Below the pieces are notes generated by a model. That model searched no databases. It saw only the letters and a list, made by a program, of their open reading frames with translations, and had not been told where the DNA came from. This document shows, one piece after another, positions 1-36,723 of a stretch of 36,723 bases of DNA; the first letter of the stretch is position 1; the number at the start of each line of letters is the position of its first letter. The stretch is from a virus. Taxonomy: Duplodnaviria > Heunggongvirae > Uroviricota > Caudoviricetes. The stretch lies in IMG/VR virus record IMGVR_UViG_2851976983_000007. One strand, given 5' to 3'. A program made the translations under genes and the position numbers.

Positions 1-996
1 CTAACGAACCAGCCAGACCAGCATCAGGATAATCGCGACTAACAGTATCCACAGCGCGGGACGCGTTGCCATATTTTGCAACGTGTCCATCATCGGTGGA
101 AAAGGATTAAGCAGCGGTTGCATATCACGCGGATCAATCCCTTTAACCCGCCGTTGATAAAGCTGATTAAGAATATCCTCGGCCTGGGCAGAAGAAAGCG
201 ATGATTGCGCAGAAAGGCCATATTTTTGCTGGATATATGCCGATAACGCCGCCAGTTCACTGGCATCTAAAGGTTGTTTTAGCGCCATCTGTAGTGATTC
301 CAGCGTCGGCGTATTTTGCTGGCTTAACGTCTGGCGCGCCTGCAACCAGGTCACCAGATGGTTAAACAGTTTCGCTGGAATTAACTCGCCATCTTTCACC
401 CCGGAAAGTTCCAGCATCGATTGCCAGATCTGTTTGCTGGGTTCCCCCGTTGCCGCCGCAAGTTTGGTCACCAGCTGTTTTAGCGCATTGTGCTCCGCCG
501 GTAATAAAGGACGGTCGGTCGCCTCGCGCTGCTGTGGTTGCGGAATAACCATCTTCCCTTCCTGCAACAGGGTGAGAATGGTTTTTAATTGCTCCGGTGA
601 GAGCTGATTCAGCGGCGTCTGACCAAAGTTATGACGGATATAATCCGTGACCGCCTGACGATTATTCCCCAGACGTAAATACTCCCCTAATTGCGCTAAA
701 AGCTGGCGGGCAGAATGGCTTTTTTGCGCGGCCAGCAGACGTTGCGCCAGATTATGCTCAGCGGCAGGGAAGTGACGCGAAAGCAGCGGTGAATCTCCCG
801 ACAGACCAATATCGTGCCTGATACCCGCCCACAGTTCTGCTCTTTGTTGTTGCGTCAGTGAGGTCACTTTCGTCATTAAGCTTTCCAGCGAAGTACGTTG
901 CTGACTGGATAAAGGCTGATTGCCCGCGCCAGACGGCAGGTTATCTCCCTGACCTGGTGGTTGCCCAGGAGGAGGGCCGGAAATAGGTTGTATCAT
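1..996 (-). CDS. flk: Flk-like flagellar regulator, proline-rich N-terminus and C-terminal membrane anchor; host gene, complete
   Basis: 331-aa ORF MIQPISGPPPGQPPGQ... ending in hydrophobic tail WILLVAIILMLVWLVR; matches my memory of enterobacterial Flk; typical host GC. Confidence 0.7.
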   Translation of the reverse strand: MIQPISGPPPGQPPGQGDNLPSGAGNQPLSSQQRTSLESLMTKVTSLTQQQRAELWAGIRHDIGLSGDSPLLSRHFPAAEHNLAQRLLAAQKSHSARQLLAQLGEYLRLGNNRQAVTDYIRHNFGQTPLNQLSPEQLKTILTLLQEGKMVIPQPQQREATDRPLLPAEHNALKQLVTKLAAATGEPSKQIWQSMLELSGVKDGELIPAKLFNHLVTWLQARQTLSQQNTPTLESLQMALKQPLDASELAALSAYIQQKYGLSAQSSLSSAQAEDILNQLYQRRVKGIDPRDMQPLLNPFPPMMDTLQNMATRPALWILLVAIILMLVWLVR

Positions 997-1188
997 TACG
1001 TATCCTTATACCTGAAATCTTCGCAAGTATGCCTGGCCGCGAGATTATGGCACACTTGTCCGGTTAACTCTCGTCTCATACAGGTAACACAAACGTGAAA
1101 ATCCTTGTTGATGAAAAAAATGATGATTTAATTTATTGATATAAAAGGATTTATATCAGCACGTGTCCACGTAGTGACCACATTTTCG

Positions 1189-1228
1189 AGTTACAGATAA
1201 CACAAAGCCCGTTTTCACGGGCTTTGTG
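1189..1228. terminator. Perfect 17-bp inverted repeat (AGATAACACAAAGCCCG / CGGGCTTTGTGTTATCT) with 6-nt loop; likely terminator or insulator between low-GC module and flk
   Basis: Read directly from sequence around 1190-1230; no clear U-run, so intrinsic terminator function uncertain. Confidence 0.4.
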
Positions 1229-1262
1229 TTATCTGGATTGTGGCTAAGCCACATGATTTATG

Positions 1263-2155
1263 CTATTTCCAGTTACAAGCAGCTTGAAGTGGTTTTAGCG
1301 CGTTTGACAGGCCGTTTAAATTGAAAGTTGCACTTACAGGGCTCTCATTATAAGGAGTTATTTTTGTATACATTTTGTTTGAGTTGGCTAGTTTTCGGAT
1401 GAAATCAATGTCATTACCTTTATAAAAAACAGCCTTTGTATCTGTAGATACTAGCCAGTTTCGCTCAACTGCTTTCTGTTTATCAAGACGATAAAGCATG
1501 CTGGTTTGTTCAAGGCCTAAATATACATCCCAACTAAGAAATACTTCGGTTTTCTTTTCTCGGCAAGCTATAAACAGAGTGGGAGTAACCGCTTCTCCAA
1601 ATGGAGTTCTGATATAATCATCACTTTCTAACGATAAAATTACATTTTTCGAATCATCAATTGGCGATGTAGTAATGGATGTGTGCCATTTTCCTACATC
1701 TGTGGCTTTCTCTAATTTTGATTCAGCTTGAACAGCTTTATCCTGTGGGAATAGTTTATCGTAGCAGTTTAGTCTGGCTTCTTTATCATTTTCTGCTCGG
1801 CATTTAGATATCTCAGAAAGATTTGGTTGCTGAGCCTCTGTTGTTACTGGCTTTTCCGTTTTAGATTTTGAGTTTACAGATGGAGTAAATGTTGGAGAAA
1901 AAAACGATCATAACAAGATAAACGTCTGTCATCATCTTTCTCATCAGGGCATTGATCTCTGCTTTCGAATTTTTCAGCAACTTTCGTTCGAGTCGGTTGT
2001 ATTGACTTATCGTAACAAGAAAGTCTGTCTTTATTATTTTCTATTGCTCGGCACTGGAGTACTGCATTGAAGTTATTATGTTCAGTTGCTGCGTGAACAG
2101 GCAGTACACTAATTGATATAAATGATGCACCTATAGAAAAAATTATATTTTTCAT
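1263..2155 (-). pseudogene. Secreted Cys-repeat protein gene, reading frame broken at an A7 (minus-strand T7) homopolymer near 1898-1904; N-terminal part 1874-2155 carries a signal peptide, C-terminal part continues in another frame to 1263
   Basis: ORF 1874..2155 starts MKNIIFSIGASFISISVLPVHA; my manual translation shows the 1263..1499 frame is open upstream to a stop at about 1908 with no ATG; motif C-R-A-x-E-N-x-K-x-R-L-x-C-Y-D-K occurs three times across both frames; one extra T would fuse them. Confidence 0.5.
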
Positions 2156-2159
2156 TTTG

Positions 2160-2492
2160 TTATCCTTTTGGTTTAGTAAGAAATACTAAAATTCCGATAA
2201 TGATATCGCCAATAACCCATAAACTTCCAATGGTAATTAAACCTAAGCCTGTACCAATAACTGCACCGGCTTTTTCGGCATCGGATGTAGCATTATTTAT
2301 TATTTCACTAGTGCCTCCCAGTCCAACTAAAAGCGTATAGATCATAAAAATATTAAATAATATAAATATCCACTTAATGAGCTTTCCAAAAAATGAACGC
2401 TTAAGTTTTTTTATTTGTTTACCGCAAGCAGGGCAATACAATGCTGAATCGCTCACCTCTTTCTGGCATTCAGGACATTTGATTAATGCCAT
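2160..2492 (-). CDS. Zinc-ribbon (CPECx13CPACG) membrane protein, function unknown
   Basis: 110-aa ORF; N-terminal CxxC...CxxC followed by two hydrophobic helices; strong SD AAGGAGG about 9 nt upstream of ATG; low GC. Confidence 0.55.
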   Translation of the reverse strand: MALIKCPECQKEVSDSALYCPACGKQIKKLKRSFFGKLIKWIFILFNIFMIYTLLVGLGGTSEIINNATSDAEKAGAVIGTGLGLITIGSLWVIGDIIIGILVFLTKPKG

Positions 2493-2753
2493 GTAATCCG
2501 CCTCCTTTGGATCAATACGAGTTGATATTTGTTACAAAACATTTTGATTTTATCAGATTTTTTTTTATTGATAAGTGTCAATTGATTAGCTGGTATAGAG
2601 TGAGACATATAGAAGGGCAGATCTGTATCAGTAGTGATGCAAAAATCCCACAGTTTCATGGAATTTTTGCATTTAGAGCCGTGAGATAGGGTGCCTTATC
2701 GACCTTACCCTGGCAACCGATTGACGGGGGATTACTCCCCCGTCGCGGTTTCC

Positions 2754-2894
2754 TTACTGCTTACACTGTAAGAACGCCGCAAACTCCGCTCCCCAGAAAC
2801 TCATCCGTATTTCGCACAGCGAACCGTGCAACATCCAGATGATGAGGATTACCGTCACGCAGAACGTGATGGCTGTAAGCGATTTTTGCGACAT
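2754..2894 (-). CDS. Hok/Gef-family type I toxin-like small membrane peptide (46 aa)
   Basis: Manual translation MSQKSLTAITFCVTVILIIWMLHGSLCEIRMSFWGAEFAAFLQCKQ: TM helix then SLCEIR...AAFLxC pattern as in HokA/HokC; AGGAG upstream; GC-rich hairpin GACGGGGGA-GTAA-TCCCCCGTC just downstream (about 2717-2738); below the 60-aa cutoff of the ORF track. Confidence 0.6.
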   Translation of the reverse strand: MSQKSLTAITFCVTVILIIWMLHGSLCEIRMSFWGAEFAAFLQCKQ

Positions 2895-3084
2895 AGCACT
2901 TGCTCCTTTTCCGGAGAGGCGCTAACCTTTCACTTGCTTAGGGTAGACGGTTAGGGCCTCGGTTAAACAAAAGTGTTTTCCGGGGCCTTTCCACATCTGG
3001 CCTTCGGGTATTCCCTCCGACCATCAGCCGAAAGGCACCCGCGCGTAATCTATCGCTTTTTTGTTACTCCGGCAATTCTGCTTG

Positions 3085-3345
3085 TTAATTCTGAGGTAAA
3101 GGCAAACTCATCTGATTGTTTCCCCTGTGTGAAGCTGGTAGCTCATGCCACGGGATACCTTCTGAAGAGTGAACGCCGGAGGCGTGTTTCGATGTGAATT
3201 TATGGAAAGCTTCCAGTGTTGAGAAGCATACGCCGCATTCCAGATTGTTACACTGGTAATACTTTTGCCGCACGGTGTTTGAATCATTTTCCGGACGACT
3301 TGTGCGGATACGGGCAGATGCGCCACAAAGCGGACAACGGAACAT
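3085..3345 (-). CDS. ogr: Ogr-like zinc-finger late-gene transcription activator
   Basis: MFRCPLCGASARIRTSR...YYQCNNLECG resembles P2 Ogr MFHCPLC...HQCQNVNC; strong SD AGGGAGG; located beside D as in P2. Confidence 0.8.
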   Translation of the reverse strand: MFRCPLCGASARIRTSRPENDSNTVRQKYYQCNNLECGVCFSTLEAFHKFTSKHASGVHSSEGIPWHELPASHRGNNQMSLPLPQN

Positions 3346-3536
3346 AGCGACCTCCCTTAACGTGGTGTTGCCGCTATTCTAGATTGTACGATCCCTAATT
3401 CCAACTAACAGCTCGCTCTGTGCGAAGAGTGAAAATTGAACTTTCAATAGTTGTTGAACTTCCATACATCCAATGTGAAAATTCATACGTTCATAATAGT
3501 TAAAATTTAAAATATTGTATATCAGGTGAATAAAGC

Positions 3537-4559
3537 ATGGGAAGAGATATAACGCTGTACCCTAAAAAAGCAACTAGAAACGAACTTAAAAATTACCTTG
3601 AAAATTTAGGTTTTAAAAGGTGTAAACATTTGTGGGAATGGCCCCAAGGAACGTTGAATTACTCTTGGTTTGATGATACGGACTTCAAATCTACAGATGG
3701 AGTTTCGGCTGATATATATCCTGTTTCAAATGACGAATTACACATATCTGGTAATAAATGGGCATTGCATGTGCGTAATTTATATAGCGCTAGTTGGCAT
3801 GATGTAAAAATGCTTAATGATGTTCTAAAAGGCGCAAGGAGTCTTTTTGGTGGAACACTTATAGGTGATTATGGGAAAAATAGGTACGCTCCTCTATGGA
3901 AGGATTCTAGTAGTCCGATCAGTCGTGGCATTTCTTCAATATTTAATCATGTCCATCATGAGATTTCCGCTGTTAAACATGCCTTACCTGAACCTTCTAT
4001 TAAATTAAACCTACCGGAAGATGGCGGCTTATCCGAATACTTTGATTACATGCAATGTATGGATCCCAGTAGAGTTATATATAATGGATTAGTACCTTTT
4101 GCGGTTGCTATGTTTGAATACTTTTTCTCTAGAGCTTTTCAAATACTTATAAAGTACGATCCTTTCGCAATAGCAAAAAGAACATCGTATAAGCAAAAAG
4201 TTGATTTTGATATTCTGCTTGAGATAGAGAAAGGAAATATTTCAATAGAAAGTGTTATTGCAAGAAATTACACTTTTCAAAACTTAACCCACCTAAACAA
4301 AGCATATAAAGAGTGGCTGGATATAGATGTGAGAGCGATTCTTTATAAGAAAAAAAGAATTGGAAAATCAGTTGATTTTCTTGAGAATCGAATTTCTGAA
4401 ATCATACAATATAGACATGGGATAGTTCATCACTTTGAGTTGGATAGGACCTTAAATCGGGATGGATATATTCATATATTAGATGCGATAGAAAAAAGCA
4501 TAATTGAATTTATCCATTACATAGAAGGCAAATACAAATTTAAATTAAATGCGTATTAA
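3537..4559 (+). CDS. Low-GC cargo protein (340 aa), unknown function; C-terminal helical region with R-x4-H (QYRHGIVHH) suggests a HEPN-like domain; candidate abortive-infection/defence gene
   Basis: Strongly AT-rich ORF inserted between ogr and D on the opposite strand; own AT-rich upstream region with short direct repeats (GTGAAAATT x2, AATAGTT x2) and a downstream hairpin; no ATPase or nuclease motif I can recognise. Confidence 0.7.
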   Translation: MGRDITLYPKKATRNELKNYLENLGFKRCKHLWEWPQGTLNYSWFDDTDFKSTDGVSADIYPVSNDELHISGNKWALHVRNLYSASWHDVKMLNDVLKGARSLFGGTLIGDYGKNRYAPLWKDSSSPISRGISSIFNHVHHEISAVKHALPEPSIKLNLPEDGGLSEYFDYMQCMDPSRVIYNGLVPFAVAMFEYFFSRAFQILIKYDPFAIAKRTSYKQKVDFDILLEIEKGNISIESVIARNYTFQNLTHLNKAYKEWLDIDVRAILYKKKRIGKSVDFLENRISEIIQYRHGIVHHFELDRTLNRDGYIHILDAIEKSIIEFIHYIEGKYKFKLNAY

Positions 4560-4587
4560 GCAATCAACCTTACATAGGGATGACAAA

Positions 4588-4626
4588 GTCCGCTTCTGAC
4601 ACGGAGCGGACCGTCGTTTATGTTTA
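4588..4626 (+). terminator. Intrinsic terminator-like hairpin (GTCCGCT...AGCGGAC) followed by T-rich tract, downstream of the cargo gene
   Basis: Read from sequence; 7-bp stem, 10-nt loop, then CGTCGTTTATGTTT. Confidence 0.45.
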
Positions 4627-4679
4627 ATTCTATACTGTAAACTTGCCAGTTTAAGTTTGAGCTAATATGTCTAAGTTGC

Positions 4680-5789
4680 TCACTCTGTTTCTGCTATCCA
4701 TTCCGGGATTTTTGCCTCAAGCTCAAGCTGTGTGGTAAAGCCGCTGTTATCAATGGTGTGCTCGGCTTTCGCAATAATCCAGTCCTGATTATCAATCTCG
4801 CTTTTAAATCCTGTTACCGTGCCATGCATTTCGGGGTAGAGTTCTGCACGTCCACGCACCAGCGTGATGGAAAACGATGCGGCTCCGCGTTGTAGCTGCT
4901 GCCACTTTGCCGCCGCTGCGCGTCTTGCTGCCTGCTCGTTCTGATAAGTCTTGCGTAACACAAACACATTGCCTTCCGCGCCTTCCATATAATCACCTTC
5001 ACGGCTGCTGCTTTTCTCCTTTTTGGGTTTTGGCGGTTTGCGGCGTTTCACGCTGACTTTTTTCTTTTTCCCGTAATTAAGATCAAGCCAGTAAGCGCGT
5101 ACCCCCGTATACGCCTCGCGGTCAGCAATGCGGAACTGATGGCGATCGCCGCTGCTGCGTGTGATGGCGAACGATGGCAACGGCTGGCCCTGTGCGTTTA
5201 CGCCACCGCCGGGCATGATGAATAACAGATTACCGCTTTTTACCGTGGTGATTGCGCCCAGCATTTCCGCCATGCGCGTAAGGAAGGACATGTCGCTTTC
5301 TTCAGTCTGGTCGGCGTGGTCGATTTCGATATCCATCAGCATTTCGCTGATTTGCGGTTTCAGGCCGTACCGATGAGCGATGGCGGATACCACACGTTCA
5401 ACGGTCACATCATGCCAGGACGCCTCACGTTTAACATTAAATTCATCCCGAAAATCTGCGCTTCTGGCTGAAACAGTCAGCCTGTCCGGCGGTCCTTCGT
5501 GAGCGATTTCATCAACAATGTAAGTGCCTTTTTCTGTCAGCGGTTCCCCTTTCCAGCCAATGAGAACCGTCAGACGCGCGCCCCGTGGCGGTAGCTGCAA
5601 CTGGCCATCGGCATCATCCAGCGTGATGGTGAGCTGGTCCGCCTCAAATCCCCGGTTGTCGGTCAGTGACAGGCTCATCAGGCGTTCTGCCACGCCGGAC
5701 AGCGTTTTACCCTCGGCGAGAATATCAAAATCCGGCATTTTCACGGGGTCTGTGCCCTGACTGAGCAATTGCATGGTGGTGTCGGTCAT
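4680..5789 (-). CDS. D: Tail protein D (GPD family)
   Basis: Segments ITRSSGDRHQFRIADREAYTGVRAYW, SFSITLVRGRAELY and SGFTTQLELE parallel P2 gpD; start taken at MTDTTMQLL preceded by GGAGGGAG (track ORF runs on to 5921). Confidence 0.85.
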   Translation of the reverse strand: MTDTTMQLLSQGTDPVKMPDFDILAEGKTLSGVAERLMSLSLTDNRGFEADQLTITLDDADGQLQLPPRGARLTVLIGWKGEPLTEKGTYIVDEIAHEGPPDRLTVSARSADFRDEFNVKREASWHDVTVERVVSAIAHRYGLKPQISEMLMDIEIDHADQTEESDMSFLTRMAEMLGAITTVKSGNLLFIMPGGGVNAQGQPLPSFAITRSSGDRHQFRIADREAYTGVRAYWLDLNYGKKKKVSVKRRKPPKPKKEKSSSREGDYMEGAEGNVFVLRKTYQNEQAARRAAAAKWQQLQRGAASFSITLVRGRAELYPEMHGTVTGFKSEIDNQDWIIAKAEHTIDNSGFTTQLELEAKIPEWIAETE

Positions 5790-5946
5790 CTGCTCCCTCC
5801 CTGTGTGGCATGGTCGCATGTGCGTGCGGAGGGGGTTACTGCTTTTTGTTGTCGCCGTGGCGGGAGAATGGCGCAGGGGTGAGATTACGCGCGTGGTGGG
5901 TGATGATTGTTGCCGAATCATTTAACGGATACAAGGGGCTGAAGCT

Positions 5947-7131
5947 ATGAGTGAAACTCGTTTTCATGGTGCCCGTGTTACGGAAAATACCGACCTGGTA
6001 ACAGCGATTAACGATGTTGATTCCAGCGTTATCGGTATCGTGGCAACGGCGGATGATGCGGACGCGAAGCTGTTCCCGCTGAACAAGCCCACACTGCTGA
6101 CCCGCGTCAATGACGTGCTGGGAAAATGCGGGACAACGGGGACGCTTTATCGTGCGCTTAAGGCCATCGCAGACCAGGTGAGCACAAAGGTGATCGTCGT
6201 TCGCGTGGCTGAACACAAAGAAGAAGACGGAAAGACGCAGGATCAACTGGTTATCGGTGGTTCTGAGGATGACGGCAGCTATACGGGGATGTATGCGCTG
6301 CTTGTTGCAGAGCAGGATGAAAGCATCGGATACCGTCCGCGTATTCTGGCCGCGCCGGAGCTGGACACGGAGGCTGTAACAAAATCCCTGTGCGTGATTG
6401 CAGGTAAACTGCGCGCGTTTGTGTATGCCTCATGTCACGGCTGTAACACGATGGCTGAGGCGATTACCTACCGCCAGAAATTCAACGAACGTGAGGTGAT
6501 GCTCTTATGGCCGGACTTCATCGCCTACAACCCGAAAAGTGGCAAAAACGAAACGTTCCCCGCGCCTGCCTATGCGTGCGGCCTTCGTGCGTACATTGAC
6601 CATGAGCAGGGATGGCACAAATCACTGTCCAACGTTCCGGTTAAAAATGTGCTGGGGATGTCGAGGCATGTGTTCTGGTCGTTACAGGCCGAAGACAGTG
6701 ATGCCAACAGCCTCAACAACAAAGAAATCACGACCATTATTCGTCGCAACGGGTTCCGCTTCTGGGGCAACCGCACACCGGAAACGAACGCCTACATCTT
6801 TGAGGTGTATACCCGAACCGCACAGGTGCTGGCTGATTCAATTGCGGAAGCGCAGTTTGAAACCATCGACAGTCCACTGACGCCTGCGAACGTGAAGGAT
6901 GTTATCAGTGCCATCAGGGCAAAACTGGATTCACTGGTTACTGCCGGGAAACTGATTGGCGCGGAGTGCTGGTATGACGTGGTGGATAACAGCACCACGG
7001 ATTTACGTCAGGGGCGTGTGCGTATTCGCTACAAATATACGCCCGTTCCGCCACTGGAAGACATGGAGCTTTACCAGACGTTTACTGATGAATACTTTGA
7101 ACCCGCATTTGCGGTTCTGGGAGGTGCCTGA
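5947..7131 (+). CDS. FI: Contractile tail sheath protein FI
   Basis: 394 aa, position and size match P2 FI; followed directly by tube gene. Confidence 0.9.
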   Translation: MSETRFHGARVTENTDLVTAINDVDSSVIGIVATADDADAKLFPLNKPTLLTRVNDVLGKCGTTGTLYRALKAIADQVSTKVIVVRVAEHKEEDGKTQDQLVIGGSEDDGSYTGMYALLVAEQDESIGYRPRILAAPELDTEAVTKSLCVIAGKLRAFVYASCHGCNTMAEAITYRQKFNEREVMLLWPDFIAYNPKSGKNETFPAPAYACGLRAYIDHEQGWHKSLSNVPVKNVLGMSRHVFWSLQAEDSDANSLNNKEITTIIRRNGFRFWGNRTPETNAYIFEVYTRTAQVLADSIAEAQFETIDSPLTPANVKDVISAIRAKLDSLVTAGKLIGAECWYDVVDNSTTDLRQGRVRIRYKYTPVPPLEDMELYQTFTDEYFEPAFAVLGGA

Positions 7132-7643
7132 TGGCTGTGCCAAAACATCTTCGCTTTTTTACGCTGTTTGTGGATGGTGAAAACGAAGTGGGTAAGGTGA
7201 CGTCCGTCACTCTGCCCAAACTGACGCGCAAAACCGACAGCTACCGGGGTGGTGGCATGATGGGGGCGGTAAGTATTGATCTCGGTCTGGACGACTCTGC
7301 GCTTGATGCGAGCTTTGTCATGGGGGGCGCAGTTCGTGCGCTGTTCCTTAAGTATGGCGGCACGATTGACGGCACGCTGCTGCGTTTTGCGGGTGAATAC
7401 TACACCGATGCAGAAAGCGACCTGTATGAAGTCGAAATGCGCGGACGTGTGACGGAAATTGATATGGGGGAAGCCAAACAGGGCGAAGCCACATCACACA
7501 CTTACGCCATTAAAAACACCTACTACAAGCTGAGTGTTAACGATCGCCCGTTGTGGGAGATTGACCTGCTGAACTTCATTTACCGGAAGGACGGCAAGGA
7601 CATTGTGTCCGATCGCATCCGTTCCGCGCTTGGGCTTGGCTGA
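7131..7643 (+). CDS. FII: Tail tube protein FII
   Basis: 170 aa, ATGA overlap with FI stop; P2 FII-like size and position. Confidence 0.9.
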   Translation: MAVPKHLRFFTLFVDGENEVGKVTSVTLPKLTRKTDSYRGGGMMGAVSIDLGLDDSALDASFVMGGAVRALFLKYGGTIDGTLLRFAGEYYTDAESDLYEVEMRGRVTEIDMGEAKQGEATSHTYAIKNTYYKLSVNDRPLWEIDLLNFIYRKDGKDIVSDRIRSALGLG

Positions 7644-7697
7644 TAAGTAATATGCAGGCGGCGCAGTGCGTCGCCTCTGACTGAAAGGAGTTTCCTG

Positions 7698-8063
7698 ATG
7701 AAAGAGACGAAAAACATCGATACCGAAAACACGGTAGTTACTGACACTGTGAAAGAAACCAGTGAGCGTGGCGTAAAACTTACCCAACCAATTGAGCGAG
7801 GCGGCGAAAAAATCACGTATGTGGAGATCACCGGGGCTATTGAGCAGGCTGGATCTCTGCGAGATTTGTCGCTGTCTGATGTGCTGAATCTGAAAGCGGA
7901 ATCCATGTTTACGCTGCTGTCACGCGTGACATCACCGCGACTGGATGAAGTGACGATCAAAAAAATGGCATCCCGTGACTTTATTCAGTTATGTGTGGTT
8001 GCCGTAAATTTTTTGAGCGGTGCGGACTCTGGCGGGAAGAACGAACAGGCGACGGAAGCCTGA
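7698..8063 (+). CDS. E: Tail assembly chaperone E
   Basis: 121 aa upstream of the tape-measure gene; contains slippery heptamer. Confidence 0.85.
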   Translation: MKETKNIDTENTVVTDTVKETSERGVKLTQPIERGGEKITYVEITGAIEQAGSLRDLSLSDVLNLKAESMFTLLSRVTSPRLDEVTIKKMASRDFIQLCVVAVNFLSGADSGGKNEQATEA

Positions 8064-8227
8064 TCACGGTTGTGTGCTTTGAGCACATAGAAGACTTTGT
8101 GGCAGATATTGCCGTTATTTTTAACTGGTCGCCCGCCGAAATCTTCATGATGACGCCCGGCGAAGTGGTTAGCTGGCGTGAGCGGGCGGCACTTCGCAGC
8201 GGGAATGCAGACAATGAAGACTCTTGA
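7698..8227 (+). CDS. E+E' frameshift product: frame 0 to about 8015, then -1 frame to 8227
   Basis: TTTTTTG slippery heptamer at about 8009-8015 in frame T-TTT-TTG; the -1 frame ORF (track 7991..8227) runs on to overlap the T start; conserved chaperone frameshift in P2-like and other tailed phages. Confidence 0.7.
8009..8015 (+). promoter_or_regulatory. Programmed -1 ribosomal frameshift slippery site TTTTTTG
   Basis: Seen in sequence; position relative to E and the -1 ORF. Confidence 0.65.
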
Positions 8228-11021
8228 TATCCGGGTCGCTTTCAGCGCCGTTGACAGGCTGACCCGGCCTGCCGAAAACGCCCGCCGCCTGATGGGGCAG
8301 TTTGGTGACTCCATCCAGCGAACGCAGGGGGCGATCAAAAATCTCGAGCGTCAGGCGCGATCATTTGAGCGCGCCCGCGACGCTGTCAGTAAAGCGGATG
8401 CTGGCATATTGAAAGCACGACGCCAGCTTAACGCCCTTAATCAGTTACAACGCACGGGTACAGTGCTCAGCGAAAAACAACAAAAGCTGATGCAGCAGTT
8501 AAGCACCCGGCTTGAACACCTGAATGAATCGCGCACACGTGAAATTCAGAAAATGCGGGAGCTTGGCGGAGAGCTGAAACGCCACGGCATTTCCCTGACA
8601 GGCAGCGATAACACCATCCAGCAGGCCATCAGACGCACCGAACAGTACAACAACCAGCTTGAACGCGAACGGCAGGCGCTTGCGCGTGTAACGCGGGCGC
8701 GTGAGCGGTATTCGCGCGCGCAGGAAACTGCGGGAAAACTGAAAACAGGTGGTGCGCTGGCAATTGGTGCGGCAGCGGCTGGCGGCTATGCTGCCGGGCG
8801 TTTTTTGCAGCCTGCGATCGGGTTCGGGAAAGAGATGTCCCGCGTTCAGGCACTGACGCGAATCGACAAAAACAGCCCGCAGTTTAAGGCGCTGCGTGAG
8901 CAGGCGTTAAAACTTGGCTCTGAAACACAGTTTACTGCGAGTGATGCCGCCAGTGGGCAGAGCTTTCTGGCAATGGCTGGTTTTACTCCGCAGGCCATTC
9001 AGGCCGCATTGCCCGGTGTTCTTAATATGGCGCTGGCAGGTGGCGTCGAACTCGGCGAGACGGCTGATATAGGCTCCAATATCCTCACACAATTCAACCT
9101 GACAGCCGATCAAATGGACCGTGTTGGCGATACGCTGACAGCAGCATTCACCCGGACCAATACTGATTTACGCGCGCTGGGCGAAACCATGAAGTATACC
9201 GGTCCGGTTGCCGCAAAACTTGGTATCAGTCTTGAAGAAGCGGCAGCCATGGCCGGGATGCTTGCCAATAATGGTCTTCGTGGAAGCGATGCTGGTACAG
9301 CCATGCGCGCAAGTCTGTCCCGCCTTGCATCACCGCCAAAAGCTGCGGCTGATGCGCTGAAAGAGCTGGGGGTGTCAGTTGCTGACGCCAGAGGCAAAAT
9401 GCGCCCGATGGAGGATGTGCTGCTTGATCTCTATAAGGCGACACAAAAATACGGACAGGTGGACCAGGTCTCCTTCTTCAAGGACATCGCCGGAGAAGAG
9501 GCGTTCGTTGGTTTGCAGACGCTTGTTGCGGCGGCTGGTTCAGGAGAGCTGCAAAAACTGACCAGAGAATTGCAGGGGGCAAGGGGAGAGGCCGATCGCG
9601 TTGCAAAAGTAATGGCCGATAATCTTGATGGGGACCTGAAAAATCTCGACAGCGCATGGGAAGGTCTTCGTATTCGCATCAGTGATCTGGTTGACGGTCC
9701 GCTGCGTTCTGTCACGCAGTGGCTCACGCGGGTGCTTGAAAAAATCACCTCGCTGGCGCAGGCCCATCCGGTACTGACGCGCCAGCTACTGATAGCAGGC
9801 GGTGCGTTGCTGGCAATGACTGCAACGGTTGGCTCGTTGTCGCTGGCTATTGGTGTGCTTGCTGGCCCGCTGGCAAAACTGCGTCTTGGCTTTTCCCTCC
9901 TGACCGGTTCAATGAATGCTGTCAGACTCCTGCCAGCACTATGGGGAATGGTGACGGGTTCCGTTTCGTTACTGGGGGGCGCTATCGGGGCGTTGTTCAG
10001 TCCGGTCGGTCTTATCGTGGCTGCGCTTGCCGGAGCTGCCGTTCTCATCTGGAAATACTGGGATCCCATCAGGGCATTTTTTGCCGGGGTGTTCAGCGGG
10101 ATTATGGAAAGGCTGACCCCGTTGCGCGAAACCTTTGAACGGTTTGGTCCTGTTTTTGACGCAATCGGAAGCGGGATCAGCCAGGTGTTTAACTGGTTTA
10201 AATCGCTGTTGTCACCGATGGAGTCCAGCAAGGAAACGCTGGATAAATGTACCAGTGCTGGCGAGATATTCGGTAACGTTCTTGGCGGTGCGTTACAACT
10301 TGTTTTGACACCTGCAAAAATGCTACTGGATACGCTGGCGTGGATACTTGAAAAACTTGGCGTCCTTCCGGATGAAGCGGAAAGGGCGCGCAAGAAAATC
10401 GAAGACGCACAGCGTGAGGCCATTCTTCAGGACAAGGTTGCCTTGCTTCAGGGGGACCTGGCGAAAATCAATCCGCCGAAGCCTGTGGAAAATGGCAATG
10501 GCACCGGAGGTGATAACCCCAAAGACAATAAACCGCTCACAGACAGCAATACCGGTACGCTGCGCAGACTCAGCAAAATTGCTGATAACACAGGTAAGCT
10601 GGTTGAGGAGACGAAAAAACGCATTGGCCCCGGCGATATTGTCTTTAAGAACCTGCCCCGAGCACTTGCTGTTCGTGGGGAGTGGCAGGAGCGGAAGATT
10701 GCGCAGGTCAGTAAGCCTGCCCCCGCAATTAATATCACACCCGTGGTCTCGGCTCCGCTGCCTCCGGCGCTGGTCCCTGTTGTTGCGGCCAGCTCCCGCC
10801 CGGTGGCGGAGGCTATACGATCTCCAGTGGCATCAGTTCCTGTAACTTCCCGTAACCGGGAGCCTGTTGCCTCCGGATTTGGTGGTGAAATTCATGTTCA
10901 TCTGCATAACGTTGTTACGCAGAATCCCCGCGAACTGGCGAAACTGGTCGGTGAAATGGTCAGGGCAGAAATGGAACGGCGCGCCCGTGCCGGGCGTGGC
11001 AGTTTTTACGATAAAGATTGA
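8205..11021 (+). CDS. T: Tail tape measure protein T
   Basis: About 940 aa, helical N-terminus and hydrophobic middle typical of tape-measure proteins; start uncertain (GTG 8178, ATG 8205 or 8214). Confidence 0.85.
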   Translation: MQTMKTLDIRVAFSAVDRLTRPAENARRLMGQFGDSIQRTQGAIKNLERQARSFERARDAVSKADAGILKARRQLNALNQLQRTGTVLSEKQQKLMQQLSTRLEHLNESRTREIQKMRELGGELKRHGISLTGSDNTIQQAIRRTEQYNNQLERERQALARVTRARERYSRAQETAGKLKTGGALAIGAAAAGGYAAGRFLQPAIGFGKEMSRVQALTRIDKNSPQFKALREQALKLGSETQFTASDAASGQSFLAMAGFTPQAIQAALPGVLNMALAGGVELGETADIGSNILTQFNLTADQMDRVGDTLTAAFTRTNTDLRALGETMKYTGPVAAKLGISLEEAAAMAGMLANNGLRGSDAGTAMRASLSRLASPPKAAADALKELGVSVADARGKMRPMEDVLLDLYKATQKYGQVDQVSFFKDIAGEEAFVGLQTLVAAAGSGELQKLTRELQGARGEADRVAKVMADNLDGDLKNLDSAWEGLRIRISDLVDGPLRSVTQWLTRVLEKITSLAQAHPVLTRQLLIAGGALLAMTATVGSLSLAIGVLAGPLAKLRLGFSLLTGSMNAVRLLPALWGMVTGSVSLLGGAIGALFSPVGLIVAALAGAAVLIWKYWDPIRAFFAGVFSGIMERLTPLRETFERFGPVFDAIGSGISQVFNWFKSLLSPMESSKETLDKCTSAGEIFGNVLGGALQLVLTPAKMLLDTLAWILEKLGVLPDEAERARKKIEDAQREAILQDKVALLQGDLAKINPPKPVENGNGTGGDNPKDNKPLTDSNTGTLRRLSKIADNTGKLVEETKKRIGPGDIVFKNLPRALAVRGEWQERKIAQVSKPAPAINITPVVSAPLPPALVPVVAASSRPVAEAIRSPVASVPVTSRNREPVASGFGGEIHVHLHNVVTQNPRELAKLVGEMVRAEMERRARAGRGSFYDKD

Positions 11022-11027
11022 GGAGTC

Positions 11028-11522
11028 ATGGCCATGATGATGATCTACGGCATGTTTGTTTTTGAGCTGCGCACGCTGCCGCATCAGCAGTTACAGCAAA
11101 ACAAAAGCTGGCGGCATGTGAAAAATGAACGCGTTAACCGTTCAGCAAGCTGGCAGTATATCGGTGCAGGTGATGATCGCATCGTTCTTTCTGGTGTGCT
11201 TTATCCTGAAATTACAGGTGGCGAAGTGTCGCTGTCGCTGCTGACCACGCAGGCGTATACAGGACGACCCTGGCCTTTGATTGATGGCGTCGGGCAGATT
11301 TACGGCATGTATGTCCTGACCGGAACGAATACGACCCGTTCCGAGTTTGATCGCTACGGTAAGGCGAAAAAGATAGAATTTTCACTGACCCTTGAACGCT
11401 GTGATGAGGATTTGCGGGAGCGCCTGCAATCCTCATCGTTCAGCGATATGCTGTCCGGCTTCAAAGATAAAGTGACATCATCTCTTAACAGCGCGGTCAG
11501 TTCAGTTAAAGGGCTGTTCTGA
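11028..11522 (+). CDS. U: Tail protein U
   Basis: 164 aa, GMFVFELRTLPHQ... resembles P2 gpU N-terminus; follows T. Confidence 0.85.
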   Translation: MAMMMIYGMFVFELRTLPHQQLQQNKSWRHVKNERVNRSASWQYIGAGDDRIVLSGVLYPEITGGEVSLSLLTTQAYTGRPWPLIDGVGQIYGMYVLTGTNTTRSEFDRYGKAKKIEFSLTLERCDEDLRERLQSSSFSDMLSGFKDKVTSSLNSAVSSVKGLF

Positions 11523-11533
11523 TTTAACACAAA

Positions 11534-11570
11534 AACCGCTAATGACCAGATTAGCGGTTATTTTGTTTCC
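11534..11570. terminator. Hairpin AACCGCTAAT-(6)-ATTAGCGGTT followed by ATTTTGTTT; terminator after U, overlapping the 3' end of the invertase ORF
   Basis: Seen in sequence. Confidence 0.5.
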
Positions 11571-12145
11571 TGACTCTTCTCAATTGTTCCGCTTGATTCT
11601 CCTGCGGGGTGGTAACGATAAATCGTCGATATACCAATGCCGTAAATTATTGCCAGTTGTTTTCTGTCGTGCCCGTTTTTGATCAGCCTTGCTATTTGCT
11701 CATGCTGTTCTTTTGTCAGCTTCGGGCGACGTCCGCCTGTGCGCCCTCGTGCGCGCGCTGCAGCCAGTCCGGCCAGTGTACGTTCAACAATTAATTCACG
11801 TTCCATTTCAGCCAGGGCACCCATCACGTGGAAGAAAAAACGCCCCATTGGAGAAGATGTATCTATGCTGTCGGTCAGACTGCGAAAATTAATCCCTCGC
11901 TCCCGTAGTTCCCCGACGAGAGAAATCAGATGTTTCATGCTTCGCCCGAGGCGATCCAGTTTCCAGACAACCAGCGTGTCGCCTTTTTGAAGGCGCTTTA
12001 AAGCGCGTTTTAATCCCGGTCGGTCTGTCTTTGTCCCGCTTAATTTATCTTCAAATATTTGTTCGCATCCTGCACAAACAAGAGCGTTTCGTTGCAGGTC
12101 TGTATTCTGGTCATTTGTTGATACGCGAACATAGCCAATAAGCAT
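11558..12145 (-). CDS. Serine DNA invertase, Hin/Gin/Pin/Cin family
   Basis: MLIGYVRVSTNDQNTDLQRNAL...TLVVWKLDRLGRS...SPMGRFFFHVMGALAEMERELI...GRRPKLT: near-canonical Hin-family sequence with catalytic Ser in RVST; start at second ATG, which has GGGGG spacing. Confidence 0.9.
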   Translation of the reverse strand: MLIGYVRVSTNDQNTDLQRNALVCAGCEQIFEDKLSGTKTDRPGLKRALKRLQKGDTLVVWKLDRLGRSMKHLISLVGELRERGINFRSLTDSIDTSSPMGRFFFHVMGALAEMERELIVERTLAGLAAARARGRTGGRRPKLTKEQHEQIARLIKNGHDRKQLAIIYGIGISTIYRYHPAGESSGTIEKSQETK

Positions 12146-12200
12146 GATCATCCCCCTGAATAAAAACCGGGGATGATGCCAGTTAGCTGTTACCTCTGCA

Positions 12201-12226
12201 TTTTCTTAAACGTTGGTTTGGAGAAG
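12201..12226. other. Candidate invertase crossover site, left (26 bp, 12-2-12: TTTTCTTAAACG TT GGTTTGGAGAAG)
   Basis: hix/gix-like half-sites TTnTCnnAAAC; about 50 bp from the invertase start; inverted relative to the right site. Confidence 0.55.
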
Positions 12227-12925
12227 GGCCGATGGGTTGTTGGCCCGGGCAATGCAATACTGTATGGACAGCTGGTCCGGTATGGTGTTTTGGTTCAACG
12301 GGCGAAATTTTCTGCCTCTGATTACCCTGTGCTGGCGAAGTGTTCCTTCGCTGTATTACCTGAAGCCCGGTGATTTCATTCGTATCTGATGACGGCGAGG
12401 TCAGACGGGTCGAATATTGCTGGCAGGCAGCTACAAACTTTTCTCAGTTTCCGGAATATAGGCGAGGTGCGGGACACGCAATTAACTTCATGATGCATCG
12501 CCGAAATCAGCCAGGATTTCAGATTTAATTTCACAGTAATCTGTGGTGATGTGTGAATTTTTTGCTGTCAGCCGCGAAAATTGCATTTATTTCTGGTGAG
12601 GCTAATAATGAACCTGTTTGATGAAATGGGCTGGCTACAGTGCCGGCGATATGCGTGTTTTATTATGATGCTGAACATCTGAGTATACGGGCTGTCTGAT
12701 GAATATAATACTGCGTAAGTATGCCCGCCTGTTCATGGTATTGCCCTGGCGAACATTGGAAGAGGCAGTATTTACAGGTAAGGATGGACCATGAAAAGAC
12801 CATCGCAATGAGACTGTTATCAATCGAAATGGTCGCTGTAAGTGGATTATATCGGTGCCATCAAAACGTTATGTCAGCTTTACCGTTACGCCATTGATAA
12901 TGGATGGTGAGAATGGGTGACAGAT
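12227..12925. repeat. Left arm of long inverted duplication (about 85-90 percent identical to 13220-13968, inverted), carrying an alternative tail-fibre C-terminal segment and a frameshifted tfa copy
   Basis: Manual alignment of + strand here against the reverse complement of the right arm; many substitutions and 1-nt indels. Confidence 0.7.
12608..12925 (+). pseudogene. tfa' remnant (tail fibre assembly chaperone pseudogene), multiple frameshifts relative to the intact tfa
   Basis: Begins ATGAACCTGTTTGATGAAATGGGCTGG, homologous to tfa ATGAAACCTGTTTTTGATGAAAATGGGCTGG, but stops after about 25 codons. Confidence 0.6.
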
Positions 12926-13157
12926 ACTAAGGCCACACGGTGCCGCAGTAGAGCGCAGAAGCACAGCGCCAGTCACTGATTGATGCTGCAATGGCTTCCA
13001 TCAGCCTGATTCAGCTGAATTACAGGCCGGGCGGAAGCTGACGCAGGCAGAACCACCCGGCTTAACGCCGTGCTGATTCATGCCGGTCGACATCAGCCCG
13101 GCCGATGTCATGCCTGAATGCGGAGCAGCCATTCAATATCTGGCGCTGGTTCGCCGT

Positions 13158-13535
13158 TCAGTGCGCCAGTTGTGCCTTATATTGCACCATTCTCACCATC
13201 CATTTATCATATGGCGTTAACGGTGAAAGCGTGACATAACCGTTTTTGATGGCACCGATATAATCCACTGTAACAGCAGCACCATTTTCGATTGAGTAAA
13301 CAGTCTCATTGCGATGGTCTTCTTCATGGCTCCATCCCTTACCTGTAAATACTGCCACTCTTCCCGGGATGTTTTCGCCAGGGTCAATACCAGTGGAACA
13401 GGCGGGCATACTTACGCCAGTATTAATATATTCATCAGACCAGCCCGTATACTCAGATGTTTCAGCATCATAATAAAAACAACGCATATCGCCCGGCACT
13501 GTAGCCAGCCCATTTTCATCAAAAACAGGTTTCAT
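13158..13535 (-). CDS. G: Tail fibre assembly chaperone (Tfa, N-terminal Tfa domain only)
   Basis: 125 aa; ...PACSTGIDPGENIPGRVAVFTGKGWSHEEDHRNETVY... parallels lambda Tfa ...[39 protein letters not shown]... Confidence 0.85.
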   Translation of the reverse strand: MKPVFDENGLATVPGDMRCFYYDAETSEYTGWSDEYINTGVSMPACSTGIDPGENIPGRVAVFTGKGWSHEEDHRNETVYSIENGAAVTVDYIGAIKNGYVTLSPLTPYDKWMVRMVQYKAQLAH

Positions 13536-13968
13536 TATTTAGCCCTCACCAGAAAGTTAAATGCAATATTTCGCGGTCTGACAGCAACAAAATTCACACC
13601 ATCACCCACAGAGTTACTGGTGAAATTAAATCGTGAAAATCCTGGCTGATTTCCGGCGATGCCATCATGAAAGTTAATTGCGTGTCCCGCACCTTCGCCT
13701 ATATTCCGGCAACTGAGAAAGTTTGTAGCTGCCTGCCAGCTTAATAATCGCGACCACCGTCTGCACCTCGCCGTCATCCAGATACGAATGAAATCACGCG
13801 GGCTTCAGGTAATACCAGCGAAGGAAACACTTTCGCCAGCACAGGTAATCAGAGCAGAAAATTTCGCCCCGTTGAACTTCAAAACACCATACCGGACCAG
13901 CTGTCGATTACAGTATTTGGCATTGCCGCGGAGGCCCAGAAGAACGGAACGCCAATAGCTGGAGCACC
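13220..13968. repeat. Right arm of the inverted duplication (H C-terminal region plus 5' two-thirds of tfa)
   Basis: See left arm; pairing derived by manual alignment. Confidence 0.7.
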
Positions 13969-15030
13969 TTCTCCCAAACCAAGGTATGCGAGAAGACCAG
14001 CAACATCCTTTCCACTCAAATTAGTCAGCGTATTGTCCAGCGGTTGTTTGTCTGCCAGTGCATTAAGCACTGTTGTTGAAAAGTTAGGGTCATTCCCCAG
14101 CGCCGCCGCCAGTTCATTCAGTGTATCCAGTGCCGCAGGGGCAGAACCCACCATTGCCGCAATTGCTGATTTCACAAAAGCTGTGGTGGCAATCTGTGTA
14201 TTGTTGACCGACTGTGCCGCAGTAGGTGCTGTTGGCGTTCCGGTAAGTGCCGGACTCGATAGCGGCGCTTTCAGTGCCAGCGCATTGTTAATGGTGGTGC
14301 TGAATTTCGGGTCATTGTTAATGGCTGCGGCAATTTCTTTCAGTGTGTCCAGCGTGGCTGGCGCACCGTTAATCAGATCGGTAATAGCGGCCTGAACAAA
14401 CTCAGTGGTCGCAATCCGCGTGGTGTTATTTCCTGCGGCAGGCGTCGGCGCTTTTGGTTCTCCGGTAAATGTCGGATTATGTTTCTGCGCATACTGGGTA
14501 TGAGGATCCTGTGCGGCAATGTGGTTTCTCATCTGGTCATCCACATACAGCTTTAATTCCAGGACTTTATCATCCACGTATTTACGGGTCGCCAGTACCA
14601 CCGACGGGTCGATTTTCAGCGTGATGGCTTCGGTGTTCGTGACAACCAGAATCATGCGGATAGTCTGGGTGCGTCCACTGCCTTCCTGCAACTGCGGTTT
14701 GTACGTTTCCGGGCAGTTTGCCACCGCAATGAGTACACCTTCATCATCATAAAGACCAATCTCACGGATCCAGAATCCTCCCTCGTTTTCAGGGATGATT
14801 TGCTCAGCAATAATCTGGCTCTGATTGTTAGGGTCAACACTCAGAAGATTCAGCGGTGCAATGCGTTTCTGGTTAATCAGTTTTGTTTGTGCAGGGTCTG
14901 GTGTTGGTAACACACCATTTGCATCACCAACGGCCATTTGCGTCAGATTCAGCTTACTGCCGAGCATCGTCGCGTTAGCCAGTCGTGCCGCGCCCTGATT
15001 AGTCAGAATGGCGTAGTATTTCACTGTCAT
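13879..15030 (-). CDS. H: Tail fibre protein H: P2 H-like constant N-terminal region, then only 34 aa after the crossover site
   Basis: N-terminus ...MAVGDANG...EGGFWIREIGLYDDEGVLIAVAN...YKPQLQEGSGRTQTIRMI... parallels P2 gpH; 383 aa versus about 670 in P2, so the distal region is short or decayed. Confidence 0.85.
   Translation of the reverse strand: MTVKYYAILTNQGAARLANATMLGSKLNLTQMAVGDANGVLPTPDPAQTKLINQKRIAPLNLLSVDPNNQSQIIAEQIIPENEGGFWIREIGLYDDEGVLIAVANCPETYKPQLQEGSGRTQTIRMILVVTNTEAITLKIDPSVVLATRKYVDDKVLELKLYVDDQMRNHIAAQDPHTQYAQKHNPTFTGEPKAPTPAAGNNTTRIATTEFVQAAITDLINGAPATLDTLKEIAAAINNDPKFSTTINNALALKAPLSSPALTGTPTAPTAAQSVNNTQIATTAFVKSAIAAMVGSAPAALDTLNELAAALGNDPNFSTTVLNALADKQPLDNTLTNLSGKDVAGLLAYLGLGEGAPAIGVPFFWASAAMPNTVIDSWSGMVF
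13969..13994. other. Candidate invertase crossover site, right (TTCTCCCAAACC AA GGTATGCGAGAA), inside the H coding sequence
   Basis: Left half closely matches my recollection of the hixL left half (TTCTTGAAAACC); in frame it encodes AYLGLGEG of H; inverted relative to the left site. Confidence 0.6.
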
Positions 15031-15635
15031 GCGTTTACTCTCAGATTATCAATTAAATGAATGGCCGGGGCAGGGAAATAATCCCCTTCGACAATAATGG
15101 ACTCCGGGGTGTAGGGATAAACCGTCAGGGCATCGCCGTGATAGCATCCCGTACCAACGAAAATCTTTCCGTTCACACTCAGGCTGATCGCCAGCCCCGT
15201 CAGATGGCGACTTACTGGTTTTGCATCCGCAATAAGGCGCTCAAGTTCCTGATACATTTCATCGGTGATGCCCTGATCAAGTACTCCGACAACAATGCGA
15301 AATGTTCCTGGCTCCTCGTTGAGTTGCCACCACTCCTTTACTTCAATCAGGTAGCCGAGAGGCTCCACGGCTCTTCGCAGTGCGCTGATGGTCCCTTTGT
15401 GTCGGTGTATCAGCCATGCATCACGAATCACCTGTCGCTTTGTCTCTTCCGGCCAGTTGCGATCCCAGCGGTCAACGGAAAACGCCCAGGCGAGATAAGG
15501 CAGCAAATGCACCGGGCAGGTGTCCGGTGACCACAGCGTGTTGAGGTCTACCGGGATGTCTGTAATGCGCGCTCCGACTGCTTCGGCGCAACGCATGAAA
15601 CGGCTGGCTGATGGCGGTAACAGTGAATTACTCAT
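15027..15635 (-). CDS. I: Baseplate protein I
   Basis: Start at MSNSLLPP with AGGTGG SD; overlaps J stop; track ORF extends to 15668. Confidence 0.8.
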   Translation of the reverse strand: MSNSLLPPSASRFMRCAEAVGARITDIPVDLNTLWSPDTCPVHLLPYLAWAFSVDRWDRNWPEETKRQVIRDAWLIHRHKGTISALRRAVEPLGYLIEVKEWWQLNEEPGTFRIVVGVLDQGITDEMYQELERLIADAKPVSRHLTGLAISLSVNGKIFVGTGCYHGDALTVYPYTPESIIVEGDYFPAPAIHLIDNLRVNA

Positions 15636-16524
15636 TGCGCCCACCTTCGCTGATGGTGAATGACTCACAGCGCGCCGCCTGTATGTCGCTGATGGCCAGA
15701 TTCTGTGTGGGTTCGATTATCTCCACGCGTTGCACACCGTGCACATGCAGTGCGGCAGCAATGGCGGACAACGCCACGTCCTGACCGATAAGCCCCTGCT
15801 CAGCCAGCCACTTCCTGAACGACGATTCAGCCGCCGCCAGAATAGGTTCGGATTCCGGACCGGGGTAAAAGTACAGTTTTGCATTCAGCCGCCATGTCAC
15901 GATTCTGGCGCTCTGTACGGTCAGGCGGTCGGCCACCGGGCGGGTATCCTCTGCATTCAGAACGGCGCGAACGGTATTAAGCAACGCCTCCGTTGCTGTG
16001 CCGTCGCCTTCAGTGGACAGGATGGAAACCGTCACATTTGCCGGAGACGGACTGATAGCCCGCGCATCACGCACCAGACCGCTGGCGCTGCGGGCAAAAT
16101 ACTCGTATGCACCTGACGGGCCAGCAACACTCAGGCCGTCGTACGCCCGCTGCGCCCGCAGTCTCAGCGAGGTGTCGCTCTCCATCACCGCGTCGGTGGT
16201 ATCCGTTGCCGGAGTGATAACCAGGCGCTTTGTGTTCATATTGCCCGCGAGGTTGTCCAGGTCTGTCCCGGCGCTGTGGCTTAACATGCAGGCGCGTGCC
16301 CCCTCGTTAACCCGCTGGCGTAACAGCATTTCACGAAACGACATGGTTTGAGCGATAACGTTAAGGGGTTCCGATTCCAGCTCCAGCGCGGCGGAAACGG
16401 CTTCACGCTGTTCGGCGGGATAAGCCGCAATCATCATGGCCTTTGTGTCAGCCAGAATTGCCTCAAAGTCAGGCTCCGCGATGATGGCGGGGTCCGGTAA
16501 CTGTGAAAGGTCAACGGCGGGCAT
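15628..16524 (-). CDS. J: Baseplate assembly protein J
   Basis: 298 aa; position between W and I. Confidence 0.85.
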   Translation of the reverse strand: MPAVDLSQLPDPAIIAEPDFEAILADTKAMMIAAYPAEQREAVSAALELESEPLNVIAQTMSFREMLLRQRVNEGARACMLSHSAGTDLDNLAGNMNTKRLVITPATDTTDAVMESDTSLRLRAQRAYDGLSVAGPSGAYEYFARSASGLVRDARAISPSPANVTVSILSTEGDGTATEALLNTVRAVLNAEDTRPVADRLTVQSARIVTWRLNAKLYFYPGPESEPILAAAESSFRKWLAEQGLIGQDVALSAIAAALHVHGVQRVEIIEPTQNLAISDIQAARCESFTISEGGRNE

Positions 16525-16527
16525 GAT

Positions 16528-16878
16528 TTACTCCCTTAGCGTGATGGTTAATTCAACATTCTGCATGGTCTGCATGACAGTGCCCGACAGCGTCACCCCG
16601 GCGCGGCCTCCCGCTTTCCAGACAACGTCGATGGCATCCAGGGCAATGCGGGGTTCCCATCGTGTCAGCGCAATCACGGCAGCACTCATGCATTGCAGAC
16701 GCGTGGTGTTATTCATGGGTTCGTCAATCAAATCAGGCACAAGGCTGCCATATTCCCGTCGCATAACCCGGCTTGCCAGCGGGGTGGTCAGGATATCCCT
16801 GACTGACTGTTTCAGGTGCTCCATATCGTTCAGGTTTCCCGTCCCGTCCGGATTCATTCCTGTGTAGCGGGTTGTCAC
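16528..16878 (-). CDS. W: Baseplate wedge protein W (GPW/gp25 family)
   Basis: 116 aa; position and size. Confidence 0.85.
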   Translation of the reverse strand: MTTRYTGMNPDGTGNLNDMEHLKQSVRDILTTPLASRVMRREYGSLVPDLIDEPMNNTTRLQCMSAAVIALTRWEPRIALDAIDVVWKAGGRAGVTLSGTVMQTMQNVELTITLRE

Positions 16879-17456
16879 TGCGGGCCTCCTGTCGAATCGC
16901 TGCCGCCTTTCACGCCACCGTGTTTATGCGTATGCACTGTGATGCCGTTTGAGGTGAAGTTGCCGCCGCTGTGCGTGATATTGCCGCTCATCTTTCCTCC
17001 TTTTGTGACGTCAAGCGTCGCCGTTCTCAGAAGGTTTGTGCATTCCACGACGGGCGTATCCAGTTTCACGCTGACGGATGCCTGTAAAGTGGCCGTTTTC
17101 ATGCCGCTGGCGCTCAGTGCGCCAGCGTCCGCGTCGTAGCGGAACACCGCGCCGTCCGGCGCGCTGATCACGATTTCTTTCAGGCTTTTGCCGGGGGCCG
17201 GACTGGCATCACTGCACAGGCTGCCAATTATCATGGCGGTTTCCGGGTTGCCGCCAATGCAGGCAATTACCACCTGTTCGCCTGGTGATGGCGGCAGCCA
17301 CACATTGAAGGCTCCCGCGCGCGTGGTGTTCCAGCGCAGCCAGCCTGTTTCCAGTTCGCCGCTGCGAACGCGCACGCGCCAGGACTTCTCATCAACTTCA
17401 GAGATGATCCCGGTGCGGATGATATTGCTCAGCAGTCGCATGAGTTCTGCGCTCAC
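16875..17456 (-). CDS. V: Baseplate spike protein V
   Basis: 193 aa; position and size. Confidence 0.85.
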   Translation of the reverse strand: MSAELMRLLSNIIRTGIISEVDEKSWRVRVRSGELETGWLRWNTTRAGAFNVWLPPSPGEQVVIACIGGNPETAMIIGSLCSDASPAPGKSLKEIVISAPDGAVFRYDADAGALSASGMKTATLQASVSVKLDTPVVECTNLLRTATLDVTKGGKMSGNITHSGGNFTSNGITVHTHKHGGVKGGSDSTGGPQ

Positions 17457-18097
17457 CGTACAGCCTCCGCAATCCGGCCCAGCACCGTGTTATAAATCAG
17501 GCGCTCATCTGCCTGGCTGATACCCAGCAGCTCACGTACCGGGTAATCGGTGAAAATGCCCGGCGCAACCTGATCGCGCTTACCGAACTGATGAACGCGG
17601 GCAATACGTGCGGCCACGCCGCTGTAACCCACCGTCACACCGGAAGCATCTGCACGTGCTTTCAGGTAGCGGGCGGTGCGCAGTTTTACGAACATGGGGA
17701 CGCGCTTTGTGCTGTCCTGGTTGATGCGCCGGGTGCGTATTTCCAGAAAACGGTCGATGTCATCCCGGTAAAACGTGCGGATATTGTTTTTATCCTTATC
17801 CCACCCGGTAATGGTTCGCCCGTATTTCCCCGTGTCGTGATGCCAGTTTTTCAGCGTGCGTGCTTCGTTATTCCAGATAAAGCGAATGCGTTCCTGTATC
17901 CGGGTTACGCGGCGTCTGCGTGGTGTCCACGCGGTCCCGTCCGGCGCTTTCTGTGACCGGATACGCGCCTGCTGGGCGCGGCGTAAATCCTGTGCCAGCT
18001 TTCTGGCGATGTTATTGATGGCCTGCTGATTCAGGCTGTCGCGGATGGCCTCAAAGGTTTCATCCACGCGTGTGAATGCCTTATCCATCGCTTTCAC
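17453..18097 (-). CDS. S: Tail completion / virion morphogenesis protein (S-like)
   Basis: 214 aa; overlaps V start and R stop in the P2 order. Confidence 0.75.
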   Translation of the reverse strand: MKAMDKAFTRVDETFEAIRDSLNQQAINNIARKLAQDLRRAQQARIRSQKAPDGTAWTPRRRRVTRIQERIRFIWNNEARTLKNWHHDTGKYGRTITGWDKDKNNIRTFYRDDIDRFLEIRTRRINQDSTKRVPMFVKLRTARYLKARADASGVTVGYSGVAARIARVHQFGKRDQVAPGIFTDYPVRELLGISQADERLIYNTVLGRIAEAVR

Positions 18098-18548
18098 CCC
18101 ACGTCACATCCTGGAATACATGCGACCAGTCGCCTTCGGAAGATGGTAGGCGGGGTTTTGGCTCCGGCAGGTGTTCTGCCTGCGGTGTGCCCTGACTGCT
18201 GCGCGTGATGCGAACGCGTTCCCGCAGGGGGAGCGTAAACAGGAGATCGGCGCTGTCATCGTCATTGATAACGGCGGAGAATTTGAGGTCCTGATTACGC
18301 TCAGGGTTGAGCAACAACTGTGGCTGATTTTCGGATAACCACGCCAGCAGCGGCAGCGTGAGGTCGTCCAGCTCCCCGGCGTAATCCATGACAAACATCA
18401 CCATCTGATAGCGGTAAACAAACGAGGGCGTTTCTCCGGTCGTTTCAATGTTGCCGCTCTCCACGAAAATGGTGAATTTTTCCGGGTTGGCCTGACACCA
18501 TCGGCATGAACGGGTCATGGCTTCACGCAGGGAATCAGTTTTCAGCAT
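18081..18548 (-). CDS. R: Tail completion protein R
   Basis: 155 aa, same size as P2 R; position. Confidence 0.8.
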   Translation of the reverse strand: MLKTDSLREAMTRSCRWCQANPEKFTIFVESGNIETTGETPSFVYRYQMVMFVMDYAGELDDLTLPLLAWLSENQPQLLLNPERNQDLKFSAVINDDDSADLLFTLPLRERVRITRSSQGTPQAEHLPEPKPRLPSSEGDWSHVFQDVTWGESDG

Positions 18549-18825
18549 GGTTGTTGTCCTCGTTGTTCAGTCGTTGCAGCCTGCGCTGTTCCAGTAATTC
18601 AATGGCCCGTTTATCCGCGTTACAGGTTTCCAGTGCATCCAGAAGGCGGTCGCCCCATATACCGAGATTTCCCCATGTGGGAGTGTCAGGGAAGGGGGGA
18701 GGCGTTACCGGTATGGTCAGCGTCTGCGGTATAAGCCGGACTGACGGCGCTGGCCGTGGCGCGTTCTGCGTGCCTGCGCAGCCTGTCAGTAAAACGAGCG
18801 TCAGGCAAAGCGTGGGCGCATTCAT
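18535..18825 (-). CDS. lysC: Outer-membrane spanin lipoprotein (LysC/Rz1-like), embedded in another frame of lysB
   Basis: MNAPTLCLTLVLLTGCAG lipobox followed by proline-rich segment; start taken at the second Met. Confidence 0.6.
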   Translation of the reverse strand: MNAPTLCLTLVLLTGCAGTQNAPRPAPSVRLIPQTLTIPVTPPPFPDTPTWGNLGIWGDRLLDALETCNADKRAIELLEQRRLQRLNNEDNNHAEN

Positions 18826-19093
18826 CTTTTGCAATATCGTTGCGTAGCTGTTCACGTCTTGCCTCTCCGTCCTGATTGCGTTGCTGATTTTCCACGCGGA
18901 GTTGCGCCAGCACCTGCTGCATATCCTGTACCCCGGCGCTGATGATATTCAGGGTGTCGGCGGTACGTTTCAGGGTGCTGGCCTGCGCTTCGTTTCTGGC
19001 GTTCTCCCGGCCCAGCGACCATGACAGACGCATGGATGTTCCCCATGCGGCAATCAGAAGGAAAGCGACACCCAGCGTGGGCCAGAGCTTCAT
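18686..19093 (-). CDS. lysB: Inner-membrane spanin (LysB/Rz-like)
   Basis: Start at MKLWPTLGVAFLLIAAWG (N-terminal TM), then helical charged region; track ORF extends upstream to 19237. Confidence 0.6.
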   Translation of the reverse strand: MKLWPTLGVAFLLIAAWGTSMRLSWSLGRENARNEAQASTLKRTADTLNIISAGVQDMQQVLAQLRVENQQRNQDGEARREQLRNDIAKDECAHALPDARFTDRLRRHAERATASAVSPAYTADADHTGNASPLP

Positions 19094-19482
19094 GCCGGAT
19101 AGGCTCCGTGTGGTAACTGAAAATGCGGTCCGTCTTTCAGGGTCTTCCAGTCGCCGCCCCATTCCACCGGAATATTCAGCTCCCGGCTGGCCTGTCTGAA
19201 TGCTGCTGCGATTTTTTCGTACAGCGGCCATTCCCATGACACCTGGCTGCCGATATAAGCCACAACATCCACGGCATGCCCCGTAAGGTGGCGGCTGTTC
19301 ATGGTCTGGCTCTTACCTGTGGCCACAAGTTGCTTCTGGCGGTAACGGCTGCGCAACCCTTCGGTGATACCAAAATCCACTTCCGAAATTTCCAGTGCCC
19401 GTCGGGTCACTTTCACCAGATCAGGATTTACGCCCTGCAAATTCTTTTCGCTCCGGCTGCTGAATTTAAATGTGTTGCTCAT
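19090..19482 (-). CDS. Endolysin, peptidase M15-type (L-alanyl-D-glutamate peptidase-like)
   Basis: 130 aa with SRHLTGHAVDV zinc-binding-type motif; lies between holin and spanins. Confidence 0.75.
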   Translation of the reverse strand: MSNTFKFSSRSEKNLQGVNPDLVKVTRRALEISEVDFGITEGLRSRYRQKQLVATGKSQTMNSRHLTGHAVDVVAYIGSQVSWEWPLYEKIAAAFRQASRELNIPVEWGGDWKTLKDGPHFQLPHGAYPA

Positions 19483-19802
19483 TCGTCCTTCTCCTTCACC
19501 CTGCGATTAAAGGCCGCAATAACCTTGTCGCGTGCTTTCTCTGCGCCCATAAAACCGATTGATGCGCCGATAAACGTCACGGCATCTTCAGGAAACCCGA
19601 AGAAGCGCAACGACCCGGCCACGGCCATGGCAAGAACGCCGCACGCCAGCGATCCCGTTACGGTCTGAACCAGTGTTCGTCCGTCATAAAGACTCATCAG
19701 CGCGGAAATGCTGACCGCCGCGCCTACTGCATACACCGTTGGCAGGTGGTCAAAGAGCCACGCAATAACCTGCTCTGTGATCCCTGTTTGAATGGTGCTC
19801 AC
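19479..19802 (-). CDS. Holin (three predicted TM segments)
   Basis: GTG start with GGGGGGA SD immediately after the X stop; hydrophobic segments AVGAAVSISALMSL, VTGSLACGVLAMAVAGSL, AVTFIGASIGFMGA. Confidence 0.6.
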   Translation of the reverse strand: MSTIQTGITEQVIAWLFDHLPTVYAVGAAVSISALMSLYDGRTLVQTVTGSLACGVLAMAVAGSLRFFGFPEDAVTFIGASIGFMGAEKARDKVIAAFNRRVKEKDE

Positions 19803-19804
19803 TG

Positions 19805-20011
19805 CTACTCCCCCCACAACTGAATCATTTCTCGTTTCTTCTTCTCCGGCTCCGGCATCTCCACGTCCTGCCCGGCGTCCAGAAATACCTGCTGACAGAG
19901 TCCGGGGTTGGCATCCAGCACCTTTTCGGTGACGCCCTGCGTCGTGCCGTAGTACCGGAAACAGAGCGAATCCACGGTGTCGCCTTCCAGTGCCTTCACT
20001 TTCATCAGCAC
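19805..20011 (-). CDS. X: Tail protein X
   Basis: 68 aa; ...LCFRYYGTTQGVTEKVLDANPGL... parallels P2 gpX. Confidence 0.8.
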   Translation of the reverse strand: MLMKVKALEGDTVDSLCFRYYGTTQGVTEKVLDANPGLCQQVFLDAGQDVEMPEPEKKKREMIQLWGE

Positions 20012-20499
20012 AGCTCCGCAAAAATTCGCGGGCGGCGCAGAATGTCAGAGATGGCCCAGCTCACATCGCGCCACAAATCCGATGTCTGTATATCCAGTGC
20101 GTCCGCCCGGCGGTCGCCCTTGTCCGTTGTGTCCGCATCGCGGTAACGCTCCAGAATCAGGGCGCGCGTGGCGGTATAAACCGCATTGCGCCAGTGCCAG
20201 AGATTGACGCTTTCTCCGTTAATTACGGGTGCCGGAACATCGGCCAGCGTCTGATGGCCAGCCGCCTGCTGTTCCTGCTGCCATGCTTCCAGCTCGCGGG
20301 TAACGTGAGCCACCGCCCCGGTGGCGGTATGCAGCAGGCGGGAGGTGGTCACGCGCCCCGGCAGTCGTACCGCCAGACGCAGCTCACGCAGCACAATATC
20401 CGGCCAGAATGCACCCGCTGAAATACGGGTATCACCATCATCGGTATCGGTGATGTCGTCCTCTGCGGGTCCGGGGTTGGTTCTGGCAACCATACTCAT
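20005..20499 (-). CDS. L: Head completion/stabilisation protein L
   Basis: About 165 aa between M and X; start at ATG with AGGAG (track ORF starts at GTG 20508). Confidence 0.8.
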   Translation of the reverse strand: MSMVARTNPGPAEDDITDTDDGDTRISAGAFWPDIVLRELRLAVRLPGRVTTSRLLHTATGAVAHVTRELEAWQQEQQAAGHQTLADVPAPVINGESVNLWHWRNAVYTATRALILERYRDADTTDKGDRRADALDIQTSDLWRDVSWAISDILRRPRIFAELC

Positions 20500-20600
20500 G
20501 GGGTTCACTCCTGAAAAAATCGGGCGGTGGGTGCGCGGTGTAAACGGTCACGGAGTCAAACCGGAACACCGCGCACGCCGCCCGCTGACGGGGTCAGTCG

Positions 20601-21401
20601 TTAACCGCGCTTCGCCTTCTGCGTCGCGGTGGTTTTTCGTGTTGCAGGCTTCCGCGTTGTCTTTTTACTTTTGCTGCTTTCGTCCTGCGCCTGCGGTGCG
20701 CTGGCGTCTTCTGGTTCGGCTGCGGAATCGGCTTTTTTCAGGGCGCGGGAAAGGGTTGCAATCTCGCGTTTCACACCTGCGTTCGGGTTCAGGTGCATCG
20801 CTTCGCGCAGCAGCTTCAGTGATAAGGCCATGTTGTCTGCATCGGTCAGACCACGACGGGCAAAGGCGCACGCCTTGCATAATTTGGCGCGTACTTCGTC
20901 CGGCATGTCCTGGTCGGTGACAATCTTCCGGAGGGTGTCCAGTGGTTCGATAAAGGCGGACAAATCCGCGTCGGCATCCGCCCCGGCCTGCGTCAGTACC
21001 GGGTTGCAGATTTCTTCGGTCAGCACTGTGGCAGCAGTACGGCCAAAGTTATCCGGCATAATGAGGTTATGACGGACCACATACGCACCAATACGCAACG
21101 CCAGCGGAAGATCGCCGCAGTCAATCGCCCACACCATCAGCGTGGCAATCACTTCATCCTGCTGCCCGCCGTCAGCCTCCAGCGTTCCCTCAATCCAGCC
21201 GGAAAAATCCGGCAACAACTCTTTTTTGATGGCGGCTTTCGCGCTTCTGGCCTGTACGCCCTTAAGCCGGGCCTGTGCCAGACGCAGACGATACAGCACC
21301 TCTTCATGCGCGGTACGCGCGGCGTGGTCCACGCCTTCATTCGCCCGGCCTGCGCGCTGTGCCATCACGTTCTGCCAGTGTTGCTGTGCAGGAGTAATCA
21401 T
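20601..21401 (-). CDS. M: Terminase endonuclease (small) subunit M
   Basis: 266 aa; GGAGAG SD; position between N and L. Confidence 0.85.
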   Translation of the reverse strand: MITPAQQHWQNVMAQRAGRANEGVDHAARTAHEEVLYRLRLAQARLKGVQARSAKAAIKKELLPDFSGWIEGTLEADGGQQDEVIATLMVWAIDCGDLPLALRIGAYVVRHNLIMPDNFGRTAATVLTEEICNPVLTQAGADADADLSAFIEPLDTLRKIVTDQDMPDEVRAKLCKACAFARRGLTDADNMALSLKLLREAMHLNPNAGVKREIATLSRALKKADSAAEPEDASAPQAQDESSKSKKTTRKPATRKTTATQKAKRG

Positions 21402-21446
21402 TTGTTCTCTCCGTTACTGGCGGGCATGATGCCCGCCGTGAGTTGA

Positions 21447-22499
21447 TTAGCTGTCGGCGAACTTCAGGCCAGTGACCATCGCGCACTTGCCATAGTCTTC
21501 AACGACATAAGCGTCATTGATGGACTGGTAGGTGGCGATGCGGTTGTATTCCGGCTCGTCTTTCATCAGGCGACGCATTGAACCTTTCTGCCAGTAAATC
21601 GACAGGTTGTTGAACGAGGTGATCAGCATCGTTGCATCCGGGAAGAACGGCGCAAGGAACACGCCCAGCCCGCCAATGGTGCGCGATGACAGGATGAGCT
21701 GCCCGGCGAGTAATTCCGCATTGGGATTCTGGCCGCTGATGCTGTTCAGCACGGGCAGACGCAGCGAGTTAAACAGGTTGCGCCCCATAATCACCACGAG
21801 GTCGTCAGCTTCCTTGTGCCATTCATCCAACAGGGATGAACGCGCGTCCTGTACCAGTGCATCAGCGTTCGCATACTTACCCGCGTGCGCCACGGTGTTG
21901 TCCATGTTGCGGGAGGTCAGCGTCACGTCATTCATAACGCGTTCGCTGGCGTCGGTTCTGATGTGCTCCAGCCAGCCCACGTTAACGTCCTGAAGCAGCT
22001 TGTTGGTGCTGAAGTTGGACTCATCCGCGTGAGACGTGCCGTTGAAACCGATCATGATGCGGTCAAGCGCCACCTGTCGGGCAATCTGTGCGCTGATGCG
22101 GGACTGAAAATCAGGGTGTGCCGACCAGGCATCAAGCTGCGGATACGAAATAAACGTGTCGTAGTTCACCTGTTCGCACTGGTATTTGCGGTTTTTCAGA
22201 TCAACCACGTTATTCGGGTTACGGCGTTTTGTGCCGTCATAACTGGTATTCGTGCGCGCAATCGGCCCGGTGGTATCCAGGAGGATTTTTTCGCCTTTCT
22301 GGTCGGTCACGCCGATCACGTTAATTCTTTTTGTAAATTCGGTGCTTTCCTTTGAGGCGTTTTCAAAACGCTGCTGTACCGAGGGTTCCACGGTAAATCG
22401 CGATACCAGTGCGGAAACCGGGATATTGTTAAGCGACGCCTGCTGCGCCATATAGCAACCCAGCTTGTTGCGGGTAATATCTGACATCACCAGATTCAT
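21447..22499 (-). CDS. N: Major capsid protein N
   Basis: 350 aa; ...FTVEPSVQQ...GFNGTSHADE...VEDYGKCA... parallels P2 gpN. Confidence 0.9.
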   Translation of the reverse strand: MNLVMSDITRNKLGCYMAQQASLNNIPVSALVSRFTVEPSVQQRFENASKESTEFTKRINVIGVTDQKGEKILLDTTGPIARTNTSYDGTKRRNPNNVVDLKNRKYQCEQVNYDTFISYPQLDAWSAHPDFQSRISAQIARQVALDRIMIGFNGTSHADESNFSTNKLLQDVNVGWLEHIRTDASERVMNDVTLTSRNMDNTVAHAGKYANADALVQDARSSLLDEWHKEADDLVVIMGRNLFNSLRLPVLNSISGQNPNAELLAGQLILSSRTIGGLGVFLAPFFPDATMLITSFNNLSIYWQKGSMRRLMKDEPEYNRIATYQSINDAYVVEDYGKCAMVTGLKFADS

Positions 22500-22522
22500 A
22501 AAAAATTTGCTCCTTTGTCTTA

Positions 22523-23359
22523 TCAGAAGTCAGCCAGCTGGTCGGAGGCTGCGCCCGTTGCGGTGAACCGATTCTGCGGATCGCCGTCCTGCGTGCGCAG
22601 TTTTTCCTTCAGTGCTGCCAGCTCTGTGGTCAGTAAAGTGATTTTCTGGCTGTCCTGCTGATGGCGGGTTTCCAGCACATTAAAACGGTCGATAATGTCG
22701 GCCTGTGACGTTGCGACACCTTCCACCGCTTCCTGAATACGGGAGAAACTGGCGTCATCCGCTTTGCGGCCACGGCCAATAATCCCCATAACGCGGTTAA
22801 ACCACTGGGTGCCTTCTTCCTGACGTTGTTCGGTGAGTTCGATAAGTTCTGACTCCATAGCGGCGGTAAACATCGCCACGTCTCCCTGCTGACAGTTGAA
22901 TGTCATCAGTTGCATACGTTGTTGTGCCGCAAAGGCCAGACGTTCCGTGCCCAGGCTGGCAGGGGTGTCGGTCATTGCCAGCCCGCGCAGGTAAGGGCCT
23001 CCCGTGATGGTTGACTGTGGTTCCAGCTCAATACTGGAGTAAATTTTTTTACCATCGTTAAGCAGGGACATCATGCGAGCGGTCGGCTCAATTTCGGCAT
23101 ACAGTGCCGTGCGACCTGCCAGCGGGCCATCGGTTATGTCTTCGGTGCTCAACCCCACAACATCGCCCATAGCGGAAAACTCGCTACCGGGGAGTGGTGA
23201 CAGGATGTGCTCAATATTCACACGTGCACCATAAACGGACGGGTTATAACTGGTGGCGGCAGCTTTCAGCATGTCGCCGTTGATTTCGCGCCCGTCTGCC
23301 GTTACACCGGAGACAGCCACGCGAAACTTTTTGCGGGATGTCTTTTTTTCATTAGCCAT
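22523..23359 (-). CDS. O: Capsid scaffolding protein O
   Basis: Start at MANEKKTSRKKFRVAVSGVTADGREI with AGGGG SD; parallels P2 gpO N-terminus; track ORF extends to 23392. Confidence 0.85.
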   Translation of the reverse strand: MANEKKTSRKKFRVAVSGVTADGREINGDMLKAAATSYNPSVYGARVNIEHILSPLPGSEFSAMGDVVGLSTEDITDGPLAGRTALYAEIEPTARMMSLLNDGKKIYSSIELEPQSTITGGPYLRGLAMTDTPASLGTERLAFAAQQRMQLMTFNCQQGDVAMFTAAMESELIELTEQRQEEGTQWFNRVMGIIGRGRKADDASFSRIQEAVEGVATSQADIIDRFNVLETRHQQDSQKITLLTTELAALKEKLRTQDGDPQNRFTATGAASDQLADF

Positions 23360-23513
23360 AGTTTTTGCCCCTCTGACTGGTTCTTCAGTCATGATGGCAA
23401 AGCGTAACAGGTTGATACAAAGGGCTTTTGTTGTAAGAAAACGGCCAGAACAGGGGGTTAAGGAGAACAGTTTCGCGCGCGGGTAATCTTCCTGTAATTA
23501 CTCAGGGGGAGCA

Positions 23514-25265
23514 ATGATTCAGGACGCTTTTGTGCGCCAGCGTGCGCGGCAACTTTACTGGCAGGGTTATCCGCCCGCAGAAATATCACGTCTGATGGGA
23601 ATAAACCCGAACACGATTTATGCGTGGAAAAAACGCGACCAGTGGGATGAAACGCCACCCGTGCAGCGTGTCACGCAGTCCATCGATGCGCGCCTCATCC
23701 AGCTCACTGAAAAACAGAATAAAACAGGTGGTGACTTCAAGGAAATAGACCTGCTGACCCGGCAGCTTAAAAAACTGCATGATGGCCAGCCGGATGCGAC
23801 GGCCACAGGAAAGAAAGGCCGGGCGAAAAAACTCAAAAATCATTTCACGCCGGAACAGATTGCCGCACTGCGGGAAAAAATCATCAGCAGGCTGGAGTGG
23901 CATCAGCGGGGCTGGTTTGACTCCCTGACCCTTTGCAGGGAAGCCGGGATACGTAACAGGATGATCCTGAAATCCCGACAGATTGGGGCGACCTGGTATT
24001 TTGCACAGGAAGCGCTGCTGATGGCGCTGCGTGACGATGTGGCGCAACCTTACCAGCGTAACCAGATTTTTTTGTCTGCGTCGCGTCGTCAGGCGTTCCA
24101 GTTTAAAAGCATTATTCAGAAGGCCGCGGCTGAAGTTGATGTGGAGCTGAAAGGGGGCGATAAAATCATCCTCTCAAACGGCGCAGAGCTGCATTTTCTC
24201 GGCACTTCTGCTGCATCGGCACAGTCCTATACGGGCAATTTTTATTTTGATGAATTTTTCTGGGTCAGTCGCTTTGCCGAACTGCGCAAGGTGGCTGGCG
24301 CTATGGCAACCCTCAGCGGACTGCGGCGCACCTACTTCTCCACGCCATCCACCGAAACGCACGAGGCATACGCCTACTGGAACGGCGACCGCTGGAACGA
24401 GAAAAAGGCCACGCATAAACGCCAGCGTTTTTCTGTGGACTGGAAAACGCTGCATAACGGGCTTATCTGCCCTGACCGGACGTGGCGGCAAATTGTCACG
24501 CTGGAAGATGTGGTTAAACACGGCTGGAAACACACCGATATCGACGAAATTCGTGATGAAAACACCGAAGACGAGTTCCTCAATCTCTATATGTGTGAGT
24601 TTGTCCGCGAAGGGGAATCGGCATTTAACCTGAATATCCTGATTGGCTGCGGTGTTGACGGATACGACGACTGGAAAGACTGGAAACCTTTTGCTCCCCG
24701 CCCGATGGGGAATCGTCCGGTATGGATTGGGTATGACGCAAACGGCAGCAGTGGCAACGGGGACAGCGGCGCTGTGTCCGTGGTGGTTCCTCCGGCTGTT
24801 CCTGGTGGCCGTTTTCGAACGGTGGAGACGCGACGCGTTCAGGGGCTGGAGTTTGAAGAACAGGCCAGAGTCATTGAAGAGTTCACGTGTCGCTACAACG
24901 TGGAACACATCGGCATTGATGTGACGGGCGGGAACGGGGAGGCTGTTTATCAGATAGTGAAGCGGTTTTTCCCTGCTGCTATTCCGTACACCTTCACGCT
25001 GTCATCCAAACGGTCGCTGGTACTGAAAATGCTGCAAATAATGCGTGCCGGACGGTGGGAATACGATCGCGCCGAACGCGAGCTGGTCGCGGCCTTTAAC
25101 GCCGTGCGTAAGGTGAAAACACCGGGTGGCTTTATCACTTACGAAACGGACCGCGCGAGGGGGATCAGCCACGGCGACCTTGCGTGGGCAACCATGCTTG
25201 CTGTCATTAACGAACCAATTGGCGGCGAAGGAGAAAACGAGCGTTTCACGGTTATGGAGTTCTGA
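23514..25265 (+). CDS. P: Terminase ATPase (large) subunit P
   Basis: 583 aa; divergent from the O operon as in P2. Confidence 0.9.
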   Translation: MIQDAFVRQRARQLYWQGYPPAEISRLMGINPNTIYAWKKRDQWDETPPVQRVTQSIDARLIQLTEKQNKTGGDFKEIDLLTRQLKKLHDGQPDATATGKKGRAKKLKNHFTPEQIAALREKIISRLEWHQRGWFDSLTLCREAGIRNRMILKSRQIGATWYFAQEALLMALRDDVAQPYQRNQIFLSASRRQAFQFKSIIQKAAAEVDVELKGGDKIILSNGAELHFLGTSAASAQSYTGNFYFDEFFWVSRFAELRKVAGAMATLSGLRRTYFSTPSTETHEAYAYWNGDRWNEKKATHKRQRFSVDWKTLHNGLICPDRTWRQIVTLEDVVKHGWKHTDIDEIRDENTEDEFLNLYMCEFVREGESAFNLNILIGCGVDGYDDWKDWKPFAPRPMGNRPVWIGYDANGSSGNGDSGAVSVVVPPAVPGGRFRTVETRRVQGLEFEEQARVIEEFTCRYNVEHIGIDVTGGNGEAVYQIVKRFFPAAIPYTFTLSSKRSLVLKMLQIMRAGRWEYDRAERELVAAFNAVRKVKTPGGFITYETDRARGISHGDLAWATMLAVINEPIGGEGENERFTVMEF

Positions 25266-26311
25266 TGAGCAGAAAAAATAAAAAAGTGCGCATGAGTTCA
25301 CGCATTGATCTCGCTGATGCGCTCAGGAAAGAATCATCGCTCAGTGCATTCACATTTGATGGTCCTTATCGCCTGACCGGGCATGACCTGCTGGACAATA
25401 TGTACTGTGCTGATAACGGGCGATGGTATGAAACCCCGGTGGACTGGTACGGTCTGGCAAGAGCCGCCCGGCAAACGTCCTGGCATCAGTCTGCGCTTTA
25501 CTTTAAGCGCAATGTATTGCTCGGTTGCTACATCCCGCACCCGCTGCTTTCCCGGCAGGATTTCTCGGCGCTGGCGCTGGACTGGTTTGTGTTCGGTAAC
25601 GCATTCCTTGAGCTTCGGAGCAATATGCTCGGCGAACCACTTAAATTACGGCACGCACTGGCGAAATACATGCGACGCGGAAGCGATCTTGAATCATGGT
25701 GGTATGTGCAGGATGGCAAGGACGCGTTTCAGTTTCGCCCTGGCAAAGTGTGCCACCTGATGAATCCGGACATTAACCAGGAAATTTACGGCATGCCGGA
25801 ATATCTTGGCGCATTACTCTCGGCCAGCCTGTCTCATTCGGCGGACATGTTCAGAAAACTGTATTACGACAATGGATCCCACGCCGGGTGCATCATCTAC
25901 ATCGGTGCAGCGCAGGTAAACCGCGAAAGCATGGACTCCCTGAAAGAAACGTTACAGGGTGCGCGTGGTGGTGGTGCGTTTAAAAACGTGCTCATCCATG
26001 CGCCCAACGGGGGCAAAGAGGGGGTGCAAATTTTGCCGTTCCAGCAGATCACCGCAAAGGATGAGTTCATGAATGTTAAGGCGGCATCCCGTGATGATGT
26101 GCTGGCTGCGCACCGCGTTCCGCCGCAACTGATGGGGGCGATGCCGGGCGAAAAAAGTGCGTTTGGTGATGTGGAGAAGGCCGCGCGGGTTTACGCAATT
26201 AACGAGCTGATGCCTGTCATGGAGGCCATGAAGCACATCAATGACTGGCTTGGCGAAGAGGTGATCCGCTTTAACCCTTACGCACTGTTAGACACCCAGC
26301 CCACATCCTGA
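25265..26311 (+). CDS. Q: Portal protein Q
   Basis: 348 aa; ATGA overlap with P stop. Confidence 0.9.
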   Translation: MSRKNKKVRMSSRIDLADALRKESSLSAFTFDGPYRLTGHDLLDNMYCADNGRWYETPVDWYGLARAARQTSWHQSALYFKRNVLLGCYIPHPLLSRQDFSALALDWFVFGNAFLELRSNMLGEPLKLRHALAKYMRRGSDLESWWYVQDGKDAFQFRPGKVCHLMNPDINQEIYGMPEYLGALLSASLSHSADMFRKLYYDNGSHAGCIIYIGAAQVNRESMDSLKETLQGARGGGAFKNVLIHAPNGGKEGVQILPFQQITAKDEFMNVKAASRDDVLAAHRVPPQLMGAMPGEKSAFGDVEKAARVYAINELMPVMEAMKHINDWLGEEVIRFNPYALLDTQPTS

Positions 26312-26337
26312 CGCGCTTCGCTTGTCTGCTGCTTCGC

Positions 26338-26362
26338 CGGGGCATAAAAAATTTATGCCCCG
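26338..26362 (+). terminator. Hairpin GGGGCATAAA-AA-TTTATGCCCC downstream of Q
   Basis: Seen in sequence; no clear U-tract. Confidence 0.35.
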
Positions 26363-26767
26363 ACTCTCCAGCTCCTGTATCAGTCAGATAATTTCACGAC
26401 GCTTTCCTGCTGATTGCCATTATCGACAGTCAGACTCTTACGCAATCCCACCGCGTTGACTGCATGTTCTCGCCGTCTCAGTGCGATTTTGACGGCCTTA
26501 CCTTTCACCCCATCAAATCAAAAGCCCTCACGTCTTTTTCACGCTCAGCGTGAGAAATACAGCCATTCTGTTGTATCTCTGCGACATCGTTCAGGGAATG
26601 CTATTTACCCCCTGAAACGCGGGCTGTTCCCCCGTCACCTGCGCGCAGAAAAAACGCGTTTTTTTGTGCACGTACGGATCCTTGACGGATCCAGCCACCA
26701 CGCGGGCCGGAAGTACAAAAAGTCGTTCAAAAAAATTGTGCAAACTTGTGCACTATCGTGCAAACAA

Positions 26768-26795
26768 AAAAAGCGCCTTATCGGCGCTTCAAAAG
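26768..26795 (-). terminator. Intrinsic terminator (AAGCGCC-GATAA-GGCGCTT followed by T-run on the minus strand)
   Basis: Seen in sequence directly downstream of the 89-aa minus-strand ORF. Confidence 0.45.
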
Positions 26796-26797
26796 TA

Positions 26798-27067
26798 TCA
26801 ATTGTTGCTGTGTATTAATCGCCAACCACGAACATATGCTTCATAGGCATCTCTGTGCCTTACAGTTCCAGCCTGGCTAAACGGAATGTTAGCTAAAACT
26901 AAATCATTCTGAGCCATAGCGCGTCCTTCAAGCGCATCTTTTATGCCTAGCTCAAAAGCACAGGCAGCGCATTTGTGCCGACCTTCTTGTCCTTGATATT
27001 CAGGGAGAGACAGAAATGTTGGATTATAACGATGAGGGTTCTTGCAAATACCTGTTTTAGCCCGCAC
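26798..27067 (-). CDS. Hypothetical 89-aa protein (GTG start), low-GC hotspot cargo
   Basis: GAGGT SD 9 nt upstream of GTG; terminator immediately downstream; no recognisable family. Confidence 0.4.
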   Translation of the reverse strand: MRAKTGICKNPHRYNPTFLSLPEYQGQEGRHKCAACAFELGIKDALEGRAMAQNDLVLANIPFSQAGTVRHRDAYEAYVRGWRLIHSNN

Positions 27068-27092
27068 TTTATTTACCTCATAGGAAAAATAT

Positions 27093-27237
27093 GCGTGCCT
27101 TTACAGAGGTGCGTGTAAGCAATAAAATATACGACGCACATTTTGATTTACTTCGGAAGGCACGCATATCAGGTTAAGTGAGTCCGACCGAGTTTTACGC
27201 CCCAATAGTTGCTGCTATTGGGGCGTTTTGCATGGAC
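27093..27237 (+). ncRNA. Candidate structured small RNA or regulatory element: 13-bp long-range inverted repeat (ATATGCGTGCCTT ... AAGGCACGCATAT) followed by an intrinsic terminator (CGCCCCAATAG-TTGCTG-CTATTGGGGCG-TTTTG)
   Basis: Seen in sequence; lies antisense to the upstream region of the 89-aa gene; no promoter verified. Confidence 0.3.
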
Positions 27238-27431
27238 AATGCCGCGCAATTATCTTGTCGCTCACAATGCGAACGATCTTACAAAAAGGCACATTACTGT
27301 CAAGATAATTGATCGTTTTAATCGATAGATAATAGACAATCTATTTGTTTAACAGATCGATTATTGAAGTAAGTGTGCCAAGTGGAATGATACTGTCTCT
27401 ATAAACGTGAGCATTTTTCGCGCAGATGCTT

Positions 27432-27743
27432 TTACTCAGGAAATAACGCCCGGATATTCCCAGCCATCTGGCTGGTTATCTTAGCCACTGGTGCAGACTG
27501 TGCTTCAAACTTTTTTGAGCTGATTTGTGTCACAGGTAACATCTCATCATCAGCCCATGCGGCCAGTCGGTAAGCCTCTGCCGGATTCGTCTTCAGAAGT
27601 GCCAGCCCGGCCAGAAAAGCCACGCGTTGGCCGCTTTTGCGGGCTTCTGGTGTAAGGCTGTCCAGCCAGGCGCATGCTTCTCCTTCGTTCTTGACGGCAG
27701 CTGGCTTCAGATAGAAACTTATCCGTCTGGTTGGTGTTGTCAT
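27432..27743 (-). CDS. parR: ParR-like centromere-binding protein (type II partition adaptor)
   Basis: ISFYLKPAAVKNEGEACAWLDSLTPEARKSGQRVAFLAGLALLKTNP parallels R1 ParR IAFKLNPDVNQTDKIVCDTLDSIPQGERSRLNRAALTAGLALYRQNP; AAGGAG SD; start 5 nt after the parM-like stop; track ORF extends to 27878. Confidence 0.75.
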   Translation of the reverse strand: MTTPTRRISFYLKPAAVKNEGEACAWLDSLTPEARKSGQRVAFLAGLALLKTNPAEAYRLAAWADDEMLPVTQISSKKFEAQSAPVAKITSQMAGNIRALFPE

Positions 27744-27747
27744 TGGT

Positions 27748-28707
27748 TTACTCCTTGTCCATTGCGTACAGCCCATTAACCAGAGCAAACTGTGGCACCC
27801 CGTCCGCGATGAAAGTCGCATTAACTCCGCAGGCTTCGCGGATAGCGGGTGCCACAATCTCCGCCCCGCCACCGACAACCATCACCCGCCCGTAACCCGA
27901 AAAACCCGCCAGCGCGCGGATCACGCGTTGTTTCAGTGTTTCTTCCTTTTCACGAATAACCGCCATCAGGCTGTCGTAATGCGCGTCATTGTGGATGTGC
28001 TGGCGCAGCCAGGCTTCATCATGGCGATGTTCGATAATGGTATTGGCGATGTGGTGACTGGTACGCATACCGTTAGTGGCCATCACCGACAGTACGGCAT
28101 CGGCCATCAGGGAAACGCCTACGTGTGGATCGCAAAACACCTGGCTGATACCTGCCAGTTGTCCCTGAACCTTTGCCACATCCAGCGTGGTTCCGCCTAA
28201 ATCCACAATCAGCAGGGATTCAAACGGACTCATGTCAGCCAGTGCTTTAAAGCCAGCCGGAATGGATTCAGGCATAACCCGTACGTTACGGATAGTGAAT
28301 GCTTCGCCGTTCTGGTACTCCACCGGGCGCATGACGTTCGCTTTTTTGCGGTTGATGTTGGCCATGTCCGGCTGTGCGTTTGTGTCGAAATATTCGCTCA
28401 GTGGCAGGGTGACAACCACATCCACTTCCTGTGGTGTGATGCCTGATTTGACCAGCGCGTGATGAATGGCAATGACATTCACATCGCTGTACTGGTATTG
28501 CGTGTCGGTCGTCTGGACAAAGCGATCGCTGACCGGATCAAAACCATAGCGCACGCCATCAAGCATGTAGTTCGCGGGCTGCGTGCCACCGAACGGCGCA
28601 GACCATTCCGACTTGAAGCTGTTCGGGCTGATGGCGTTGCGGCGTTCGCCGTTCTCAGTCCATGCCAGCTTGATGTTGGTGGAGCCGTCATCGATACAAA
28701 TTTTCAT
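27748..28707 (-). CDS. parM: ParM/StbA-like actin-family ATPase (type II partition NTPase)
   Basis: MKICIDDGSTNIKLAW...YSDVNVIAIHHAL...VMPESIPAGF...LLIVDLGGTTLDV...GYGRVMVVGGGAE matches R1 ParM along its length. Confidence 0.9.
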   Translation of the reverse strand: MKICIDDGSTNIKLAWTENGERRNAISPNSFKSEWSAPFGGTQPANYMLDGVRYGFDPVSDRFVQTTDTQYQYSDVNVIAIHHALVKSGITPQEVDVVVTLPLSEYFDTNAQPDMANINRKKANVMRPVEYQNGEAFTIRNVRVMPESIPAGFKALADMSPFESLLIVDLGGTTLDVAKVQGQLAGISQVFCDPHVGVSLMADAVLSVMATNGMRTSHHIANTIIEHRHDEAWLRQHIHNDAHYDSLMAVIREKEETLKQRVIRALAGFSGYGRVMVVGGGAEIVAPAIREACGVNATFIADGVPQFALVNGLYAMDKE

Positions 28708-28736
28708 GTCGCTTTTCCTTATGTTGATTAATTAAT

Positions 28737-28850
28737 CGCTTACGGGATTCTGAAATCCCGTTTTTGCCTGTTTTATGCGCGCTTCATATATCGCGGCGCG
28801 TTTTTTGCTCATTTACGGGATTTGTGAATCCCGTTTCTGTCTGTTTTTTG
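28737..28850. promoter_or_regulatory. Two direct copies (about 73 bp apart) of a 20-bp palindrome ACGGGATT-N4-AATCCCGT each followed by a T-rich tract, upstream of the parM-like gene; candidate parC-like centromere/operator
   Basis: Seen in sequence at about 28742-28761 and 28815-28834; architecture resembles ParR sites flanking the par promoter. Confidence 0.5.
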
Positions 28851-28987
28851 TTTCCACTGGTCAGGCCACCCCGCAGCAGGTCTGCTTTGCGGCGGGCGCG
28901 TTCAGTGGTTTCACTGATTCTCTGTGCGTGCTCTGCGTCGCGGATGGCGCGCAGCATGTCAGAAAGCACGGTAACGGGTGTTTTCAT
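28784..28987 (-). CDS. Hypothetical small protein (67 aa) between A and the par module; its 3' end overlaps the palindromic repeats
   Basis: ORF only; weak SD. Confidence 0.3.
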   Translation of the reverse strand: MKTPVTVLSDMLRAIRDAEHAQRISETTERARRKADLLRGGLTSGNKKQTETGFTNPVNEQKTRRDI

Positions 28988-29185
28988 GGTGTTCTGGTCC
29001 TGCTGAAGTGTGGATGCCAGGCGTGCGGCGGCTTCGGGGTCTGATGCCCCCAGCTGTTCCAGATAGCTGGCGACCGGGTTATGGCGGATCTCCGTGCTGC
29101 TTACGCCGTGGTTACGGCTCAGGCGCTGCCAGAGCTGCGTGATCCGGCTGTCCGGTCGGGTATCCGGTTTGCGTACAATTTCAAA

Positions 29186-31606
29186 TCACTGCGGTGCAAT
29201 GATGCTGCCGTCGACGTACAGACTGCCGCCCCGTAACAGGTGCTGCATCTGCTGTTCACCGATATGCAGGCCGAGAGATTCAGCAGACTCCCGCCATTCT
29301 TTAGCGAGTAACTCGTGGTTATCAGGCAAAGGCCGTGGCTGTTTGCGGCTCTGTGTCCAGTTCTGCATTTCATCACTGCTGTTTTTTGCCTGTTTGTCAC
29401 GCAGCGAACGCATCAGCGCCCGGCGTTCGTGCCGTTTCAGTGAGCGCATCCATTCATTCACGTCAACGCCGTCAGGAAGCTGCGGCCACGGTGCTGGCCG
29501 TTCTTCCGGCTGTTCTGTCCCGTTGTTGTCCGTTTCCTGTACACGGGGACAGTTATTGCCACGAGTCCAAGGGGCGGCAGGGCCGCCCTGAAGGTCAAAA
29601 CCATTTTCGCGGGCGCTGTCTTCCGCTTCCGGTTTACGTCTTACCAGCTTCCAGTTATCCGGATGTGTGCACACACGGGAAGACTCCCCGATGAGCGGTG
29701 ACCAGATCCCGTAAATCTGTACGCTCTGTTCGCCGTAATCGTTCAGCTCATCTGCGAGGTCGTAGGCGGTGCGAATCAGGTAGTCTTTGCGTGGAACAAG
29801 TACGCCGCCCTGTTTTTCAATGTAGGAGGCAAAACACCCGGCATCAGCGGCAGCGAGCACTGCATCCATTGCGTCATCCTTCAGTCGTTGCGGGCCTTCC
29901 GGGTTGCGTGCCATCTGGCTGGCAAGGCGGCGCAGTTCACGCCACACCTGACGGGAGGGGATGCCAAAGAACTGGAACTGGCGGACCCGGTGAAGGCGCG
30001 CCCAGCCGATGGCGCGCTCCACGCTCTCGGCCATTGATTTTCCGGTTTCGTGGTCAACGCGTGGCTTGCCCGTTTTCGGGTCGATACCATCCACGGCGCG
30101 GCTGTCCAGGTTCTTTCCGATGTAGGTGGCGATGTAGCTGGTTGGCGTGCCTTTTGAGCCGTCGACGTACTCCGCCTTAAAACGCGGAGTTATGTCATCG
30201 CCCAGCTCGTGGCGGTCTTCCTGAATGGCAATATCGCAGACGTGGGACACGATGGTTTCAATCTCGTCCGGATGTGCAAAGACCATCATATGCCAGTGCA
30301 CAGTGCCGTCATGGTGAGGCTCCACCGTGCGGATGCCATACCAGCGAAGACCGTCGCGGTTCAGTTTTTTGCGGACCGCCGCAAAAAACGTGTTAACCAG
30401 GTAATCGCTGGAGTCGCGCATGGTGGCCCCGTTCCATTTGGGATTCGGATGACCGTTCTCTGTTGTGGCGTGGTATTTTGACGGGCAGGTGACAGTCAGA
30501 AACACCGCTCTGTCGCCACGGGCTTCGGCCAGAAGTTCCAGTCCCTTCATGGTGGCCATCATTTCTGCCTTACGGTGAACCGGGTTACTTACTCCCGCGT
30601 AATACACCGTCTCGAGATCAATCGTGAACCCGTCTTCATTTTCCAGCATGAAACTTTTCAGGAAATCGCGTGTTTTCTCGCGCTGTGCGCGAAACTCGCT
30701 TAACGCGTCCTGGCTCAGATAGGGTGATGTTTTTCTGGAAACCAGACAGGCGGCGCGGAGTTGTTCTTCTCTCCACTCGCAACGTAACAGCCACAGTTTG
30801 CGTTTCCACCATTCCGCACAGGTCAGGCGAAGGATTGCGCCCGGCAGCAGCTCCGTGTCCGGTTCGTTCCTCCGGTCTTTGTCTGTTGTCAGTGCGTCAT
30901 AATGTGGAGGCATGGCGTGCAGGTGTAACGCCATGCGGGCCAGCATCTGATACGCCTTCAGCGTTACATCCATGGTCAGTTCGCCATCAGTAGCGCCAAA
31001 GCCATCGCAGAGTTTTTCGAAGGTGCTGCTGAACATCGCCGCCGTCATGGTGGCCAGCGTCTGTATCTGGTGTTTGTTGAGCTGCGGCAGGTAAAGCAAA
31101 TCGTCCAGGCGTTCGCGTCCGGCAAGGGAGCGATAACCCGGTGTCAGCCAGCGGTGATCGGTGCGGTCCAGACGTTCGAATATTTTGCACAGGGTTCCGC
31201 GCGCGTAGCGTTCCGCCTGCCAGCTCTTTTTGCCTTTCTGACGATCGGCTTCCTGCTTCTTGCGCAGGAAGGAGAGGTGGCGAATAAGCGGATCGCGCAG
31301 ATAGGACGGCAGCAGGCGCAGCGAGGCCATGGCTTCATCCACCGCGCCGCGTGCCTGTTTTCTGGCGTCTCCTGCCAGTGTGATGGTTTTGTCCTGTTTT
31401 TCCTGTGCGTCCAGGCTTTTATTAATCAGGTTGCCCAGCGGCGTGGCGGAGAACGCCGCATCAGCCATTTCCTGGCGGCGCTCGTTCTCTACCCGGTAGG
31501 CATCCAGCCAGGAGGAAAGCGCGGATTCAGGAGCGGAGATCCCCGTTCCTTCACGCCCCACTGCGTGGCGCGGTTGTTGCCAGTCCCTGATGTACTCTGC
31601 CGTCAT
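29186..31606 (-). CDS. A: Replication initiation protein A (rolling-circle endonuclease)
   Basis: 806 aa; ...[24 protein letters not shown]... parallels P2 gpA ...[22 protein letters not shown]... Confidence 0.9.
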   Translation of the reverse strand: [806 protein letters not shown]

Positions 31607-31612
31607 AGTGAT

Positions 31613-31978
31613 TTACTTCGTCATGCCATTCAGGGTGTCGCGGCAGACTGTAGCCAGCCGCTGAATTTCCAGCACGGTGTCTTCTGTGTCGGCATGGCGA
31701 TGTGTGATGCGGATGCTGTCGGCAATCACATCGACGATTGCAGAGGATGGGCGCTGGTAAATGCCAATAACGGACGGGGTGCCACCTTCAATGCGGTAAA
31801 GCCTGTAATTTCCCTCGTGGCTGTCAATCATGTAGCGACCATCAATAACAATCTTTCCGTCAGCGAGCTGCGGTACAGGCAGGGATTTCAGGTACATGTC
31901 ATAACGATCACGCACGCGAGCGGCAAGATCACGCTCTGTGTTGAGCAGGTATTCAAGAAAGTCGTTGGCGAGAATCAT
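31613..31978 (-). CDS. Hypothetical early protein (121 aa)
   Basis: ORF just upstream of A, overlapping its start; P2 orf80-83-like position. Confidence 0.55.
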   Translation of the reverse strand: MILANDFLEYLLNTERDLAARVRDRYDMYLKSLPVPQLADGKIVIDGRYMIDSHEGNYRLYRIEGGTPSVIGIYQRPSSAIVDVIADSIRITHRHADTEDTVLEIQRLATVCRDTLNGMTK

Positions 31979-32050
31979 TGCGGCAATCCTCTTGTTACAG
32001 ATGTGCGAAGGCCTCCCGCCGCAAGGTGCAGGAAAGGCCCGGAACAGGAA

Positions 32051-32281
32051 TTAATGGAGTTTGTTTTGCTGCTGGATGAGCTGTTGAAGCTCGTGCAGAT
32101 CATCCGCCAGATAGCTGAAAACAGAGGCGGAATAAATGTTTGATAGTGCGTGGCTGCGCTCATGCAACATATTGATGTGCATGATTTGCGCGACGCGTGA
32201 TGCGCGGGAAAGTCTGCGGTTGATTTCAGTCTGGATGTGACGACGCTCCGCGATAGCGCGGTGTGGTTTGCGGTTTGCCAT
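32051..32281 (-). CDS. Hypothetical early protein (76 aa, helical)
   Basis: ORF in early operon; the overlapping 205-aa ORF in another frame looks spurious. Confidence 0.45.
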   Translation of the reverse strand: MANRKPHRAIAERRHIQTEINRRLSRASRVAQIMHINMLHERSHALSNIYSASVFSYLADDLHELQQLIQQQNKLH

Positions 32282-32603
32282 GGTGTGGCCCCTTGTGTAG
32301 TAAGTTGTGAAAACTCACCATCCAGAGCTGCGAAACTGTGGGTGGCGAGACGTACGAGGTTCGCAGTACCGGCTACACAAGAACCCGGCCCGACCGAAGT
32401 CGGCCCCGTACGCCCCGCCATAATTCTGACGCGAAAAAAACGTGGCAATACAGTACGCACAAAAAAACCGCTGGCGCGGTTGTGCGCTTGTGTAGTCAGC
32501 AGGCTGCGAAACCCGGCACCCGTTTTGTGAGGTGCAGCGGAAATGTAACCTGACTGATTGCGGCATGGCAAGCGGTTTTTTTGTGTGTGCATGTTCTGGT
32601 TTC

Positions 32604-32903
32604 TTAGTGGTTCAGAAAAAAATCAAAAACCTTGTCAATGCGTTGCAGCAGCTCTTGCTGTATTGCTTTCGGCGTTTCCGGTTCGCCTGGCGCCTCCAAC
32701 GTCGCGCAGAAATCCTCGATTTCATGACGGAGCGTCAGGCGAATGGCGAGAGGTGTGGTTCTGGCGTGCTCCAGCTCATCCAGCAGCGCCAGCACAGCAG
32801 ACGGCGAGAGCATTGCGCGAAACGCCAGTAATTTTTGAGGCGTTGCCATTCGTTGCAGGTCAGTCGCCAGTTCGCGTAATTCCTGGTGGTTGATGGCGCT
32901 CAT
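32604..32903 (-). CDS. Hypothetical early protein (99 aa)
   Basis: ORF; stop/start overlap with the next gene. Confidence 0.5.
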   Translation of the reverse strand: MSAINHQELRELATDLQRMATPQKLLAFRAMLSPSAVLALLDELEHARTTPLAIRLTLRHEIEDFCATLEAPGEPETPKAIQQELLQRIDKVFDFFLNH

Positions 32904-33145
32904 GCTCTGGCTTCCTTCAGTAGCTGGTTAAACGTGTTGGTAAGTGGATTGCCGCACCCGAACGGCATCGGGTTTATCTGGTAAGAAAAGCGACCGCCTG
33001 TTTTGCGCTCTTTTCTTATGACTGAACCGCTGCGCCAGAGTCGGCGTAACTCCGCATTAATGGCTGTGGTTGGGGTATTCAGTGCTGCGGCGATTTCTCC
33101 ACCGCTACACCCCGGATTGGCGGCGATATAGTCCAGAATGGTCAT
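32900..33145 (-). CDS. Putative winged-helix DNA-binding protein (81 aa)
   Basis: MTILDYIAANPGCSGGEIAAALNTPTTAINAELRRLWRSGSVIRKER has helix-turn-helix character. Confidence 0.5.
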   Translation of the reverse strand: MTILDYIAANPGCSGGEIAAALNTPTTAINAELRRLWRSGSVIRKERKTGGRFSYQINPMPFGCGNPLTNTFNQLLKEARA

Positions 33146-33345
33146 CTGCGTGACTCCTGTACCTGTCGGATAAGGTTCACCCGCACCACATTCGTGGCGC
33201 AGAAGTAAGTGCCGTCAGTGAGATAGATGTGATGTGCATCCTTTTCTGAACGGTGTTTGTCGATTGTGGTAATCAGGCGTTCGTCGACTTCGTATTCACG
33301 CCCTCTGGAGGTAAAACGAACGACAGGAAAATGCTTAATTGCCAT
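33142..33345 (-). CDS. Hypothetical early protein (67 aa)
   Basis: ORF; GGAGG SD upstream. Confidence 0.5.
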   Translation of the reverse strand: MAIKHFPVVRFTSRGREYEVDERLITTIDKHRSEKDAHHIYLTDGTYFCATNVVRVNLIRQVQESRR

Positions 33346-33541
33346 TACGCCTCCTTGGCGTGTGCGAATACCTCCGCGAATGCGGATTGTTTTTACATTT
33401 TCTTATTTAATCTGTGGTTTTATTTGCTCTGTTATTCGCCAGTGAAAAAGCGTTCAATCTTTTTTATTGAATGAATAATTCGCATAATCCCAATAGCGCA
33501 GGCCACCGAAATAATCAGAACAAGCCATGAGATAAATATAC

Positions 33542-33784
33542 TCATGCGATATTCCCCAGCTCATACGGTTCAATATGTTCCCCGCATTCTGCGGCACAGA
33601 TCAGCTCGGAAAGTTCGTTAAGTGCATCCAGATCATCAGCGTAAAAAGCCACGTCATACAGACTTCGGATTGCTCTGGTCAATGAGTCACGGGCCGCACG
33701 TTCAGCATGAGCGCCTGATGCACTTAAGCGAAAATAAAAGCGCTCAAGTGCTTTGTTAATGAGAGTTTTATATTCTTTGCCCAT
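33542..33784 (-). CDS. Hypothetical early protein (80 aa)
   Basis: ORF only. Confidence 0.45.
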   Translation of the reverse strand: MGKEYKTLINKALERFYFRLSASGAHAERAARDSLTRAIRSLYDVAFYADDLDALNELSELICAAECGEHIEPYELGNIA

Positions 33785-33795
33785 CGCAACGCCCT

Positions 33796-34083
33796 TTAAT
33801 CTGCTTTCTGAATTTCAGTTTCTGAATCCATACAGATAATTTCGATATAGGGTTTATCGCCATTAACCTGACGAGCCTTTTCAGCTTCGCTAATGATTTC
33901 GCGTACGGTCTGGTACGGAAGTTCCACGATCAGTCGCGTGCCGTTCAGATAAACGTAAGTGGCTTCGGCGGCTCCGTTTTTCCCCGCCGGAGCCACTCCA
34001 TCAATAGCGGATGCGCGTAATAACAGTTCACCGCGAAAATCAATAAAGCGGATAAATACACCTTGAGTATGGTCTTTAGTCAT
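33796..34083 (-). CDS. Hypothetical early protein (95 aa)
   Basis: Start at MTKDHTQGV with AGGTG SD; track ORF extends to 34143. Confidence 0.5.
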   Translation of the reverse strand: MTKDHTQGVFIRFIDFRGELLLRASAIDGVAPAGKNGAAEATYVYLNGTRLIVELPYQTVREIISEAEKARQVNGDKPYIEIICMDSETEIQKAD

Positions 34084-34093
34084 AAAGCACCTG

Positions 34094-34435
34094 TTATAAA
34101 TCAGCCTGTTTAATAAAACTCTGTCCACGCAGCAGACGATCAACCGTGCGAAGCGCTTCGTATAATGTGAAATCCTGCCCGAACTGATTGTCGCCGCTGC
34201 TCAGAGCAAAAATGCGGTTTCCGGTAAACGGATTGCGCGGGCATTTGTGGACCACGATTCCAGCTTTCTCAATCAGCCAGGCATGCTCGCCGATTTGTTT
34301 TACTGGGTAGCCATCCGGCGTTGCGTGTGTATCACTCAGGCTGTAGCGGATGTTGCTGCGTGATGCACTGGTAGCAAAACGGTTAGCGTGGCGTTCTGCA
34401 CCATTGCGAAAGCGTGAATTACGTTGCTGTTTCAT
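34094..34435 (-). CDS. Hypothetical early protein (113 aa)
   Basis: ORF only. Confidence 0.5.
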   Translation of the reverse strand: MKQQRNSRFRNGAERHANRFATSASRSNIRYSLSDTHATPDGYPVKQIGEHAWLIEKAGIVVHKCPRNPFTGNRIFALSSGDNQFGQDFTLYEALRTVDRLLRGQSFIKQADL

Positions 34436-34436
34436 G

Positions 34437-34544
34437 TTAAAGACTCTGTACAGATTTAATTATTCCGGCATAGAGGCCGAACTCAAAATATTTGCGATTA
34501 AATCGCATCGCATTGTTTTCACGTTTTGCGGACTGCTGGTTCAT
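34437..34544 (-). CDS. Small ORF (about 35 aa, MNQQSAKRENNAMRFNRKYFEFGLYAGIIKSVQSL) translationally coupled to the next gene
   Basis: Strong SD GGAGGCAAACGAAA before ATG; stop 1 nt before the next ATG; below the ORF-track cutoff. Confidence 0.35.
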   Translation of the reverse strand: MNQQSAKRENNAMRFNRKYFEFGLYAGIIKSVQSL

Positions 34545-34687
34545 TTTCGTTTGCCTCCGCACATGAGAATTGCGCCGCTTAAGAGGTAACCGAAGTTAAT
34601 TGATAGTATTACAATTAACATAAGGTCCAATTTGTCCATGCCACACATAATTACCCTCATTGCAGTAGTTGTGGGTTGTCAGGTTTC

Positions 34688-34894
34688 TCACCCGATAAAC
34701 CAGATAACAAACGCTATCAACATCGCCCCAATAGCTGCCGGGAAAAGTCCTTTGGTATAAGCGGCGATATATTCAATGCTGAGTTCAATAAAGCGTTCTT
34801 TATGTCCCGTTAACTTGCGAAACAAATAGATCTCTATTACGCCTATCTCAATAAAAACAAGGGTCAGAATGGCGCTGATGATATGGCTGGTCAT
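34688..34894 (-). CDS. Small membrane protein (68 aa, two TM helices)
   Basis: Hydrophobic segments ISAILTLVFIEIGVI and AAIGAMLIAFVIWFIG. Confidence 0.45.
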   Translation of the reverse strand: MTSHIISAILTLVFIEIGVIEIYLFRKLTGHKERFIELSIEYIAAYTKGLFPAAIGAMLIAFVIWFIG

Positions 34895-34900
34895 TTATGA

Positions 34901-35188
34901 CTAAAGTCCTAGCCACAACAACCATGCGTCGCGGCGTTCTTTCGGTTGCTCAAAAAACGCTTTGCGCATGCCTTCGTTAAATGCTGGCAGATATACCCAG
35001 TTTTCTGATGCACGCGTCTTTACTGAACCTGGTTTCACAAAGTCAATTGTTGGTAGCTTTGCTGCGTCAATCATGGTTCTGACTGTGGATTCCTTGCGGC
35101 CGATCATCTTGGCGAATAGTTGATATGGCACCGCTTCAAGTGGATATGGTGCTACCTGAATGAACCCCCCAAGCTCTGATTCGCTCAT
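34901..35188 (-). CDS. cox: Cox-like excisionase / early-promoter regulator
   Basis: ...VPYQLFAKMIGRKESTVRTMIDAAKLPTIDF...ENWVYLPAFNEGMRKAF...RDAWLLWLGL parallels P2 Cox ...IPYQEFAKLIG...RRMIDKGKLPVID...EYWVYLPAWNNG...RDGWLMWLGL. Confidence 0.8.
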   Translation of the reverse strand: MSESELGGFIQVAPYPLEAVPYQLFAKMIGRKESTVRTMIDAAKLPTIDFVKPGSVKTRASENWVYLPAFNEGMRKAFFEQPKERRDAWLLWLGL

Positions 35189-35262
35189 TGTGGTAATCTC
35201 CCTAATTCGTTCGAATGGCTCAAAATGGCTTATATCGGCTTATTTGAGTGTTTTTATGTTTG

Positions 35263-35308
35263 TGCCCGATGTGGCATGTTGTGATGGGGGATATGCCCGA
35301 TATGGCAT
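35263..35308. promoter_or_regulatory. Two direct repeats TGCCCGAT(G/A)TGGCAT, 31 bp centre to centre, in the cox/C divergent region; candidate C-repressor operators
   Basis: Seen in sequence; P2 C binds direct repeats at the early promoter. Confidence 0.45.
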
Positions 35309-35622
35309 CTTTGTCAAGCATGGGTGAAAAATTTCGCCTGATTCGTGAAGCAGAAGGTATGACCCGCCAGGAGTTTGCGGATTGTGTTGGGCTGCCTTAT
35401 GGGACGGTAACTAACTATGAGGTGAGGGGGAAGCAAGTAACAGAGGGTGCCTTACTTAAGGTTACGAAACACCCTAAATTTAAGAAGTATGCTTATTGGT
35501 TATCAACAGATGAAACGATGCCGGAGGTCGGGCAAATTTCTCCGGCTCTCTCTCTTGATGGTTCCTGCAATTCGGAGGGAGATCGCGTTTCAACCGAAAC
35601 AATCCAAAAATTATCCCGCTGA
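35302..35622 (+). CDS. C: Immunity repressor C (HTH)
   Basis: ...QEFADCVGLPYGTVTNYEVRGK...KHPKFKKYAYWLSTDETMPEVGQISPAL parallels P2 C ...QQLADLTGVPYGTLSYYESGRS...QTPQFTKYTLWFMTNQIAPESGQIAPAL; start uncertain (35284, 35302 or 35320). Confidence 0.7.
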   Translation: MASLSSMGEKFRLIREAEGMTRQEFADCVGLPYGTVTNYEVRGKQVTEGALLKVTKHPKFKKYAYWLSTDETMPEVGQISPALSLDGSCNSEGDRVSTETIQKLSR

Positions 35623-35718
35623 GGCCAGAAAACTGGTTAGACCTGCTTTTTGTCTGGTCTGATTATTGCTGGAAAGAGGCTGGAGAAATTGTAGAGCGGT
35701 TCATTGGAGGGCTTCGTA

Positions 35719-36723
35719 ATGTCGATTAAGAAGCTCGAAGATGGTCGTTATTTGCTGGACATCAGGCCGAACGGACGCAAGGGAAAGCGCGTGCGTAAGG
35801 TATTTGACAAAAAATCGGTAGCGGTGGCCACTGAACGCTACATCATGGCGAACGCTGAAAAGCGGGAATATATACAGGGCTACCGTGATCGTCGAACGCT
35901 AAATGATTTGCTTGAGTTGTGGTGGATGTATCACGGCCAGCACAGGCGTAAGGCGGAAGAAGACCGAAAACAACTGCGCAACATAATCAATGAGCTTGGC
36001 GCTGATATGCAGGCTGTGGATCTTGATAAGCTGAAAATTATCGCGTGGCGTTCTCAAAAGATAGCTGATGGATTGAAACCGTCATCTGCTAACAGGTACA
36101 TGAATCGGTTATCCGGAATGTTTACCGTGCTGAAAAAAATAGGTCTTTGGGATGCAGAACATCCAGTAAGGGGAATTTCTATTCTTTATGTATCTCCACG
36201 AGAAATGGCGTTCCTGTCACAGAAGGAAGTGGCGCTATTGCTCGATACACTGGAGGGCGACTACTGGCGTGTTGCGCTTTTGTGTTTAAGCACAGGGGCG
36301 CGCTGGAGTGAAGCTTGTAAGCTTCGTGGTGAACAGATAGTTCATAACCGTGTAACGTTTCTTGAAACCAAAAATGGCCGGAAGAGAACAGTGCCAATTT
36401 CGCAGGCAGTTTGTGAGGCGATCAAAACCAGAGAAACAGGCGGCTTGTTTGAGGTGAAGTACCGGGAATTCTGCCTGGCGCTGAAAAGAGTTAAGCCCGA
36501 TTTACCAAAAGGCCAGGCTGCACATGTGCTGCGGCATACGTTCGCCAGCCATTTTGTGATGAACGGAGGAAACATTATTGCGCTTCAGAAGATTCTTGGT
36601 CACGCAACCATTCAGCAAACAATGGCATATGCGCATTTTGCACCGGATTACCTGCAGGATGCGGTGGCCCTTAATCCGCTGAAAGGTGGCGTAAGTGTCC
36701 ACGCAGTGTCCACGGGGGATTAA
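35719..36723 (+). CDS. int: Tyrosine integrase
   Basis: 335 aa with ...HVLRHTFASHFVMNGGNIIALQKILGHATIQQTMAYAHF... catalytic region; GGAGGG SD; stop at the last base of the window. Confidence 0.9.
   Translation: MSIKKLEDGRYLLDIRPNGRKGKRVRKVFDKKSVAVATERYIMANAEKREYIQGYRDRRTLNDLLELWWMYHGQHRRKAEEDRKQLRNIINELGADMQAVDLDKLKIIAWRSQKIADGLKPSSANRYMNRLSGMFTVLKKIGLWDAEHPVRGISILYVSPREMAFLSQKEVALLLDTLEGDYWRVALLCLSTGARWSEACKLRGEQIVHNRVTFLETKNGRKRTVPISQAVCEAIKTRETGGLFEVKYREFCLALKRVKPDLPKGQAAHVLRHTFASHFVMNGGNIIALQKILGHATIQQTMAYAHFAPDYLQDAVALNPLKGGVSVHAVSTGD

Follow-up and report, generated by a model that had tools for sequence, protein, structure and literature searches.

One base missing from a homopolymer interrupts a VasI/TagO-family cargo gene in a P2-like prophage of Escherichia coli

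Near one end of a 36,723-nucleotide stretch of viral DNA (IMG/VR record IMGVR_UViG_2851976983_000007; "the window" below means the whole of this stretch), the minus strand between positions 1263 and 2155 carries two reading frames end to end, one with a signal peptide that stops early and one that is open but begins without a start codon. Are these two genes or one broken gene and, if one, is the break a mutation, a switch or a mistake in the assembly?

The minus-strand ORF at 1874–2155 specifies 93 aa and opens with a Sec-type signal peptide, MKN-IIFSIGASFISISVL-PVHA/A. The first-pass annotation had observed that it ends soon after an A7 tract, and its stop codon (1874–1876) does lie 22 nt past the run, which in the sense of the gene is T7. 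That annotation had also described the neighbouring frame as open to 1263 with no ATG until 1499; the frame indeed runs to a stop at 1263–1265, and a search of it (1263–1897) for ATG, GTG or TTG upstream of 1499 found none, the first being M220 (window 1499). The Cys motif said to recur in the second frame is there as well: the repaired protein contains C-x11-CYD[KR] three times with identical spacing, the third copy, at 1755–1802, being the one in the neighbouring frame. One extra base had been expected to yield a single protein of about 300 aa, and the addition of one T to the window gene gives a 297-aa protein identical to WP_000789404.1. The parts of the gene are the following.

1874–2155, minus strand: truncated 5' ORF, consisting of the signal peptide, Cys motifs 1 and 2, seven out-of-frame residues (LQHLLHL) and a stop.
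2006–2053, minus strand (residues 35–50): Cys motif 1, CRAIENNKDRLSCYDK, modelled as a helix-turn-helix hairpin.
1904–1951, minus strand (residues 69–84): Cys motif 2, CPDEKDDDRRLSCYDR, ending at the first base of the tract and modelled in the same way by AlphaFold2.
1898–1904, minus strand: homopolymer and site of the -1 deletion, T7 in the gene and A7 on the plus strand, as located by alignment and census.
1263–1897, minus strand: out-of-frame 3' part of the gene, residues 87–297, comprising a linker, then Cys motif 3 and the beta domain (VasI/IalB-like).
1755–1802, minus strand (residues 119–134): Cys motif 3, CRAENDKEARLNCYDK, which begins the Pfam VasI domain and is out of frame here.

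Megablast of window 1150–2550 against 5,426 complete E. coli genomes located this region in 239 of them, where the annotation lists a "zinc ribbon domain-containing protein" and after it a "type VI secretion system-associated protein TagO." In the best match, CP025892, the CDS measures 894 nt (297 aa, WP_000789404.1), and T8 in place of the window's T7 is the sole difference over 1401 nt (a single 1-nt gap), so that the resemblance is not due to chance. About 5.1 kb of flanking sequence adds no further difference. Intact T8 alleles read CGT TTT TTT TCT, that is, R84 F85 F86 S87.

The first-pass annotation had pointed to orthologues as the place to look for an intact single ORF, and single intact ORFs of 297–298 aa are what one sees in E. 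coli, Citrobacter phage PhiSM, phage P88 and Klebsiella phages. The homologue in Klebsiella phage 3LV2017 (67% nucleotide identity, 298 aa, intact) has all three motifs, with ...CYDRFFSPTF... again at the junction. Altogether an uninterrupted ORF of 297–298 aa spans the position of the break in 190 of 236 complete E. coli genomes and in the phages. By these alignments window 1263–2155 is proven to be one gene cut by a one-base homopolymer deletion, and this deletion is its sole lesion.

Two separate genes with their own starts, the arrangement that had been set against the single-gene proposal, do occur as an annotation: in RefSeq the allele of enterotoxigenic strains (ETEC) is split, giving a hypothetical protein of 93 aa and a TagO of 188 aa. 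We rejected the idea that these are two real genes. The ETEC copies carry the same T7 frameshift and the downstream "gene" has ATA as its first codon and lacks a Shine-Dalgarno sequence; the two-gene annotation is therefore an artefact and not a refutation.

The repaired protein scores 89.6 bits against Pfam VasI [PF11319; gathering threshold 26.5], residues 118–296 aligning with profile positions 1–184 of 184. Against the NCBIfam equivalog TIGR03360, which denotes the same function as Vibrio cholerae VasI, it scores 75.9 bits, below the cut-off of 124.2. An AlphaFold2 model based upon 24 homologues predicts three helix-turn-helix hairpins, one per Cys motif, with disordered linkers between them, and after these a beta-rich domain modelled with confidence (pLDDT >90). 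The eight cysteines, namely the three motif pairs and the invariant C198 and C294, would fit a disulfide-bonded periplasmic protein. Hairpins number one, two or three in family members of about 210, 250 and 297 aa, respectively. The gene product is best explained as a Sec-exported periplasmic protein in which a signal peptide is followed by three helical hairpins of C-x11-CYD type and then by a beta domain that is VasI/IalB-like.

With VasI/TagO (PF11319; V. cholerae VCA0118), a T6SS (type VI secretion system) accessory protein, the window protein shares the signal peptide, the C-x11-CYD motif and the two invariant cysteines of the beta domain. Unlike VasI/TagO, the window gene is found on a P2-like prophage rather than in a T6SS cluster, and its product has two extra N-terminal copies of the Cys hairpin relative to the family. 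The function of TagO/VasI is given as unknown in a 2026 review (PMC13584744). The similarity to IalB of Bartonella [invasion-associated locus B; PDB 3dtd; PF06776] is one of fold only and implies no shared function; identity is 18%, the Pfam score falls below the gathering threshold, and IalB is without the N-terminal Cys hairpins.

The window begins with flk (1–996) and continues as a P2-like prophage up to the integrase at its far end. The near end is marked by an att core that was published for phage PhiSM of Citrobacter and lies at the 5' end of pdxB (PMC6456863).

1101–1117, plus strand: 17-bp att core ATCCTTGTTGATGAAAA, an exact single match where none is expected by chance; prophage end at the 5' end of pdxB.

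The core is embedded in GTGAAAATCCTTGTTGATGAAAAAAATGA (window 1095–1140, plus strand), which is the detached 5' end of pdxB (MKILVDE...) beside flk, left there by the prophage insertion as has been described for PhiSM in E. coli K-12. The prophage is related to PhiSM and P88, and is inserted at pdxB/flk. To set its boundaries we used P88_4B11, PhiR44_2 and the att core as published; "Escherichia phage 500465-2" was discarded as a boundary reference because that record takes in flk, yfcJ and fabB.

The stop codon of the interrupted gene lies 146 nt from the att core, on the prophage side, and the gene order leading up to it is gpD, a 340-aa ORF, ogr, hok, a Zn-ribbon gene and then the VasI-like gene. 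PhiSM ORF1 and P88_4B11 gp37 share this position, after gpD-ogr-hok and the Zn-ribbon gene and next to attP, and the window gene is 96.4% and 92% identical to them, respectively, at the nucleotide level. Both of these copies are intact (297 aa), the run in PhiSM being interrupted (CGT TTC TTT TCT), whereas the window copy has T7 and is frameshifted. The same gene adjoins attP/int in P88_4B11 and stands at the genome end in PhiR44_2 and PhiSM. ORF1 of PhiSM, as "T6SS VasI family protein," is among the cargo listed by Magaziner et al. 2019 (PMC6456863). Situated inside the att boundary and present in P88_4B11, PhiSM and PhiR44_2, the gene is by position and distribution a cargo gene (moron) of P2-like (Peduoviridae) phages. 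T6SS genes were sought throughout the 36.7-kb window and none was found; among homologues whose neighbourhoods were inspected for them, P0086 and P0079 lie at prophage ends and P0093 is chromosomal with no T6SS genes. Given that the gene is carried as cargo by a prophage and has no T6SS close by, the words "type VI secretion" in its label name a family only.

Three further features belong to the immediate surroundings of the gene.

2160–2492, minus strand: upstream gene for a zinc-ribbon membrane protein of 110 aa (Pfam Zn_Ribbon_1, 31.2 bits).
2547–2574, minus strand: promoter-like site TTATCA, 16-nt spacer, TGaTAAAAT, a consensus match only, upstream of the two-gene unit.
1199–1230, minus strand: GC-rich hairpin AACACAAAGCCCG-TGAAAA-CGGGCTTTGTGTT, read from the sequence, 33 nt past the stop codon.

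The Zn-ribbon gene stops 4 nt before the TagO ATG, and the two genes therefore probably constitute one operon. The hairpin is a possible terminator; its T tail is weak and the terminator scan made no call at 1199–1230. A metagenomic protein of 262 aa (P0090, L026:913–1701) is a natural fusion of a Zn-ribbon, a transmembrane segment and a VasI domain, which supports a functional link between the two window genes and, as a Rosetta-stone hint, suggests that their proteins may act together. Within the promoter-like spacer there is an A9 run (T9 on the plus strand) at 2558–2566, which is A9, A8 or A7 in related loci; part of this variation may be error, some of the related loci being long-read assemblies.

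The 340-aa ORF between gpD and ogr (3537–4559, plus strand) shows a sub-threshold resemblance to Pfam HEPN_RiboL-PSP (22.5 bits against 28.4) and no match in NCBIfam, and is a candidate for a cargo gene of anti-phage or abortive-infection type. In assemblies L015 and L020 a T-run deletion shortens it to 295 aa. Between ogr and the Zn-ribbon gene lies a hok/gef-family toxin gene (46 aa, 2754–2894, minus strand) with a strong hairpin at 2722–2745 just downstream; this is prophage cargo in the form of a type I toxin-antitoxin module. A Gin/Cin-type invertible segment of about 1.7 kb adjoins a recombinase gene (11558–12151, minus strand). The gpA-like endonuclease, a replication gene (28784–31606, minus strand), is labelled "internal stop" in the sequence-identical prophage of CP025892; the window ORF amounts to 806 aa (29186–31606), and the RefSeq pseudogene (L022 6081–8903) includes about 400 nt beyond it. 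The prophage is possibly defective.

At the ends of other P2-like prophages, VasI-family genes with two hairpins or one follow gpD-ogr (L023/L024, 6001–6753; L025, 6001–6633). One such locus, in E. coli, is next to tamB/ytfP and pairs the gene with one for a TM2-domain protein; at the other, the protein is named from Citrobacter cronae and its partner is an unknown protein of 117 aa. Cargo of VasI-like type therefore appears to recur in P2-like prophages at the att-proximal end.

How widespread the shortened tract is was asked by a census with short probes, in which any single difference brings identity below 99% and the counts are of complete E. coli genomes. The first probes, which represented the window allele, covered 190 of about 236 genomes, SNPs beside the tract having blocked the seeding of a second allele (allele C). 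A probe for allele C added 46 genomes and changed the T7 frequency from about 2% to about 18%.

Window-type alleles (n = 190): T8 122, interrupted TTTCTTTT 63, T7 3, T9 0, other 2.
Allele C, about 91.5% identity and mainly ETEC (n = 46): T8 5, T7 40 exact (31 chromosomal, 9 plasmid) and 1 probable.
Total (n = 236): T8 127, interrupted TTTCTTTT 63, T7 43–44, other 2.

The zero for T9 refers to the 190 window-type complete genomes, allele C being without a separate T9 probe. The interrupted form results from a synonymous TTT to TTC change, which phages PhiSM and PhiR44_2 have as well, and the Klebsiella homologue encodes RFFS as AGA TTT TTC TCG, leaving T5 only and no homopolymer tract.

In a collection of 15 billion proteins the exact 93-aa T7 product is found on 53 public contigs, and three other 93-aa T7 variants on 57, 22 and 7. 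The products expected of T9 and T6 are on 4 and 2 short Logan contigs, all of one allele, as against about 139 contigs for T7. Ten T7 loci, retrieved from NCBI and Logan run assemblies and from one ENA metagenome contig, display several distinct flank haplotypes. Some of the T7 assemblies appear to be short-read (the Logan runs, and a contig with a k141 name, which points to a MEGAHIT metagenome). Between the window and the ten there are 14–44 differences, and none is identical to it.

The frameshifted TagO genes in RefSeq [CP010160, strain H1; CP038394, DEC5A; CP148331; ETEC plasmid pCss165Kan; and ETEC chromosomes] have undergone the same T8 to T7 change at the same site. The gene of strain H1 is base-for-base identical to that of the window, but the window flanks are those of a T8 strain, unlike those of the RefSeq T7 copies, and the event in the window is consequently either independent or artefactual. 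Because T7 occurs on several flank haplotypes and the window is nearest to a T8 strain, the haplotypes indicate that T7 arose independently, at least four times. The T7 copies of allele C have in addition Cys47Tyr in motif 1 and a lost stop codon, which goes beyond the lesion of the window copy; to judge from these changes, the allele is an old, vertically inherited and decaying pseudogene.

Our preferred explanation, to which we assign a probability of roughly 0.55, is that the window gene is a young pseudogene derived by slippage, the missing base being a real mutation in this DNA. One T would have been lost from the T8 run coding for Phe-Phe-Ser, with the result that translation would end after 93 residues, and the VasI domain, left without a start codon of its own, would make the allele a null or a very leaky null. 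The most likely cause would be replication slippage of the ordinary, unprogrammed kind at a mutational hot spot. The same lesion recurs in E. coli, where one ETEC lineage has it fixed. UUUUUUU is under-represented in every reading frame of E. coli genes, for which Sharma et al. offer slippage or indel mutability (PMC4066793), and its rarity fits a plain mutational hot spot. We infer, then, that T7 is real in this assembly and that the allele represents a loss of function.

One might also suppose that the strain has T8 and an intact gene, and that the base was lost as a homopolymer under-call in a long-read consensus. This we regard as a serious possibility, though short of an even chance. A change of T8 to T7 is the classic residual error of an imperfect long-read consensus, such errors gather in the longest runs and a native T8 would be exceeded in length by only one other A/T run of the window, whose haplotype is otherwise identical to that of a T8-bearing strain. 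Compared over its whole 36.7 kb with CP025892, the window differs, besides T7, by one SNP and by the invertible tail-fibre segment (approximately 12222–13982), in which dozens of 1–2 nt deletions are seen and the tail-fibre and assembly ORFs are gone. This segment looks like a consensus artefact of reads in both orientations and is a warning as to assembly quality; a stretch so garbled amid sequence identical to CP025892 indicates an unpolished or poorly polished long-read consensus. The 112 gaps of the whole-window BLAST alignment were dismissed as a sign of widespread indel error, as they are confined to that segment. Some public T7 calls may be errors too: in DEC5A the gene itself has a further homopolymer deletion (T6 to T5), and the large-contig T7 assemblies L015 and L020 have deletions at several homopolymers nearby. 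Against an error in the window, however, the sole longer run in it (the 9-mer at 2558–2566) agrees with CP025892 and with apparently short-read assemblies, and no other homopolymer difference from CP025892 is present in about 35 kb. Furthermore, T7 is a true allele in nature: assemblies that appear to be short-read contain it, and in a whole clade it has become fixed.

Of the three causes that the first-pass annotation had offered, pseudogene and sequencing error are those favoured, while the lack of T9 in the census, the broken tracts and the stable T7 clade speak against the third, phase variation. As a contingency locus the T8/T7 tract would switch the exported VasI-like protein on and off reversibly through slipped-strand events and be kept as useful. 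It does lie within the coding region of a gene for an exported protein, like the homopolymers in the 5' part of the contingency genes of Neisseria and Haemophilus, which also have frameshifted alleles in the population; T7 has at least four independent origins; rare T9 and T6 products exist in the Logan contigs of one allele (4 and 2); and the A9 run of the promoter-like spacer would be a second variable run upstream. Yet compared with the Neisseria and Haemophilus tracts this one is short (8 A/T), is not conserved among alleles or genera, changes mostly by -1, and in its T7 form is stable with secondary decay. T9 occurs in 0 of 190 complete genomes, and change is almost wholly in one direction. 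The run is broken by the synonymous TTT to TTC substitution in 63 of 190 alleles, and in PhiSM and PhiR44_2, and is only T5 in Klebsiella, from which it follows that the tract is not conserved. T7 is retained by 40 of the 46 allele-C genomes, which went on to Cys47Tyr and stop loss and show no switch back. An 8-nt A/T run in mismatch-repair-proficient E. coli would be expected to mutate at a rate orders of magnitude below that of classical phase-variable tracts, which likewise counts against a contingency locus, and we think one improbable here. A reading in which the T-run serves a phage-borne periplasmic module, a VasI-like protein with a zinc-ribbon membrane protein, as an on/off or leaky switch, slow and reversible, with T7 partly rescued by a -1 slip on the in-phase U_UUU_UUU heptamer or by transcriptional slippage, seems to us if anything a shade fainter; under it the variable A9 run of the promoter spacer could be a second level of control, and lysogens would vary the expression of a prophage factor affecting envelope or contractile-injection interactions. 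Faintest is deliberate decoding, in which a -1 frameshift on U_UUU_UUU, or transcriptional slippage, would provide both the 93-aa peptide and the full-length protein. The heptamer, as CG U_UUU_UUU C, is in the zero-frame phase of the T7 allele, a -1 slip restores ...DRFFSPTF, and U_UU.U_UU.U is one of the motifs giving >0.1% frameshifting in E. coli without stimulators (PMC4066793). There is, however, no stimulatory structure downstream (fold -9.3 kcal/mol, z = -0.44 versus shuffles), most orthologues are in frame so that a two-frame arrangement is not conserved, and the expected yield of full-length protein is well below 1–2%. The heptamer may render the T7 allele slightly leaky through a -1 slip, but nothing suggests design, and anything programmed, all versions summed, retains only a small fraction of the probability.

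If the window gene is indeed a slippage-derived pseudogene, it is an ordinary homopolymer frameshift in a dispensable prophage cargo gene and carries little weight as a discovery. The same T7 frameshift has already been deposited in RefSeq, as a "frameshifted" or split CDS, and the family and the cargo status of the PhiSM gene are known. What is gained is practical and concerns annotation: one frameshifted VasI/TagO-family pseudogene, or a flag for a possible homopolymer error, should be entered at this locus, and not two genes. Of modest interest beside this is that exported VasI-like proteins with one to three Cys hairpins recur beside small membrane proteins at the ends of P2-like prophages.

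What the first reader, a model, noticed from the sequence alone, without database searches (positions are those of the whole stretch)
2700..3085. Unlisted Hok/Gef-like toxin ORF at the ogr-proximal prophage junction
A 46-aa minus-strand ORF with an N-terminal TM helix and the SLCEIR...AAFLxC signature of Hok-family toxins, with AGGAG upstream and a perfect 9-bp GC hairpin immediately downstream. It lies 190 bp from the ogr stop, which leaves little room for an attachment core. Either the toxin locus is phage-borne or the prophage boundary overlaps it.
Basis: partly seen in the sequence, partly recalled or inferred. Interest (0 to 1): 0.5.

Follow-up and report, generated by a model that had tools for sequence, protein, structure and literature searches.

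The report
Phage-borne Hok toxin module beside ogr
The 46-codon ORF is a real Hok-family membrane toxin with its antisense-RNA control region, carried inside a P2-like prophage next to the ogr gene; it is already annotated and common in E. coli, so the finding is correct but ordinary.

Summary
The ORF at 2754..2894 (-) is real and is a Hok/Gef toxin: Pfam HOK_GEF 30.1 bits against a cut-off of 22, and PHROG 251 at E=2.5e-23. It lies in a roughly 400-nt hok mRNA unit. That unit has its own promoter, a 5'-3' locking helix (3040-3032 with 2697-2689), a 3' GC hairpin, and a Sok-like antisense gene inferred by homology at 2936..2996 (+).

It is not at the prophage junction. The 20-bp attachment core, the 5' end of pdxB, is at 1098..1117, so hok lies about 1.6 kb inside the element. 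Phage records with an internal attP configuration carry the same int-attP-cargo-hok-ogr order, so the toxin is phage-borne.

RefSeq already names the exact protein "Hok/Gef family protein". The module occurs in 1585 of 5426 complete E. coli genomes and is contiguous with ogr in 1178. The peptide is catalogued in a 2025-26 preprint, which reports a 45/46-identical peptide as toxic.

One departure from the textbook system is that no mok frame exists here or in 18 relatives. Folding suggests that Sok controls the hok ribosome-binding site directly. This is inference only.

Verdict: already known, low interest.

The parts
1098..1117 (.). Attachment core copy (flk-side junction of the prophage): AAAATCCTTGTTGATGAAAA, the 5' end of the pdxB coding sequence
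   Evidence: It is identical to the K-12 empty site and to the int-side junction in strain B7A (L002 11330-11349). It is the only copy in the window at up to 3 mismatches, with 0 expected by chance. It is also internal to phage Chuche, between int and the cargo (L008 2768-2787).
1263..2492 (-). Variable cargo between hok and att: a TagO-like gene (1263..2155, frameshifted here) and a zinc-ribbon membrane protein (2160..2492)
   Evidence: Pfam VasI and Zn_Ribbon_1 hits. The B7A annotation shows an intact 297-aa TagO. A 1-nt deletion in the window copy was found. Other cargo replaces these genes in related phages.
2637..2672 (-). Terminator-like hairpin at the likely 3' end of the full-length hok mRNA. 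It looks like a degenerate version of the canonical terminator seen in relatives.
   Evidence: The family alignment shows relatives with CCCGCAGCGTAAAAACTGCGGGTTTTCTTTTT at this position. The window has ATGCAAAAATTCC...GGGATTTTTGCAT instead. This reading comes from the sequence and is not confirmed.
2689..2697 (-). fbi element (AAGGCACCC), which pairs with the mRNA 5' end
   Evidence: Inverted repeat I3: 9 nt, 100% complementary, arms 334 nt apart. It closes the minimum-free-energy fold of the 356-nt RNA (-160.1 kcal/mol, z=-8.0). The helix is kept in the consensus fold of 18 relatives, with compensatory changes at 3031/2699, 3030/2700 and 3029/2701.
2723..2744 (-). Conserved 3'-UTR GC hairpin. 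No U-tract follows it on the hok strand. Its inferred role is a stop for 3' trimming.
   Evidence: Covariation supports it: pair 2741/2726 is GC in 13 and CG in 5 sequences, and pair 2737/2730 is GC in 15 and AU in 3. The trimming role is inferred from what is known of R1 hok.
2754..2894 (-). hok coding sequence, 46 aa
   Evidence: The exact peptide is in the catalogue of preprint 10.1101/2025.08.07.668861. The tested clones 72_1621 (45/46 identical) and 72_1589 are not among the three non-toxic clones that the preprint names.
2895..2927 (-). hok ribosome-binding region: SD AAGGAG at 2908-2903, with the anti-SD strand GCGCCUCU (2922-2915). The anti-SD strand is also the 3' arm of the Sok-target hairpin.
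   Evidence: Consensus pairs 2923-2915 with 2895-2906. The alternative hairpin GAGGCCCUAACC / GGUUAGCGCCUC is repeat I1 and appears in the truncated fold.
2900..2928 (+). Predicted Sok promoter: -35 TTGCTC (2900-2905), 17-nt spacer, -10 TAACCT (2923-2928)
   Evidence: The -10 hexamer is TAACCT or TATCCT in all 18 relatives, at the same position as the promoter region upstream of the annotated sokB 5' end in K-12. It matches only 6 of 12 consensus positions and was not flagged by the generic promoter scan.
2936..2996 (+). Predicted Sok-like antisense RNA, about 61 nt
   Evidence: The annotated ends of both sokB and sokC in K-12 map through the alignment to 2936 and 2996. The sequence folds as a 13-nt single-stranded 5' tail plus one hairpin, -23.2 kcal/mol, z=-2.9. 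Expression was not tested.
2982..2991 (-). ucb-like box GAAAGGCCCC, the alternative partner of the 5' end after 3' trimming
   Evidence: Repeat I5. It pairs with the 5' end in the truncated fold. In the full-length consensus fold it pairs with CGAGGCC at 2961-2955.
3032..3040 (-). 5' end of the hok mRNA (tac element, GGGUGCCUU); +1 is inferred at 3040
   Evidence: Position 1 of Rfam model RF01794 aligns to 3040. Family homology starts just upstream, at the -10 hexamer.
3047..3075 (-). Predicted hok promoter: -35 TTGCCG (3075-3070), 17-nt spacer, -10 TAGATT (3052-3047). The -35 starts 9 nt after the ogr stop, and no terminator lies between them.
   Evidence: Read from the sequence. The -10 hexamer is conserved as TAGATT, TAGAAT or TAAATT in relatives. 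No terminator-like site was found between 3085 and 3040.
3085..3345 (-). ogr/Delta-type late activator gene of the P2-like prophage, the conserved upstream neighbour of hok
   Evidence: Pfam Ogr_Delta 52.4 bits. The ogr-hok pair is contiguous in 1178 of 5426 complete E. coli genomes. The same adjacency occurs in a Salmonella P2-like prophage whose Hok is 61% identical.

Best explanation
Window 3075..2637 (minus strand) is a complete hok/sok-type type I toxin-antitoxin module. A P2-like (Peduoviridae) prophage integrated into the 5' end of pdxB carries it as cargo, placed directly downstream of its ogr gene and about 1.6 kb inside the attachment site.

Proposed mechanism:
1. A promoter just after the ogr stop makes a hok mRNA of about 400 nt starting at 3040.
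2. The mRNA 5' end (GGGUGCCUU) pairs with the fbi box near the 3' end. This keeps the RNA closed, with the hok Shine-Dalgarno held in an anti-SD helix. The pairing is shown in silico and by covariation.
3. Slow 3' trimming back to the GC hairpin removes fbi, an inference from R1 hok.
4. The 5' end then switches to the ucb-like box, the GAGGCC...GGCGCCUC hairpin forms, and the anti-SD strand is drawn away from the SD. This is shown in silico.
5. A short antisense RNA of about 61 nt, read from the plus strand at 2936..2996, pairs with that leader. The RNA is inferred by homology with sokB and sokC.
6. Pairing would trigger RNase III decay and let the anti-SD helix reform, which is inferred.
7. 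When Sok is no longer made, Hok is translated and damages the inner membrane. This could follow loss of the prophage, shut-off of host transcription by another phage, or prophage induction.

Unlike R1 hok, hokB and hokC, this lineage has no mok leader frame. Control of the hok ribosome-binding site is therefore predicted to be direct.

The biological role is undecided among prophage addiction, exclusion of other phages, and help with lysis.
For: Identity of the protein:
- Pfam HOK_GEF scores above its gathering score.
- PHROG 251 matches at E=2.5e-23.
- RefSeq names the protein Hok/Gef.
- A 45/46-identical peptide was tested by overexpression and is not among the three clones named non-toxic in preprint 10.1101/2025.08.07.668861.

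RNA anatomy:
- The Rfam sok/hok-leader model spans 3040..2881 at E=1.6e-10.
- A 9-nt perfect 5'-3' complement exists.
- The full-length fold is -160.1 kcal/mol, z=-8.0, closed by a 15-bp terminal helix.
- The truncated RNA refolds as in the R1 model.
- The consensus fold of 18 relatives keeps these helices, with compensatory changes.

Antisense RNA:
- The annotated ends of sokB and sokC both map to 2936 and 2996.
- The -10 hexamer is conserved in all 18 relatives.
- The predicted RNA has a 5' tail plus one hairpin.

No mok:
- No start codon exists in any frame that crosses the hok start, and all three frames have stops between the Sok target and the SD.
- The mokB and mokC start codons align to 2944-2946, where the window reads CUACCCUAAG.

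Direct control:
- The energy needed to open the SD-to-AUG stretch averages 11.6 kcal/mol (full length), 7.6 (truncated) and 12.2 (truncated with the Sok site blocked). The truncated form is lowest in 18 of 18 relatives.
- In the mok-containing hokB control, the hok site stays closed (15.5, 13.3, 15.5) and the mok site opens instead (14.5 to 3.1).

Phage-borne:
- The att core is at 1098..1117 and next to int, and there is no other copy in the window.
- The K-12 flk-pdxB gap is only 98 bp.
- Records of phages Chuche and P88_4B11 hold int, cargo, hok and ogr internally, and the att core lies between int and the cargo in Chuche.
- A Salmonella P2-like prophage at a different site has U-D-ogr-hok with 61% Hok identity.
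- The ogr-hok pair is contiguous in 1178 of 5426 E. coli genomes.
Against: - No transcript data were available, so both promoters, the +1 site, the Sok RNA and the 3' trimming all rest on homology.
- The predicted Sok promoter matches only 6 of 12 consensus positions and was not reported by the generic scan.
- The Rfam match is below the family's gathering score (51.9 against 59 bits).
- In R1, mok translation up to the hok SD is mandatory (PMC9841398). A locus without mok could therefore be poorly translatable.
- In the thermodynamic model the SD is still mostly paired in the truncated form, with unpaired probability mostly below 0.2.
- The window copy has a degenerate terminator compared with its relatives.
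- The toxicity evidence comes from a preprint, on a peptide that differs by one residue, under overexpression.
Confidence: 0.85

Rival explanations
1. The locus is a decaying, non-functional hok relic, like hokC of K-12, which has an insertion sequence next to it. It is carried passively by the prophage. Hok is not translated because the mok leader that R1 needs has been lost.
For: - There is no mok start codon, and all three upstream frames carry stops.
- R1 requires mok translation up to the hok SD (PMC9841398).
- The SD stays largely paired in the folds.
- The terminator is degenerate in the window copy.
- In K-12, IS186A lies about 20 bp from the hokC stop.
Against: - The absence of mok is shared by all 18 diverged relatives, which are 61-98% identical in protein and come from E. 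coli, Salmonella, Citrobacter and Klebsiella. It is not a private lesion of this copy.
- Across the same relatives the Hok ORF, the SD, the promoter hexamers and the long-range helices are kept, with compensatory changes.
- The module is in 29% of complete E. coli genomes.
- Two peptides of this cluster were tested and are not among the three clones the preprint names as non-toxic.
- The hok ribosome-binding site is predicted to be much easier to open here than in hokB (7.6 against 13.3 kcal/mol).
Confidence: 0.1
2. hok is a host chromosomal locus of the flk-pdxB region, and the phage integrated beside or into it. The prophage boundary would then lie between hok and ogr.
For: Only 190 nt separate hok from ogr, and ogr is the last gene before attP in phage P2 itself (recalled from the P2 map, not tested here).
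Against: - The prophage-free K-12 site has only 98 bp between flk and pdxB and no hok.
- The 20-bp core repeat flanks the whole 1118-to-int segment.
- No core-like sequence lies between hok and ogr, even at up to 3 mismatches.
- Phage records carry hok on the phage side of attP.
- The ogr-hok linkage recurs at another integration site in Salmonella.
Confidence: 0.02
3. The module mainly serves the phage's own lytic cycle, as reported for hokW-sokW of Stx prophage Sp5. On induction, transcription running through from ogr crosses the Sok promoter head-on and silences Sok. Hok is then made and speeds membrane damage and phage release. Prophage addiction or defence would not be its main role.
For: - There is no terminator between ogr and hok, and the hok -35 hexamer starts 9 nt after the ogr stop.
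- In every phage context seen, the module sits at the far end of a late or tail region next to att: after ogr in P2-like phages, after lom in Stx phages, and after tail-fibre genes in a Salmonella prophage.
- For hokW-sokW, sokW RNA disappears on induction and phage release halves without the locus (PMC8621323).
Against: - hokW is a different Hok lineage: 51 aa, starting MKQQKAM.
- There are no expression data for this locus.
- The same module also sits on IncI/K and IncF plasmids and in Salmonella tandem arrays with no phage late operon upstream. This fits a general addiction module better.
Confidence: 0.25

Closest known systems
hok/sok of plasmid R1 (parB), the reference type I toxin-antitoxin system
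   Same: - Small Hok-family membrane toxin.
- mRNA of about 400 nt with a 5' tac element that pairs with a 3' fbi element.
- An alternative ucb-like partner for the 5' end after 3' trimming.
- A GC hairpin in the 3' UTR.
- A cis-antisense RNA of about 60 nt against the leader, with its promoter overlapping the hok SD and start region.
(the R1 mechanism as summarised in PMC9841398)
   Different: - There is no mok leader ORF, which is mandatory in R1.
- Hok is 46 aa rather than 52 aa, with a ...AEFAAFLQCKQ C-terminus instead of ...AAFMAYESGK.
- It is carried by a phage, not a plasmid.
- The hok ribosome-binding site is predicted to respond directly to the refolding.
hokB/sokB and hokC/sokC of E. 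coli K-12
   Same: The loci can be aligned over the whole mRNA. The annotated Sok ends map to 2936 and 2996 in the window. The GGGUGC 5' end and the GGCACCC fbi box of hokB match.
   Different: - K-12 has annotated mokB (a different frame from hokB) and mokC (in frame with hokC). Their start codons align to a stretch of the window with no start codon and a TAA stop.
- The hokB ribosome-binding site stays closed in all modelled states.
hokW-sokW of Stx2 prophage Sp5 (Takada et al. 2021, PMC8621323)
   Same: A hok/sok module carried by a functional temperate phage of E. coli, with a proposed role in the phage life cycle.
   Different: - It is a different Hok lineage: HokW is 51 aa and starts MKQQKAM (primers).
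- The 'MokW-like host killing' label on this protein in phage records is the PHROG 251 family name, not an identity.
- A separate module 82% identical to the window's sits next to lom in Shigella phage 75/02 Stx, and many Stx-converting phage records match at the same identity.
Hok 60%-identity cluster 72 in Escalera-Maurer et al. (bioRxiv 10.1101/2025.08.07.668861)
   Same: The exact window peptide is in the preprint's peptide alignment (sequence 1628). Cluster 72 is a high-abundance cluster. Clones 72_1621 (45/46 identical) and 72_1589 were tested and are not among the three non-toxic clones. [quoted passage not shown]
   Different: The preprint explicitly did not analyse mok, Sok or the mRNA elements. 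Searches of its main text found no mention of ogr, P2-like phages or Peduoviridae.

Membership tests
Hok/Gef toxin family (Pfam PF01848) | Protein profile match above the curated cut-off | tested here: met
   HOK_GEF 30.1 bits against a gathering score of 22, E=3.7e-7, residues 7-44 on profile positions 5-42 of 42. PHROG 251 E=2.5e-23. The NCBIfam HokA equivalog (35.8 against 89 bits) and Hok subfamily (23.6 against 73 bits) score below their cut-offs, so it is not HokA itself.
Hok/Gef toxin family (Pfam PF01848) | About 50 aa, with an N-terminal hydrophobic helix followed by the conserved (S/D)LCE motif | tested here: met
   46 aa. Residues 6-22 (LTAITFCVTVILIIWML) are hydrophobic. C27 is invariant and S25, L26 and E28 are at least 90% conserved in 26 relatives.
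Hok/Gef toxin family (Pfam PF01848) | Toxic to the cell when expressed | not testable with these tools
   Published only for close relatives. Clones 72_1621 (one residue different) and 72_1589 were tested, and only 19_179, 60_1482 and 69_1540 are named as non-toxic.
[quoted passage not shown] | Leader matches the Rfam covariance model RF01794 | tested here: inconclusive
   51.9 bits and E=1.6e-10 over the full model (positions 1-157) at 3040..2881, but below the gathering score of 59. It was not reported at the gathering threshold.
[quoted passage not shown] | Long-range pairing of the mRNA 5' end (tac) with a 3' element (fbi) | tested here: met
   9-nt perfect complement. A 15-bp closing helix in the minimum-free-energy fold, z=-8.0. 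The helix is kept in the consensus fold of 18 sequences, with two-sided changes in three consecutive pairs.
[quoted passage not shown] | Alternative fold after removal of the 3' end (5' end pairs with ucb; the antisense-target hairpin forms) | tested here: met
   Shown in silico only. The truncated RNA pairs 3040-3030 with 2991-2982 and forms the GAGGCC...GGCGCCUC hairpin.
[quoted passage not shown] | Cis-encoded antisense Sok RNA with its own promoter, complementary to the leader | tested here: inconclusive
   Homology is good: the sokB and sokC ends map to 2936 and 2996, the -10 TAACCT or TATCCT is present in 18 of 18 relatives, and the fold is a tail plus a hairpin. Against this, the promoter matches only 6 of 12 consensus positions, the generic scan did not flag it, and there are no transcript data.
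[quoted passage not shown] | Overlapping mok leader ORF whose translation is coupled to hok | tested here: not met
   No ATG, GTG or TTG occurs in any frame that runs across the hok start. Stops lie at 2940-2938, 2932-2930 and 2924-2922. No start is conserved in the 18 relatives.
Cargo (moron) of a P2-like temperate phage | Lies between the two att core copies of the integrated element | tested here: met
   Core at 1098..1117 and next to int (L002 11330-11349). The empty site in K-12 holds a single copy.
Cargo (moron) of a P2-like temperate phage | Present in the circularised or packaged phage genome, on the phage side of attP | tested here: met
   Chuche has int, the att core, com/mom-like genes, hok, ogr and D, all internal to a 34.5-kb record. 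P88_4B11 has int, cargo, hok, ogr and D internal to a 37.1-kb record. The excised form of this particular prophage was not examined.

The most novel reading that the evidence does not exclude
This abundant Hok lineage (46 aa, cluster 72) may be a hok/sok variant that naturally lacks mok. In this reading the antisense RNA does not block a leader ORF. Instead it decides whether an anti-SD strand pairs with the hok Shine-Dalgarno or with the target hairpin. Its fixed position directly after ogr, with no terminator between, would link Hok release to the late phase of P2-like phages. No paper in the searched library describes either point, and the recent Hok survey states that it left mok and Sok unanalysed.
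Probability: 0.35. Interest if true: 0.45.

Novelty: already known. Interest (0 to 1): 0.2.

Why it matters
As a finding it mainly corrects the map. The prophage ends at the pdxB core at 1098..1117, not after ogr, and hok plus the TagO-like and zinc-ribbon genes are phage cargo.

Two wider points follow.
- A toxin-antitoxin module is contiguous with the late activator gene ogr in about a fifth of complete E. coli genomes (1178 of 5426). This ogr-proximal arm of P2-like phages also holds variable cargo.
- If the lack of mok is confirmed, this would be a natural hok system that works without the leader ORF that is mandatory in R1. That would give a simple comparison for studying how Sok-type RNAs control translation.

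Tried and rejected
- Rfam at gathering thresholds found no hok/sok RNA anywhere in the window. Only the permissive search showed the sub-threshold match.
- The generic sigma-70 and terminator scan did not report either promoter proposed here. Its only terminator-like site is the GC hairpin, read on the wrong strand.
- I looked for mok in all three frames, including near-cognate starts, a 3-codon GUG-AAA-GGU-UAG mini-ORF and an upstream ATG at 3024. None is conserved in the relatives.
- I first took the 'MokW-like' label to mean this is hokW. The hokW paper's primers show a different 51-aa protein.
- The record 'Escherichia phage 500465-2' (100% match) cannot serve as evidence for packaging. 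It is a prophage cut-out that includes flk, yfcJ, fabB and mnmC.
The genome-contig scan with an alignment returned only 7 loci, and the two 100%-identical ones carry labels from unrelated taxa, probably contamination.
- The unpaired probability of the SD gave only a weak signal. Opening energy was more informative.
- PADLOC has no model that hits Hok or its neighbours.
Full report
**Observation.**
The window is E. coli chromosome and is 100% identical to several complete genomes over the region. On the minus strand, 2754..2894 encodes MSQKSLTAITFCVTVILIIWMLHGSLCEIRMSFWGAEFAAFLQCKQ. AAGGAG lies 8 nt upstream of the ATG. A perfect 9-bp GC hairpin sits at 2723-2744. The ogr ORF is at 3085..3345 (Pfam Ogr_Delta 52.4 bits), 190 nt from the hok ATG.

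The ORF scores 30.1 bits on Pfam HOK_GEF against a cut-off of 22 (E=3.7e-7). It scores E=2.5e-23 on PHROG 251.

It is not unannotated in public data. RefSeq calls it 'Hok/Gef family protein' (WP_000078920.1), and the exact sequence is seen on at least 1000 contigs.

**Where the prophage ends.**
In K-12, flk and pdxB are divergent and only 98 bp apart. The window follows the K-12 sequence from flk up to GTGAAAATCCTTGTTGATGAAAA and then diverges at 1118. In strain B7A, which carries the same prophage, the sequence after int rejoins pdxB through the same 20 bases, AAAATCCTTGTTGATGAAAA.

This core occurs once in the window, at 1098..1117, even when 3 mismatches are allowed, with 0 expected by chance. 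The integrated element therefore runs from 1118 to beyond the window end, which lies inside int. The hok locus is about 1.6 kb inside it, together with a zinc-ribbon membrane protein gene (2160..2492) and a TagO-like gene (1263..2155).

**Phage-borne or not.**
The 395-bp locus is 95-97% identical in phages Chuche, P88_4B11 and PhiR44_2, and 94-95% identical in phiSM and P88.

- In Chuche the order is int, the same att core, com/mom-like genes, hok, ogr, D. All of this is internal to the record.
- In P88_4B11 the order is int, TagO-like, zinc-ribbon, three small genes, hok, ogr, D, again internal to the record.

An att site flanked by int on one side and cargo-hok-ogr on the other is the attP arrangement of the circular or packaged genome. 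This shows that hok belongs to the phage.

The cargo between hok and attP differs from phage to phage, while the hok-ogr joint is constant. A Salmonella P2-like prophage inserted next to ihfA-pheT has U-D-ogr-hok with a Hok only 61% identical.

In complete E. coli genomes the module is present in 1585 of 5426. It is contiguous with ogr in 1178. The 100% match to 'phage 500465-2' was discarded as evidence because that record is a prophage cut-out that includes host genes.

**Anatomy of the locus.**
Alignment with relatives and with K-12 hokB and hokC shows that homology begins at a -10 hexamer (TAGATT, 3052-3047; -35 TTGCCG, 3075-3070). It ends a few bases after AAGGCACCC at 2697-2689.

- The Rfam model RF01794 aligns from its first position at 3040 to 2881, on the hok strand. 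It scores 51.9 bits and E=1.6e-10, below the gathering score of 59.
- The first nine bases of the RNA (GGGUGCCUU) are perfectly complementary to 2697-2689.
- The 356-nt RNA folds to -160.1 kcal/mol (z=-8.0) and is closed by a 15-bp terminal helix.
- In a consensus fold of 18 distinct relatives the terminal helix is kept. Three consecutive pairs change on both sides: UA/CG, CG/GC and GC/AU.
- The GC hairpin also shows compensatory changes.
- When the last 35 nt are removed, the 5' end pairs instead with GAAAGGCCCC (2991-2982), and the hairpin GAGGCCCUAACC...GGUUAGCGCCUC forms.

This is the tac/fbi/ucb logic described for R1 hok, as summarised in PMC9841398.

**Antisense RNA.**
K-12 has annotated sokB and sokC genes. 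Through the alignment, both 5' ends map to window 2936 and both 3' ends map to 2996 on the plus strand.

Upstream lie TTGCTC (2900-2905), 17 nt, then TAACCT (2923-2928). The -10 hexamer is TAACCT or TATCCT in all 18 relatives. The predicted 61-nt RNA has a 13-nt free 5' tail and one hairpin. The leader segment opposite that tail is the most variable part of the locus.

The promoter is weak by consensus (6 of 12 positions) and was not picked up by the generic scan. Expression is untested.

**No mok.**
In R1, mok translation up to the hok SD is required. Here no frame that crosses the hok start has an ATG, GTG or TTG. All three frames carry stop codons between the Sok target and the SD.

The mokB and mokC start codons align to 2944-2946, where the window reads CUACCCUAAG. 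Across the 18 relatives no start is conserved. The lack of mok is therefore a trait of this 46-aa lineage, not a lesion in this copy.

I modelled the energy needed to open the SD-to-AUG stretch.

| RNA state | Mean opening energy (kcal/mol) |
|---|---|
| Full length | 11.6 |
| 3'-truncated | 7.6 |
| 3'-truncated with the Sok site blocked | 12.2 |

The truncated form is the easiest to open in 18 of 18 relatives. In the hokB control the hok site stays closed (15.5, 13.3, 15.5) and the mok site opens instead (14.5 to 3.1).

This fits direct control through an anti-SD strand (2922-2915) that is shared between the SD and the target hairpin. It is a thermodynamic inference only. The SD is still mostly paired in the truncated ensemble.

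**What is known already.**
A recent survey (bioRxiv 10.1101/2025.08.07.668861) lists this exact peptide. It places it in a high-abundance cluster (72) and tested two cluster members, one of which differs from the window peptide by a single residue. Neither is among the three clones it names as non-toxic.

[quoted passage not shown] It states that it did not analyse mok, Sok or the mRNA.

hokW-sokW of Stx prophage Sp5 is a functional type I system that aids phage release (PMC8621323). However, HokW is a different 51-aa protein. The 'MokW-like' label in phage records is only the PHROG family name. A separate copy 82% identical to the window's module sits next to lom in Shigella phage 75/02 Stx, and many Stx-converting phage records match at the same identity. 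The module is also on an IncI/K plasmid next to trbA, on ETEC IncF plasmids, and in triple tandem arrays in Salmonella.

**Function.**
The shown parts are the family membership, the RNA architecture (in silico plus covariation) and the phage-borne location. The inferred parts are the transcripts, the 3' trimming, the action of Sok and the trigger.

The role could be addiction to the prophage, killing of cells whose transcription is shut off by another phage, or help with lysis. The last is suggested by the lack of any terminator between ogr and hok and by the module's place at the far end of late regions. None of these roles was tested.

**Verdict.**

The element is already annotated, catalogued and very common, so interest is low. 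The one point that may be new is the mok-less regulatory layout of this lineage and its fixed linkage to ogr.

Noticed in passing
window 3537..4559 (+): A 340-aa ORF sits between ogr and gpD. Related phages (PhiR44_2, P88_4B11, Chuche) have ogr directly next to D, so this is extra cargo. It has a weak Pfam HEPN_RiboL-PSP hit (E=1.2e-4, below the cut-off) and no PADLOC, PHROG or NCBIfam hit. It may be an uncharacterised defence gene.
   Followed up: partly
window 1263..2155 (-): The TagO-like gene differs from the intact 297-aa gene of strain B7A by a single missing T in a T-run. This splits it into 93-aa and 78-aa ORFs. It is either a frameshift pseudogene or a homopolymer sequencing error.
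   Followed up: yes
window 1095..1117 and L002 11290..11350: The phage integrates into the first codons of pdxB. The int-side end of the phage supplies AAGGAG, 7 nt, then a TTG start and seven new codons in frame with pdxB, so the gene probably stays functional in lysogens. RefSeq annotates the B7A pdxB from a downstream ATG instead.
   Followed up: partly
window 32338..32425 (-) and 32461..32535 (-): Rfam hits above the gathering score: C4 antisense RNA (83.2 bits) and isrK (64.1 bits). They lie side by side in the early region of the prophage.
   Followed up: no
about window 27400..28700 (-), by correspondence with B7A record 2705855..2707130 (L002 1856..3131): ParM-like and 'plasmid partitioning/stability' genes lie between the portal gene and the replication endonuclease gene of this P2-like prophage, according to the B7A annotation.
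   Followed up: no
L027 2501..3987 and L028 2501..3643 (Salmonella enterica): Three copies of this hok module lie in tandem, 460-710 bp apart, next to a DUF4875 gene and away from any phage genes in the stretch fetched.
   Followed up: no
L015 (Planococcaceae MAG contig), L016 (Vagococcus sp. contig), L019 (Xanthomonas pisi contig): The 100%-identical (L015, L016) and 74%-identical (L019) Hok matches sit in assemblies labelled as unrelated taxa. L015 also holds the pdxB att core. This is most likely enterobacterial contamination of those assemblies.
   Followed up: no
L001 3843..4540 (strain B7A): In B7A an IS1A element lies between flk and the att core, outside the prophage. It is absent from the window.
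   Followed up: no

Follow-up and report, generated by a model that had tools for sequence, protein, structure and literature searches.

A putative solo HEPN abortive-infection gene carried as a cassette in the D–ogr spacer of a P2-like Escherichia coli prophage

The Pfam family PF18735 (HEPN_RiboL-PSP) corresponds to the 'Ribo L-PSP-HEPN' group of Anantharaman et al. 2013, a computational definition whose founding proteins carry either a fused endoRNase L-PSP domain or a link to ParB, and which was placed near AbiD/AbiF as a distant relative (PMC3710099); the literature searched contained no experimental work on any member. HepS, published in 2026, is a solo HEPN abortive-infection protein from the Salmonella prophage Gifsy-1; it assembles into a tetramer that is inactive until a phage tail-tip protein activates it, and its targets are the anticodon loops of tRNAs, which it cuts (PMC13043305). 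PD-T4-5, encoded by one gene and distantly related to AbiF/D, has an abortive-infection phenotype (10.1101/2022.05.12.491691). Phage P2 carries the accessory exclusion genes old, tin, and Z/fun, and its hotspots have been described (PMC9122126; 10.1101/2024.10.15.618418; PMC13586616).

The window analysed here, a stretch of 36,723 nucleotides from a Caudoviricetes record (IMG/VR IMGVR_UViG_2851976983_000007), contains a single-gene cassette with the following features:

3085..3345, minus strand: ogr (late-gene activator), left flank (Ogr_Delta, E 5e-14; RefSeq annotation)
3382..4673, no strand: inserted cassette of 1,292 bp in the D–ogr spacer of a P2-like E. coli prophage
3443..3482, plus strand: candidate promoter, read from the sequence
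3524..3529, plus strand: putative Shine-Dalgarno element AGGTGA, 7 nt 5' of the ATG, from the sequence
3537..4559, plus strand: gene for the 340-aa two-domain protein (ORF, stop codon included)
3537..3911, plus strand: N-terminal alpha+beta domain, residues 1–125, with near-invariant G55, D89, N94, G105, G106, and G113
4062..4541, plus strand: HEPN domain of the RiboL-PSP-HEPN type, residues about 176–335, with invariant E194, F247, R293, and H298
4413..4430, plus strand: R293-H-G-I-V-H298, an R-x4-H catalytic-type motif (79-sequence alignment)
4588..4611, plus strand: terminator-like hairpin from a scan, with a 9-bp stem and 6 G-C pairs, inside the cassette
4680..5921, minus strand: gene D (tail/baseplate hub), right flank (Phage_GPD and phrog_52, E 2e-166; annotation)

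The cassette was delimited at window positions 3382–4673 by comparison with the unoccupied junction of strain MSI001, and its boundaries were also derived from BLAST against an empty site (L006) and alternatively occupied sites (L003–L005) and from the GC profile. It splits the 42-bp D–ogr spacer, starting 6 nt past the D stop codon and ending 36 nt before the ogr ATG, with TCTA at both junctions (3378–3381 and 4670–4673). The Phage_GPD and phrog_52 matches begin at residue 43 of the D ORF, so the true D start probably lies near 5789. GC content across 3300–4650 was 0.31–0.39, and that of ogr and D 0.50–0.59; the gene itself had a GC of 0.336 and a GC3 of 0.264, an atypical composition (0.34 vs. 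0.53) of the kind expected for prophage hotspot cargo ('morons'). The 340-aa ORF at 3537–4559 (plus strand) was the only one of at least 50 aa in the D–ogr interval, the cassette held no tandem repeats, and an Rfam scan of 2400–5000 found no RNA inside the cassette and no abiF motif, the only match (sok) lying outside it. The preliminary description had reported an AT-rich insert of about 1.3 kb between ogr and D with one gene on the opposite strand, its own upstream region, and a downstream hairpin, and both the boundaries and the ORF and sequence scans agree with this. As to its statement that ogr directly follows D in P2, the junction was uninterrupted in 720 of 1,200 E. coli genomes that carry the same type of ogr and match the D–ogr junction probe.

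The candidate promoter is composed of the palindrome TTCAA-N6-TTGAA (3443–3458), a −35 element TTGAAC (3454–3459), a TG (3474–3475), and a −10 element GAAAAT (3477–3482). It scored under the threshold of the consensus scan; Hafnia, Mixta, Pantoea, and a second P2-like phage retain the block alongside the gene. The terminator-like hairpin is followed by CGTCGTTTAT within the insert, and Mixta and an IMG/VR locus (L034) have preserved its stem 3' of the gene.

Several lines of evidence identified the D–ogr spacer as a variable cargo slot. The gene was present in 65 of 5,426 E. coli genomes (1.2%), always in this slot, while sister prophages carried alternative cargo at the identical point, namely GmrSD, DUF2971, DUF3800, hypothetical proteins of ~220 aa, or IS elements. 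The GmrSD cargo belongs to a type IV restriction enzyme family according to RefSeq annotation, and the DUF2971 cargo corresponds to the PADLOC candidate PDC-S31 (E 5e-27). Presence/absence polymorphism between fixed core genes together with swapped cargo is the pattern of a hotspot carrying morons. The preliminary description had asked whether the D–ogr junction is such a hotspot and had named conservation of the gene in all related prophages as one observation that would speak against its proposal; alternative cargo and empty sites were found, and the gene is far from universal. The record 'Escherichia phage 500465-2' (NC_049343) was considered as an independent phage isolate and set aside, given that it includes the host genes flk, fabB, and mnmC; it is the same prophage with its flanks. 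Like the old, tin, and Z/fun cargo of P2, the cassette is AT-rich, non-essential, located between conserved P2 genes, and exchanged among related prophages. The encoded protein, in contrast, is unrelated to Old, Tin, or Fun, and the P2 hotspots mined experimentally are the Q-A or G-FI loci rather than the D–ogr spacer. Experimental hotspot surveys have centred on the Q-A and Z/fun loci and left the D–ogr cargo unmined; therefore this slot, where GmrSD and several uncharacterised genes also reside, is a cheap source of further candidates.

Homology searches retrieved 295 homologues, and 284 clusters at 50% identity; loci were fetched with alignment A1, the diverse alignment A2 being too divergent. 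Homologues 60–73% identical to the query extended from Enterobacterales to Bacteroidota and Patescibacteria, and both domains kept at least 60% identity across phyla. The AF2 model of the 340-aa protein had a pLDDT of 95.9, and the C-terminal domain is predicted to be an all-alpha helical bundle like solved HEPN domains. R293 and H298 were identical in 79/79 homologues (down to about 20% identity) and were the only invariant arginine and histidine among them, while H294 was kept in 94%. PF18735 matched the query at 22.5–23.6 bits (E 5e-5 to 1e-4; gathering threshold 28.4) and 54 of the 79 relatives at E ≤ 0.01, the best at 4e-10, and most close homologues bear a precomputed PF18735 annotation. 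The C-terminal domain has a HEPN fold with a family-invariant R-x4-H plus E194. The preliminary description had singled out QYRHGIVHH (residues 291–299) as fitting the HEPN R-x4-6-H signature and proposed structure prediction as a check. The HEPN assignment and the predicted fold bear it out, but the bare pattern was rejected as stand-alone evidence, as 89% of shuffled versions of the protein contained at least one R-x4-6-H. Judged from the sequences, the signal that exceeds chance is the status of R293 and H298 as sole invariant arginine and histidine combined with a region matching the Pfam HEPN model. The same description had recognised no family, whereas UniRef and Pfam already label the protein as containing a RiboL-PSP-HEPN domain. 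The N-terminal domain is conserved and was assigned to no family; in its predicted fold it is similar to alpha+beta modules that bind nucleic acids or proteins. PDB searches with sequence profiles of the close set, the diverse set, and the N-terminal domain alone gave no match, PHROGs yielded no informative match for the protein, and Foldseek returned nothing from the PDB at E ≤ 1e-3. Its top matches, the spermine synthase N-domain and BamC, were discarded as reflecting only the generic fold of the N-terminal domain.

When compared to the described families, the protein agrees with PF18735 in its C-terminal match and R-x4-6-H, but differs from the founding members in that its HEPN partner is an uncharacterised 125-residue alpha+beta domain. 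No L-PSP/YjgF domain was detected in the query or in 79 relatives, and no ParB among the neighbours. Like HepS, it is a lone HEPN protein that a prophage encodes in an accessory slot, with neither a partner nor an inhibitor gene and with a canonical R-x4-H; because of these features, HepS is the best precedent for a self-regulated, infection-activated, tRNA-cleaving RNase. In contrast, HepS homologues are shorter than 250 aa, have their motif at R100-H105, and lack an additional domain, and the HepS prophage is lambdoid rather than P2-like. The protein is therefore prophage-borne and partner-less like HepS but not a standalone domain of less than 250 aa, and the resemblance would be one of functional analogy only. 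HepS was not among the PDB sequence and structure matches listed for the protein, in PDB copies that may lack it. Similarly, PD-T4-5 and the lactococcal AbiD/AbiD1/AbiF (Abi_2, PF07751) are single-gene HEPN-type determinants of abortive infection on mobile elements, but the N-terminal domain differs from theirs; neither Abi_2 (Pfam, E ≤ 0.1) nor PD-T4-5 (PADLOC, E ≤ 1) matched. The NTD-NRD-HEPN architecture with an adjacent antitoxin gene that defines the HEPN toxins RnlA/LsoA (RNase LS) of type II toxin–antitoxin (TA) systems was likewise absent. The idea of an undescribed single-protein defence system is supported, with two corrections. PADLOC-DB v2 (E ≤ 1) and NCBIfam gave zero matches, the literature searched left WP_000532200 unmentioned and the protein family uncharacterised, and neither a catalogued model nor experimental protection was found for it; the family label, however, already exists, and the defence role is one that we infer by analogy with HepS or PD-T4-5.

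At other loci the gene travelled alone and turned up repeatedly in phage hotspots, integrative islands, and defence islands. Phage-associated copies include one, 81% identical, in the Z/fun-type slot of another P2-like phage and one in a lambdoid prophage next to SIR2_2. A copy in an AlpA/DUF927 island adjoins a UvrD-helicase pair, and one in a tmRNA-side island is accompanied by AbiTii and a type I RM system. One copy lies directly 3' of a TaqI_C-domain ORF, another adjoins a second RiboL-PSP-HEPN protein, and several homologues are situated between housekeeping genes with no defence neighbour. No recurrent partner gene was found among 107 nearest neighbours in 30 genomes; in this survey, carried out without a matched control, the neighbours included Hachiman (2 loci), SIR2_2 (2), PDC-S25 (2), PDC-M23B (2), PDC-S08, and transposases. 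In 9 of the 10 loci whose flanking sequence was adequate, the gene was richer in AT than its surroundings, as in the Aeromonas locus (GC 0.37 vs. 0.60), and the difference was weakest on a metagenomic chromosome-scale contig (locus L027, 0.48 vs. 0.54).

We consider it probable that the cassette is a mobile, self-contained accessory gene ('moron') in a P2-like hotspot and that its product is a solo HEPN endoribonuclease protecting the lysogen against other phages by abortive infection. By the same analogy, the protein would be made in the lysogen from its own promoter and would rest in an inactive, oligomeric state whose two R-x4-H motifs do not pair productively. A signal generated by infection, sensed via the N-terminal domain or the oligomer interface, would switch the protein on; the activated form could then cleave RNA without a metal cofactor, in tRNA anticodon loops or in mRNA/rRNA, and this cleavage would halt translation and phage production. 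Since both domains retain such identity across phyla, the data suggest a conserved component of the cell as partner or substrate, and not a phage protein that evolves rapidly. Such very high cross-phylum conservation is unusual for arms-race sensors and counts against the defence reading. The query's Pfam score below the gathering threshold and the homologues amid housekeeping genes were also counted on that side.

A bolder version, possible but doubtful in our view, holds that this gene founds an undescribed type of single-protein immunity module with a broad host range, in which a new N-terminal alpha+beta sensor gates a RiboL-PSP-type HEPN RNase without an antitoxin and senses a universally conserved consequence of infection; D–ogr would then be a third defence hotspot in P2-like phages, so far unexploited. 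The universal cue is proposed because of the identity shared by both domains from Enterobacterales to Bacteroidota and Patescibacteria, and it could be, for example, a particular condition of the translation machinery or a conserved RNA, as opposed to a phage-specific protein. Solo HEPN nucleases form an emerging group of compact abortive-infection proteins that regulate themselves. This 340-aa family would extend the group by another architecture, one that includes a new regulatory domain, and the unusual degree to which the family is conserved is a hint of a conserved trigger or target together with easy transfer between hosts.

The gene could also be a selfish toxin or addiction element, in which the HEPN RNase is the toxin and a small RNA or an intramolecular domain the antitoxin, stabilising the prophage or merely spreading with no meaningful anti-phage role. 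HEPN domains are frequent among TA toxins (PMC3710099), the distantly related C. difficile AbiF is neutralised by a cis-encoded RNA (PMC12373285), and the promiscuous spread across phyla, often alone between housekeeping genes, would fit such an element. About 110 nt of upstream sequence moves together with the gene, but this conserved block showed no supported RNA structure (−3.7 kcal/mol, no helpful covariation), and the cassette contained no antitoxin ORF, repeats, abiF, or other Rfam motif. The cassette offers no room for a protein antitoxin and has no conserved neighbour, so that option was rejected, and an upstream RNA antitoxin or riboswitch was rejected for now in view of the missing repeats, Rfam match, and consensus structure. 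TA and abortive-infection roles are moreover compatible, and the positional association is with defence cargo; we regard the purely selfish reading as unlikely.

A phage-serving RNase, acting in P2 lytic growth or induction, for example by shutting off the mRNA of the host or of a competitor, by countering RNA-guided or signal-based immunity, or by excluding P4-type satellites, appears quite unlikely. The gene lies among late genes and adjoins the late activator ogr, phage hotspots also bear counter-defence genes (10.1101/2024.10.15.618418), and the gene could be wired into late regulation, since the insertion replaces the sequence upstream of the ogr −10 element. Nevertheless, its direction of transcription is opposed to that of ogr and D, it has a promoter-like element and a terminator-like hairpin of its own, it was found in only 7 IMG/VR contigs, the one deposited phage genome found to contain it is a prophage-derived record, and most homologues reside in non-phage chromosomal islets or islands of many phyla.

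A non-defence cellular RNA-processing or RNA-binding protein that became horizontally mobile by chance, such as a stress-responsive RNase or regulator, is very unlikely: the 60–73% identity across phyla, the single-gene placement between metabolic genes in some genomes, and the fold of the N-terminal domain would fit it, but the patchy distribution (1.2% of E. coli genomes), the marked AT-richness relative to flanks in most loci examined, the prophage-hotspot location, and the invariant catalytic-type residues are features of an accessory conflict gene, not of a housekeeping one.

The window is a segment of the E. coli chromosome (99.96–100% identity to the ETEC strain B7A and its relatives) containing a P2-like prophage (Peduoviridae, 'Gemsvirus' lineage), which adjoins flk. 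'Escherichia phage 500465-2' was rejected as an independent isolate, its database record consisting of the same prophage plus host flanks. Between ogr and D, the GC content falls to 0.31–0.39 versus 0.50–0.59 in the flanks, and a single ORF, the HEPN gene (GC 0.336, GC3 0.264), is located there:

3085–3345, minus strand: ogr, flanking the HEPN ORF
3537–4559, plus strand: HEPN gene, the single 340-aa ORF between ogr and D
4588–4611: terminator-like hairpin, within the insert
4680–5921 (start probably near 5789), minus strand: D, flanking the HEPN ORF

The unoccupied junction of strain MSI001 (...GCTATTCTAAGTTGCTCAC...) sets the bounds of the insert at 3382–4673 (1,292 bp), with TCTA present at both junctions, the start 6 nt past the D stop codon and the end 36 nt ahead of the ogr ATG. 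No further ORFs of at least 50 aa, repeat families or Rfam RNAs were found in the cassette. The GC drop, lone ORF, MSI001-defined bounds and hairpin thus show that the preliminary description of a low-GC, single-gene insert with a downstream hairpin was accurate. It had also assigned the gene an AT-rich upstream region of its own, and in Enterobacterales about 110 nt upstream indeed move together with the ORF, comprising TTCAA-N6-TTGAA, a −35-like TTGAA(C/T) and a TG-extended, A-rich −10. A conserved RNA structure in this block was not supported. Since the hairpin also moves with the ORF in some loci, the mobile unit appears to consist of a candidate promoter, the ORF and the terminator.

A 450-bp probe across the unoccupied D-ogr junction, matched against E. 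coli genomes, was contiguous in 720 of the 1,200 matching genomes; in the others the best place covered part of the probe only, usually the ogr half. The HEPN gene was present in 65 of 5,426 complete E. coli genomes, invariably as one copy occupying this slot; no plasmid carried it. Alternatives sampled at the same insertion point included a GmrSD restriction endonuclease domain protein, a DUF2971 protein matching the PADLOC candidate PDC-S31 (E 5e-27), a 389-aa DUF3800 protein with no PADLOC match, IS600, an IS3/group II intron nest, and two hypothetical proteins of ~220 aa; the one in EPEC E2348/69 has 221 aa, and its homologues show a weak REase_II-like match (E about 0.01–0.03). This varied cargo bears out the proposal that the junction is a variable hotspot, and the other occupied slots (loci L003, L017, L018 and L019) include uncharacterised candidates. 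Published mining of P2-like hotspots centred on the Q-A (old/tin) and Z/fun loci (PMC9122126; 10.1101/2022.05.12.491691), and a 2026 survey added minor hotspots inside tail genes and near int (PMC13586616). The D-ogr HEPN cargo is not described in these surveys, and the slot is an under-explored hotspot. A promoter-like site (3376–3404, minus strand, TTGGAA-17-TAGAAT) straddles the left junction, the −10 belonging to the conserved backbone on the ogr side and the −35 to the insert. As all alternative cargos enter at the same point, each cassette may bring ogr a new −35; the insertion also cuts ogr off from any read-through out of D.

The only Pfam match of the protein was HEPN_RiboL-PSP (PF18735; residues 181–329, E 1.2e-4), at 22.5 bits under the 28.4-bit gathering score. 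The HEPN assignment is supported by precomputed PF18735 annotations in most of the 120 homologues listed, by the UniRef name of the exact protein ('RiboL-PSP-HEPN domain-containing protein'), and by PF18735 matches in 54 of 79 diverse relatives (best 4e-10). The family is therefore already catalogued computationally, correcting the earlier statement that none was recognisable. Clustered at 50% identity, the homologues from an exhaustive search (E<=1e-3) formed 284 groups, and even at about 22% identity they kept both domains at full length (about 320–360 aa). In the 79-sequence alignment, only E194, F247, R293 and H298 were invariant, and H294, N183 and Q248 nearly so. The R-x4-H signature noted initially thus holds through the invariance of R293 and H298, which argues for a HEPN site, but not as a bare pattern, since R-x4-6-H occurs in 89% of shuffled sequences.

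The N-terminal domain (residues 1–125) is as conserved as the HEPN domain. Its stand-alone model (residues 1–128, pLDDT 94) retained the RnlA-containing class of fold matches, with no HEPN folds among the matches listed, which places the HEPN similarity in the C-terminal domain and the RnlA similarity in the N-terminal one. Neither Foldseek nor three sequence-profile searches gave anything significant against the PDB, and the domain matched no Pfam family. Its near-invariant residues (G55, D89, N94, G105, G106, G113) suggest no obvious catalytic centre. The domain is uncharacterised, and the protein is without a solved or studied relative.

Related copies occupy diverse contexts, with no recurrent partner gene in those examined: the Z/fun-type slot of another P2-like phage (81% identity), a Pantoea prophage of lambdoid type close to a SIR2_2 gene, a Pseudomonas AlpA/DUF927 island adjoining a UvrD-helicase pair, a tmRNA-side island that also carries AbiTii, integrases and a type I RM system, a site directly 3' of an ORF with a terminal TaqI_C specificity domain, and small islets flanked by housekeeping genes, for example in Shewanella and Aeromonas. 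In one metagenomic lineage (loci L012, 6236–6937, L013 and L014), the gene is preceded by one for a 233-aa solo RiboL-PSP-HEPN protein (PF18735, E 1e-4), a possible two-HEPN arrangement missing from the E. coli cassette. A species-level genome scan returned 36 loci, with identities of 61–73% in Gammaproteobacteria, Desulfobacterota and Bacteroidota (including the isolate Winogradskyella wichelsiae), 61–64% in one Patescibacteria and one Kapaibacterium MAG, 57% in Terriglobales, 51% in one cyanobacterium, 41% in Paenarthrobacter and 33–37% in Saccharibacteria and Spirochaetia. The 100% identical protein on a 4.2-kb contig of the MAG 'Planococcaceae bacterium UBA3378' (L038) most likely reflects E. 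coli contamination, not a Firmicutes occurrence. Ten loci had enough flanking sequence for a comparison of GC content, and in 9 of them the gene was AT-rich against its surroundings (Aeromonas, 0.37 vs 0.60; the second P2-like phage, 0.34 vs 0.61). The contrast was weakest at locus L027 (0.48 vs 0.54), and one further locus had a flank too short to judge. Among the 107 nearest ORFs of 30 of the 36 loci, no family recurred more than three times. Defence or candidate-defence neighbours comprised Hachiman (HamA/HamB, 2 loci), SIR2_2 (2), PDC-S25 (2), PDC-M23B (2), PDC-S08 and ResIII (2), alongside transposases; as the survey had no matched control, they offer qualitative support only.

The insert is a mobile cassette of one gene, lodged in a hotspot rich in defence cargo; its product has a HEPN fold, catalytic-type residues that are invariant in the family, and a further conserved domain. 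The preliminary interpretation as moron-like cargo was essentially right, apart from the catalogued family and a defence role that is hypothetical. Based on position, composition, distribution and the invariant motif, we consider solo-HEPN defence moderately likely. The protein would be produced in the lysogen, rest as an autoinhibited oligomer and, once switched on by infection, cut tRNA, mRNA or rRNA metal-independently, resulting in abortive infection. Among systems whose mechanism has been worked out, HepS of prophage Gifsy-1 is the nearest precedent: this solo HEPN protein stays an inactive tetramer until a siphovirus tail-tip protein activates it, and it cleaves the anticodon loops of tRNAs (PMC13043305), although its size and architecture differ. 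The nearest phylogenetic analogues are the lactococcal AbiD/AbiF proteins, near which Anantharaman et al. placed RiboL-PSP-HEPN (PMC3710099), and PD-T4-5, which is encoded by one gene, is distantly related to AbiF/D and gives an abortive-infection phenotype (10.1101/2022.05.12.491691). The protein matched neither Abi_2 nor PADLOC models, the Rfam search found no abiF RNA motif at the cassette, and no RnlB-type antitoxin accompanies the gene; the family lies outside HepS, PD-T4-5, AbiD/AbiF and RnlA-type systems. A selfish toxin of TA-like type, whose antitoxin would be an RNA or intramolecular, is less favoured, as is a phage-serving RNase acting in host shut-off, counter-defence or satellite exclusion, because the same four lines of evidence point to defence instead. 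They likewise disfavour a mobile RNA-processing protein without a defence role. Under the defence reading, the cassette would extend solo HEPN prophage defence to a protein whose N-terminal domain is uncharacterised, whose relatives have been neither solved nor studied, and whose hotspot is little explored. From the strong cross-phylum conservation of both domains, one may speculate about a conserved cellular partner or substrate.

Elsewhere in the window, a hok/Gef toxin gene annotated in B7A (2754–3040) lies immediately outside ogr with a sok antitoxin RNA (RF01794, 51.9 bits, E 4e-10, just under the gathering score), and many E. coli strains retain this hok-sok pair at the same end of the prophage. 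Between hok and flk, a second AT-rich stretch (1262–2492, GC 0.31–0.38) has coding sequences for a zinc-ribbon membrane protein and for a TagO/VasI-like protein, the latter split in the window (1263–1499 and 1874–2155) and a single 297-aa CDS in B7A, which carries an IS1 in this region that is missing from the window. The classical Q-A (old/tin) hotspot (26311–29186) contains ORFs of 134, 148 and 319 aa, and its GC content drops to 0.43. In the stretch at 5947–12145, the tail genes FI, FII, E, T and U lie on the plus strand, inverted relative to D, ogr and V-W-J-I-H, and end beside a DNA invertase gene (about 11558–12145, minus strand), as in all sister prophages examined, which fits a preprint remark that Z/fun-locus invertases accompany inversion of adjacent genes. 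The tail-fibre/assembly segment at 12245–13146 matches B7A only in reverse orientation (88% identity), which would fit either an invertible host-range segment or a pair of inverted tail-fibre cassettes next to the invertase.

Follow-up and report, generated by a model that had tools for sequence, protein, structure and literature searches.

Orientation of the FI–U tail block in a P88-like Peduoviridae genome and a candidate bidirectional late promoter between D and FI

In bacteriophage P2 the tail genes FI, FII, E, E′, T, U and D form one operon, the F operon, under the promoter pF. If a related genome carries FI to U on one strand and D on the other, then we can ask: Is this a rearrangement of that particular genome or the ordinary gene order of its lineage, and how could D still be expressed as a late gene? 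The question is raised by a stretch of Caudoviricetes DNA of 36,723 nucleotides (IMG/VR record IMGVR_UViG_2851976983_000007), which as a whole is called the window here.

Gene layout of the tail block

The window has intact homologues of all six genes FI, FII, E, T, U and D, as recognized by BLASTP for every one of them and by Pfam for D, FI, FII, T and U. The plus strand carries the tail sheath gene FI (5947–7131, 394 aa; Pfam Phage_sheath_1, Gp18_domIII_N and Phage_sheath_1C), the tail tube gene FII (7131–7643, 170 aa; Phage_tube, E = 6e-47), E (7698–8063; 32% identity to P2 gpE, annotated as GpE family in record CP025892), the tape measure gene T (8214–11021, 935 aa; PhageMin_Tail) and the tail protein gene U (11028–11522, 164 aa; Phage_P2_GpU, E = 1.5e-38). 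The start of T at 8214 agrees with the 2808-nt annotation in phages P88 and 500465-2. Upstream of T a programmed −1 frameshift is predicted at the slippery site TTTTTTG (8009–8015). From this site the −1 frame is open to 8227, so that the putative E+E′ product would be encoded by 7698–8227 on the plus strand, and the end of E′ overlaps the T start.

The gene of the tail/baseplate hub protein D (4680–5780, minus strand, 366 aa; Pfam Phage_GPD) points away from FI. The longest open reading frame of D extends to 5921, but we prefer the ATG at 5780 as the start because the Shine-Dalgarno sequence GGGAGGGAG lies just 5′ of it, the same start is annotated in the P88 record (366 aa), and BLASTP aligns residue 16 of the protein with residue 15 of P2 gpD (49% identity). 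Thus D does not lie directly 3′ of U on the same strand; it is a minus-strand gene, divergent from FI and upstream of it. Nor is the plus-strand block co-directional with V-W-J-I-H-G: the minus strand carries J, I and H along with the other head and tail late genes W, V, S, R, L, M, N and O, and P and Q are plus-strand genes, as they are in P2.

Relative to the P2 record, only FI–U is flipped. An earlier sequence-only reading of the window had described exactly this, with D, ogr and the other late genes left in place, and the strands obtained from the open reading frames, Pfam and the P2 record agree with it. It had also correctly given the divergent region between D and FI as 166 bp (5781–5946), and had seen that U ends against the 3′ end of a Gin/Hin-type serine DNA invertase gene (11558–12151, minus strand; Pfam Resolvase and HTH_7), the gap being 35 bp. 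The position of D next to ogr needs correction. The ogr-type late activator gene (3085–3345, minus strand; 86 aa with a C4 zinc finger; Pfam Ogr_Delta, E = 5e-14) is separated from D by a 340-aa low-GC open reading frame (3537–4559, plus strand). The product of this ogr gene is 41.5% identical to P2 Ogr over 53 aa by BLASTP, and the gene is labelled ogr/Delta-like zinc finger protein in CP025892.

The window thus shares with the P2 F operon its seven products, the internal order FI-FII-E/E′-T-U, the TTTTTTG frameshift site and an Ogr homologue, although the F-operon proteins are only 32–49% identical to those of P2. The difference is in arrangement: in P2 the D gene follows U and the block is co-directional with H and G, whereas here D is divergent from FI and the block is convergent with H and G.

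Distribution of the arrangement

The same strand pattern is found in the annotated records of P88, SEN5 and KSP20, the last of these a partial record. In a megablast search with the region 4600–12300 of the window, matches running in one piece from D through the invertase gene were obtained in 500465-2 and P88 (100% and 95.1% identity over 97–99% of the region), in P884B11 and PhiSM (93.4%), and in 1103 complete Escherichia coli genomes. Altogether 13 phage records contain the same junctions unbroken, as do more than 1100 complete genomes from many laboratories. Of the 1385 complete E. coli genomes with any match to the D/FI junction, 1354 are collinear across it, and the layout is carried by about 1350, approximately a quarter, of the 5426 complete genomes of this species.

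This abundance bears on the idea that the window genome alone was recently inverted at this place or was wrongly assembled, which would leave D promoterless and the prophage defective in its tail. The order unlike that of P2, the lack of an exact TGT-N12-ACA site in the spacer and a neighbouring invertible segment that looks poorly assembled could all be read in this way. However, phage 500465-2 and E. coli B7A match positions 4600–12229 at 100% identity, and phages with the same order form plaques. P88 is plaque-forming and has been engineered via its lysogen (PMC5285337), Citrobacter phage PhiSM is released spontaneously and forms lysogens in K-12 (PMC6456863), and Salmonella phage SEN5 was sequenced as a produced phage (PMC5261728). 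The sequence-only reading had suspected a rearrangement and had itself named functional phages with exactly this order as the observation that would speak against it; P88, PhiSM and SEN5 are such phages, and the suspicion has to be dropped. We consider a local inversion or assembly error refuted and give it practically no credence.

How far does the arrangement extend beyond close relatives? We classified 165 loci by tblastn, taking the best 80 from each of two collections. Among these loci D was divergent in all 125 whose FI is at least 55% identical to that of the window, while FI..U-D was co-directional, in the canonical order, in all 40 whose FI is at most 52% identical, so that within this sample the arrangement tracks the sheath phylogeny perfectly. 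The opposite orientation of FI–U was found in none of the 125 clade loci. When FI was placed in a neighbour-joining tree rooted on a Mannheimia phage, all 111 unique sequences of the inverted type grouped as one clade; this implies that the inversion took place once, long ago. The clade members include the P88-like Xuanwuvirus/Gemsvirus, Senquatrovirus SEN4/5, a Klebsiella phage placed in Reipivirus, and Serratia KSP20, together with many prophages of Enterobacterales. In phiCTX and phiMhaA1, FI, U and D are co-directional with V-W-J-I-H, T being located elsewhere in phiMhaA1.

Judged by nucleotide identity and collinearity over 4600–12300, the window belongs to the P88-like Peduoviridae (Xuanwuvirus/Gemsvirus). 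P88 (Xuanwuvirus P88) and 500465-2 (Gemsvirus gv5004652) have the same order and strands from ogr and D through FI–U and the invertase gene to the tail fibres. They differ from the window in the tail-fibre invertible segment, and in P88 the ogr gene is directly downstream of D, where the window has the 340-aa cargo frame in between.

Horizontal replacement may also be considered, in which a tail-shaft module of another phage type was put in backwards and no inversion took place in situ. P2-like genomes are mosaic, and the FI–U proteins are only 32–46% identical to those of P2. Yet the block is no outlier, because head, baseplate and D proteins are equally diverged from P2 (42–54%): identity is uniform, with 46% for FI, 42% for FII, 46% for U, 49% for D, 54% for J, 42% for N, 44% for P and 47% for Q. 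The inverted type is one clade of the FI tree, D identity tracks FI identity across the loci, and the pF operator and the −10 element are spaced from the FI start as in canonical phages. Replacement from another phage type is therefore improbable.

A large group of functional P88-like phages has this layout as its fixed gene order. The layout is not a rearrangement of the window genome; it is ordinary. Very probably the orientation in which FI-FII-E/E′-T-U stands here is fixed in, and ancestral to, a deep Peduoviridae clade, and derives from one old inversion. An inversion of the tail-shaft block that carried the pF promoter along would have split the P2 F operon in two, making FI–U and the V-W-J-I-H-G operon convergent, with D still directed towards ogr. 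The arrangement is plain in the deposited records of published phages; the inversion itself is unmentioned in the literature on P88, SEN4/5, PhiSM and Serratia PP4, as far as this could be searched. For genome scanning this means that a gene order unlike that of the P2 reference should not be taken as evidence of rearrangement. Tools for annotation or prophage integrity that look for FI..U-D on a single strand could mistakenly mark such prophages as scrambled.

The invertase gene and the ends of the block

Because the invertase gene abuts U, we can ask whether FI–U is a second invertible segment, switched in orientation by the Gin-type enzyme at secondary sites. The gene is about 93% identical to Mu/D108 gin at the nucleotide level over part of its length. 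The enzyme appears active on the tail-fibre segment, since the DNA between two gix-like sites is reversed in the window compared with CP025892, and reversible inversion has been reported in a P88-type prophage (bioRxiv 10.1101/2022.05.07.487787).

These two sites are the only high-scoring gix-like sites in the window. One gix/cix-like 26-bp crossover site (12201–12226, 16/24) marks the invertase-proximal end of the tail-fibre segment, outside FI–U; identity to phage 500465-2 and E. coli B7A stops at 12229. The other, TTCTCCCAAACC AA GGTATGCGAGAA (13969–13994), lies inside H and has the top score in the window, 22/24, a value which is largely circular because the scanning half-site TTCTCCCAAACC is its own left half, so that only the 10/12 of the right half is independent. 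As in the Gin/Hin/Cin/Pin segments, for example the G segment of Mu and the C segment of P1, a serine invertase and two 26-bp gix-like sites surround alternative tail-fibre ends (12201–13994). This segment adjoins FI–U but excludes it; FI–U is without such sites and occurs in a single orientation. Around 5781–5946 and 11523–11557 the best gix-like match scores 12/24, which is background, against 16/24 at the independent invertase-proximal site. The arrangement moreover occurs with or without the invertase gene, which is absent from most clade members: SEN5 and most clade loci keep the orientation without it, and the opposite orientation is present in no relative examined. Switching of FI–U by the invertase is contradicted by these observations, and we hold it to be extremely improbable.

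A weak inverted motif shared by the two junctions had also been proposed. It must be rejected, since shuffled sequences reach the same match and its right half belongs to a terminator. Between the junctions no exact inverted match is longer than 7 nt, a length reached in 115 of 500 shuffles, and the best 11-mer inverted window has 8/11 matches, reached in 468 of 500. The left copy, at 5918 rather than about 5921, is a chance match, and the right-hand copy, CCGCTAATGA at 11536, is one arm of the stem of a bidirectional intrinsic terminator (11534–11559) that a scan of both strands places between the convergent U and invertase genes. This terminator has a perfect 10-bp stem (AACCGCTAAT/ATTAGCGGTT), a 6-nt loop and T-runs on both strands. 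The hairpin would end both the FI–U transcript and the invertase transcript, and because it would do so, antisense read-through into the tail block would be blocked.

The D/FI spacer as a candidate divergent late promoter

If the inversion is old and fixed, how is D transcribed? Late promoters dependent on Ogr, Delta or B are characterized by a TGT-N12-ACA dyad centred about 55 bp upstream of the start and by the lack of a −35 element, and they need the activator together with its contact to the alpha subunit of RNA polymerase. We found no exact TGT-N12-ACA in the D/FI spacer, as the sequence-only reading had stated; this does not mean that an Ogr-type site is absent, for a TGT-N12-AGA is present at 5850–5867. 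Six exact TGT-N12-ACA sites occur in the whole window, compared with 8.65 expected by chance, and none is at any late promoter, the P/O region included. The missing exact consensus is therefore uninformative. The annotated pF and pP/pO sites of P2 likewise match at 5/6 positions (TGT-N12-CCA).

The candidate operator, TGTCGCCGTGGCGGGAGA, is centred at 5858.5 and matches 5/6 of the consensus. Its centre is 88.5 nt from the FI ATG, compared with 82.5 nt in P2, so that both genomes have an activator-type site about 83–88 bp upstream of the FI start. A lone 5/6 match within the expected 10–20 bp is approximately a 1-in-20 event. The candidate is, however, homologous in position to sites in KSP20, SEN5 and others that match TGT-N12-ACA exactly. 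A site with at most one mismatch lies 78.5–91.5 nt from the FI ATG in 106 of 110 unique upstream regions of the clade (7.3 expected from shuffling), and these sites have 67 different spacers. Within the window, a site in the O/P spacer (23432–23449) has the same extended context (TTTTGTTGT...AGAA).

At equal distances on the two sides of the operator centre are two −10-like elements. On the FI side the hexamer GATGAT (5902–5907, plus strand; +44 to +49 from the centre) is the predicted −10 of pF, and on the D side the predicted pD has an extended −10, TGcGACCAT (5810–5818, minus strand), with TG at +41/+42 and the hexamer again at +44 to +49, although GACCAT is a poor −10. Position-specific conservation was evaluated in 110 unique relatives. 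On the FI side A at +45, A at +48 and T at +49 are present in 90%, 94% and 92% of these, and on the D side T41, G42, A45, A48 and T49 in 73%, 89%, 96%, 79% and 90%. The same FI-side positions are conserved in canonical P2-like loci, whereas the D-side conservation is absent on the equivalent opposite side of those loci, where there is no D gene; this control set is small, with 17 sequences that are not very diverse. Conservation among related sequences is partly shared ancestry, a concern which the variable operator spacers and the canonical control lessen but do not remove. Transcription starts are predicted near 5914 for pF and near 5803 for pD from P2, where starts sit 55.5–58.5 nt from the operator centre; Ogr dependence is likewise a prediction from sequence.

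This geometry resembles that of P2 pP/pO. There one annotated activator site (3057–3087) serves the divergent starts pP at 3016 and pO at 3127, its centre being 55.5 nt from both mapped starts, and in the window the operator centre is equidistant from two −10-like hexamers. In both cases the divergent late units are about 150–170 bp apart with one dyad site midway, although P2 serves P and O from it and the window would serve D and FI. In phage Smp131, PP′/PO′ have also been described with one shared activator site (PMC3931495). The comparison suggests that one shared Ogr operator drives both pF and a new pD, as at pP/pO.

Alternatively, the lineage feature may hold while D has its own promoter, constitutive or otherwise regulated, with GCGCGCG and TG-N-nAnnAT on the D side serving that promoter or another function. 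An extended −10 can work without an activator, and the TG of the D-side element is present in 73% and 89% of the relatives at its two positions; the GCGCGCG element, seen when the spacers of 38 diverse relatives are aligned, is unexplained, and the FI-side operator half-site in the window is AGA, not ACA. Against this, the D-side and FI-side hexamers are equally distant from the operator centre across 110 diverse sequences, and these equal distances mirror the pP/pO geometry. Furthermore, gpD of P2 is a late structural protein, and a sigma-70 scan of the D/FI spacer found no −35/−10 pair. A separate promoter for D is thus the less likely reading, but one to be taken seriously.

We lean towards a single dyad Ogr operator that activates both pF on its right and, on its left, a pD specific to the clade. 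The operator at 5850–5867 would lie about 55 bp upstream of both predicted starts. Since it is a dyad, the inverted pF could serve D as well, giving it late Ogr-dependent expression once a −10 element had arisen at the mirror position. On this view the inversion would have been tolerated, and later fixed across a branch of Peduoviridae, because the inverted pF gave the 5′ end of D a symmetric activator site. A clade-defining inversion has split a textbook late operon, apparently without cost, and this apparent lack of cost is likely due to the fact that the P2-type activator site is a dyad serving promoters on both sides, as at pP/pO. If this is true, the inversion rewired late regulation, separating D (plus the downstream ogr in P88-like genomes) from the sheath-tube-tape-measure transcript.

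The GCGCGCG element, which adjoins the D-side hexamer, is itself strongly conserved and may have a role other than in pD.

Orientation of the FI-U block across relatives

The window holds a nearly complete P2-like prophage, with the host gene flk (1-996) on one side and the end of the phage integrase on the other. Pfam and ORF analysis placed ogr, the late activator gene (3085-3345), and D (4680-5780) on the minus strand. The tail genes FI (sheath, 5947-7131), FII (tube, 7131-7643), E (7698-8063), T (tape measure, 8214-11021) and U (11028-11522) follow on the plus strand, and a serine invertase gene (11558-12151) on the minus strand. The minus strand also carries H, I, J, W, V, S and R together with the head genes L, M, N and O; P and Q lie on the plus strand. 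Comparison of strands with the annotated P2 record confirmed that FI to U are inverted relative to P2, as the sequence-only reading had it, and this is the only flipped part of the window. The D start at 5780 has a strong Shine-Dalgarno sequence upstream, is annotated identically in P88 and gives an N-terminus that aligns with P2 gpD; the divergent D/FI spacer is thus 166 bp long, the length proposed earlier. The E/E' -1 slippery site (TTTTTTG, 8009-8015) is present and the rest of the operon is intact.

The same reading had suggested a local rearrangement, which was not borne out. The same layout is collinear in phages and in more than 1100 complete E. coli genomes: region 4600-12300 was matched in one piece by phage 500465-2 (100% identity), P88 (95.1%), PhiSM and P884B11 (both 93.4%), and also in 1103 complete E. 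coli genomes. With a 1.2-kb probe, the D/FI junction was collinear in 1354 of the 1385 E. coli genomes that had any match. The strand pattern in the records of P88, SEN5 and KSP20 is identical to that of the window. Exactly this arrangement is carried by functional phages, the very finding that the sequence-only reading had named as one that would refute a rearrangement: P88 is a plaque-forming phage that has been engineered genetically via its lysogen (PMC5285337), and PhiSM is released spontaneously, forms plaques and lysogenises K-12 (PMC6456863). The FI-U inversion relative to P2 is a fixed, clade-wide, functional arrangement. It is already contained in public records of characterised phages; an explicit description of it was found neither in the P88 or SEN4/5 papers nor in the searched literature on Peduoviridae inversion.

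How deep is this arrangement? To place it, 160 sheath-relative loci were fetched from GTDB genomes and IMG/VR (the best 80 per collection), and these loci, phage records and the window were classed for orientation by tblastn with window and P2 proteins. D was divergent from and adjoining FI in all 125 loci whose FI was at least 55% identical to that of the window. Hosts of these inverted loci include Salmonella, Citrobacter, Enterobacter, Klebsiella, Kosakonia, Serratia, Brenneria, Pectobacterium, Pantoea, Erwinia, Providencia, Morganella and Xenorhabdus. The canonical order, with FI to U and D co-directional, was found in 40 of 40 loci with FI at most 52% identical. In phiCTX and Mannheimia phiMhaA1, too, FI, U and D point the same way as the baseplate and fibre genes, T being relocated in the latter.

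In a neighbour-joining FI tree rooted on the Mannheimia phage, the inverted type forms one clade of 111 unique FI sequences. Under midpoint rooting the root falls within the inverted group and renders it paraphyletic, so the polarity hinges on the outgroup; we regard this paraphyly as a rooting artefact, the outgroup-rooted tree giving one clade. Identity to P2 is even over the head, baseplate, D and FI-U genes (42-54%, E and T lower), which argues that the block is no foreign insert. A single old inversion is the simplest reading of these comparisons.

Block ends, invertase and the tail-fibre segment

The neighbouring invertase has no role in the FI-U block. Its gene is absent from most clade members, SEN5 among them, and just two gix/cix-like 26-bp sites occur in the window (12201-12226 and 13969-13994), flanking alternative tail-fibre ends. 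A scan of both block junctions for gix-like sites gave best scores at background only, and a repeat finder returned no significant inverted repeats at those junctions. Its sole long-range pair (5648-5678 against 12144-12174) is 71% complementary, resembles noise and was set aside. An inverted motif said to be shared by the two junctions was not significant by shuffling, and its right-hand copy forms one arm of a hairpin with a perfect 10-bp stem (11534-11559). The terminator scan reported this hairpin, which lies between the convergent U and invertase genes, as an intrinsic terminator on either strand. A terminator-like hairpin 3' of U, on at least one strand, was seen in 23 of 35 relatives, a loose indication from a crude scan in which several were weak.

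The tail-fibre region next to the invertase gene has features of its own. The match to E. coli B7A and phage 500465-2 stays at 100% identity as far as 12229, then is lost right at the gix-like site. Compared with CP025892, the H-proximal arm (13125-13985) is in reversed orientation with 95.7% identity and 27 gap positions, and the invertase-proximal arm (12150-13146) reaches just 85.6% with 136 gaps, its longest ORF being at most 66 aa. H (13879-15030) encodes 383 aa in the window against 501 aa in 500465-2, and no complete E. coli genome covered 80% or more of 12150-15100. These observations suggest that 12201-13994 is an actively flipping segment and that, in addition, either reads of mixed orientation introduced consensus errors or one arm has decayed.

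Candidate operator and predicted promoters of the D/FI spacer

The sequence-only reading had found no TGT-N12-ACA Ogr-type site between D and FI. The exact site is indeed absent, but a conserved one-mismatch variant is present at 5850-5867 (TGTCGCCGTGGCGGGAGA), a candidate operator. The exact pattern is a poor test, since it has six matches in the whole window against 8.65 expected and none at the late promoters, P/O included; the annotated P2 sites at pF and pP/pO are themselves TGT-N12-CCA. At the homologous position an exact TGT-N12-ACA occurs in KSP20 (TGTCGCCGGCGGATGACA), SEN5 and many others. Allowing at most one mismatch, 106 of 110 unique clade upstream regions had such a site with its centre 78.5-91.5 nt from the FI ATG, against a mean of 7.3 and a maximum of 14 in shuffled regions. 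These 106 sites (48 exact, 56 TGT-N12-AGA) have 67 different spacers. In P2 the site is 82.5 nt from this ATG, and in other canonical loci 78-84 nt. In the O/P spacer of the window a site at 23432-23449 has the same extended context (TTTTGTTGT...AGAA).

Three Providencia prophages (loci L031, L032 and L033) have no TGT-N12-ACA-like D/FI site and carry a symmetric variant, GTTCTC-N10-GAGAAC (TCT-N12-AGA), at the same position. The two half-sites have changed in step, a hint of an Ogr homologue with modified specificity.

No sigma-70 promoter turned up in the D/FI spacer in a scan of 4500-12500, which fits activator-dependent promoters. Conservation among the 110 unique relatives, counted outward from the operator centre, marks A45 (90%), A48 (94%) and T49 (92%) on the FI side, and T41 (73%), G42 (89%), A45 (96%), A48 (79%) and T49 (90%) on the D side, where the conserved positions form an extended -10 at the mirror position. 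Canonical loci, 17 sequences only, have the same FI-side pattern and lack it on the far side. The predicted rightward promoter pF has its -10 GATGAT at 5902-5907 and a start near 5914; the predicted leftward promoter pD, on the minus strand, has the extended -10 TGcGACCAT at 5818-5810 and a start near 5803. P2 has one activator site annotated for its divergent pP and pO, and a 5/6 dyad inside it (3063-3080) is centred 55.5 nt from each annotated start; one shared site is described likewise for Smp131 (PMC3931495). By this comparison D and FI are probably both expressed from the spacer. One mildly new idea is that a dyad operator may be shared by pF and a clade-specific pD.

At least 80% of 38 diverse relatives conserve an element of alternating G and C, with the consensus GCGCGCG, that separates the operator from the D-side -10; the window has GTGCGTG there. 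The stretches concerned are 5816-5832 and 5885-5900, the FI side having a similar CGCGCG run, as does the O/P spacer (about 23464-23472). The O/P spacer has a single TGT-N12-AGA site (23432-23449) and a good P-side -10, TAATCT, at 23484-23489. Should this site serve both directions, as its P2 counterpart does, the O-side start would be predicted near 23385, inside the longest O ORF, which favours the shorter O start of the P88 annotation, near 23359. No promoter was located for the R-S-V-W-J-I-H genes; a one-mismatch site just upstream of R (18552-18569) was rejected as a promoter element, since it is only 4-21 nt away from the start codon and runs into the Shine-Dalgarno sequence.

Cargo genes and related records

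Between ogr and D lies a 340-aa ORF (3537-4559, plus strand, 34% GC), convergent with D, and a hairpin at 4588-4611. The ORF is missing in P88, where ogr directly follows D; ogr is also far from D in several IMG/VR relatives. The ogr/D interval therefore seems to be a variable spot for cargo. Among protein families this ORF matched HEPN RiboL-PSP of Pfam alone, below threshold (E=1.2e-4), and PADLOC matched none of the cargo ORFs, this one included.

A second cargo gene, TagO-like, lies at 1262-2155 on the minus strand; CP025892 and 500465-2 have it as a 297-aa "type VI secretion system-associated protein TagO". A single 1-nt indel, the sole difference from these two records in 1-4700, splits the gene in the window; this reflects either a genuine pseudogene or an error of sequencing.

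The RefSeq record of Escherichia phage 500465-2 (NC_049343, our locus L001) reaches into the host genes flk, yfcJ, fabB and mnmC and has the portal, terminase and scaffold genes split into two or three CDS apiece; P (583 aa) and Q (348 aa) are intact in the window. With its host genes and split CDS, NC_049343 looks like a prophage prediction with frameshift errors rather than a packaged genome.

Follow-up and report, generated by a model that had tools for sequence, protein, structure and literature searches.

Does the invertase gene beside the tail-fibre genes of this prophage operate a switch between two fibre C-termini, and which state of such a switch does the sequence deposited between its crossover sites represent? 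The window, i.e. the whole stretch of 36,723 nt that was analysed, comes from ETEC strain 504211 and constitutes a prophage of the P2 family (Gemsvirus). A preliminary description, made from its letters only, had proposed a complete and near-canonical invertase gene, two inverted 26-bp crossover sites and a Mu G- or P1 C-style tail-fibre switch at the position of the P2 Z/fun locus. We consider it very probable that a host-range switch of the Gin/Cin/Pin/Hin type, acting on the tail fibre, is located here and that its segment in the 504211 record is a chimeric consensus of both orientations. The features on which the argument builds are as follows:

11534–11559, no strand: bidirectional terminator hairpin where gene U and the invertase gene converge; 10-bp stem, T-run on both strands
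11558–12145, minus strand: serine DNA invertase of 195 aa (WP_000905058.1) with a Gin-like N-terminal catalytic domain and a Hin-like C-terminal HTH
12056–12127, minus strand: predicted Fis-dependent recombinational enhancer (sis-like), nt 19–90 of the invertase gene
12201–12225, plus strand: left crossover site (cixL-like) in its recombinant, flipped-state form, inner half-site without one G
12226–13146, plus strand: left segment part, Sv plus full Tfa (197-aa type), flipped (503025-like) and deletion-garbled
13125–13968, minus strand: right segment part, unflipped (B7A-like), with a 3'-truncated Tfa (13200–13535) and Sv (13535–13968)
13969–13994, plus strand: right crossover site (cixR-like), TTCTCCCAAACCAAGGTATGCGAGAA, in H at the Hc/Sv junction, encoding YLGLGE
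13995–15030, minus strand: tail-fibre H constant part (Hc) with the N-terminal tail-collar fibre domain PF12571

The Invertase Gene, Its Predicted Enhancer and Its Neighbours

The invertase ORF (11558–12151, annotated start at 12145) is intact and, as had been proposed, close to canonical: it contains Resolvase (PF00239, 1.3e-50) and HTH_7 (PF02796, 1.6e-13) domains, has the nucleophile Ser9 within the motif MLIGYVRVST, and is identical to Mu Gin at 118 of the 120 N-terminal residues, compared with 37/63 for residues 121–183. Matches in the PDB were Gin (3UJ3/4M6F, E ~1e-100) and the Hin DNA-binding domain (1HCR, 1.9e-12). A length of ~190 aa, an N-terminal resolvase domain, a serine at position 9/10 and a C-terminal HTH are the hallmarks of Hin/Gin/Cin/Pin proteins; all are found here, and sequence comparison places the enzyme within this subfamily of small serine recombinases (DNA invertases). 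A scan upstream of the invertase gene for sigma-70 promoters revealed no sigma-70-like promoter.

The enhancer-equivalent region near the start of the gene (nt 19–90) occupies a position identical to that of the enhancer annotated in P1 cin, and 69 of its 72 nt are identical to Mu gin (56/72 for P1 cin). Two degenerate matches to the Fis consensus, detected with a simple pattern only, lie at nt 34–48 and 71–85 with their centres 37 nt apart, and the distance from the crossover-site core to the invertase ATG amounts to 68 nt versus 67 nt in Mu. These similarities suggest that inversion may depend on Fis and this enhancer.

On one side, the invertase gene is flanked by the H/G tail-fibre genes, as is fun(Z) in P2, and to this extent the suggested correspondence with the P2 Z/fun position applies. 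It does not extend to the other side, where the orientation of the FI-U block, opposite to that in P2, brings the 3' end of gene U next to the invertase gene. The same FI-U arrangement is kept in 500465-2, P88 and others, and the inverted block would seem to be fixed in this clade. Inversion of the block by the invertase was considered and rejected, as no site-like sequences were found at its flanks. Among 5426 complete E. coli genomes, 3462 have a homologue of the region.

Two Inverted Crossover Sites with a TT/AA Core

The right site deviates at a single position from the idealised cix-type palindrome (0/100 shuffles matched), is the sole pattern match in the window (0 expected by chance), agrees with P1 cixR at 21 of 26 positions and lies exactly where it had been placed, inside H at the constant/variable junction (...AYLGLGEG). 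Of the pair of 26-bp sites originally described, this one is clean, whereas the left one, although starting at 12201 as described, measures 25 nt as assembled. The alignment reads TTTTCTTAAACG TT GGTTTGG-AGAA in the window, TTTTCTTAAACGTTGGTTTGGGAGAA in 503025 and TTTTCTTAAACGTTGGTTTAGGAGAA in B7A; the inner half-site is thus GGTTTGGAGAA versus GGTTTGGGAGAA or GGTTTAGGAGAA in the relatives. Being one G short, the left site fails the 26-bp pattern. No error affects its TT core or its outer half, its reading frame agrees with that of the right site, and the 1-nt loss is probably a consensus error.

Intact relatives contain exactly two inverted sites in 46.5 kb, with the core TT/AA, and all four of their half-sites fit TT(C/A)TCNNA(A/T)ACC, a pattern common to cix and gix. 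Alignment to the known sites, the check that the preliminary description had called for, yielded 20/26 and 21/26 matches to cix and only 17–18/26 to gix. No third site with up to three mismatches to the idealised cix pattern was detected in the window or in the 46.5 kb of 503025, which led us to dismiss a shufflon with multiple inversions of the kind represented by Min and the EPEC locus.

Both Orientations Occur among Near-Identical Prophages

In near-identical prophages, the segment holds two modules, Sv plus Tfa (197 aa) and Sv' plus Tfa' (146 aa), with both chaperones belonging to PF02413. Hc joined to Sv makes a fibre of 501 aa, and Hc joined to the 121-aa, gp53-like Sv' of the relatives one of 468 aa (gp53-like C-terminus, PF21882). 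The relatives hence display the Mu G/P1 C-type layout, with the constant N-terminus outside and two C-termini with their cognate Tfa facing inside. Six such prophages have been deposited 3:3 with respect to orientation, their junctions falling exactly at the predicted core, which bears out the tail-fibre switch initially proposed; the switch would be expected to alter host range. Over 700 nt, the flipped junction is matched at 100% identity by 503025, 503440 and 503829, and 31 genomes reach a query coverage of 80% or more. For the parental junction, the matches with 100% identity were B7A and TW10573, and a coverage of 80% or more was reached in 28 genomes; phage 500465-2 is likewise in the parental orientation. 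When B7A was computationally inverted at the TT/AA core, the result was the 503025 sequence: the segment showed 0 differences, and 2 SNPs were counted across 9055 bp. An A/G marker in the inner half-site travels with the segment while the outer halves stay, and the marker bases confine the crossover to the 7 bp TTGGTTT, core included. Deposited genomes thus show the sites, both fusions in frame, the two natural orientations and the 7-bp crossover interval, and the comparison indicates that inversion takes place in nature, with exchange at the central dinucleotide.

A plausible course of events is that invertase dimers would bind the inverted pair of 26-bp sites, of which one lies inside H and the other immediately upstream of the invertase gene, and that the bound sites would form a synapse with the enhancer near the start of that gene, itself occupied by Fis. 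Cutting at the central TT/AA and rotation would then invert ~1.82 kb, so that either Sv, accompanied by Tfa (197 aa), or Sv', accompanied by Tfa' (146 aa), continues the H constant part in frame, with a 501-aa or 468-aa fibre as the predicted outcome.

The Segment Deposited for 504211

Along 1082 bases of the 503025 reference, the left part of the segment runs collinear, with 136 deletions, 0 insertions and 1 mismatch; relative to the B7A Sv-Tfa module it aligns in reverse complement, and PGAP flagged it as frameshifted pseudogenes. The right part has 25 deletions, 0 insertions and 5 mismatches, and at the join (13125–13200) words of both orientations are interleaved in a blend. Taken as a whole, the segment deviates by 161 single-base deletions, 0 insertions and 6 mismatches, versus 1 difference to the sister 503025 in the ~34.9 kb outside, and the errors stop exactly at both crossover sites. 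The deletions are mildly enriched in homopolymers (60% versus a base rate of 48%), an enrichment too weak for us to claim a pure homopolymer error mode. It is a deletion that makes the assembled H ORF end early at 13879, with 383 aa compared with 501 or 468 aa in the relatives.

The window is devoid of the Sv'-Tfa' module and contains only Sv/Tfa, present twice and garbled. The missing module is 100% identical in five relatives; in a search with it, 504211 was not among the best 40 records, all of which were at least 99.3% identical. Both inner half-sites of the window are of the Sv type, whereas one real molecule derived from the relatives' segment would be expected to carry one Sv-type and one Sv'-type inner half-site. 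On the evidence of these alignments, the 504211 segment does not represent a real molecule: it reads as a deletion-ridden chimera of a flipped left and an unflipped right part. Most likely, this is the result of a PacBio consensus built from a culture harbouring both orientations, whose coexistence is suggested by the error pattern. The 504211 genome was sequenced on PacBio RS II (PMC6446980), and inversion in P2-like E. coli prophages has been demonstrated in culture (PMC4272514). Against this explanation, no garbling is seen at the locus in the sister assemblies that the project produced (503025 and others), from which it follows that a mixture of orientations need not corrupt the consensus every time. 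The mild homopolymer enrichment of the deletions and an internal stop in the replication gene, a sign of some genuine decay, count on the same side.

Alternative Explanations

The 52-aa alternative C-terminus that had been predicted to replace the normal H C-terminus upon inversion is a consensus artefact. The frame is indeed kept across both sites in the record and the ORF reads through to 12373, as described, yet the 52-aa tail (GLEKGRWVV...LPEAR) is a frameshifted copy of the same Sv, namely the right-arm Sv reverse-complemented with ~12% single-base deletions; KFSASDYPVLAK and LPEAR both match right-arm Sv. No intact chaperone ORF follows it, and at this place the relatives encode the 121-aa gp53-like Sv' with its own chaperone, which is the real alternative. 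Alignment to B7A and 503025 thus refutes the literal reading, and a distinct, functional 52-aa C-terminus is extremely improbable.

Taking the deposited sequence at face value would mean that the segment is a decayed, frozen and pseudogenised inverted Sv-Tfa duplication, with Sv'-Tfa' lost and damage to the left site leaving the switch dead in 504211. PGAP does call four frameshifted or incomplete pseudogenes in the segment, the left site is 1 nt short, and the replication endonuclease gene of the prophage has an internal stop (at ~29183) in common with 503025, so that some genuine prophage decay exists. We nevertheless regard this as unlikely: deletions in such numbers and without a single insertion in 1.8 kb, beside ~34.9 kb with one difference, are no mutational spectrum, the arms meet in an interleaved blend of two sequences instead of a junction, and inverted repeats of ~0.9 kb are expected to be unstable in E. 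coli. It is less probable still, and in our view very unlikely, that an aberrant inverted duplication, in which two copies of Sv-Tfa face each other with their Tfa ends and Sv'-Tfa' is gone, is genuinely present in 504211. If it were, the duplication could stem from faulty invertase action or from recombination between oppositely oriented sister chromosomes and would restrict the phage permanently to one receptor specificity, and the deletions would have arisen during polishing, on account of the long inverted repeat. A chimera arising from another assembly problem, for example from cross-recruitment of reads from other P2-like tail-fibre segments in the genome, is about equally improbable. 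A 3-kb query matches the 504211 chromosome at 5 places, and related segments are therefore present elsewhere in the genome; however, the left part matches the flipped state of the same prophage, including the recombinant left site, with one mismatch, PacBio reads normally span 1.8 kb and anchor in the unique flanks, and the confinement of the errors by the two crossover sites likewise speaks against foreign reads.

Implications

Tail-fibre switching driven by an invertase is textbook knowledge for Mu, P1 and e14. The switch described here is real and of a well-known kind, and it adds little to the biology of such systems; our literature search returned no paper on inversion in this particular phage. 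What the locus does illustrate is that, in a RefSeq 'complete genome', exactly the stretch bounded by two crossover sites can be a chimeric consensus full of indels, giving rise to pseudogene calls and spurious 'alternative' ORFs. A deletion-only burst of errors bounded by inverted sites may flag an orientation-heterogeneous culture.

Comparison with Known Inversion Systems

The gene order Hc - site - [Sv Tfa -> <- Tfa' Sv'] - site - invertase, the latter transcribed away from the segment, is shared with the Mu G/Gin system, as is the site length of 26 bp. Differences to Mu are the size of the segment (~3 kb versus 1.82 kb here), the core (TC/GA in gix versus TT/AA) along with the low overall match to gix, the DNA-binding domain of the enzyme, which has diverged from Gin towards Hin, and the host phage, here of the P2 family. 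With respect to the sites, P1 C/Cin is the closest system, sharing the TT/AA core and the GGTAT outer half in the fibre gene. However, P1 cin is transcribed towards its segment and its 3' end is overlapped by cixL, the C segment spans 4.2 kb, and only 99 of 120 N-terminal residues of Cin are identical.

The same setting and gene content are found in P2-like E. coli prophage loci (EPEC E2348/69; 500465-2, pro483, P88, Cartapus) and in e14 Pin. Phage 500465-2, whose annotation lists a DNA invertase along with two genes for tail-fibre assembly, can be aligned to 70% of the 3-kb query and shows 98.5% identity in that part. Coexisting orientations were experimentally shown in EPEC P2-like prophages and e14, and some P2-like relatives have three sites and more variants (PMC4272514), in contrast to the two sites of the lineage studied here; otherwise there is no substantive difference, and only the 504211 record is garbled. 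In Salmonella Hin/hix, the sites are likewise 26 bp long and the enhancer lies inside the recombinase gene, ~100 bp from one site (PMC3798978), which parallels the intragenic enhancer predicted here. Unlike our invertase gene, hin is located inside its own invertible segment, and it switches a promoter rather than a protein C-terminus. The relationship to Hin is also evident in the recognition-helix region, which is LAIIYGIGISTIYRYHPA in the prophage enzyme and LAIIFGIGVSTLYRYFPA in Hin.

Source and Prophage Setting

The 3-kb region around the switch matches E. coli ETEC strain 504211 (NZ_CP025865.1) at 100% identity, with the window mapping to positions 4066542-4103264 of the RefSeq sequence, likewise 36723 bp. 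The window spans a whole P2-family prophage flanked by flk and pdxB, its closest named phage being Escherichia phage 500465-2 (Gemsvirus, Peduoviridae; 98.5% identity over the alignable 70% of the 3-kb query). Strain 504211 belongs to a group of CS6/CS21 ETEC isolates from India (PMC8923064), and the complete genomes in the source study of these isolates were obtained by PacBio RS II sequencing (PMC6446980).

Crossover Sites and Invertase

Elements of the switch in the window
11534-11559: bidirectional terminator between gene U and the invertase gene
11558-12151 (annotated start 12145), minus strand: invertase ORF, intact, 195 aa
12201-12225: left crossover site; outer half and TT core correct
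13969-13994: right crossover site, TTCTCCCAAACCAAGGTATGCGAGAA, in tail-fibre gene H at AYLGLGEG

The coordinates and frame analysis of the preliminary description are accurate for the record as deposited. Of the two inverted crossover sites proposed there, the right one is the only sequence in the window that fits an idealised cix-type palindrome, for which no chance match is expected; the left site, as assembled, lacks one G of its inner half. In intact relatives, comparison with gix and cix revealed that all four half-sites conform to TT(C/A)TCNNA(A/T)ACC, the pattern common to P1 cix and Mu gix as drawn from the annotated phage records, with greatest likeness to cix (20/26 and 21/26) and the TT/AA core in common.

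The invertase carries Resolvase and HTH_7 domains and is matched by crystal structures of Gin (E about 1e-100). It shares 118 of its first 120 residues with Mu Gin, Ser9 included, but just 37/63 over residues 121-183, and its C-terminal helix-turn-helix is Hin-like (LAIIYGIGISTIYRYHPA). At the nucleotide level, identity to Mu gin is about 93-96% over positions 1-360 and then collapses, the DNA-binding domain being nearer to Hin. The gene (11558-12145) is a mosaic, which suggests a recombination breakpoint where the catalytic domain ends and the DNA-binding domain begins. In P1, the enhancer is annotated at nt 19-90 of cin; the homologous stretch is present here (12127-12056), shares 69/72 nt with gin and contains two Fis-consensus matches, both degenerate. 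Based on this homology and the established Hin/Gin mechanism, including the involvement of Fis (PMC3798978), we infer that the switch would be Fis-dependent.

The Switch in Intact Relatives

In B7A, TW10573 and phage 500465-2, the sites are separated by 1.82 kb that hold two unrelated modules face to face, each pairing an alternative fibre C-terminus (Sv or Sv') with its chaperone (Tfa or Tfa'):

Module 1: Sv' (gp53-like C-terminal domain, PF21882) and Tfa' (146 aa)
Module 2: Tfa (197 aa) and Sv

The fibre measures 501 aa with Sv beside the constant part of H (Hc) and 468 aa with Sv' in this position, both fusions being in frame. We inverted B7A in silico, placing the exchange at the middle dinucleotide of each 26-bp site, and compared the product with 503025, a sister strain of 504211, which yielded 0 differences in the segment and 2 SNPs in 9055 bp overall. 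The outer half-sites remained unmoved, while the inner half-sites, marked by A/G, were exchanged, so that the crossover must lie within TTGGTTT, 7 bases that include the core. With 700 nt of predicted sequence spanning the flipped Hc-Sv' junction as query, identity was 100% in 503025, 503440 and 503829, and 31 genomes reached at least 80% coverage; the parental Hc-Sv junction was matched at 100% identity by B7A and TW10573, and 28 genomes reached the same coverage threshold. The deposited orientations among six near-identical prophages are split 3:3. This occurrence of both orientations, together with the reproduction of 503025 by in-silico inversion, bears out the proposed tail-fibre switch in the style of the Mu G and P1 C segments.

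PGAP cuts H into two 'incomplete' pseudogene fragments in B7A (L003 5180-6685) and in the window (13535-15030), even though H in B7A is an intact 501-aa ORF, and calls the 503025 orientation as one gene; the annotation of H thus appears to depend on segment orientation.

A Corrupted Segment in the 504211 Record

Within the segment (12201-13994), the window deviates from 503025 by 161 single-base deletions, 0 insertions and 6 mismatches, whereas the roughly 34.9 kb outside it differ at one position only, where 1 nt is deleted (1897). The left part, up to about 13146, runs collinear with flipped 503025, comprising Sv, the full Tfa and the first Tfa' bases in reverse complement, and about 12% of its bases are absent. 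The right part (from about 13125) corresponds to unflipped B7A and has few errors, and words of both orientations are interleaved at 13125-13200. In a single real molecule built from the relatives' segment, one inner half-site would be of the Sv type and the other of the Sv' type; in the window, both inner half-sites are of the Sv type. Sv'-Tfa', which five relatives carry at 100% identity, was not found in the window, nor was 504211 among the best 40 records for this module.

Mutational decay was rejected as an explanation, because the spectrum is one of deletions only and is bounded by the crossover sites. Instead, we conclude from these sequence comparisons that the segment represents a chimeric consensus made by assembler and polisher, most likely caused by both orientations being present in the DNA preparation. 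The 52-aa alternative C-terminus ending at 12373 that had been proposed from the window, the sole unusual-looking feature of the switch, is an artefact: it is a garbled Sv in a shifted frame, in which stretches such as KFSASDYPVLAK and LPEAR still match true Sv. The 504211 record is thus a clear case of an invertible locus corrupting a long-read 'complete' assembly. The deletion at 1897, as the sole difference from 503025 outside the segment, is probably another consensus error; it sits in an A-run of the TagO gene (1263-2155, minus strand), resulting in a PGAP frameshift call.

Comparison with Known Systems

The layout is that of Mu, with invertase transcription directed away from the segment and 68 nt (67 nt in Mu) between site core and start codon. 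In P2, fun(Z) occupies the slot after H-G, lying on the opposite strand, and FI...U and D come next. The notion that the invertase lies where P2 has Z/fun holds insofar as it follows the tail-fibre genes, but its other neighbour is gene U, since the FI-FII-E-T-U block is reversed, so that the invertase converges on U across the bidirectional terminator. This gene order is common to 500465-2, and in P88 and others a U-type tail-protein gene likewise adjoins the invertase. No site-like sequences were found at the flanks of the block. The tail operon (4680-11522) lies on the strand opposite to that in P2, an arrangement kept in 500465-2. D (4680-5921, minus strand) is divergent from FI (5947, plus strand) with starts only 25 bp apart, such that any promoters must sit within each other's coding sequence.

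Homologues of the region gave matches in 3462/5426 complete E. coli genomes, a DNA invertase is already among the annotated genes of phage 500465-2, and coexisting orientations have been shown experimentally for P2-like E. coli prophages (PMC4272514). The switch is genuine, yet it belongs to a familiar type.

Other Prophage Genes

The P2 gpA-like replication endonuclease gene (28784-31606, minus strand) contains an internal stop, leaving an 806-aa ORF (31606 to 29186). Strain 503025 shares this stop, but in B7A the gene is intact; judged by this, the Indian-lineage prophage may be replication-defective. Adjoining it (27432-28707, minus strand) are ParM plasmid-segregation and partitioning/stability genes, an unusual cargo for an integrated phage. 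The prophage end between ogr and flk (1263-3345) carries a Hok/Gef toxin, a zinc-ribbon protein and the T6SS-associated TagO as cargo, and B7A has an additional IS1 inserted beside flk.

Follow-up and report, generated by a model that had tools for sequence, protein, structure and literature searches.

The DNA analyzed here (the window; 36,723 nucleotides of IMG/VR virus record IMGVR_UViG_2851976983_000007) holds, judging from its list of open reading frames (ORFs) and annotation matches, a P2-like prophage and a flank of host DNA. By sequence, the host element is best placed as a P2-like prophage of the Gemsvirus type (Peduoviridae). Its tail module runs V-W-J-I-H-tfa on the minus strand (ORFs from 17456 to 13158), in agreement with the annotation of Escherichia phage 500465-2 (NC_049343.1; taxonomy Peduoviridae; Gemsvirus), and residues 1 to 150 of H match the P2-type N-terminal domain (Pfam Phage_tail_fib; 9.6 × 10−63). 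To the left of the module lie a tape-measure gene (8178 to 11021, plus strand), a tail gene (11028 to 11522, plus strand), and an intact gene for a serine DNA invertase of the Gin/Cin/Pin/Hin family (11558 to 12151, minus strand). Farther left, on the minus strand, a 297-aa TagO-like gene (1263 to 2155) is split into ORFs of 93 and 78 aa at position 1904, where the window has A7 and the sister prophages have A8. Either a sequencing error in the homopolymer or a genuine slip variant could explain A7, which two other complete genomes (strains H1 and DEC5A) share at 100% identity.

The invertase ORF encodes 197 aa (195 aa in the sister annotation, where the start is placed 2 codons later) and is identical to the 500465-2 copy. 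It contains the Pfam domains Resolvase (1.4 × 10−50) and HTH_7 (1.7 × 10−13), conserves the GYVRVST active-site motif, and matches the Mu Gin structures 4M6F and 3UJ3 (E about 10−100), differing from them at a single position among the first 103 residues aligned. Over its first ∼290 nt, the gene has ∼96% DNA identity to Mu gin (count from the alignment); in Mu, this 5′ region of gin contains the Fis-dependent recombinational enhancer (sis). The 5′ end of the gene is thus close in sequence to Mu gin (window 11850 to 12151 versus Mu locus 4593 to 4890), and the neighboring fiber genes are unrelated to Mu S, which suggests from sequence comparison that the invertase may travel between phage types as its own cassette.

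Two 26-bp crossover sites, inverted relative to each other and each with a 2-bp core, bound the segment next to this gene. The right site (13969 to 13994; TTCTCCCAAACC AA GGTATGCGAGAA, with the central AA at 13981 to 13982) was located by sequence search and from the inversion boundaries, and it lies within the H codons for ...LGLGE, the constant part of H ending ...AGLLAYLGLGE. Comparison with sister loci placed the left site at 12201 to 12225 (TTTTCTTAAACG TT GGTTTG-GAGAA, where the hyphen marks a base missing from the inner half-site). This half-site reads GGTTTAGGAGAA in the unflipped orientation, GGTTTGGGAGAA in the flipped orientation, and GGTTTGGAGAA in the window; the missing base is the A/G position that differs between orientations, and the sister loci have the site in full. 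This left site can be aligned with Mu gix and resembles both the Phi2 sites of E. coli EC958 and the invertase consensus listed in the same paper (PMC4134206). A 29-nt inverted pair at 12264 to 12292 and 13880 to 13908 was also considered as the crossover sites and was rejected, the true sites being further out.

The segment itself is assembled as two opposed gene sets. Beside the invertase, on the plus strand, is a copy of Hv, the variable C-terminal part of H (12226 to 12607), in the position that it takes in the flipped orientation and with many 1-nt deletions; it is collinear with the locus of strain 503025, whose annotation has the counterpart Hv fragment at 2210 to 2671. A flipped-orientation copy of tfa follows (12608 to 13127, plus strand; ATG at 12608; collinear with 503025 locus positions 2671 to 3264). 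Its intact form encodes 197 aa, and it is broken by 1-nt deletions. Next comes a blend zone in which the consensus changes allele (13128 to 13200), delimited by k-mer painting, by alignments to both alleles, and by 25 deletions in 13100 to 13199. To its right, on the minus strand, codons 1 to 112 of the unflipped tfa are error free (13200 to 13535; tblastn match to tfa residues 1 to 112 at 100% identity; 0 deletions in 13210 to 13700), and the listed tfa ORF (13158 to 13535; 125 aa) extends into the blend zone. Alignment and repair located Hv in the expressed position (13538 to 13981, minus strand; 151 aa in intact form) with 10 one-base deletions. The H tail-fiber ORF as assembled (13879 to 15030, minus strand; 383 aa; identified from the ORF list, Pfam, and tblastn) has a constant part identical to that of the sisters and is truncated by a frameshift at about 13884.

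Each of the features that the initial annotation had described in this region was borne out. The arms are inverted copies (12248 to 12916 versus 13187 to 13927; 88.2% identity in an alignment of 744 columns, of which 10 are mismatches and 78 contain gaps), and the left one does carry a broken tfa copy, with a plus-strand Hv end and tfa that contain many 1-nt gaps. H stops 34 codons beyond the crossover site when counted from the central AA of the right site. The 343 nt from the end of H to the beginning of tfa (13536 to 13878, minus strand) contain stops in each of the three frames, and one of these frames encodes the protein-like remnant pointed out earlier, which ends ...NFTSNSVGDGVNFVAVRPRNIAFNFLVRAK (also given as ...RNIAFNFLVRAK). 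The length of 383 aa reported for H is likewise correct; the ∼670 aa of P2 was the wrong yardstick for it, since the sister-strain counterpart has 501 or 468 aa. Two points had been missed. The left arm is the same cassette in the other orientation and not a second, decaying paralogue (H residues 389 to 469 were recovered from it by tblastn as pieces in two frames), and the assembly lacks the true second cassette (Hv′ plus tfa′).

The best match to the window is 500465-2, with the E. coli B7A and TW10573 chromosomes scoring equally; on the basis of matching search statistics and shared annotation, we take the B7A prophage to be 500465-2. In a global alignment of window positions 10000 to 16600, the stretches 10000 to 12218 and 13936 to 16600 are identical to 500465-2 and all differences fall in 12219 to 13935, such that 2.2 kb on the left and 2.7 kb on the right, ∼4.9 kb in all, have zero differences. 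Compared with the whole NC_049343.1 record, window positions 1 to 12229 have 0 mismatches and 3 gaps.

The reference record has peculiarities of its own. Relative to window positions 19815 to 26361, NC_049343.1 (7073 to 535) lacks 12 single bases, mostly in homopolymers, and it annotates terminase, portal, and scaffold each in several fragments, while the ORFs of the window are intact (583 aa and 348 aa); the errors in this comparison belong to the reference record, not to the window. This "complete genome" is a prophage prediction: its positions 25946 to 32936 (compare window positions 1 to 996) hold host genes (flk, an MFS transporter, a fabB-like gene, mnmC, and a transposase), and it is without the early region present in the window at 26894 to 36723.

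Both orientations of the segment occur intact among the sister prophages. The locus of strain 503025 is the 500465-2 locus with one block (2221 to 4030; 1,810 bp) exactly reverse-complemented and 0 other differences in 6,655 bp, and the boundaries of this block in locus coordinates lie just inside the crossover sites. In the 500465-2 locus, H (501 aa) is followed by tfa (197 aa), and the opposite strand carries tfa′ (146 aa) and a 132-aa ORF with the alternative H end. In strain 503025, H has 468 aa, and its C-terminal end is a Gp53-like_C domain. The intact cassettes are therefore Hv (151 aa) plus tfa (197 aa) and Hv′ (118 aa) plus tfa′ (146 aa), with a Caudo_TAP chaperone behind each variable end. 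Strains 503025, 503440, and 503829 carry the flipped allele. Junction probes searched against complete E. coli genomes at ≥80% coverage found the invertase next to Hv in 248 and next to Hv′ in 114; the former junction is thus about twice as common, in a count that mixes related prophages and is no sure guide to an orientation bias. PacBio RS II was the platform used for the sister strains (PMC6446980). Annotation noise is typical of invertible fiber loci: in the B7A locus (3580 to 5085), RefSeq splits an intact 501-aa H ORF into a pair of pseudogene fragments ("partial in the middle of a contig"), and the silent Hv copy of strain 503025 is likewise annotated as a pseudogene.

In these sisters with identical flanks, a continuous H frame reaches the start of tfa, and the genes are intact. 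The state of the arms, which looked decayed in the initial annotation, is not biological decay. Putting back 10 bases in 13700 to 13884 (the deletions lie at about 13707, 13710, 13717, 13748, 13772, 13777, 13797, 13845, 13853, and 13884) restored an H of 501 aa, with P366A as the sole difference from the sister protein; a continuous H frame of this kind was what the initial annotation had named as refuting its reading. All 10 Hv-breaking deletions are in runs of 2 to 5 identical bases. The suggestion that the receptor-binding region had been lost is unsupported. The other explanation offered at that time, namely repeat collapse or indel errors, is the one that the evidence favors.

Aligned piecewise, the window has a chimeric structure. 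Positions 12000 to 13146 are collinear with the flipped allele (503025 locus 2001 to 3283), and positions 13140 to 14200 are collinear with the unflipped allele (500465-2 locus 3170 to 4255). The Hv-tfa cassette is therefore found twice, once per strand, as the two arms, and Hv′ and tfa′ are missing save for ∼60 garbled nucleotides of the tfa′ 3′ end. In a painting with 11-mers, words specific to the flipped allele reach ∼13140, and those specific to the unflipped allele span ∼13200 to 13975. In the zone of ∼70 nt that separates the two stretches, allele-specific words interleave in the order flipped, unflipped, flipped, unflipped, which is the look of a consensus drawn from two read populations and not of a single recombination junction. 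Such blending is demonstrable only at 13128 to 13200; a second candidate at 12219 to 12265 was dropped, since deletions alone account for its alignment with the flipped allele. The noisy left arm was found in none of 5,426 complete E. coli genomes (best, 88.4%), and a 40-mer taken from it had no exact match in the viral or genome contig collections.

The errors are almost exclusively one-base losses and are confined to the invertible block. Relative to the flipped allele, the left part (12000 to 13146) has 136 one-base deletions, 0 insertions, and 1 substitution; relative to the unflipped allele, the right part (13140 to 14200) has 25 deletions, 0 insertions, and 4 substitutions. These sum to 161 deletions, 0 insertions, and 5 substitutions over about 1.7 kb, with none outside 12221 to 13935. 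(A four-way MAFFT alignment mis-scores the window arm, giving 139 "substitutions"; the pairwise optimum, which we used here, has 1.) The deletion rate per run climbs with homopolymer length, from 0.09 at length 1 through 0.31 and 0.51 to ≥0.75 at lengths of ≥4. Because the two cassette copies in the window conflict at 13368 and 13935, the substitutions at these positions are not strain single-nucleotide polymorphisms. The first lost base belongs to the left crossover site, where it sits in the A/G-polymorphic stretch of the inner half; hence, the errors begin where the two orientations first differ.

We then asked which bases were lost. The two alleles were aligned over the left arm, and template runs were sorted by whether they were shared in register with the competing allele. 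If Hv′/tfa′ reads had been piled onto an Hv/tfa backbone, bases shared in register should survive and backbone-specific bases should be voted out. Deletions affected 19 of 455 shared runs (4.2%) and 107 of 322 unshared runs (33%; Fisher P = 9 × 10−28), a result that was stable across three scoring schemes. The effect persisted at run length 1 (3.7% versus 20.9%) and in every quarter of the left arm. Shuffled competitors gave a mean of 13% versus 20%, with run length acting as a mild confound, and 0 of 200 shuffles reached a P below 6 × 10−7. In the right arm, which has only 25 deletions, the same comparison was weak (P = 0.03 to 0.8 across scoring schemes), as would fit a flipped allele in the minority. 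The left-arm deletions track the sequence of the absent cassette; therefore, both orientations were present in the sequenced sample.

We conclude, with a probability of roughly 0.9, that this locus is an ordinary Gin-type invertible switch of which both orientations were sequenced and then merged by assembly into a chimeric consensus. The serine invertase (11558 to 12151) flips the ∼1.8-kb segment between the two 26-bp sites, joining the constant 5′ part of H either to Hv and then tfa (H of 501 aa) or to Hv′ and then tfa′ (H of 468 aa), and the exchange of variable ends switches the receptor-binding end of the fiber and, with it, receptor specificity. The sequenced DNA would have contained both orientations, which the assembly would have merged, with the left half of the segment on a flipped backbone (Hv and tfa on the plus strand) and the right half on an unflipped one (tfa and Hv on the minus strand). 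Because the halves would have been built on opposite alleles, one cassette is duplicated as an inverted repeat and the other (Hv′ plus tfa′) is lost. Reads of the opposite orientation piled onto each backbone would then have voted bases out, leaving ∼160 single-base deletions and almost nothing else. The cause probably lies in read-level consensus of long reads, as for the PacBio-sequenced sisters, and the consensus by itself, through its error pattern, implies a culture of mixed orientation. Some points count against the merged-assembly account: the A-rc(X)-X-B backbone is not a path in a simple assembly graph of the two orientations, the uncorrected chimera would be ∼110 nt longer than the true segment, and the comparison with the competing allele is weak in the right arm. 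The chimeric structure, the deletion-only spectrum and its restriction to the invertible block, the dependence on the competing allele, and the intact sister alleles are shown directly, whereas the read-level cause and the assembler step that led to the chimera are inferred.

Three other explanations (decay, a palindromic rearrangement, and a hairpin read) are improbable even when taken jointly, and every one of them conflicts with one or more strong observations. The best of them, itself quite improbable, is a real palindromic rearrangement in which gene conversion or aberrant recombination replaced Hv′ and tfa′ with an inverted Hv-tfa, the indels arising from poor consensus over the inverted repeat. 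It would account for a cassette that is assembled twice in inverted positions and for the disappearance of Hv′/tfa′ except for the remaining ∼60 nt. However, the deletions depend on Hv′/tfa′ in register (P about 10−27), so that cassette was in the sequenced DNA; the interleaved k-mers at the center are unlike a single junction; and none of the best genome matches has such a structure. A variant of this idea, which we regard as very improbable, confines the rearrangement to a fraction of cells: a real palindromic Hv-tfa/tfa-Hv form with Hv′/tfa′ deleted, produced by aberrant invertase action or hairpin-mediated recombination, would have been assembled alongside the normal alleles.

An equally poor candidate is a chimeric read that folded back on itself as a hairpin (an overlooked adapter could produce one) and would have seeded a palindromic consensus with no relation to inversion. 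The sequence is indeed palindromic around about 13090 to 13190, but a fold-back on the H side would put reverse-complemented H to the left of the left arm, where the actual flank is the invertase gene, identical to that of the sisters. No SMRTbell adapter remnant was found at the palindrome center in a search allowing up to 8 errors, and the flipped arrangement is one that three sequenced strains (503025, 503440, and 503829) really carry. True decay in vivo, with the segment pseudogenized and both cassettes frameshifted after loss of selection, is the least credible: H and both tfa copies are broken, with stops in all frames, and the TagO-like gene, outside the segment, is also broken by a frameshift (A8 to A7 at 1904), but decay is at odds with 161 deletions, 0 insertions, and 5 substitutions in ∼1.7 kb beside ∼4.9 kb of difference-free flank, at positions that follow the sequence of an absent allele and start in the stretch where the orientations first differ, when natural cassette variants differ by substitutions only (13 and 22, with 0 internal indels, in the relatives from APEC IMT5155 and JNEC-KY180).

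With the merged consensus of two orientations as the preferred reading, a defective prophage or a lost receptor-binding region should not be concluded from the window sequence. The locus is instead a worked example of an active inversion switch corrupting a consensus, and the artifact shows itself in errors that are all deletions and stay within the invertible block, in a palindrome of chimeric origin, and in the absence of one cassette. Errors of this kind can be recognized even when no reads are at hand, by asking whether the bases that were lost are the ones unshared with the other allele. The artifact is also a sign that inversion was under way in the culture that was sequenced. The switch is of the Mu G type and governs host range, and its carrier is a common P2-like prophage of E. 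coli.

The underlying system is already known, and the locus adds no new biology. The prophages of 500465-2 (NC_049343.1), B7A, TW10573, 503025, 503440, and 503829 share the element, flanks, invertase, crossover sites, and Hv-tfa cassette with the window; 500465-2 and its sisters have an intact segment and the second cassette (Hv′ with Gp53-like_C, and tfa′ of 146 aa), whereas the window lacks this cassette and carries ∼160 one-base deletions. The same mirror-image scheme is found in the Mu G segment with Gin, as well as in the P1 C segment with Cin and the e14 P segment with Pin. The Mu layout is matched by the intact sister loci: a constant 5′ fiber part, a variable end plus tfa, tfa′ plus the alternative variable end, and an invertase gene. 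The catalytic domain of Mu Gin is nearly identical to that of the prophage invertase, and the 26-bp sites align with gix. In contrast, the segment here is ∼1.8 kb versus ∼3 kb in Mu, and the host is a P2-like prophage. Sequence comparison detected no significant similarity between H and Mu S and a weak match between tfa and Mu U (E = 0.007). The closest parallel at the assembly level is E. coli EC958, in which ∼50% of PacBio reads had a prophage tail-fiber segment inverted, giving spurious contigs and indel clusters (Forde et al. 2014; PMC4134206); those authors cautioned against merging such alleles into the chromosome. The EC958 Phi2 sites, ...GGTTTAGGAGAA and ...AAACGTT GGTTTGGGGGAA, resemble the sites here. 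In EC958, however, the assembly gave the alternative allele a contig of its own and it was recognized, whereas here the alleles were fused into one deletion-laden chimera.

Follow-up and report, generated by a model that had tools for sequence, protein, structure and literature searches.

The stretch of DNA considered here (the window; 36,723 nucleotides) is a P88-like prophage of E. coli that matches Xuanwuvirus phages (Peduoviridae, P2 family). In its variable hotspot we identified a cassette that is probably best described as an accessory gene for a zinc-finger-like protein, the translation of which would be gated by an antisense RNA by means of a three-part switch in the mRNA leader, and the protein family of which is tied to GATC methylases and DpnII-type endonucleases. 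The features on which this reading rests are collected in Table 1.

Table 1. Position of the cassette features and of neighbouring genes (window coordinates unless indicated otherwise)
Feature	Position	Strand	Basis
Large terminase gene	23514-25265	+	
Portal gene	25265-26311	+	
Intrinsic terminator of the small gene, 8-bp stem (5 GC pairs), T run; left edge of the cargo	26790-26770	-	
89-aa CDS, GTG start, zinc-finger-like, phrog_3941	26798-27067	-	ORF list and HMM match
Shine-Dalgarno (SD) GAGG, 8 nt upstream of GTG	27079-27076	-	read from sequence
3' arm of putative leader stem, anti-RBS element	27089-27101	-	
Putative antisense promoter, TTTACA-17 nt-TAAAAT (-10 at 27123-27128), sigma-70-like, between the repeat arms	27100-27128	+	consensus scan
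Predicted cis-antisense RNA, ~97 nt, complementary to the leader of the mRNA, 5' arm included	~27134-27232	+	ends inferred from promoter and terminator
5' arm of putative leader stem, anti-anti-RBS element, within the antisense-covered stretch	27157-27169	-	
Antisense terminator hairpin, 12-bp perfect stem, 6-nt loop, then TTTT on the plus strand only	27197-27226	+	
Putative sense promoter, TTGACA-16 nt-TAAGAT, GATC over the -10 (TAAGATCG)	27303-27276	-	consensus scan; conserved in relatives
Imperfect palindrome, 26-nt arms, two GATC sites, directly upstream of the sense -35	27305-27364	.	
StbB/ParR gene	27432-27743	-	
ParM gene	27748-28707	-	
gpA gene	29186-31606	-	
95-aa gene and 92-aa homologue of a related prophage	2263-2550 and 2617-2895 of L004/L005	both -	

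Genomic setting of the cassette

The gpA-gpQ interval adjoining cos is a known variable hotspot of P2-like phages, in which toxin-antitoxin and defence genes gather (PMC9122126). The small gene of the window constitutes a single-gene accessory ("moron") cassette of about 665 bp, self-contained and spanning approximately positions 26765-27431, in this cos-proximal hotspot: it lies between gpA and gpQ, and close relatives carry other genes in its place. When the window was aligned with P88, similarity stopped at ~26764; the cargo differs from there to parR, and P88 has two unrelated genes between the equivalent point and parR. A preliminary description of this DNA had proposed a small ORF in a variable hotspot, and both the alignment with relatives and the published locus (PMC9122126) bear it out.

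Using a 651-bp query (26781-27431), we found the cassette in 172 of the 5426 complete E. coli genomes searched (about 3%), chromosomal every time and, in 165 of these 172, nearly full length with an identity of at least 98.6%; no copy was found among the plasmids of PLSDB. E. coli 503025 and K_EC180 are among the strains with a 100% identical cassette. The cassette is also common in prophages of Salmonella, Proteus/Providencia and Gilliamella. As the copies are found at different places in phage genomes (behind a CI-type repressor, alongside umuD-like genes or close to a holin gene), the cassette behaves as a mobile unit. In NZ_CM166350.1 an IS1-like element lies inside the cassette region 26781-27431, and in phage 503458 (L002) the small gene is frameshifted.

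Several other features of the prophage were recorded around the cassette and further to the right. Short repeats (TTGTGCAAAC, TTGTGCAC and CGTGCAAAC) at 26737-26765, where the block in common with P88 ends and just before the cargo, may be part of cos or of a terminase-binding region. The replication gene gpA seems to be split into an ORF of 806 aa and a separate ORF of 67 aa (28784-28987, minus strand) that matches the final 67 positions of the 855-position family profile; gpA of P88 is intact, a single gene of 2823 bp with its end 76 bp from parM. Possible causes of the split in the window are a frameshift (or pseudogene formation), rearrangement at this place and an error in the sequencing. 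Two 20-bp palindromes of the form ACGGGATT-N4-AATCCCGT, at 28742-28761 and 28815-28834, 73 bp apart and just upstream of parM, are candidates for the parC centromere of the ParMR system. The conserved block 27198-27377 was itself considered as parC or as the parMR terminator and was ruled out, as P88 has the same parMR genes without this block; the parC reading is further undercut by the position of the parC-like palindromes upstream of parM. In the early region, two adjoining matches exceed the Rfam gathering score, a C4 antisense RNA (32338-32425, minus strand, 83 bits) and an isrK Hfq-binding RNA (32461-32535, minus strand, 64 bits).

The small gene and its protein

The GTG-initiated ORF, its Shine-Dalgarno sequence and its downstream terminator are all found in the sequence as they had been proposed, and the ORF appears to be a real gene, since it matches phrog_3941 (E=6.3e-49, residues 4-89 against profile positions 1-86 of 86) and has homologues across many phyla. 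A TGAGGTAAAT block at the SD is conserved with L004 and L005; this related prophage encodes, at the same position, an unannotated homologue of 92 aa with ~57% identity. This cassette type carries a second gene after the small one, which encodes a protein of 95 aa (phrog_33929); RefSeq annotates this second gene and not the homologue.

Searches of Pfam, NCBIfam and PADLOC with the 89-aa protein returned no match, and the PADLOC-DB defence HMMs matched neither this protein nor its L004 homologue. The AF2 model, built on only 9 sequences, has four helices and a mean pLDDT of 82; no structural match to it was found in the PDB or BFVD, and the sole match of a sequence-profile search of the PDB was Trm112, with a non-significant E-value of 1.7.

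A word-indexed homologue search recovered near-identical proteins only, and it was the diverged L004/L005 homologue that then opened up the family. The subsequent profile search collected 511 representative clusters at E<=1e-3, with loci from Proteobacteria, Firmicutes, Bacteroidota, Spirochaetes, Myxococcota and other phyla, all of whose members are named "hypothetical protein" in the databases. Thirteen residues are invariant (C8, H12, R13, R30, H31, C33, C36, S64, Q65, G67, V69, R70 and H71), those from S64 onwards forming a S-Q-x-G-x-V-R-H block.

The genomic neighbourhoods of this family point to restriction and modification at GATC. Within 2.5 kb of the gene, 39 of the 105 loci with distinct proteins carry a GATC-type restriction-modification gene, usually on the same strand or in the same operon; the neighbours belong to the D12-class Dam methylases (PF02086), the N6_N4 methylases (PF01555) and the DpnII endonucleases (PF04556), and the orders Dam-small gene-DpnII-second methylase and Dam-DpnII-second methylase-small gene are frequent. 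Some 20 members have only unrelated genes around them, housekeeping genes included. Members in restriction-modification operons showed no antisense cassette, and the main phage-cassette proteins group together in a neighbour-joining tree, as a single clade separate from the proteins linked to restriction-modification. A second separate clade comprises proteins from Klebsiella, Citrobacter and Serratia (L108, L110, L111, L124, L127 and L134), whose loci have TGTAAA ~37-42 nt ahead of the start, an opposite-strand terminator and few or no GATC sites.

In relatives, the domain is fused to HNH_2, NOV_C, DndB(-like) and WYL domains, a pattern that fits a nucleic-acid-binding or recognition module. 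It also occurs as a tandem duplicate of 182 aa and as two N-terminal half-units fused to NOV_C; each unit in the fused and tandem members (P0010, P0095, P0101, P0077, P0037 and P0027) has the motif form C-x3-H ... H-x-C-x2-C. Given these neighbourhoods and motifs, the 89-aa protein is most likely a nucleic-acid-binding regulator, modulator or anti-restriction factor, which acts on, or together with, the methylation or restriction of GATC. Our literature search for a small DpnII-associated protein or for the cassette found nothing relevant, and no Dam methylase was detected among the eight prophage ORFs scanned in the stretch from gpA rightwards into the early region (29186-35622).

A predicted antisense RNA opposite the leader

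The preliminary description had noted the hairpin at 27197-27226 with its plus-strand T tail, which is present in the sequence, and had overlooked two promoters: one on the plus strand, directed towards this hairpin, and one on the minus strand, from which the mRNA of the small gene is predicted to start at ~27268-27270 and thus to have a leader of ~200 nt. A motif TTTAC(A/T)-TAnnnT, with a spacer of exactly 17 nt, lies opposite the gene in 41 of 41 aligned variants, and in the same 41 a GC hairpin with a T-rich tail follows 60-95 nt downstream on the same strand. Five stem pairs of this hairpin show double compensatory changes in relatives, and the predicted antisense RNA of the window has a fold z-score of -3.8. 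Because promoter and terminator are both conserved in every variant, an RNA of ~97 nt antisense to the gene leader is strongly suggested, and the convergent plus-strand transcript that had been postulated opposite the 5' leader gains a predicted start and end. In the mRNA, the complement of the antisense terminator corresponds to a 5'-proximal hairpin.

The upstream sequence, about 250 nt with a single architecture, always accompanies the gene in prophages of Enterobacterales, Proteus/Providencia and Gilliamella, with widely diverged sequences. In Rfam, where the families compared included sar, ctRNA_pGA1, Spot 42, C4 and others, the best matches of the window antisense RNA reached 22 bits against thresholds of 43-45 and involved the hairpin only; eight relatives gave no match.

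The inverted repeat as a stem of the mRNA leader

The perfect long-range inverted repeat announced by the preliminary description, ATATGCGTGCCTT / AAGGCACGCATAT, is present in the sequence, complementary at 13 of 13 positions with 55 nt between the arms; by chance, as judged from shuffles of the window, the 13-mer would occur 0.08 times. The features of the cassette go beyond chance because the layout recurs in ~41 diverged relatives, in which different sequences are still complementary.

The repeat and the terminator hairpin had been taken together as one plus-strand element, and here our analysis departs from that description. The end of the left arm falls within the antisense -35, so that this arm precedes the predicted start of the antisense transcript and is no part of a plus-strand RNA. 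The arm sequences vary between lineages with their complementarity kept: duplexes of cognate arms have a mean of -15.4 kcal/mol versus -8.4 for non-cognate arms, and 0 of 20000 permutations were as good, although this figure, like the other permutation and shuffle figures given here, overstates independence as the lineages are related. In an aligned group of 15 sequences, 92% of the cells in the stem are paired, with U-A to U-G variation and one invariant U·G, so that pairing is preserved on the gene strand only. A strand-neutral count gave 52 G·U against 29 A·C. Because the G·U pairs form on the gene strand only, we read the inverted repeat as a long-range stem of the minus-strand mRNA leader.

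RNAalifold, applied to a MAFFT alignment, did not recover this stem because the arms shift register between groups, and it was replaced by the cross-lineage duplex energies and a hand-specified structure. Covariation, which had been proposed as a check, is found for the hairpin and for the repeat alike; the pairing of the repeat is supported on the mRNA strand and not on the plus strand. A further perfect inverted repeat, of 11 nt, is CAATTATCTTG / CAAGATAATTG (27247-27257 and 27301-27311), one arm of which overlaps the sense -35 and the other of which lies at ~+12 to +22 of the predicted mRNA.

Predicted pairing with the ribosome-binding site and a proposed model of the switch

The 3' arm is also complementary to the SD and start region of its own lineage (cognate mean -10.4 kcal/mol versus -6.5; permutation p=5e-5). 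This RBS helix is 95% paired in the aligned group, with double changes in 3 of its 5 pairs, and its co-variation score was reached in 0 of 500 shuffles. In the window, GGCACGCAU of the 3' arm can pair with GUGCGGGCU, that is, with the GUG start and two codons. When the antisense-covered part of the leader was blocked in silico, the 3' arm shifted onto the RBS in 14 of 14 representatives; in some lineages (L054 and L076) the free leader already favours the fold with a closed RBS, so that the switch may be biased or act co-transcriptionally.

In the model that we propose, the minus-strand sigma-70 promoter would give an mRNA of ~500 nt that ends at the intrinsic terminator at the left edge of the cargo, and the convergent promoter inside the leader would give the antisense RNA, ending at its own hairpin. 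When the two arms pair with each other, the RBS would be free; if the 5' arm cannot take part, the 3' arm would instead pair with the region of the start codon and the SD. Binding of the antisense RNA, which is complementary to the 5' arm, should then release the 3' arm, lock the RBS and turn translation off. RNase III might also cut the duplex of ~100 bp, or attenuation might occur at the stem and U run, in addition to this switch or in its place. The sequence features, with their conservation and co-variation, and the gene neighbourhoods are seen in the sequences themselves; the transcripts, the direction of regulation and the activity of the protein are what we infer in this model.

Other readings of the cassette

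A different reading, which we regard as unlikely, is that of a type I toxin-antitoxin system, in which the 89-aa protein would be toxic (for instance by DNA binding or damage, like RalR or SymE), the antisense RNA would be the antitoxin and the pair would serve prophage stabilisation or abortive infection. In hok/sok, tisB/istR and zorO/orzO, cis-antisense control is combined with a structured leader and sequestration of the RBS, and the cassette follows this logic: 41 of 41 variants have a conserved promoter and terminator opposite the gene, and the RBS helix and the constrained folds indicate a structured leader able to close the RBS. Its location in a phage hotspot rich in toxin-antitoxin and defence genes agrees with such a role, and the IS1 insertion in one genome and the frameshifted copy in another would fit a costly gene. 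Type I toxins are small and usually hydrophobic membrane peptides, however, and the protein encoded here is a hydrophilic, soluble-looking domain with a conserved zinc-type C/H motif; PADLOC gave no match, and the members that lie in restriction-modification operons without the antisense cassette, or alone by housekeeping genes, are hard to square with intrinsic toxicity. On the same grounds (a zinc-finger-like protein with relatives in Dam/DpnII operons or standing alone), we do not retain the "toxin-like" label that the ORF had first received.

It is also conceivable, with a low probability, that translation is not the controlled step, and that the leader stem and its U run form a transcription attenuator, the antisense RNA acting on termination as in the pT181/pIP501 class, or that the convergent transcriptions interfere with one another. 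In favour of this, the window combines a 13-bp stem of high stability with UUUUU behind it, the 3' arm precedes a U-rich tract in most lineages, and the two promoters face each other at a distance of ~140 bp. On the other hand, the U tract doubles as the loop of the co-varying hairpin that sequesters the RBS, one lineage (L106) has no U run, and attenuation alone leaves unexplained the lineage-specific complementarity between the 3' arm and the SD and start region.

That the 13-bp repeat works at the DNA level, as a protein-bound operator on both sides of the antisense promoter or as the end of a mobile element, seems to us very improbable: the arms do flank this promoter and the encoded protein may bind DNA, so that autoregulation is conceivable, but pairing kept through G·U on the gene strand only is meaningless for double-stranded DNA, the same 3' arm co-varies with the RBS, and the arms lie away from the cargo boundaries with no transposase present. 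We give equally little credence to an independent trans-acting sRNA that overlaps the small gene incidentally, for although the plus-strand RNA would have its own promoter and terminator, with a U-rich tract ahead of the latter, it accompanies the small-gene family in the same register in every lineage, has no copy elsewhere in E. coli genomes or plasmids and matches no Rfam family.

Comparison with known regulatory systems

The closest parallel to the leader switch lies in the IncI-alpha/IncB plasmids, where the Inc RNA, antisense to the leader of repZ/repA, blocks an activating long-range pairing that keeps the RBS open. As in these systems, and more loosely as in hok/sok and other type I leaders, a short cis-antisense RNA would be produced from a promoter inside the leader of its target; it would leave the SD uncovered and cover an upstream element whose long-range pairing opens the RBS, and a local hairpin is predicted to close the RBS once this element is blocked. 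The cassette differs from them in its activating interaction, a plain stem rather than a pseudoknot, in the lack of any sequence or Rfam similarity and in its cargo, which is zinc-finger-like and linked to GATC restriction-modification, instead of a replication initiator or, as in type I systems, a membrane toxin. Convergent promoters with overlapping 5' ends are shared with RNA-IN/RNA-OUT of IS10 (and with finP/traJ), and the Dam-sensitive pIN promoter of IS10 may have a counterpart in the GATC that lies in the sense -10 and in the enrichment of GATC across the cassettes. Unlike in IS10, the overlap is of ~100 nt and upstream of the RBS, and not every lineage retains the same GATC positions.

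With regard to its cargo, the cassette invites comparison with the controller (C) proteins of type II restriction-modification systems, with which the family protein (~85 aa) shares its small size; in many DpnII-type operons of the Firmicutes type (Dam, small gene, DpnII), the family gene is directly upstream of the endonuclease gene and often overlaps it. In other operons, by contrast, the gene is last or convergent, and the window holds no endonuclease; the protein has no Xre-type helix-turn-helix (no HTH match in Pfam, and a predicted fold without a PDB match), and no C-box was identified. Its gpA-gpQ location, where the cargo varies between close relatives, is that of the cos-proximal cargo of P2 (old, tin and other defence systems), from which it is distinguished as a single 89-aa gene without a PADLOC match and with its own putative antisense regulator.

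In summary, the regulatory logic appears, by analogy, to be of a known kind, that of an antisense RNA blocking an activating long-range pairing, and neither of the two families, of the RNA and of the protein, nor their combination is described in Rfam, Pfam, NCBIfam, PADLOC or the literature searched.

GATC sites and Dam methylation

GATC is enriched in the cassettes, with 35 sites observed against 8.5 expected in 12 lineages. Around the sense promoter they fall within the -10 and ahead of the -35, and at the antisense start they fall in palindromes of 8-10 bp (GAGATCTC and GTGATCAC). In Dam-controlled promoters GATC is found inside core promoter elements, and the sense -10 of the window is TAAGATCG. 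The imperfect palindrome upstream of the sense -35 (Table 1) occurs as a motif in window-type and L004-type cassettes only, is absent from P88 and may be a regulatory site. Control by Dam would not be universal, because the antisense-start palindrome has been lost from the window-type and L004-type cassettes and the Klebsiella-type cassette has no GATC at all.

The hosts that bear the cassette are Dam-positive Gammaproteobacteria, whereas in other phyla the gene often lies beside a Dam-type methylase of its own, and this distribution suggests that the function of the protein depends on GATC methylation. A more specific proposal, which we put forward tentatively and with rather modest expectations, is that the small protein is an unrecognised accessory part of GATC-specific (Dam/DpnII-type) restriction-modification systems, which temperate phages of Dam-positive Gammaproteobacteria have captured and put under the control of an antisense-RNA switch bearing Dam sites.

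Significance of the cassette and of the protein family

If the model of the leader switch holds, the cassette would provide a comparatively well-supported riboregulator, absent from Rfam, in ~3% of complete E. coli genomes. We consider the cargo protein to be the more interesting part, more so than the regulatory logic. Its gene is often missed by annotation pipelines, as no annotation is given in several RefSeq records or for the L004 and L005 homologues, and the cassette offers a first handle on a widespread family of 511 representative clusters named only "hypothetical". The Dam methylase and DpnII neighbourhoods of this family suggest an overlooked fourth player in a classic type of restriction-modification system. 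Should the captured-accessory proposal be true, the small protein may be a reader of GATC methylation or a modulator of one of the two enzymes, methylase or endonuclease, and it could serve phages in anti-restriction or in epigenetic timing, with its expression confined to a particular state of methylation or replication.

Follow-up and report, generated by a model that had tools for sequence, protein, structure and literature searches.

What does an actin-type DNA segregation cassette, of the kind carried by the low-copy plasmid R1, do in a phage that resides in the bacterial chromosome? The question is raised by a stretch of 36,723 nucleotides (hereafter the window) from a P2-like prophage integrated between pdxB and flk on the E. 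coli chromosome, in which parM and parR lie downstream of the replication gene A. An earlier interpretation made from the letters of the window (the sequence-only reading) had called such a system unexpected in a P2-like prophage. This did not hold, since 24% of the complete E. coli genomes (1303 of 5426) carry parMR, parM and parR are already named in RefSeq, in the P88 genome record and in PHROGs, and Rousset et al. 2022 (PMC9122126) reported a "putative plasmid partitioning system" at the gpA-gpQ interval of E. coli P2-like phages, in about a fourth of them. The cassette is thus annotated, published and ordinary in P88-like prophages. The published mention is a single sentence, without analysis of the sites, of selection or of the linkage to the gene A type; added here are the purifying selection on parM, the invariant ends of ParR and a recurrent pair of GGG-N10-CCC sites at a spacing of 72–73 bp. 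We propose, with a probability of roughly 0.55, that the locus is a functional type II (ParMRC-type) DNA segregation cassette, fixed in the P88-like P2-type replication module and not accessory cargo.

ParM and ParR belong to the R1 families

The features of the locus are collected in Table 1. Pfam divided ParM into a StbA_N domain (PF06406; residues 1–157, E 1.8e-82) and the ParM C-terminal domain (PF21523; residues 159–316, E 1e-68), and R1 ParM (PDB 1mwk) aligned with residues 2–316 (E 1.3e-92), which bears out the full-length R1 ParM match claimed for the 319-aa protein. The nucleotide-binding motifs DDGSTNIKL, DLGGTTLD and GGGAE are kept in the alignment to 1mwk, and the PHROGs match, phrog_691, is annotated as "partition protein". 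The parM reading frame is intact in 95 of 96 related loci with a median dN/dS of 0.054, and comparison with the copy from a Hafnia metagenome-assembled genome (MAG) gave dN 0.023 and dS 0.61; parM is therefore under strong purifying selection (dN/dS about 0.05).

Directly downstream, parR begins after a gap of 4 nt from the parM stop codon; the sequence-only reading was right about the order and the ParR match and gave the distance as 5 nt. ParR matches PF10784, Plasmid_stab_B, the R1 ParR/StbB family (E 9.8e-24), so that the ParM and ParR family profiles that had been suggested as a check all matched (PF06406, PF21523, PF10784), while an NCBIfam search returned nothing but matches far under the cutoffs. 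Judged by their sequences, ParM and ParR of this prophage are true members of the ParM and ParR families.

ParR consists of a conserved N-terminal strand, TRRISFYLKP, a variable linker and a conserved C-terminal NIRALFPE. Among ParR alleles, which go down to 53% identity with strong divergence in the middle part, the N-terminal strand and the C-terminal NIxxLFPE motif are invariant, and the C-terminal N-I-x-x-(L/F/M)-F-P lines up both with the C-terminal end of R1 ParR and with NIKNLFPDDE in the IncI ParR. The dN/dS of parR is 0.24–0.30. A single-sequence PDB search with ParR gave no match; the profile built from its relatives had pB171 ParR (2jd3) as its top PDB match, a weak one (E 0.003, residues 9–75 versus 11–76), and from this similarity alone the N-terminus is a candidate ribbon-helix-helix fold. 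An AlphaFold2 monomer of low confidence (pLDDT 54) predicted helices at residues 20–29, 32–52, 54–61 and 87–100, with the N-terminal 19 residues unstructured.

Table 1. Features of the parMR locus, in window coordinates
Feature	Position	Strand	Description	Basis
Variable spacer, parR to portal gene Q	26312–27431		1120 bp in this prophage; true hotspot segment	
89-aa ORF in the variable spacer	26798–27067	minus	unknown function	phrog_3941
parR	27432–27743	minus	103 aa; predicted adaptor and DNA-binding protein	PF10784
Terminator-like hairpin	27450–27463	minus	3' end of parR	consensus match only
parM	27748–28707	minus	319 aa; actin-fold segregation ATPase	Pfam, R1 ParM match, phrog_691
Candidate parC region	28740–28850	minus	two 38-nt direct repeats around a 53-bp spacer with the end of gene A	
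38-nt direct repeats	28740–28777; 28813–28850		82% identical, spaced 73 bp	
Proximal palindrome, ACGGGATT-CTGA-AATCCCGT	28742–28761		candidate ParR site in the 76-bp gene A–parM spacer	
Distal palindrome, ACGGGATT-TGTG-AATCCCGT	28815–28834		candidate ParR site, 73 bp from the proximal one	
3' part of gene A	28784–29185	minus	residues 807–940 of the intact protein, cut off by a premature stop	phrog_6857, positions 723–855
Gene A, replication endonuclease, P88 type	29186–31606	minus	truncated, 806 aa	PF05840 Phage_GPA, E 1.4e-129

A conserved pair of palindromes upstream of parM

The two palindromes in direct repeat that had been described upstream of parM are present, each lying in a 38-nt repeat together with an A-rich tract, and the distal one falls within the 3' end of the gene A reading frame. 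They are the only matches of their kind in the window, with up to 3 mismatches allowed (0.14 expected), and all four exact AATCCCGT half-sites of the window lie within them; neither further half-sites or iterons nor a tandem iteron array was found there. The resemblance to the R1 parC thus extends to repeats upstream of parM and stops at their layout, two dispersed palindromes in place of tandem 11-bp iterons.

Both palindromes occur in all related loci that were compared (91/91), at -125 and -52 from the parM ATG (the GGG-N10-CCC core of the proximal one begins at -52), with conserved arms and a variable centre. In the relative from the Hafnia MAG (L091) the distal palindrome stands in a different reading frame, and gene A has its stop codon within it; because the frame differs, the palindrome is conserved as DNA and not as coding sequence. 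The GGG-N10-CCC pair with its 72–73 bp spacing recurs in divergent prophages of Hafnia and Plesiomonas, whose flanking and upstream DNA is only about 57% identical, and this recurrence supports a putative two-site centromere or operator, unlike the 11-bp iteron arrays of R1. The Serratia lineage has an altered ParR strand, NRKISFYLKP, and different upstream repeats. Based on these comparisons, the palindrome pair is a good candidate for the sites that ParR binds. The N-terminus and the range of palindrome variants are the same in the two ParR allele classes; since allele class and palindrome variant showed no association, the divergent middle part of ParR is not a specificity switch.

The palindromes had also been thought to flank a promoter, and no sigma-70 consensus promoter was detected between them at the threshold of the tool, in the window or in two relatives. 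By eye, the best candidate between them is TGAGCA-15 nt-TATATG, in which 7 of 12 positions are matched.

Might the palindromes have nothing to do with a centromere, and serve as RNA hairpins, antisense terminators or plain operators for ParR autoregulation without a role in segregation? The hairpins have folding energies of -10 to -12 kcal/mol, each palindrome has a T-rich tail after it and a terminator-like score on the plus strand, likewise in L091, and two sites only are unlike the known parC arrays. On the sense strand, however, the hairpins lack a U-tract behind them, and one of the palindromes is within gene A. Among 62 distinct sequences there are no compensatory arm changes, every arm variant being single-sided, and in the Hafnia and Plesiomonas prophages L100 and L099 the GGG-N10-CCC motif and the 72–73 bp spacing alone survive, with poor self-complementarity and weak hairpin potential, and in L100 without a terminator call. 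An operator role is in any case compatible with a centromere role, and in R1 the same sites act as operator and centromere. We therefore regard an exclusively non-centromeric function of the palindromes as unlikely.

Linkage of the cassette to the P88-type gene A

Gene A lies directly upstream of parM in the same orientation. In relatives it encodes an intact protein of 940 aa that ends at the equivalent of 28784, whereas in this prophage a premature TGA at 29186–29188 replaces the GGA of 81 of 88 relatives, and RefSeq lists the gene as a pseudogene with an "internal stop". This prophage, with its gene A truncated, may no longer replicate, and the cassette may therefore be idle in this copy.

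The survey of P2-like genomes that the sequence-only reading had suggested found the cassette tied to one type of gene A. ParM was present in 14 of 14 phage records with a P88-type gene A and in none of the other 364 phage records with a gpA homologue; gene A identity was at least 83% only in the 14 ParM-carrying records and at most 43% in the other 364. In the gene A comparison for complete E. coli genomes, the counts were 1278 for parMR and 1328 for the P88-type A. Searches for loci of close relatives gave only ParM proteins of 98–100% identity, and divergent lineages were reached through protein searches; in these, P2-like prophages from Plesiomonas, Hafnia, Serratia and Enterobacter, the divergent ParMR pairs (54–63% ParM identity) likewise lie between gene A and the portal gene. 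The cassette is a fixed part of the P88-like (Xuanwuvirus) P2-type replication module, not variable cargo.

This linkage bears on the proposals that the module is cargo of the slot that holds old and tin in P2, and that it has been repurposed for interference with plasmids or phages. The interval is a documented defence hotspot (PMC9122126), and the middle part of the ParR alleles is strongly divergent; an interference system could act by ParM filament poisoning, or by titration of the ParR of R1-type or IncI plasmids or of rival P88-like phages. Nevertheless, the presence of the cassette is invariant within the P88-type lineage, neither patchy nor swappable among close relatives, and the part that varies is the neighbouring spacer from parR to the portal gene, of 988–4166 bp across 62 loci. 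Selection on parM is strongly purifying and not diversifying, the closest plasmid ParM is only 52% identical, and the palindromes differ from the R1 parC iterons. A PADLOC scan that covered both proteins and the ORFs next to them gave no match, and the defence assignment was dropped. Nothing supports a defence role of the cassette, and we consider such an interference system in the gpA-gpQ hotspot very improbable. The module is neither a new defence candidate nor an anomaly; the true variable slot begins downstream of parR.

Prophages that carry the cassette are almost always integrated

Extrachromosomal maintenance had been suggested by the sequence-only reading, and Rousset et al. 2022 (PMC9122126) made a similar suggestion of plasmid maintenance. 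On this account the cassette would enable P88-like phages to be stably maintained as plasmid prophages at low copy number, with a facultative phage-plasmid lifestyle. Monomeric circles are the product of P2-type replication, and the true phage-plasmid D6 has a ParM homologue of 48% identity. A complete P88-like genome has moreover been deposited as a 34.4-kb circular "plasmid" (NZ_CP148288.1). Against this, of the 1451 places where parMR occurs in complete E. coli genomes, 1449 are on the chromosome and 2 on plasmid records, a continuous attP junction was found in none of 442 genomes with this integrase type, and int and cox are retained in all these P88-like phages. The circular record breaks exactly at the att boundary, as expected of an assembly loop from a partly excised prophage, and can be explained in that way. 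A plasmid-type, copy-controlled replicon is not evident, gene A being a rolling-circle initiator. Stable plasmid carriage of P88-like phages is at most rare, and a phage-plasmid lifestyle as the purpose of the cassette is improbable.

Two other sources were considered in this connection. "Escherichia phage 520873" was rejected as an example of an episome, since the record is linear, has host flanks (yecA) and an IS100 insertion, and represents an extracted prophage. The paper on the ETEC reference genomes describes P1-like and SSU5-like phage-plasmids, not this phage (PMC8085198).

A proposed role in segregating transient phage circles

The preferred reading, a functional ParMRC-type segregation cassette, suggests the following mechanism. 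ParR dimers would bind the two GGGATT-N4-AATCCC palindromes by the N-terminal ribbon strand TRRISFYLKP; at 73 bp, about 7 helical turns, the two sites would present the same face of the DNA, and a small partition and operator complex could assemble upstream of parM. The C-terminal NIxxLFPE helix of ParR would catch the ends of ATP-ParM filaments, if ParM polymerizes as its family membership suggests, and growing filaments would drive sister circular phage genomes apart. Because nearly all genomes carry the prophage in integrated form, a transient extrachromosomal circle would be the most likely substrate, present between infection and integration, following excision, or while gene A drives replication. 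Since the cassette has no detectable consensus promoter of its own, parMR is probably expressed by read-through from gene A, presumably early, with the early operon.

By analogy with srpMRC of the SXT/R391 elements and AlpAC of the prophage CGP3, segregation or positioning of a transient circular phage genome is the most likely role. Points that count against it are that there are two candidate sites where R1 parC has ten iterons, a small base for a complex that would hold ParM filaments, and that the advantage of partition for a phage that integrates efficiently is not obvious, and the literature searched holds no experimental work on the ParM cassette of P88 or Xuanwuvirus. A more far-reaching version, which we offer tentatively and hold to be rather unlikely, is a minimal two-site centromere (GGG-N10-CCC twice, 73 bp apart) coupled to a switch between integration and a heritable low-copy episome, or else a need for ParM filaments to position replicating P2-type circles for packaging.

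Given its occurrence in about 24% of complete E. coli genomes and the strong purifying selection, the cassette is clearly of some use to a prophage family that is very common; lysogenisation, surviving excision and organising replication are possible roles. If actin-like segregation proved necessary for an integrative P2-type phage, the knowledge gained from SXT/R391 ICEs and from the prophage CGP3 would be extended to a major enterobacterial phage group. The two-site candidate centromere, if true, would be an unusually small parC, and if the episome switch were true, a quarter of E. coli strains would carry a facultative P2-type phage-plasmid.

Comparison with known segregation systems

The closest likeness is to ParMRC of R1/R100, with a full-length ParM alignment at about 50% identity, conserved nucleotide-binding motifs, the same parM-parR order, the same Pfam family for ParR, a related C-terminal ParR motif and repeats upstream of parM. 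The differences are that R1 is a low-copy plasmid whereas the present cassette belongs to a chromosomal prophage, that R1 parC has two arrays of tandem 11-bp direct iterons, ten iterons in all, around a strong promoter, whereas here two 20-bp palindromes, the two candidate sites, lie 73 bp apart without a consensus promoter, and that ParR has 103 aa here and 117 aa in R1. The ParR of pB171 (2jd3), a ribbon-helix-helix adaptor, shows weak similarity to the ParR profile (E 0.003).

An actin-type system on a normally integrated element is known from srpMRC of the SXT/R391 ICEs, which acts on the transient excised circle and whose adaptor binds to repeats ahead of the gene for the ATPase (Carraro et al. 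2015, PMC4489591). SrpM is only a remote relative of R1 ParM, and no ParR domain is recognisable in SrpR (PMC4489591), whereas here both proteins are clear R1-family members, and the srpMRC host element is an ICE, not a phage. AlpAC/alpS of the Corynebacterium prophage CGP3 is, like the present cassette, encoded by an integrated prophage; its actin-like protein is co-transcribed with an adaptor whose binding site lies in its own upstream region (Donovan et al. 2015, PMC4446434); the genes are switched on early, and efficient replication of the phage DNA depends on them (PMC4446434). That system differs in its Gram-positive host, in an actin-like family unrelated in sequence, in the adaptor gene preceding the ATPase gene and in having been tested experimentally. 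Among phages, the StbA-type ParM of D6 is a homologue with 47.8% identity; D6, at 91 kb, is P1-like and a plasmid prophage, whereas the P88-like phages, at about 35 kb, are of the P2 type and integrate.

Gene A and the prophage

The analyzed stretch spans from flk to a phage integrase adjoining pdxB in the E. coli chromosome, and the prophage belongs to the P88 group (Xuanwuvirus, Peduoviridae). The ETEC strains 503025, B7A and TW10573 were identical to the window over the tested 2.9 kb. On the minus strand, gene A is followed by parM and parR. In P88 and most of its relatives, gene A encodes 940 aa and stops 76 bp before parM. In the window, a G-to-T change converts GGA (Gly), found at the equivalent codon in 81/88 relatives, to a premature in-frame TGA, leaving a product of 806 aa that lacks the final 134 residues; RefSeq annotates the gene as a pseudogene. 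This makes the 67-aa ORF by the palindromes the tail of gene A and places the distal palindrome within that gene's reading frame. The stop is private to the ETEC lineage of the window and may impair the prophage in replication. Between gene A and parM, a Hafnia locus (L100, 4453-4956) carries a separate 167-aa ORF at the position of the gene A C-terminal extension in P88, and an Enterobacter locus (L103, 3914-4848) carries a methyltransferase-like gene and a small ORF.

Features of the parMR region and other prophage genes, in window coordinates
Feature	Position	Strand	Remarks
parR	27432-27743	-	103 aa; PF10784 Plasmid_stab_B, E 9.8e-24
parR past codon 18	~27432-27690		end of nucleotide similarity in many E. 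coli genomes
terminator-like hairpin	end of parR		
parM	27748-28707	-	319 aa; Pfam StbA_N, E 1.8e-82; ParM C-terminal domain, E 1e-68
proximal palindrome	28742-28761		ACGGGATTCTGAAATCCCGT
distal palindrome	28815-28834		ACGGGATTTGTGAATCCCGT
gene A	29186-31606	-	upstream of parM, same orientation
premature TGA of gene A	29186-29188		
89-aa ORF	26798-27067	-	phrog_3941, E 6e-49, unknown function
340-aa ORF	3537-4559	+	
genes between ogr and flk junction	~1200-2500, ~2700-2900		

Family assignment of ParM and ParR

The resemblance of the 319-aa protein to R1 ParM along its length, proposed by the sequence-only reading, was borne out: R1 ParM (1mwk) aligned with residues 2-316 (E 1.3e-92), and the phosphate- and adenosine-binding motifs were retained. 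The profile search suggested there for ParM and ParR families matched StbA_N, the ParM C-terminal domain and PF10784, the last supporting a ParR downstream of ParM, with parR starting 4 nt, not 5 nt, past the parM stop. PHROGs places both proteins in existing 'partition protein' families, and PADLOC gave zero matches for the cassette. The best PDB match of a profile of ParR relatives was the pB171 ParR structure 2jd3 (E 0.003); the AlphaFold monomer model of ParR was of too low confidence (pLDDT 54) for a comparison of folds. As RefSeq, the P88 genome record and PHROGs had already named both genes, and a putative plasmid partitioning system at this locus was mentioned by Rousset et al. (2022; PMC9122126), the cassette is already known and its main interpretation already proposed, and the module is not unexpected as first thought. 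New are the strict tie to P88-type gene A, where the true variable segment lies, how strong purifying selection is, the conservation of both ParR ends, and a two-site candidate centromere conserved with a spacing of 72-73 bp.

Selection on parM and conserved ends of ParR

The parM ORF was intact in 95 of 96 collected loci. Median pairwise dN/dS was 0.054 for parM and 0.24-0.30 for parR; parM compared with the copy of a Hafnia MAG (L091) gave dN 0.023 and dS 0.61. The mid-part of ParR alleles diverges down to 53% identity, and two ends are invariant: the N-terminus MTTPTRRISFYLKP, which is expected to be the DNA-reading ribbon strand, and a C-terminal N-I-x-x-L/F-F-P-E motif that aligns with the C-termini of R1 ParR (NAMKLIN) and IncI ParR (NIKNLFPDDE). 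In R1, this part of ParR is the ParM-binding helix, as reportedly shown by Gayathri et al. (2012). Where nucleotide similarity ends inside parR, E. coli matches to the parC-parM-parR query begin at position 258 or 167; beyond the break, ParR is a 53-57% identical allele having the same first 17-18 and last 8 residues. A recombination boundary of the adjacent hotspot appears, from these alignments, to lie within parR.

Palindromes as a candidate centromere

Two upstream palindromes in direct repeat, as originally described, were confirmed in the window. Both are embedded in 38-nt direct repeats spaced 73 bp apart, and no further site of this type was found in the whole window. They occur at -125 and -52 from the parM ATG in 91/91 loci with enough upstream sequence, with conserved arms and a variable central 4 bp; at this level of divergence, such conservation alone is weak evidence. 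Comparison with other lineages makes it stronger in three ways. In the Hafnia MAG the flanking DNA differs and the stop codon of gene A falls in the middle of the distal palindrome, read in another frame, yet the palindrome and 73-bp spacing are retained. In Hafnia L100 and Plesiomonas L099 (ParM 62-63% identical, upstream DNA ~57% identical), GGG-N10-CCC pairs recur with spacings of 73 and 72 bp, about as far from the ATG. In the Serratia lineage, the ParR strand (NRKISFYLKP) and the upstream repeats are both different. Both E. coli ParR allele classes have one N-terminus in common and occur with a single shared set of palindrome variants.

No compensatory arm changes were seen among the palindromes of related loci, and the L100 and L099 sites are poorly self-complementary. 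These comparisons, with those above, favour protein-binding sites over RNA hairpins, although the E. coli versions do score terminator-like on the antisense strand.

In R1 parC, the promoter is flanked by two arrays of tandem 11-bp iterons, in contrast to the candidate parC of the window, which has no tandem array. Of the parC-like arrangement proposed earlier, the two spaced palindromes upstream of parM stand and the likeness to R1 parC is loose. No sigma-70 consensus promoter was detected around the palindromes or upstream of parM, and the idea that they flank a putative promoter was not upheld. By eye, the half-site AATCCCGTAAA bears a loose resemblance to the R1 iteron AAACCCATAAA, which is a lead only.

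Distribution and linkage to P88-type gene A

Of 5426 complete E. coli genomes, 1303 carried the parC-parM-parR stretch, at 1451 places (1449 chromosomal, 2 in plasmid records); the core of P88-type gene A was found in 1328 E. coli genomes and parMR in 1278. In the phage collection, this ParM type occurred in exactly the 14 records with P88-type gene A (at least 83% identity), and the remaining 364 records with a gpA homologue (gene A at most 43% identical) had no ParM. The varying segment is the spacer from parR to the portal gene (988-4166 bp, 62 loci). Based on this co-occurrence and the variable downstream spacer, parMR is a fixed component of the P88-type replication module, the defence/accessory hotspot begins downstream of parR, and the earlier view of the module as hotspot cargo is abandoned. 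The shared orientation of gene A and parMR, the 76-bp gap in which no promoter was detected, and the terminator-like hairpin at the end of parR suggest, by inference, that parMR is the tail of the early operon.

ParMR pairs with 54-63% ParM identity were found in P2-like prophages of Plesiomonas, Hafnia, Serratia and Enterobacter, likewise between gene A and the portal gene. The nearest plasmid ParM is of the IncI/K type (52% identical); the P1-like phage-plasmid D6 has a ParM at 48% identity, and a Dickeya homologue (49%) is located in a conjugative element. A 98% identical parM in a P88-like context was found in NZ_JBQPOM010000071.1 (L008), labelled Vagococcus sp.; the label, a Gram-positive genus, most likely reflects contamination or assembly mislabelling.

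Other genes in the prophage

The 89-aa ORF is the only ORF of the parR-to-portal spacer with a family match; it had no match in Pfam or PADLOC, and is unannotated by RefSeq in strain 503025 and annotated in phage 520873. The 340-aa ORF adjoins tail gene D on the ogr side, on the strand opposite D, with zero PADLOC matches and a sub-threshold RiboL-PSP-HEPN match (E 1.2e-4, 22.5 bits vs a cutoff of 28.4); it is possibly defence-type cargo that occupies a second variable site. Genes between ogr and the flk junction, named from RefSeq and Pfam, encode a Hok/Gef-family toxin, a zinc-ribbon protein and a TagO/VasI-like (type VI secretion-associated) protein, and are further cargo at the att-proximal end.

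Proposed mechanism and comparison with known systems

As judged from sequence, the cassette most likely encodes a working ParMRC system. Bound to the two phased sites, ParR would build a small complex for partition and operator function; ParM filaments, recruited by the ParR C-terminal helix, would push sister circles apart. Since the phage is integrated almost everywhere and a continuous attP junction was found in 0 of 442 genomes with this integrase type, the substrate is probably the circular phage genome in a transient phase: following infection or excision, or while gene A drives replication. Stable plasmid lysogeny of P88-like phages is possible but rare: one P88-like genome was deposited as a circular 34.4-kb plasmid, and the linear break of this record coincides with the att boundary, a pattern that fits assembly of excised circles. 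The proposed action of ParMRC on transient circles would have parallels in srpMRC, which stabilises SXT/R391 ICEs once they are excised (PMC4489591), and in AlpAC of prophage CGP3, which the phage DNA requires to replicate efficiently (PMC4446434).
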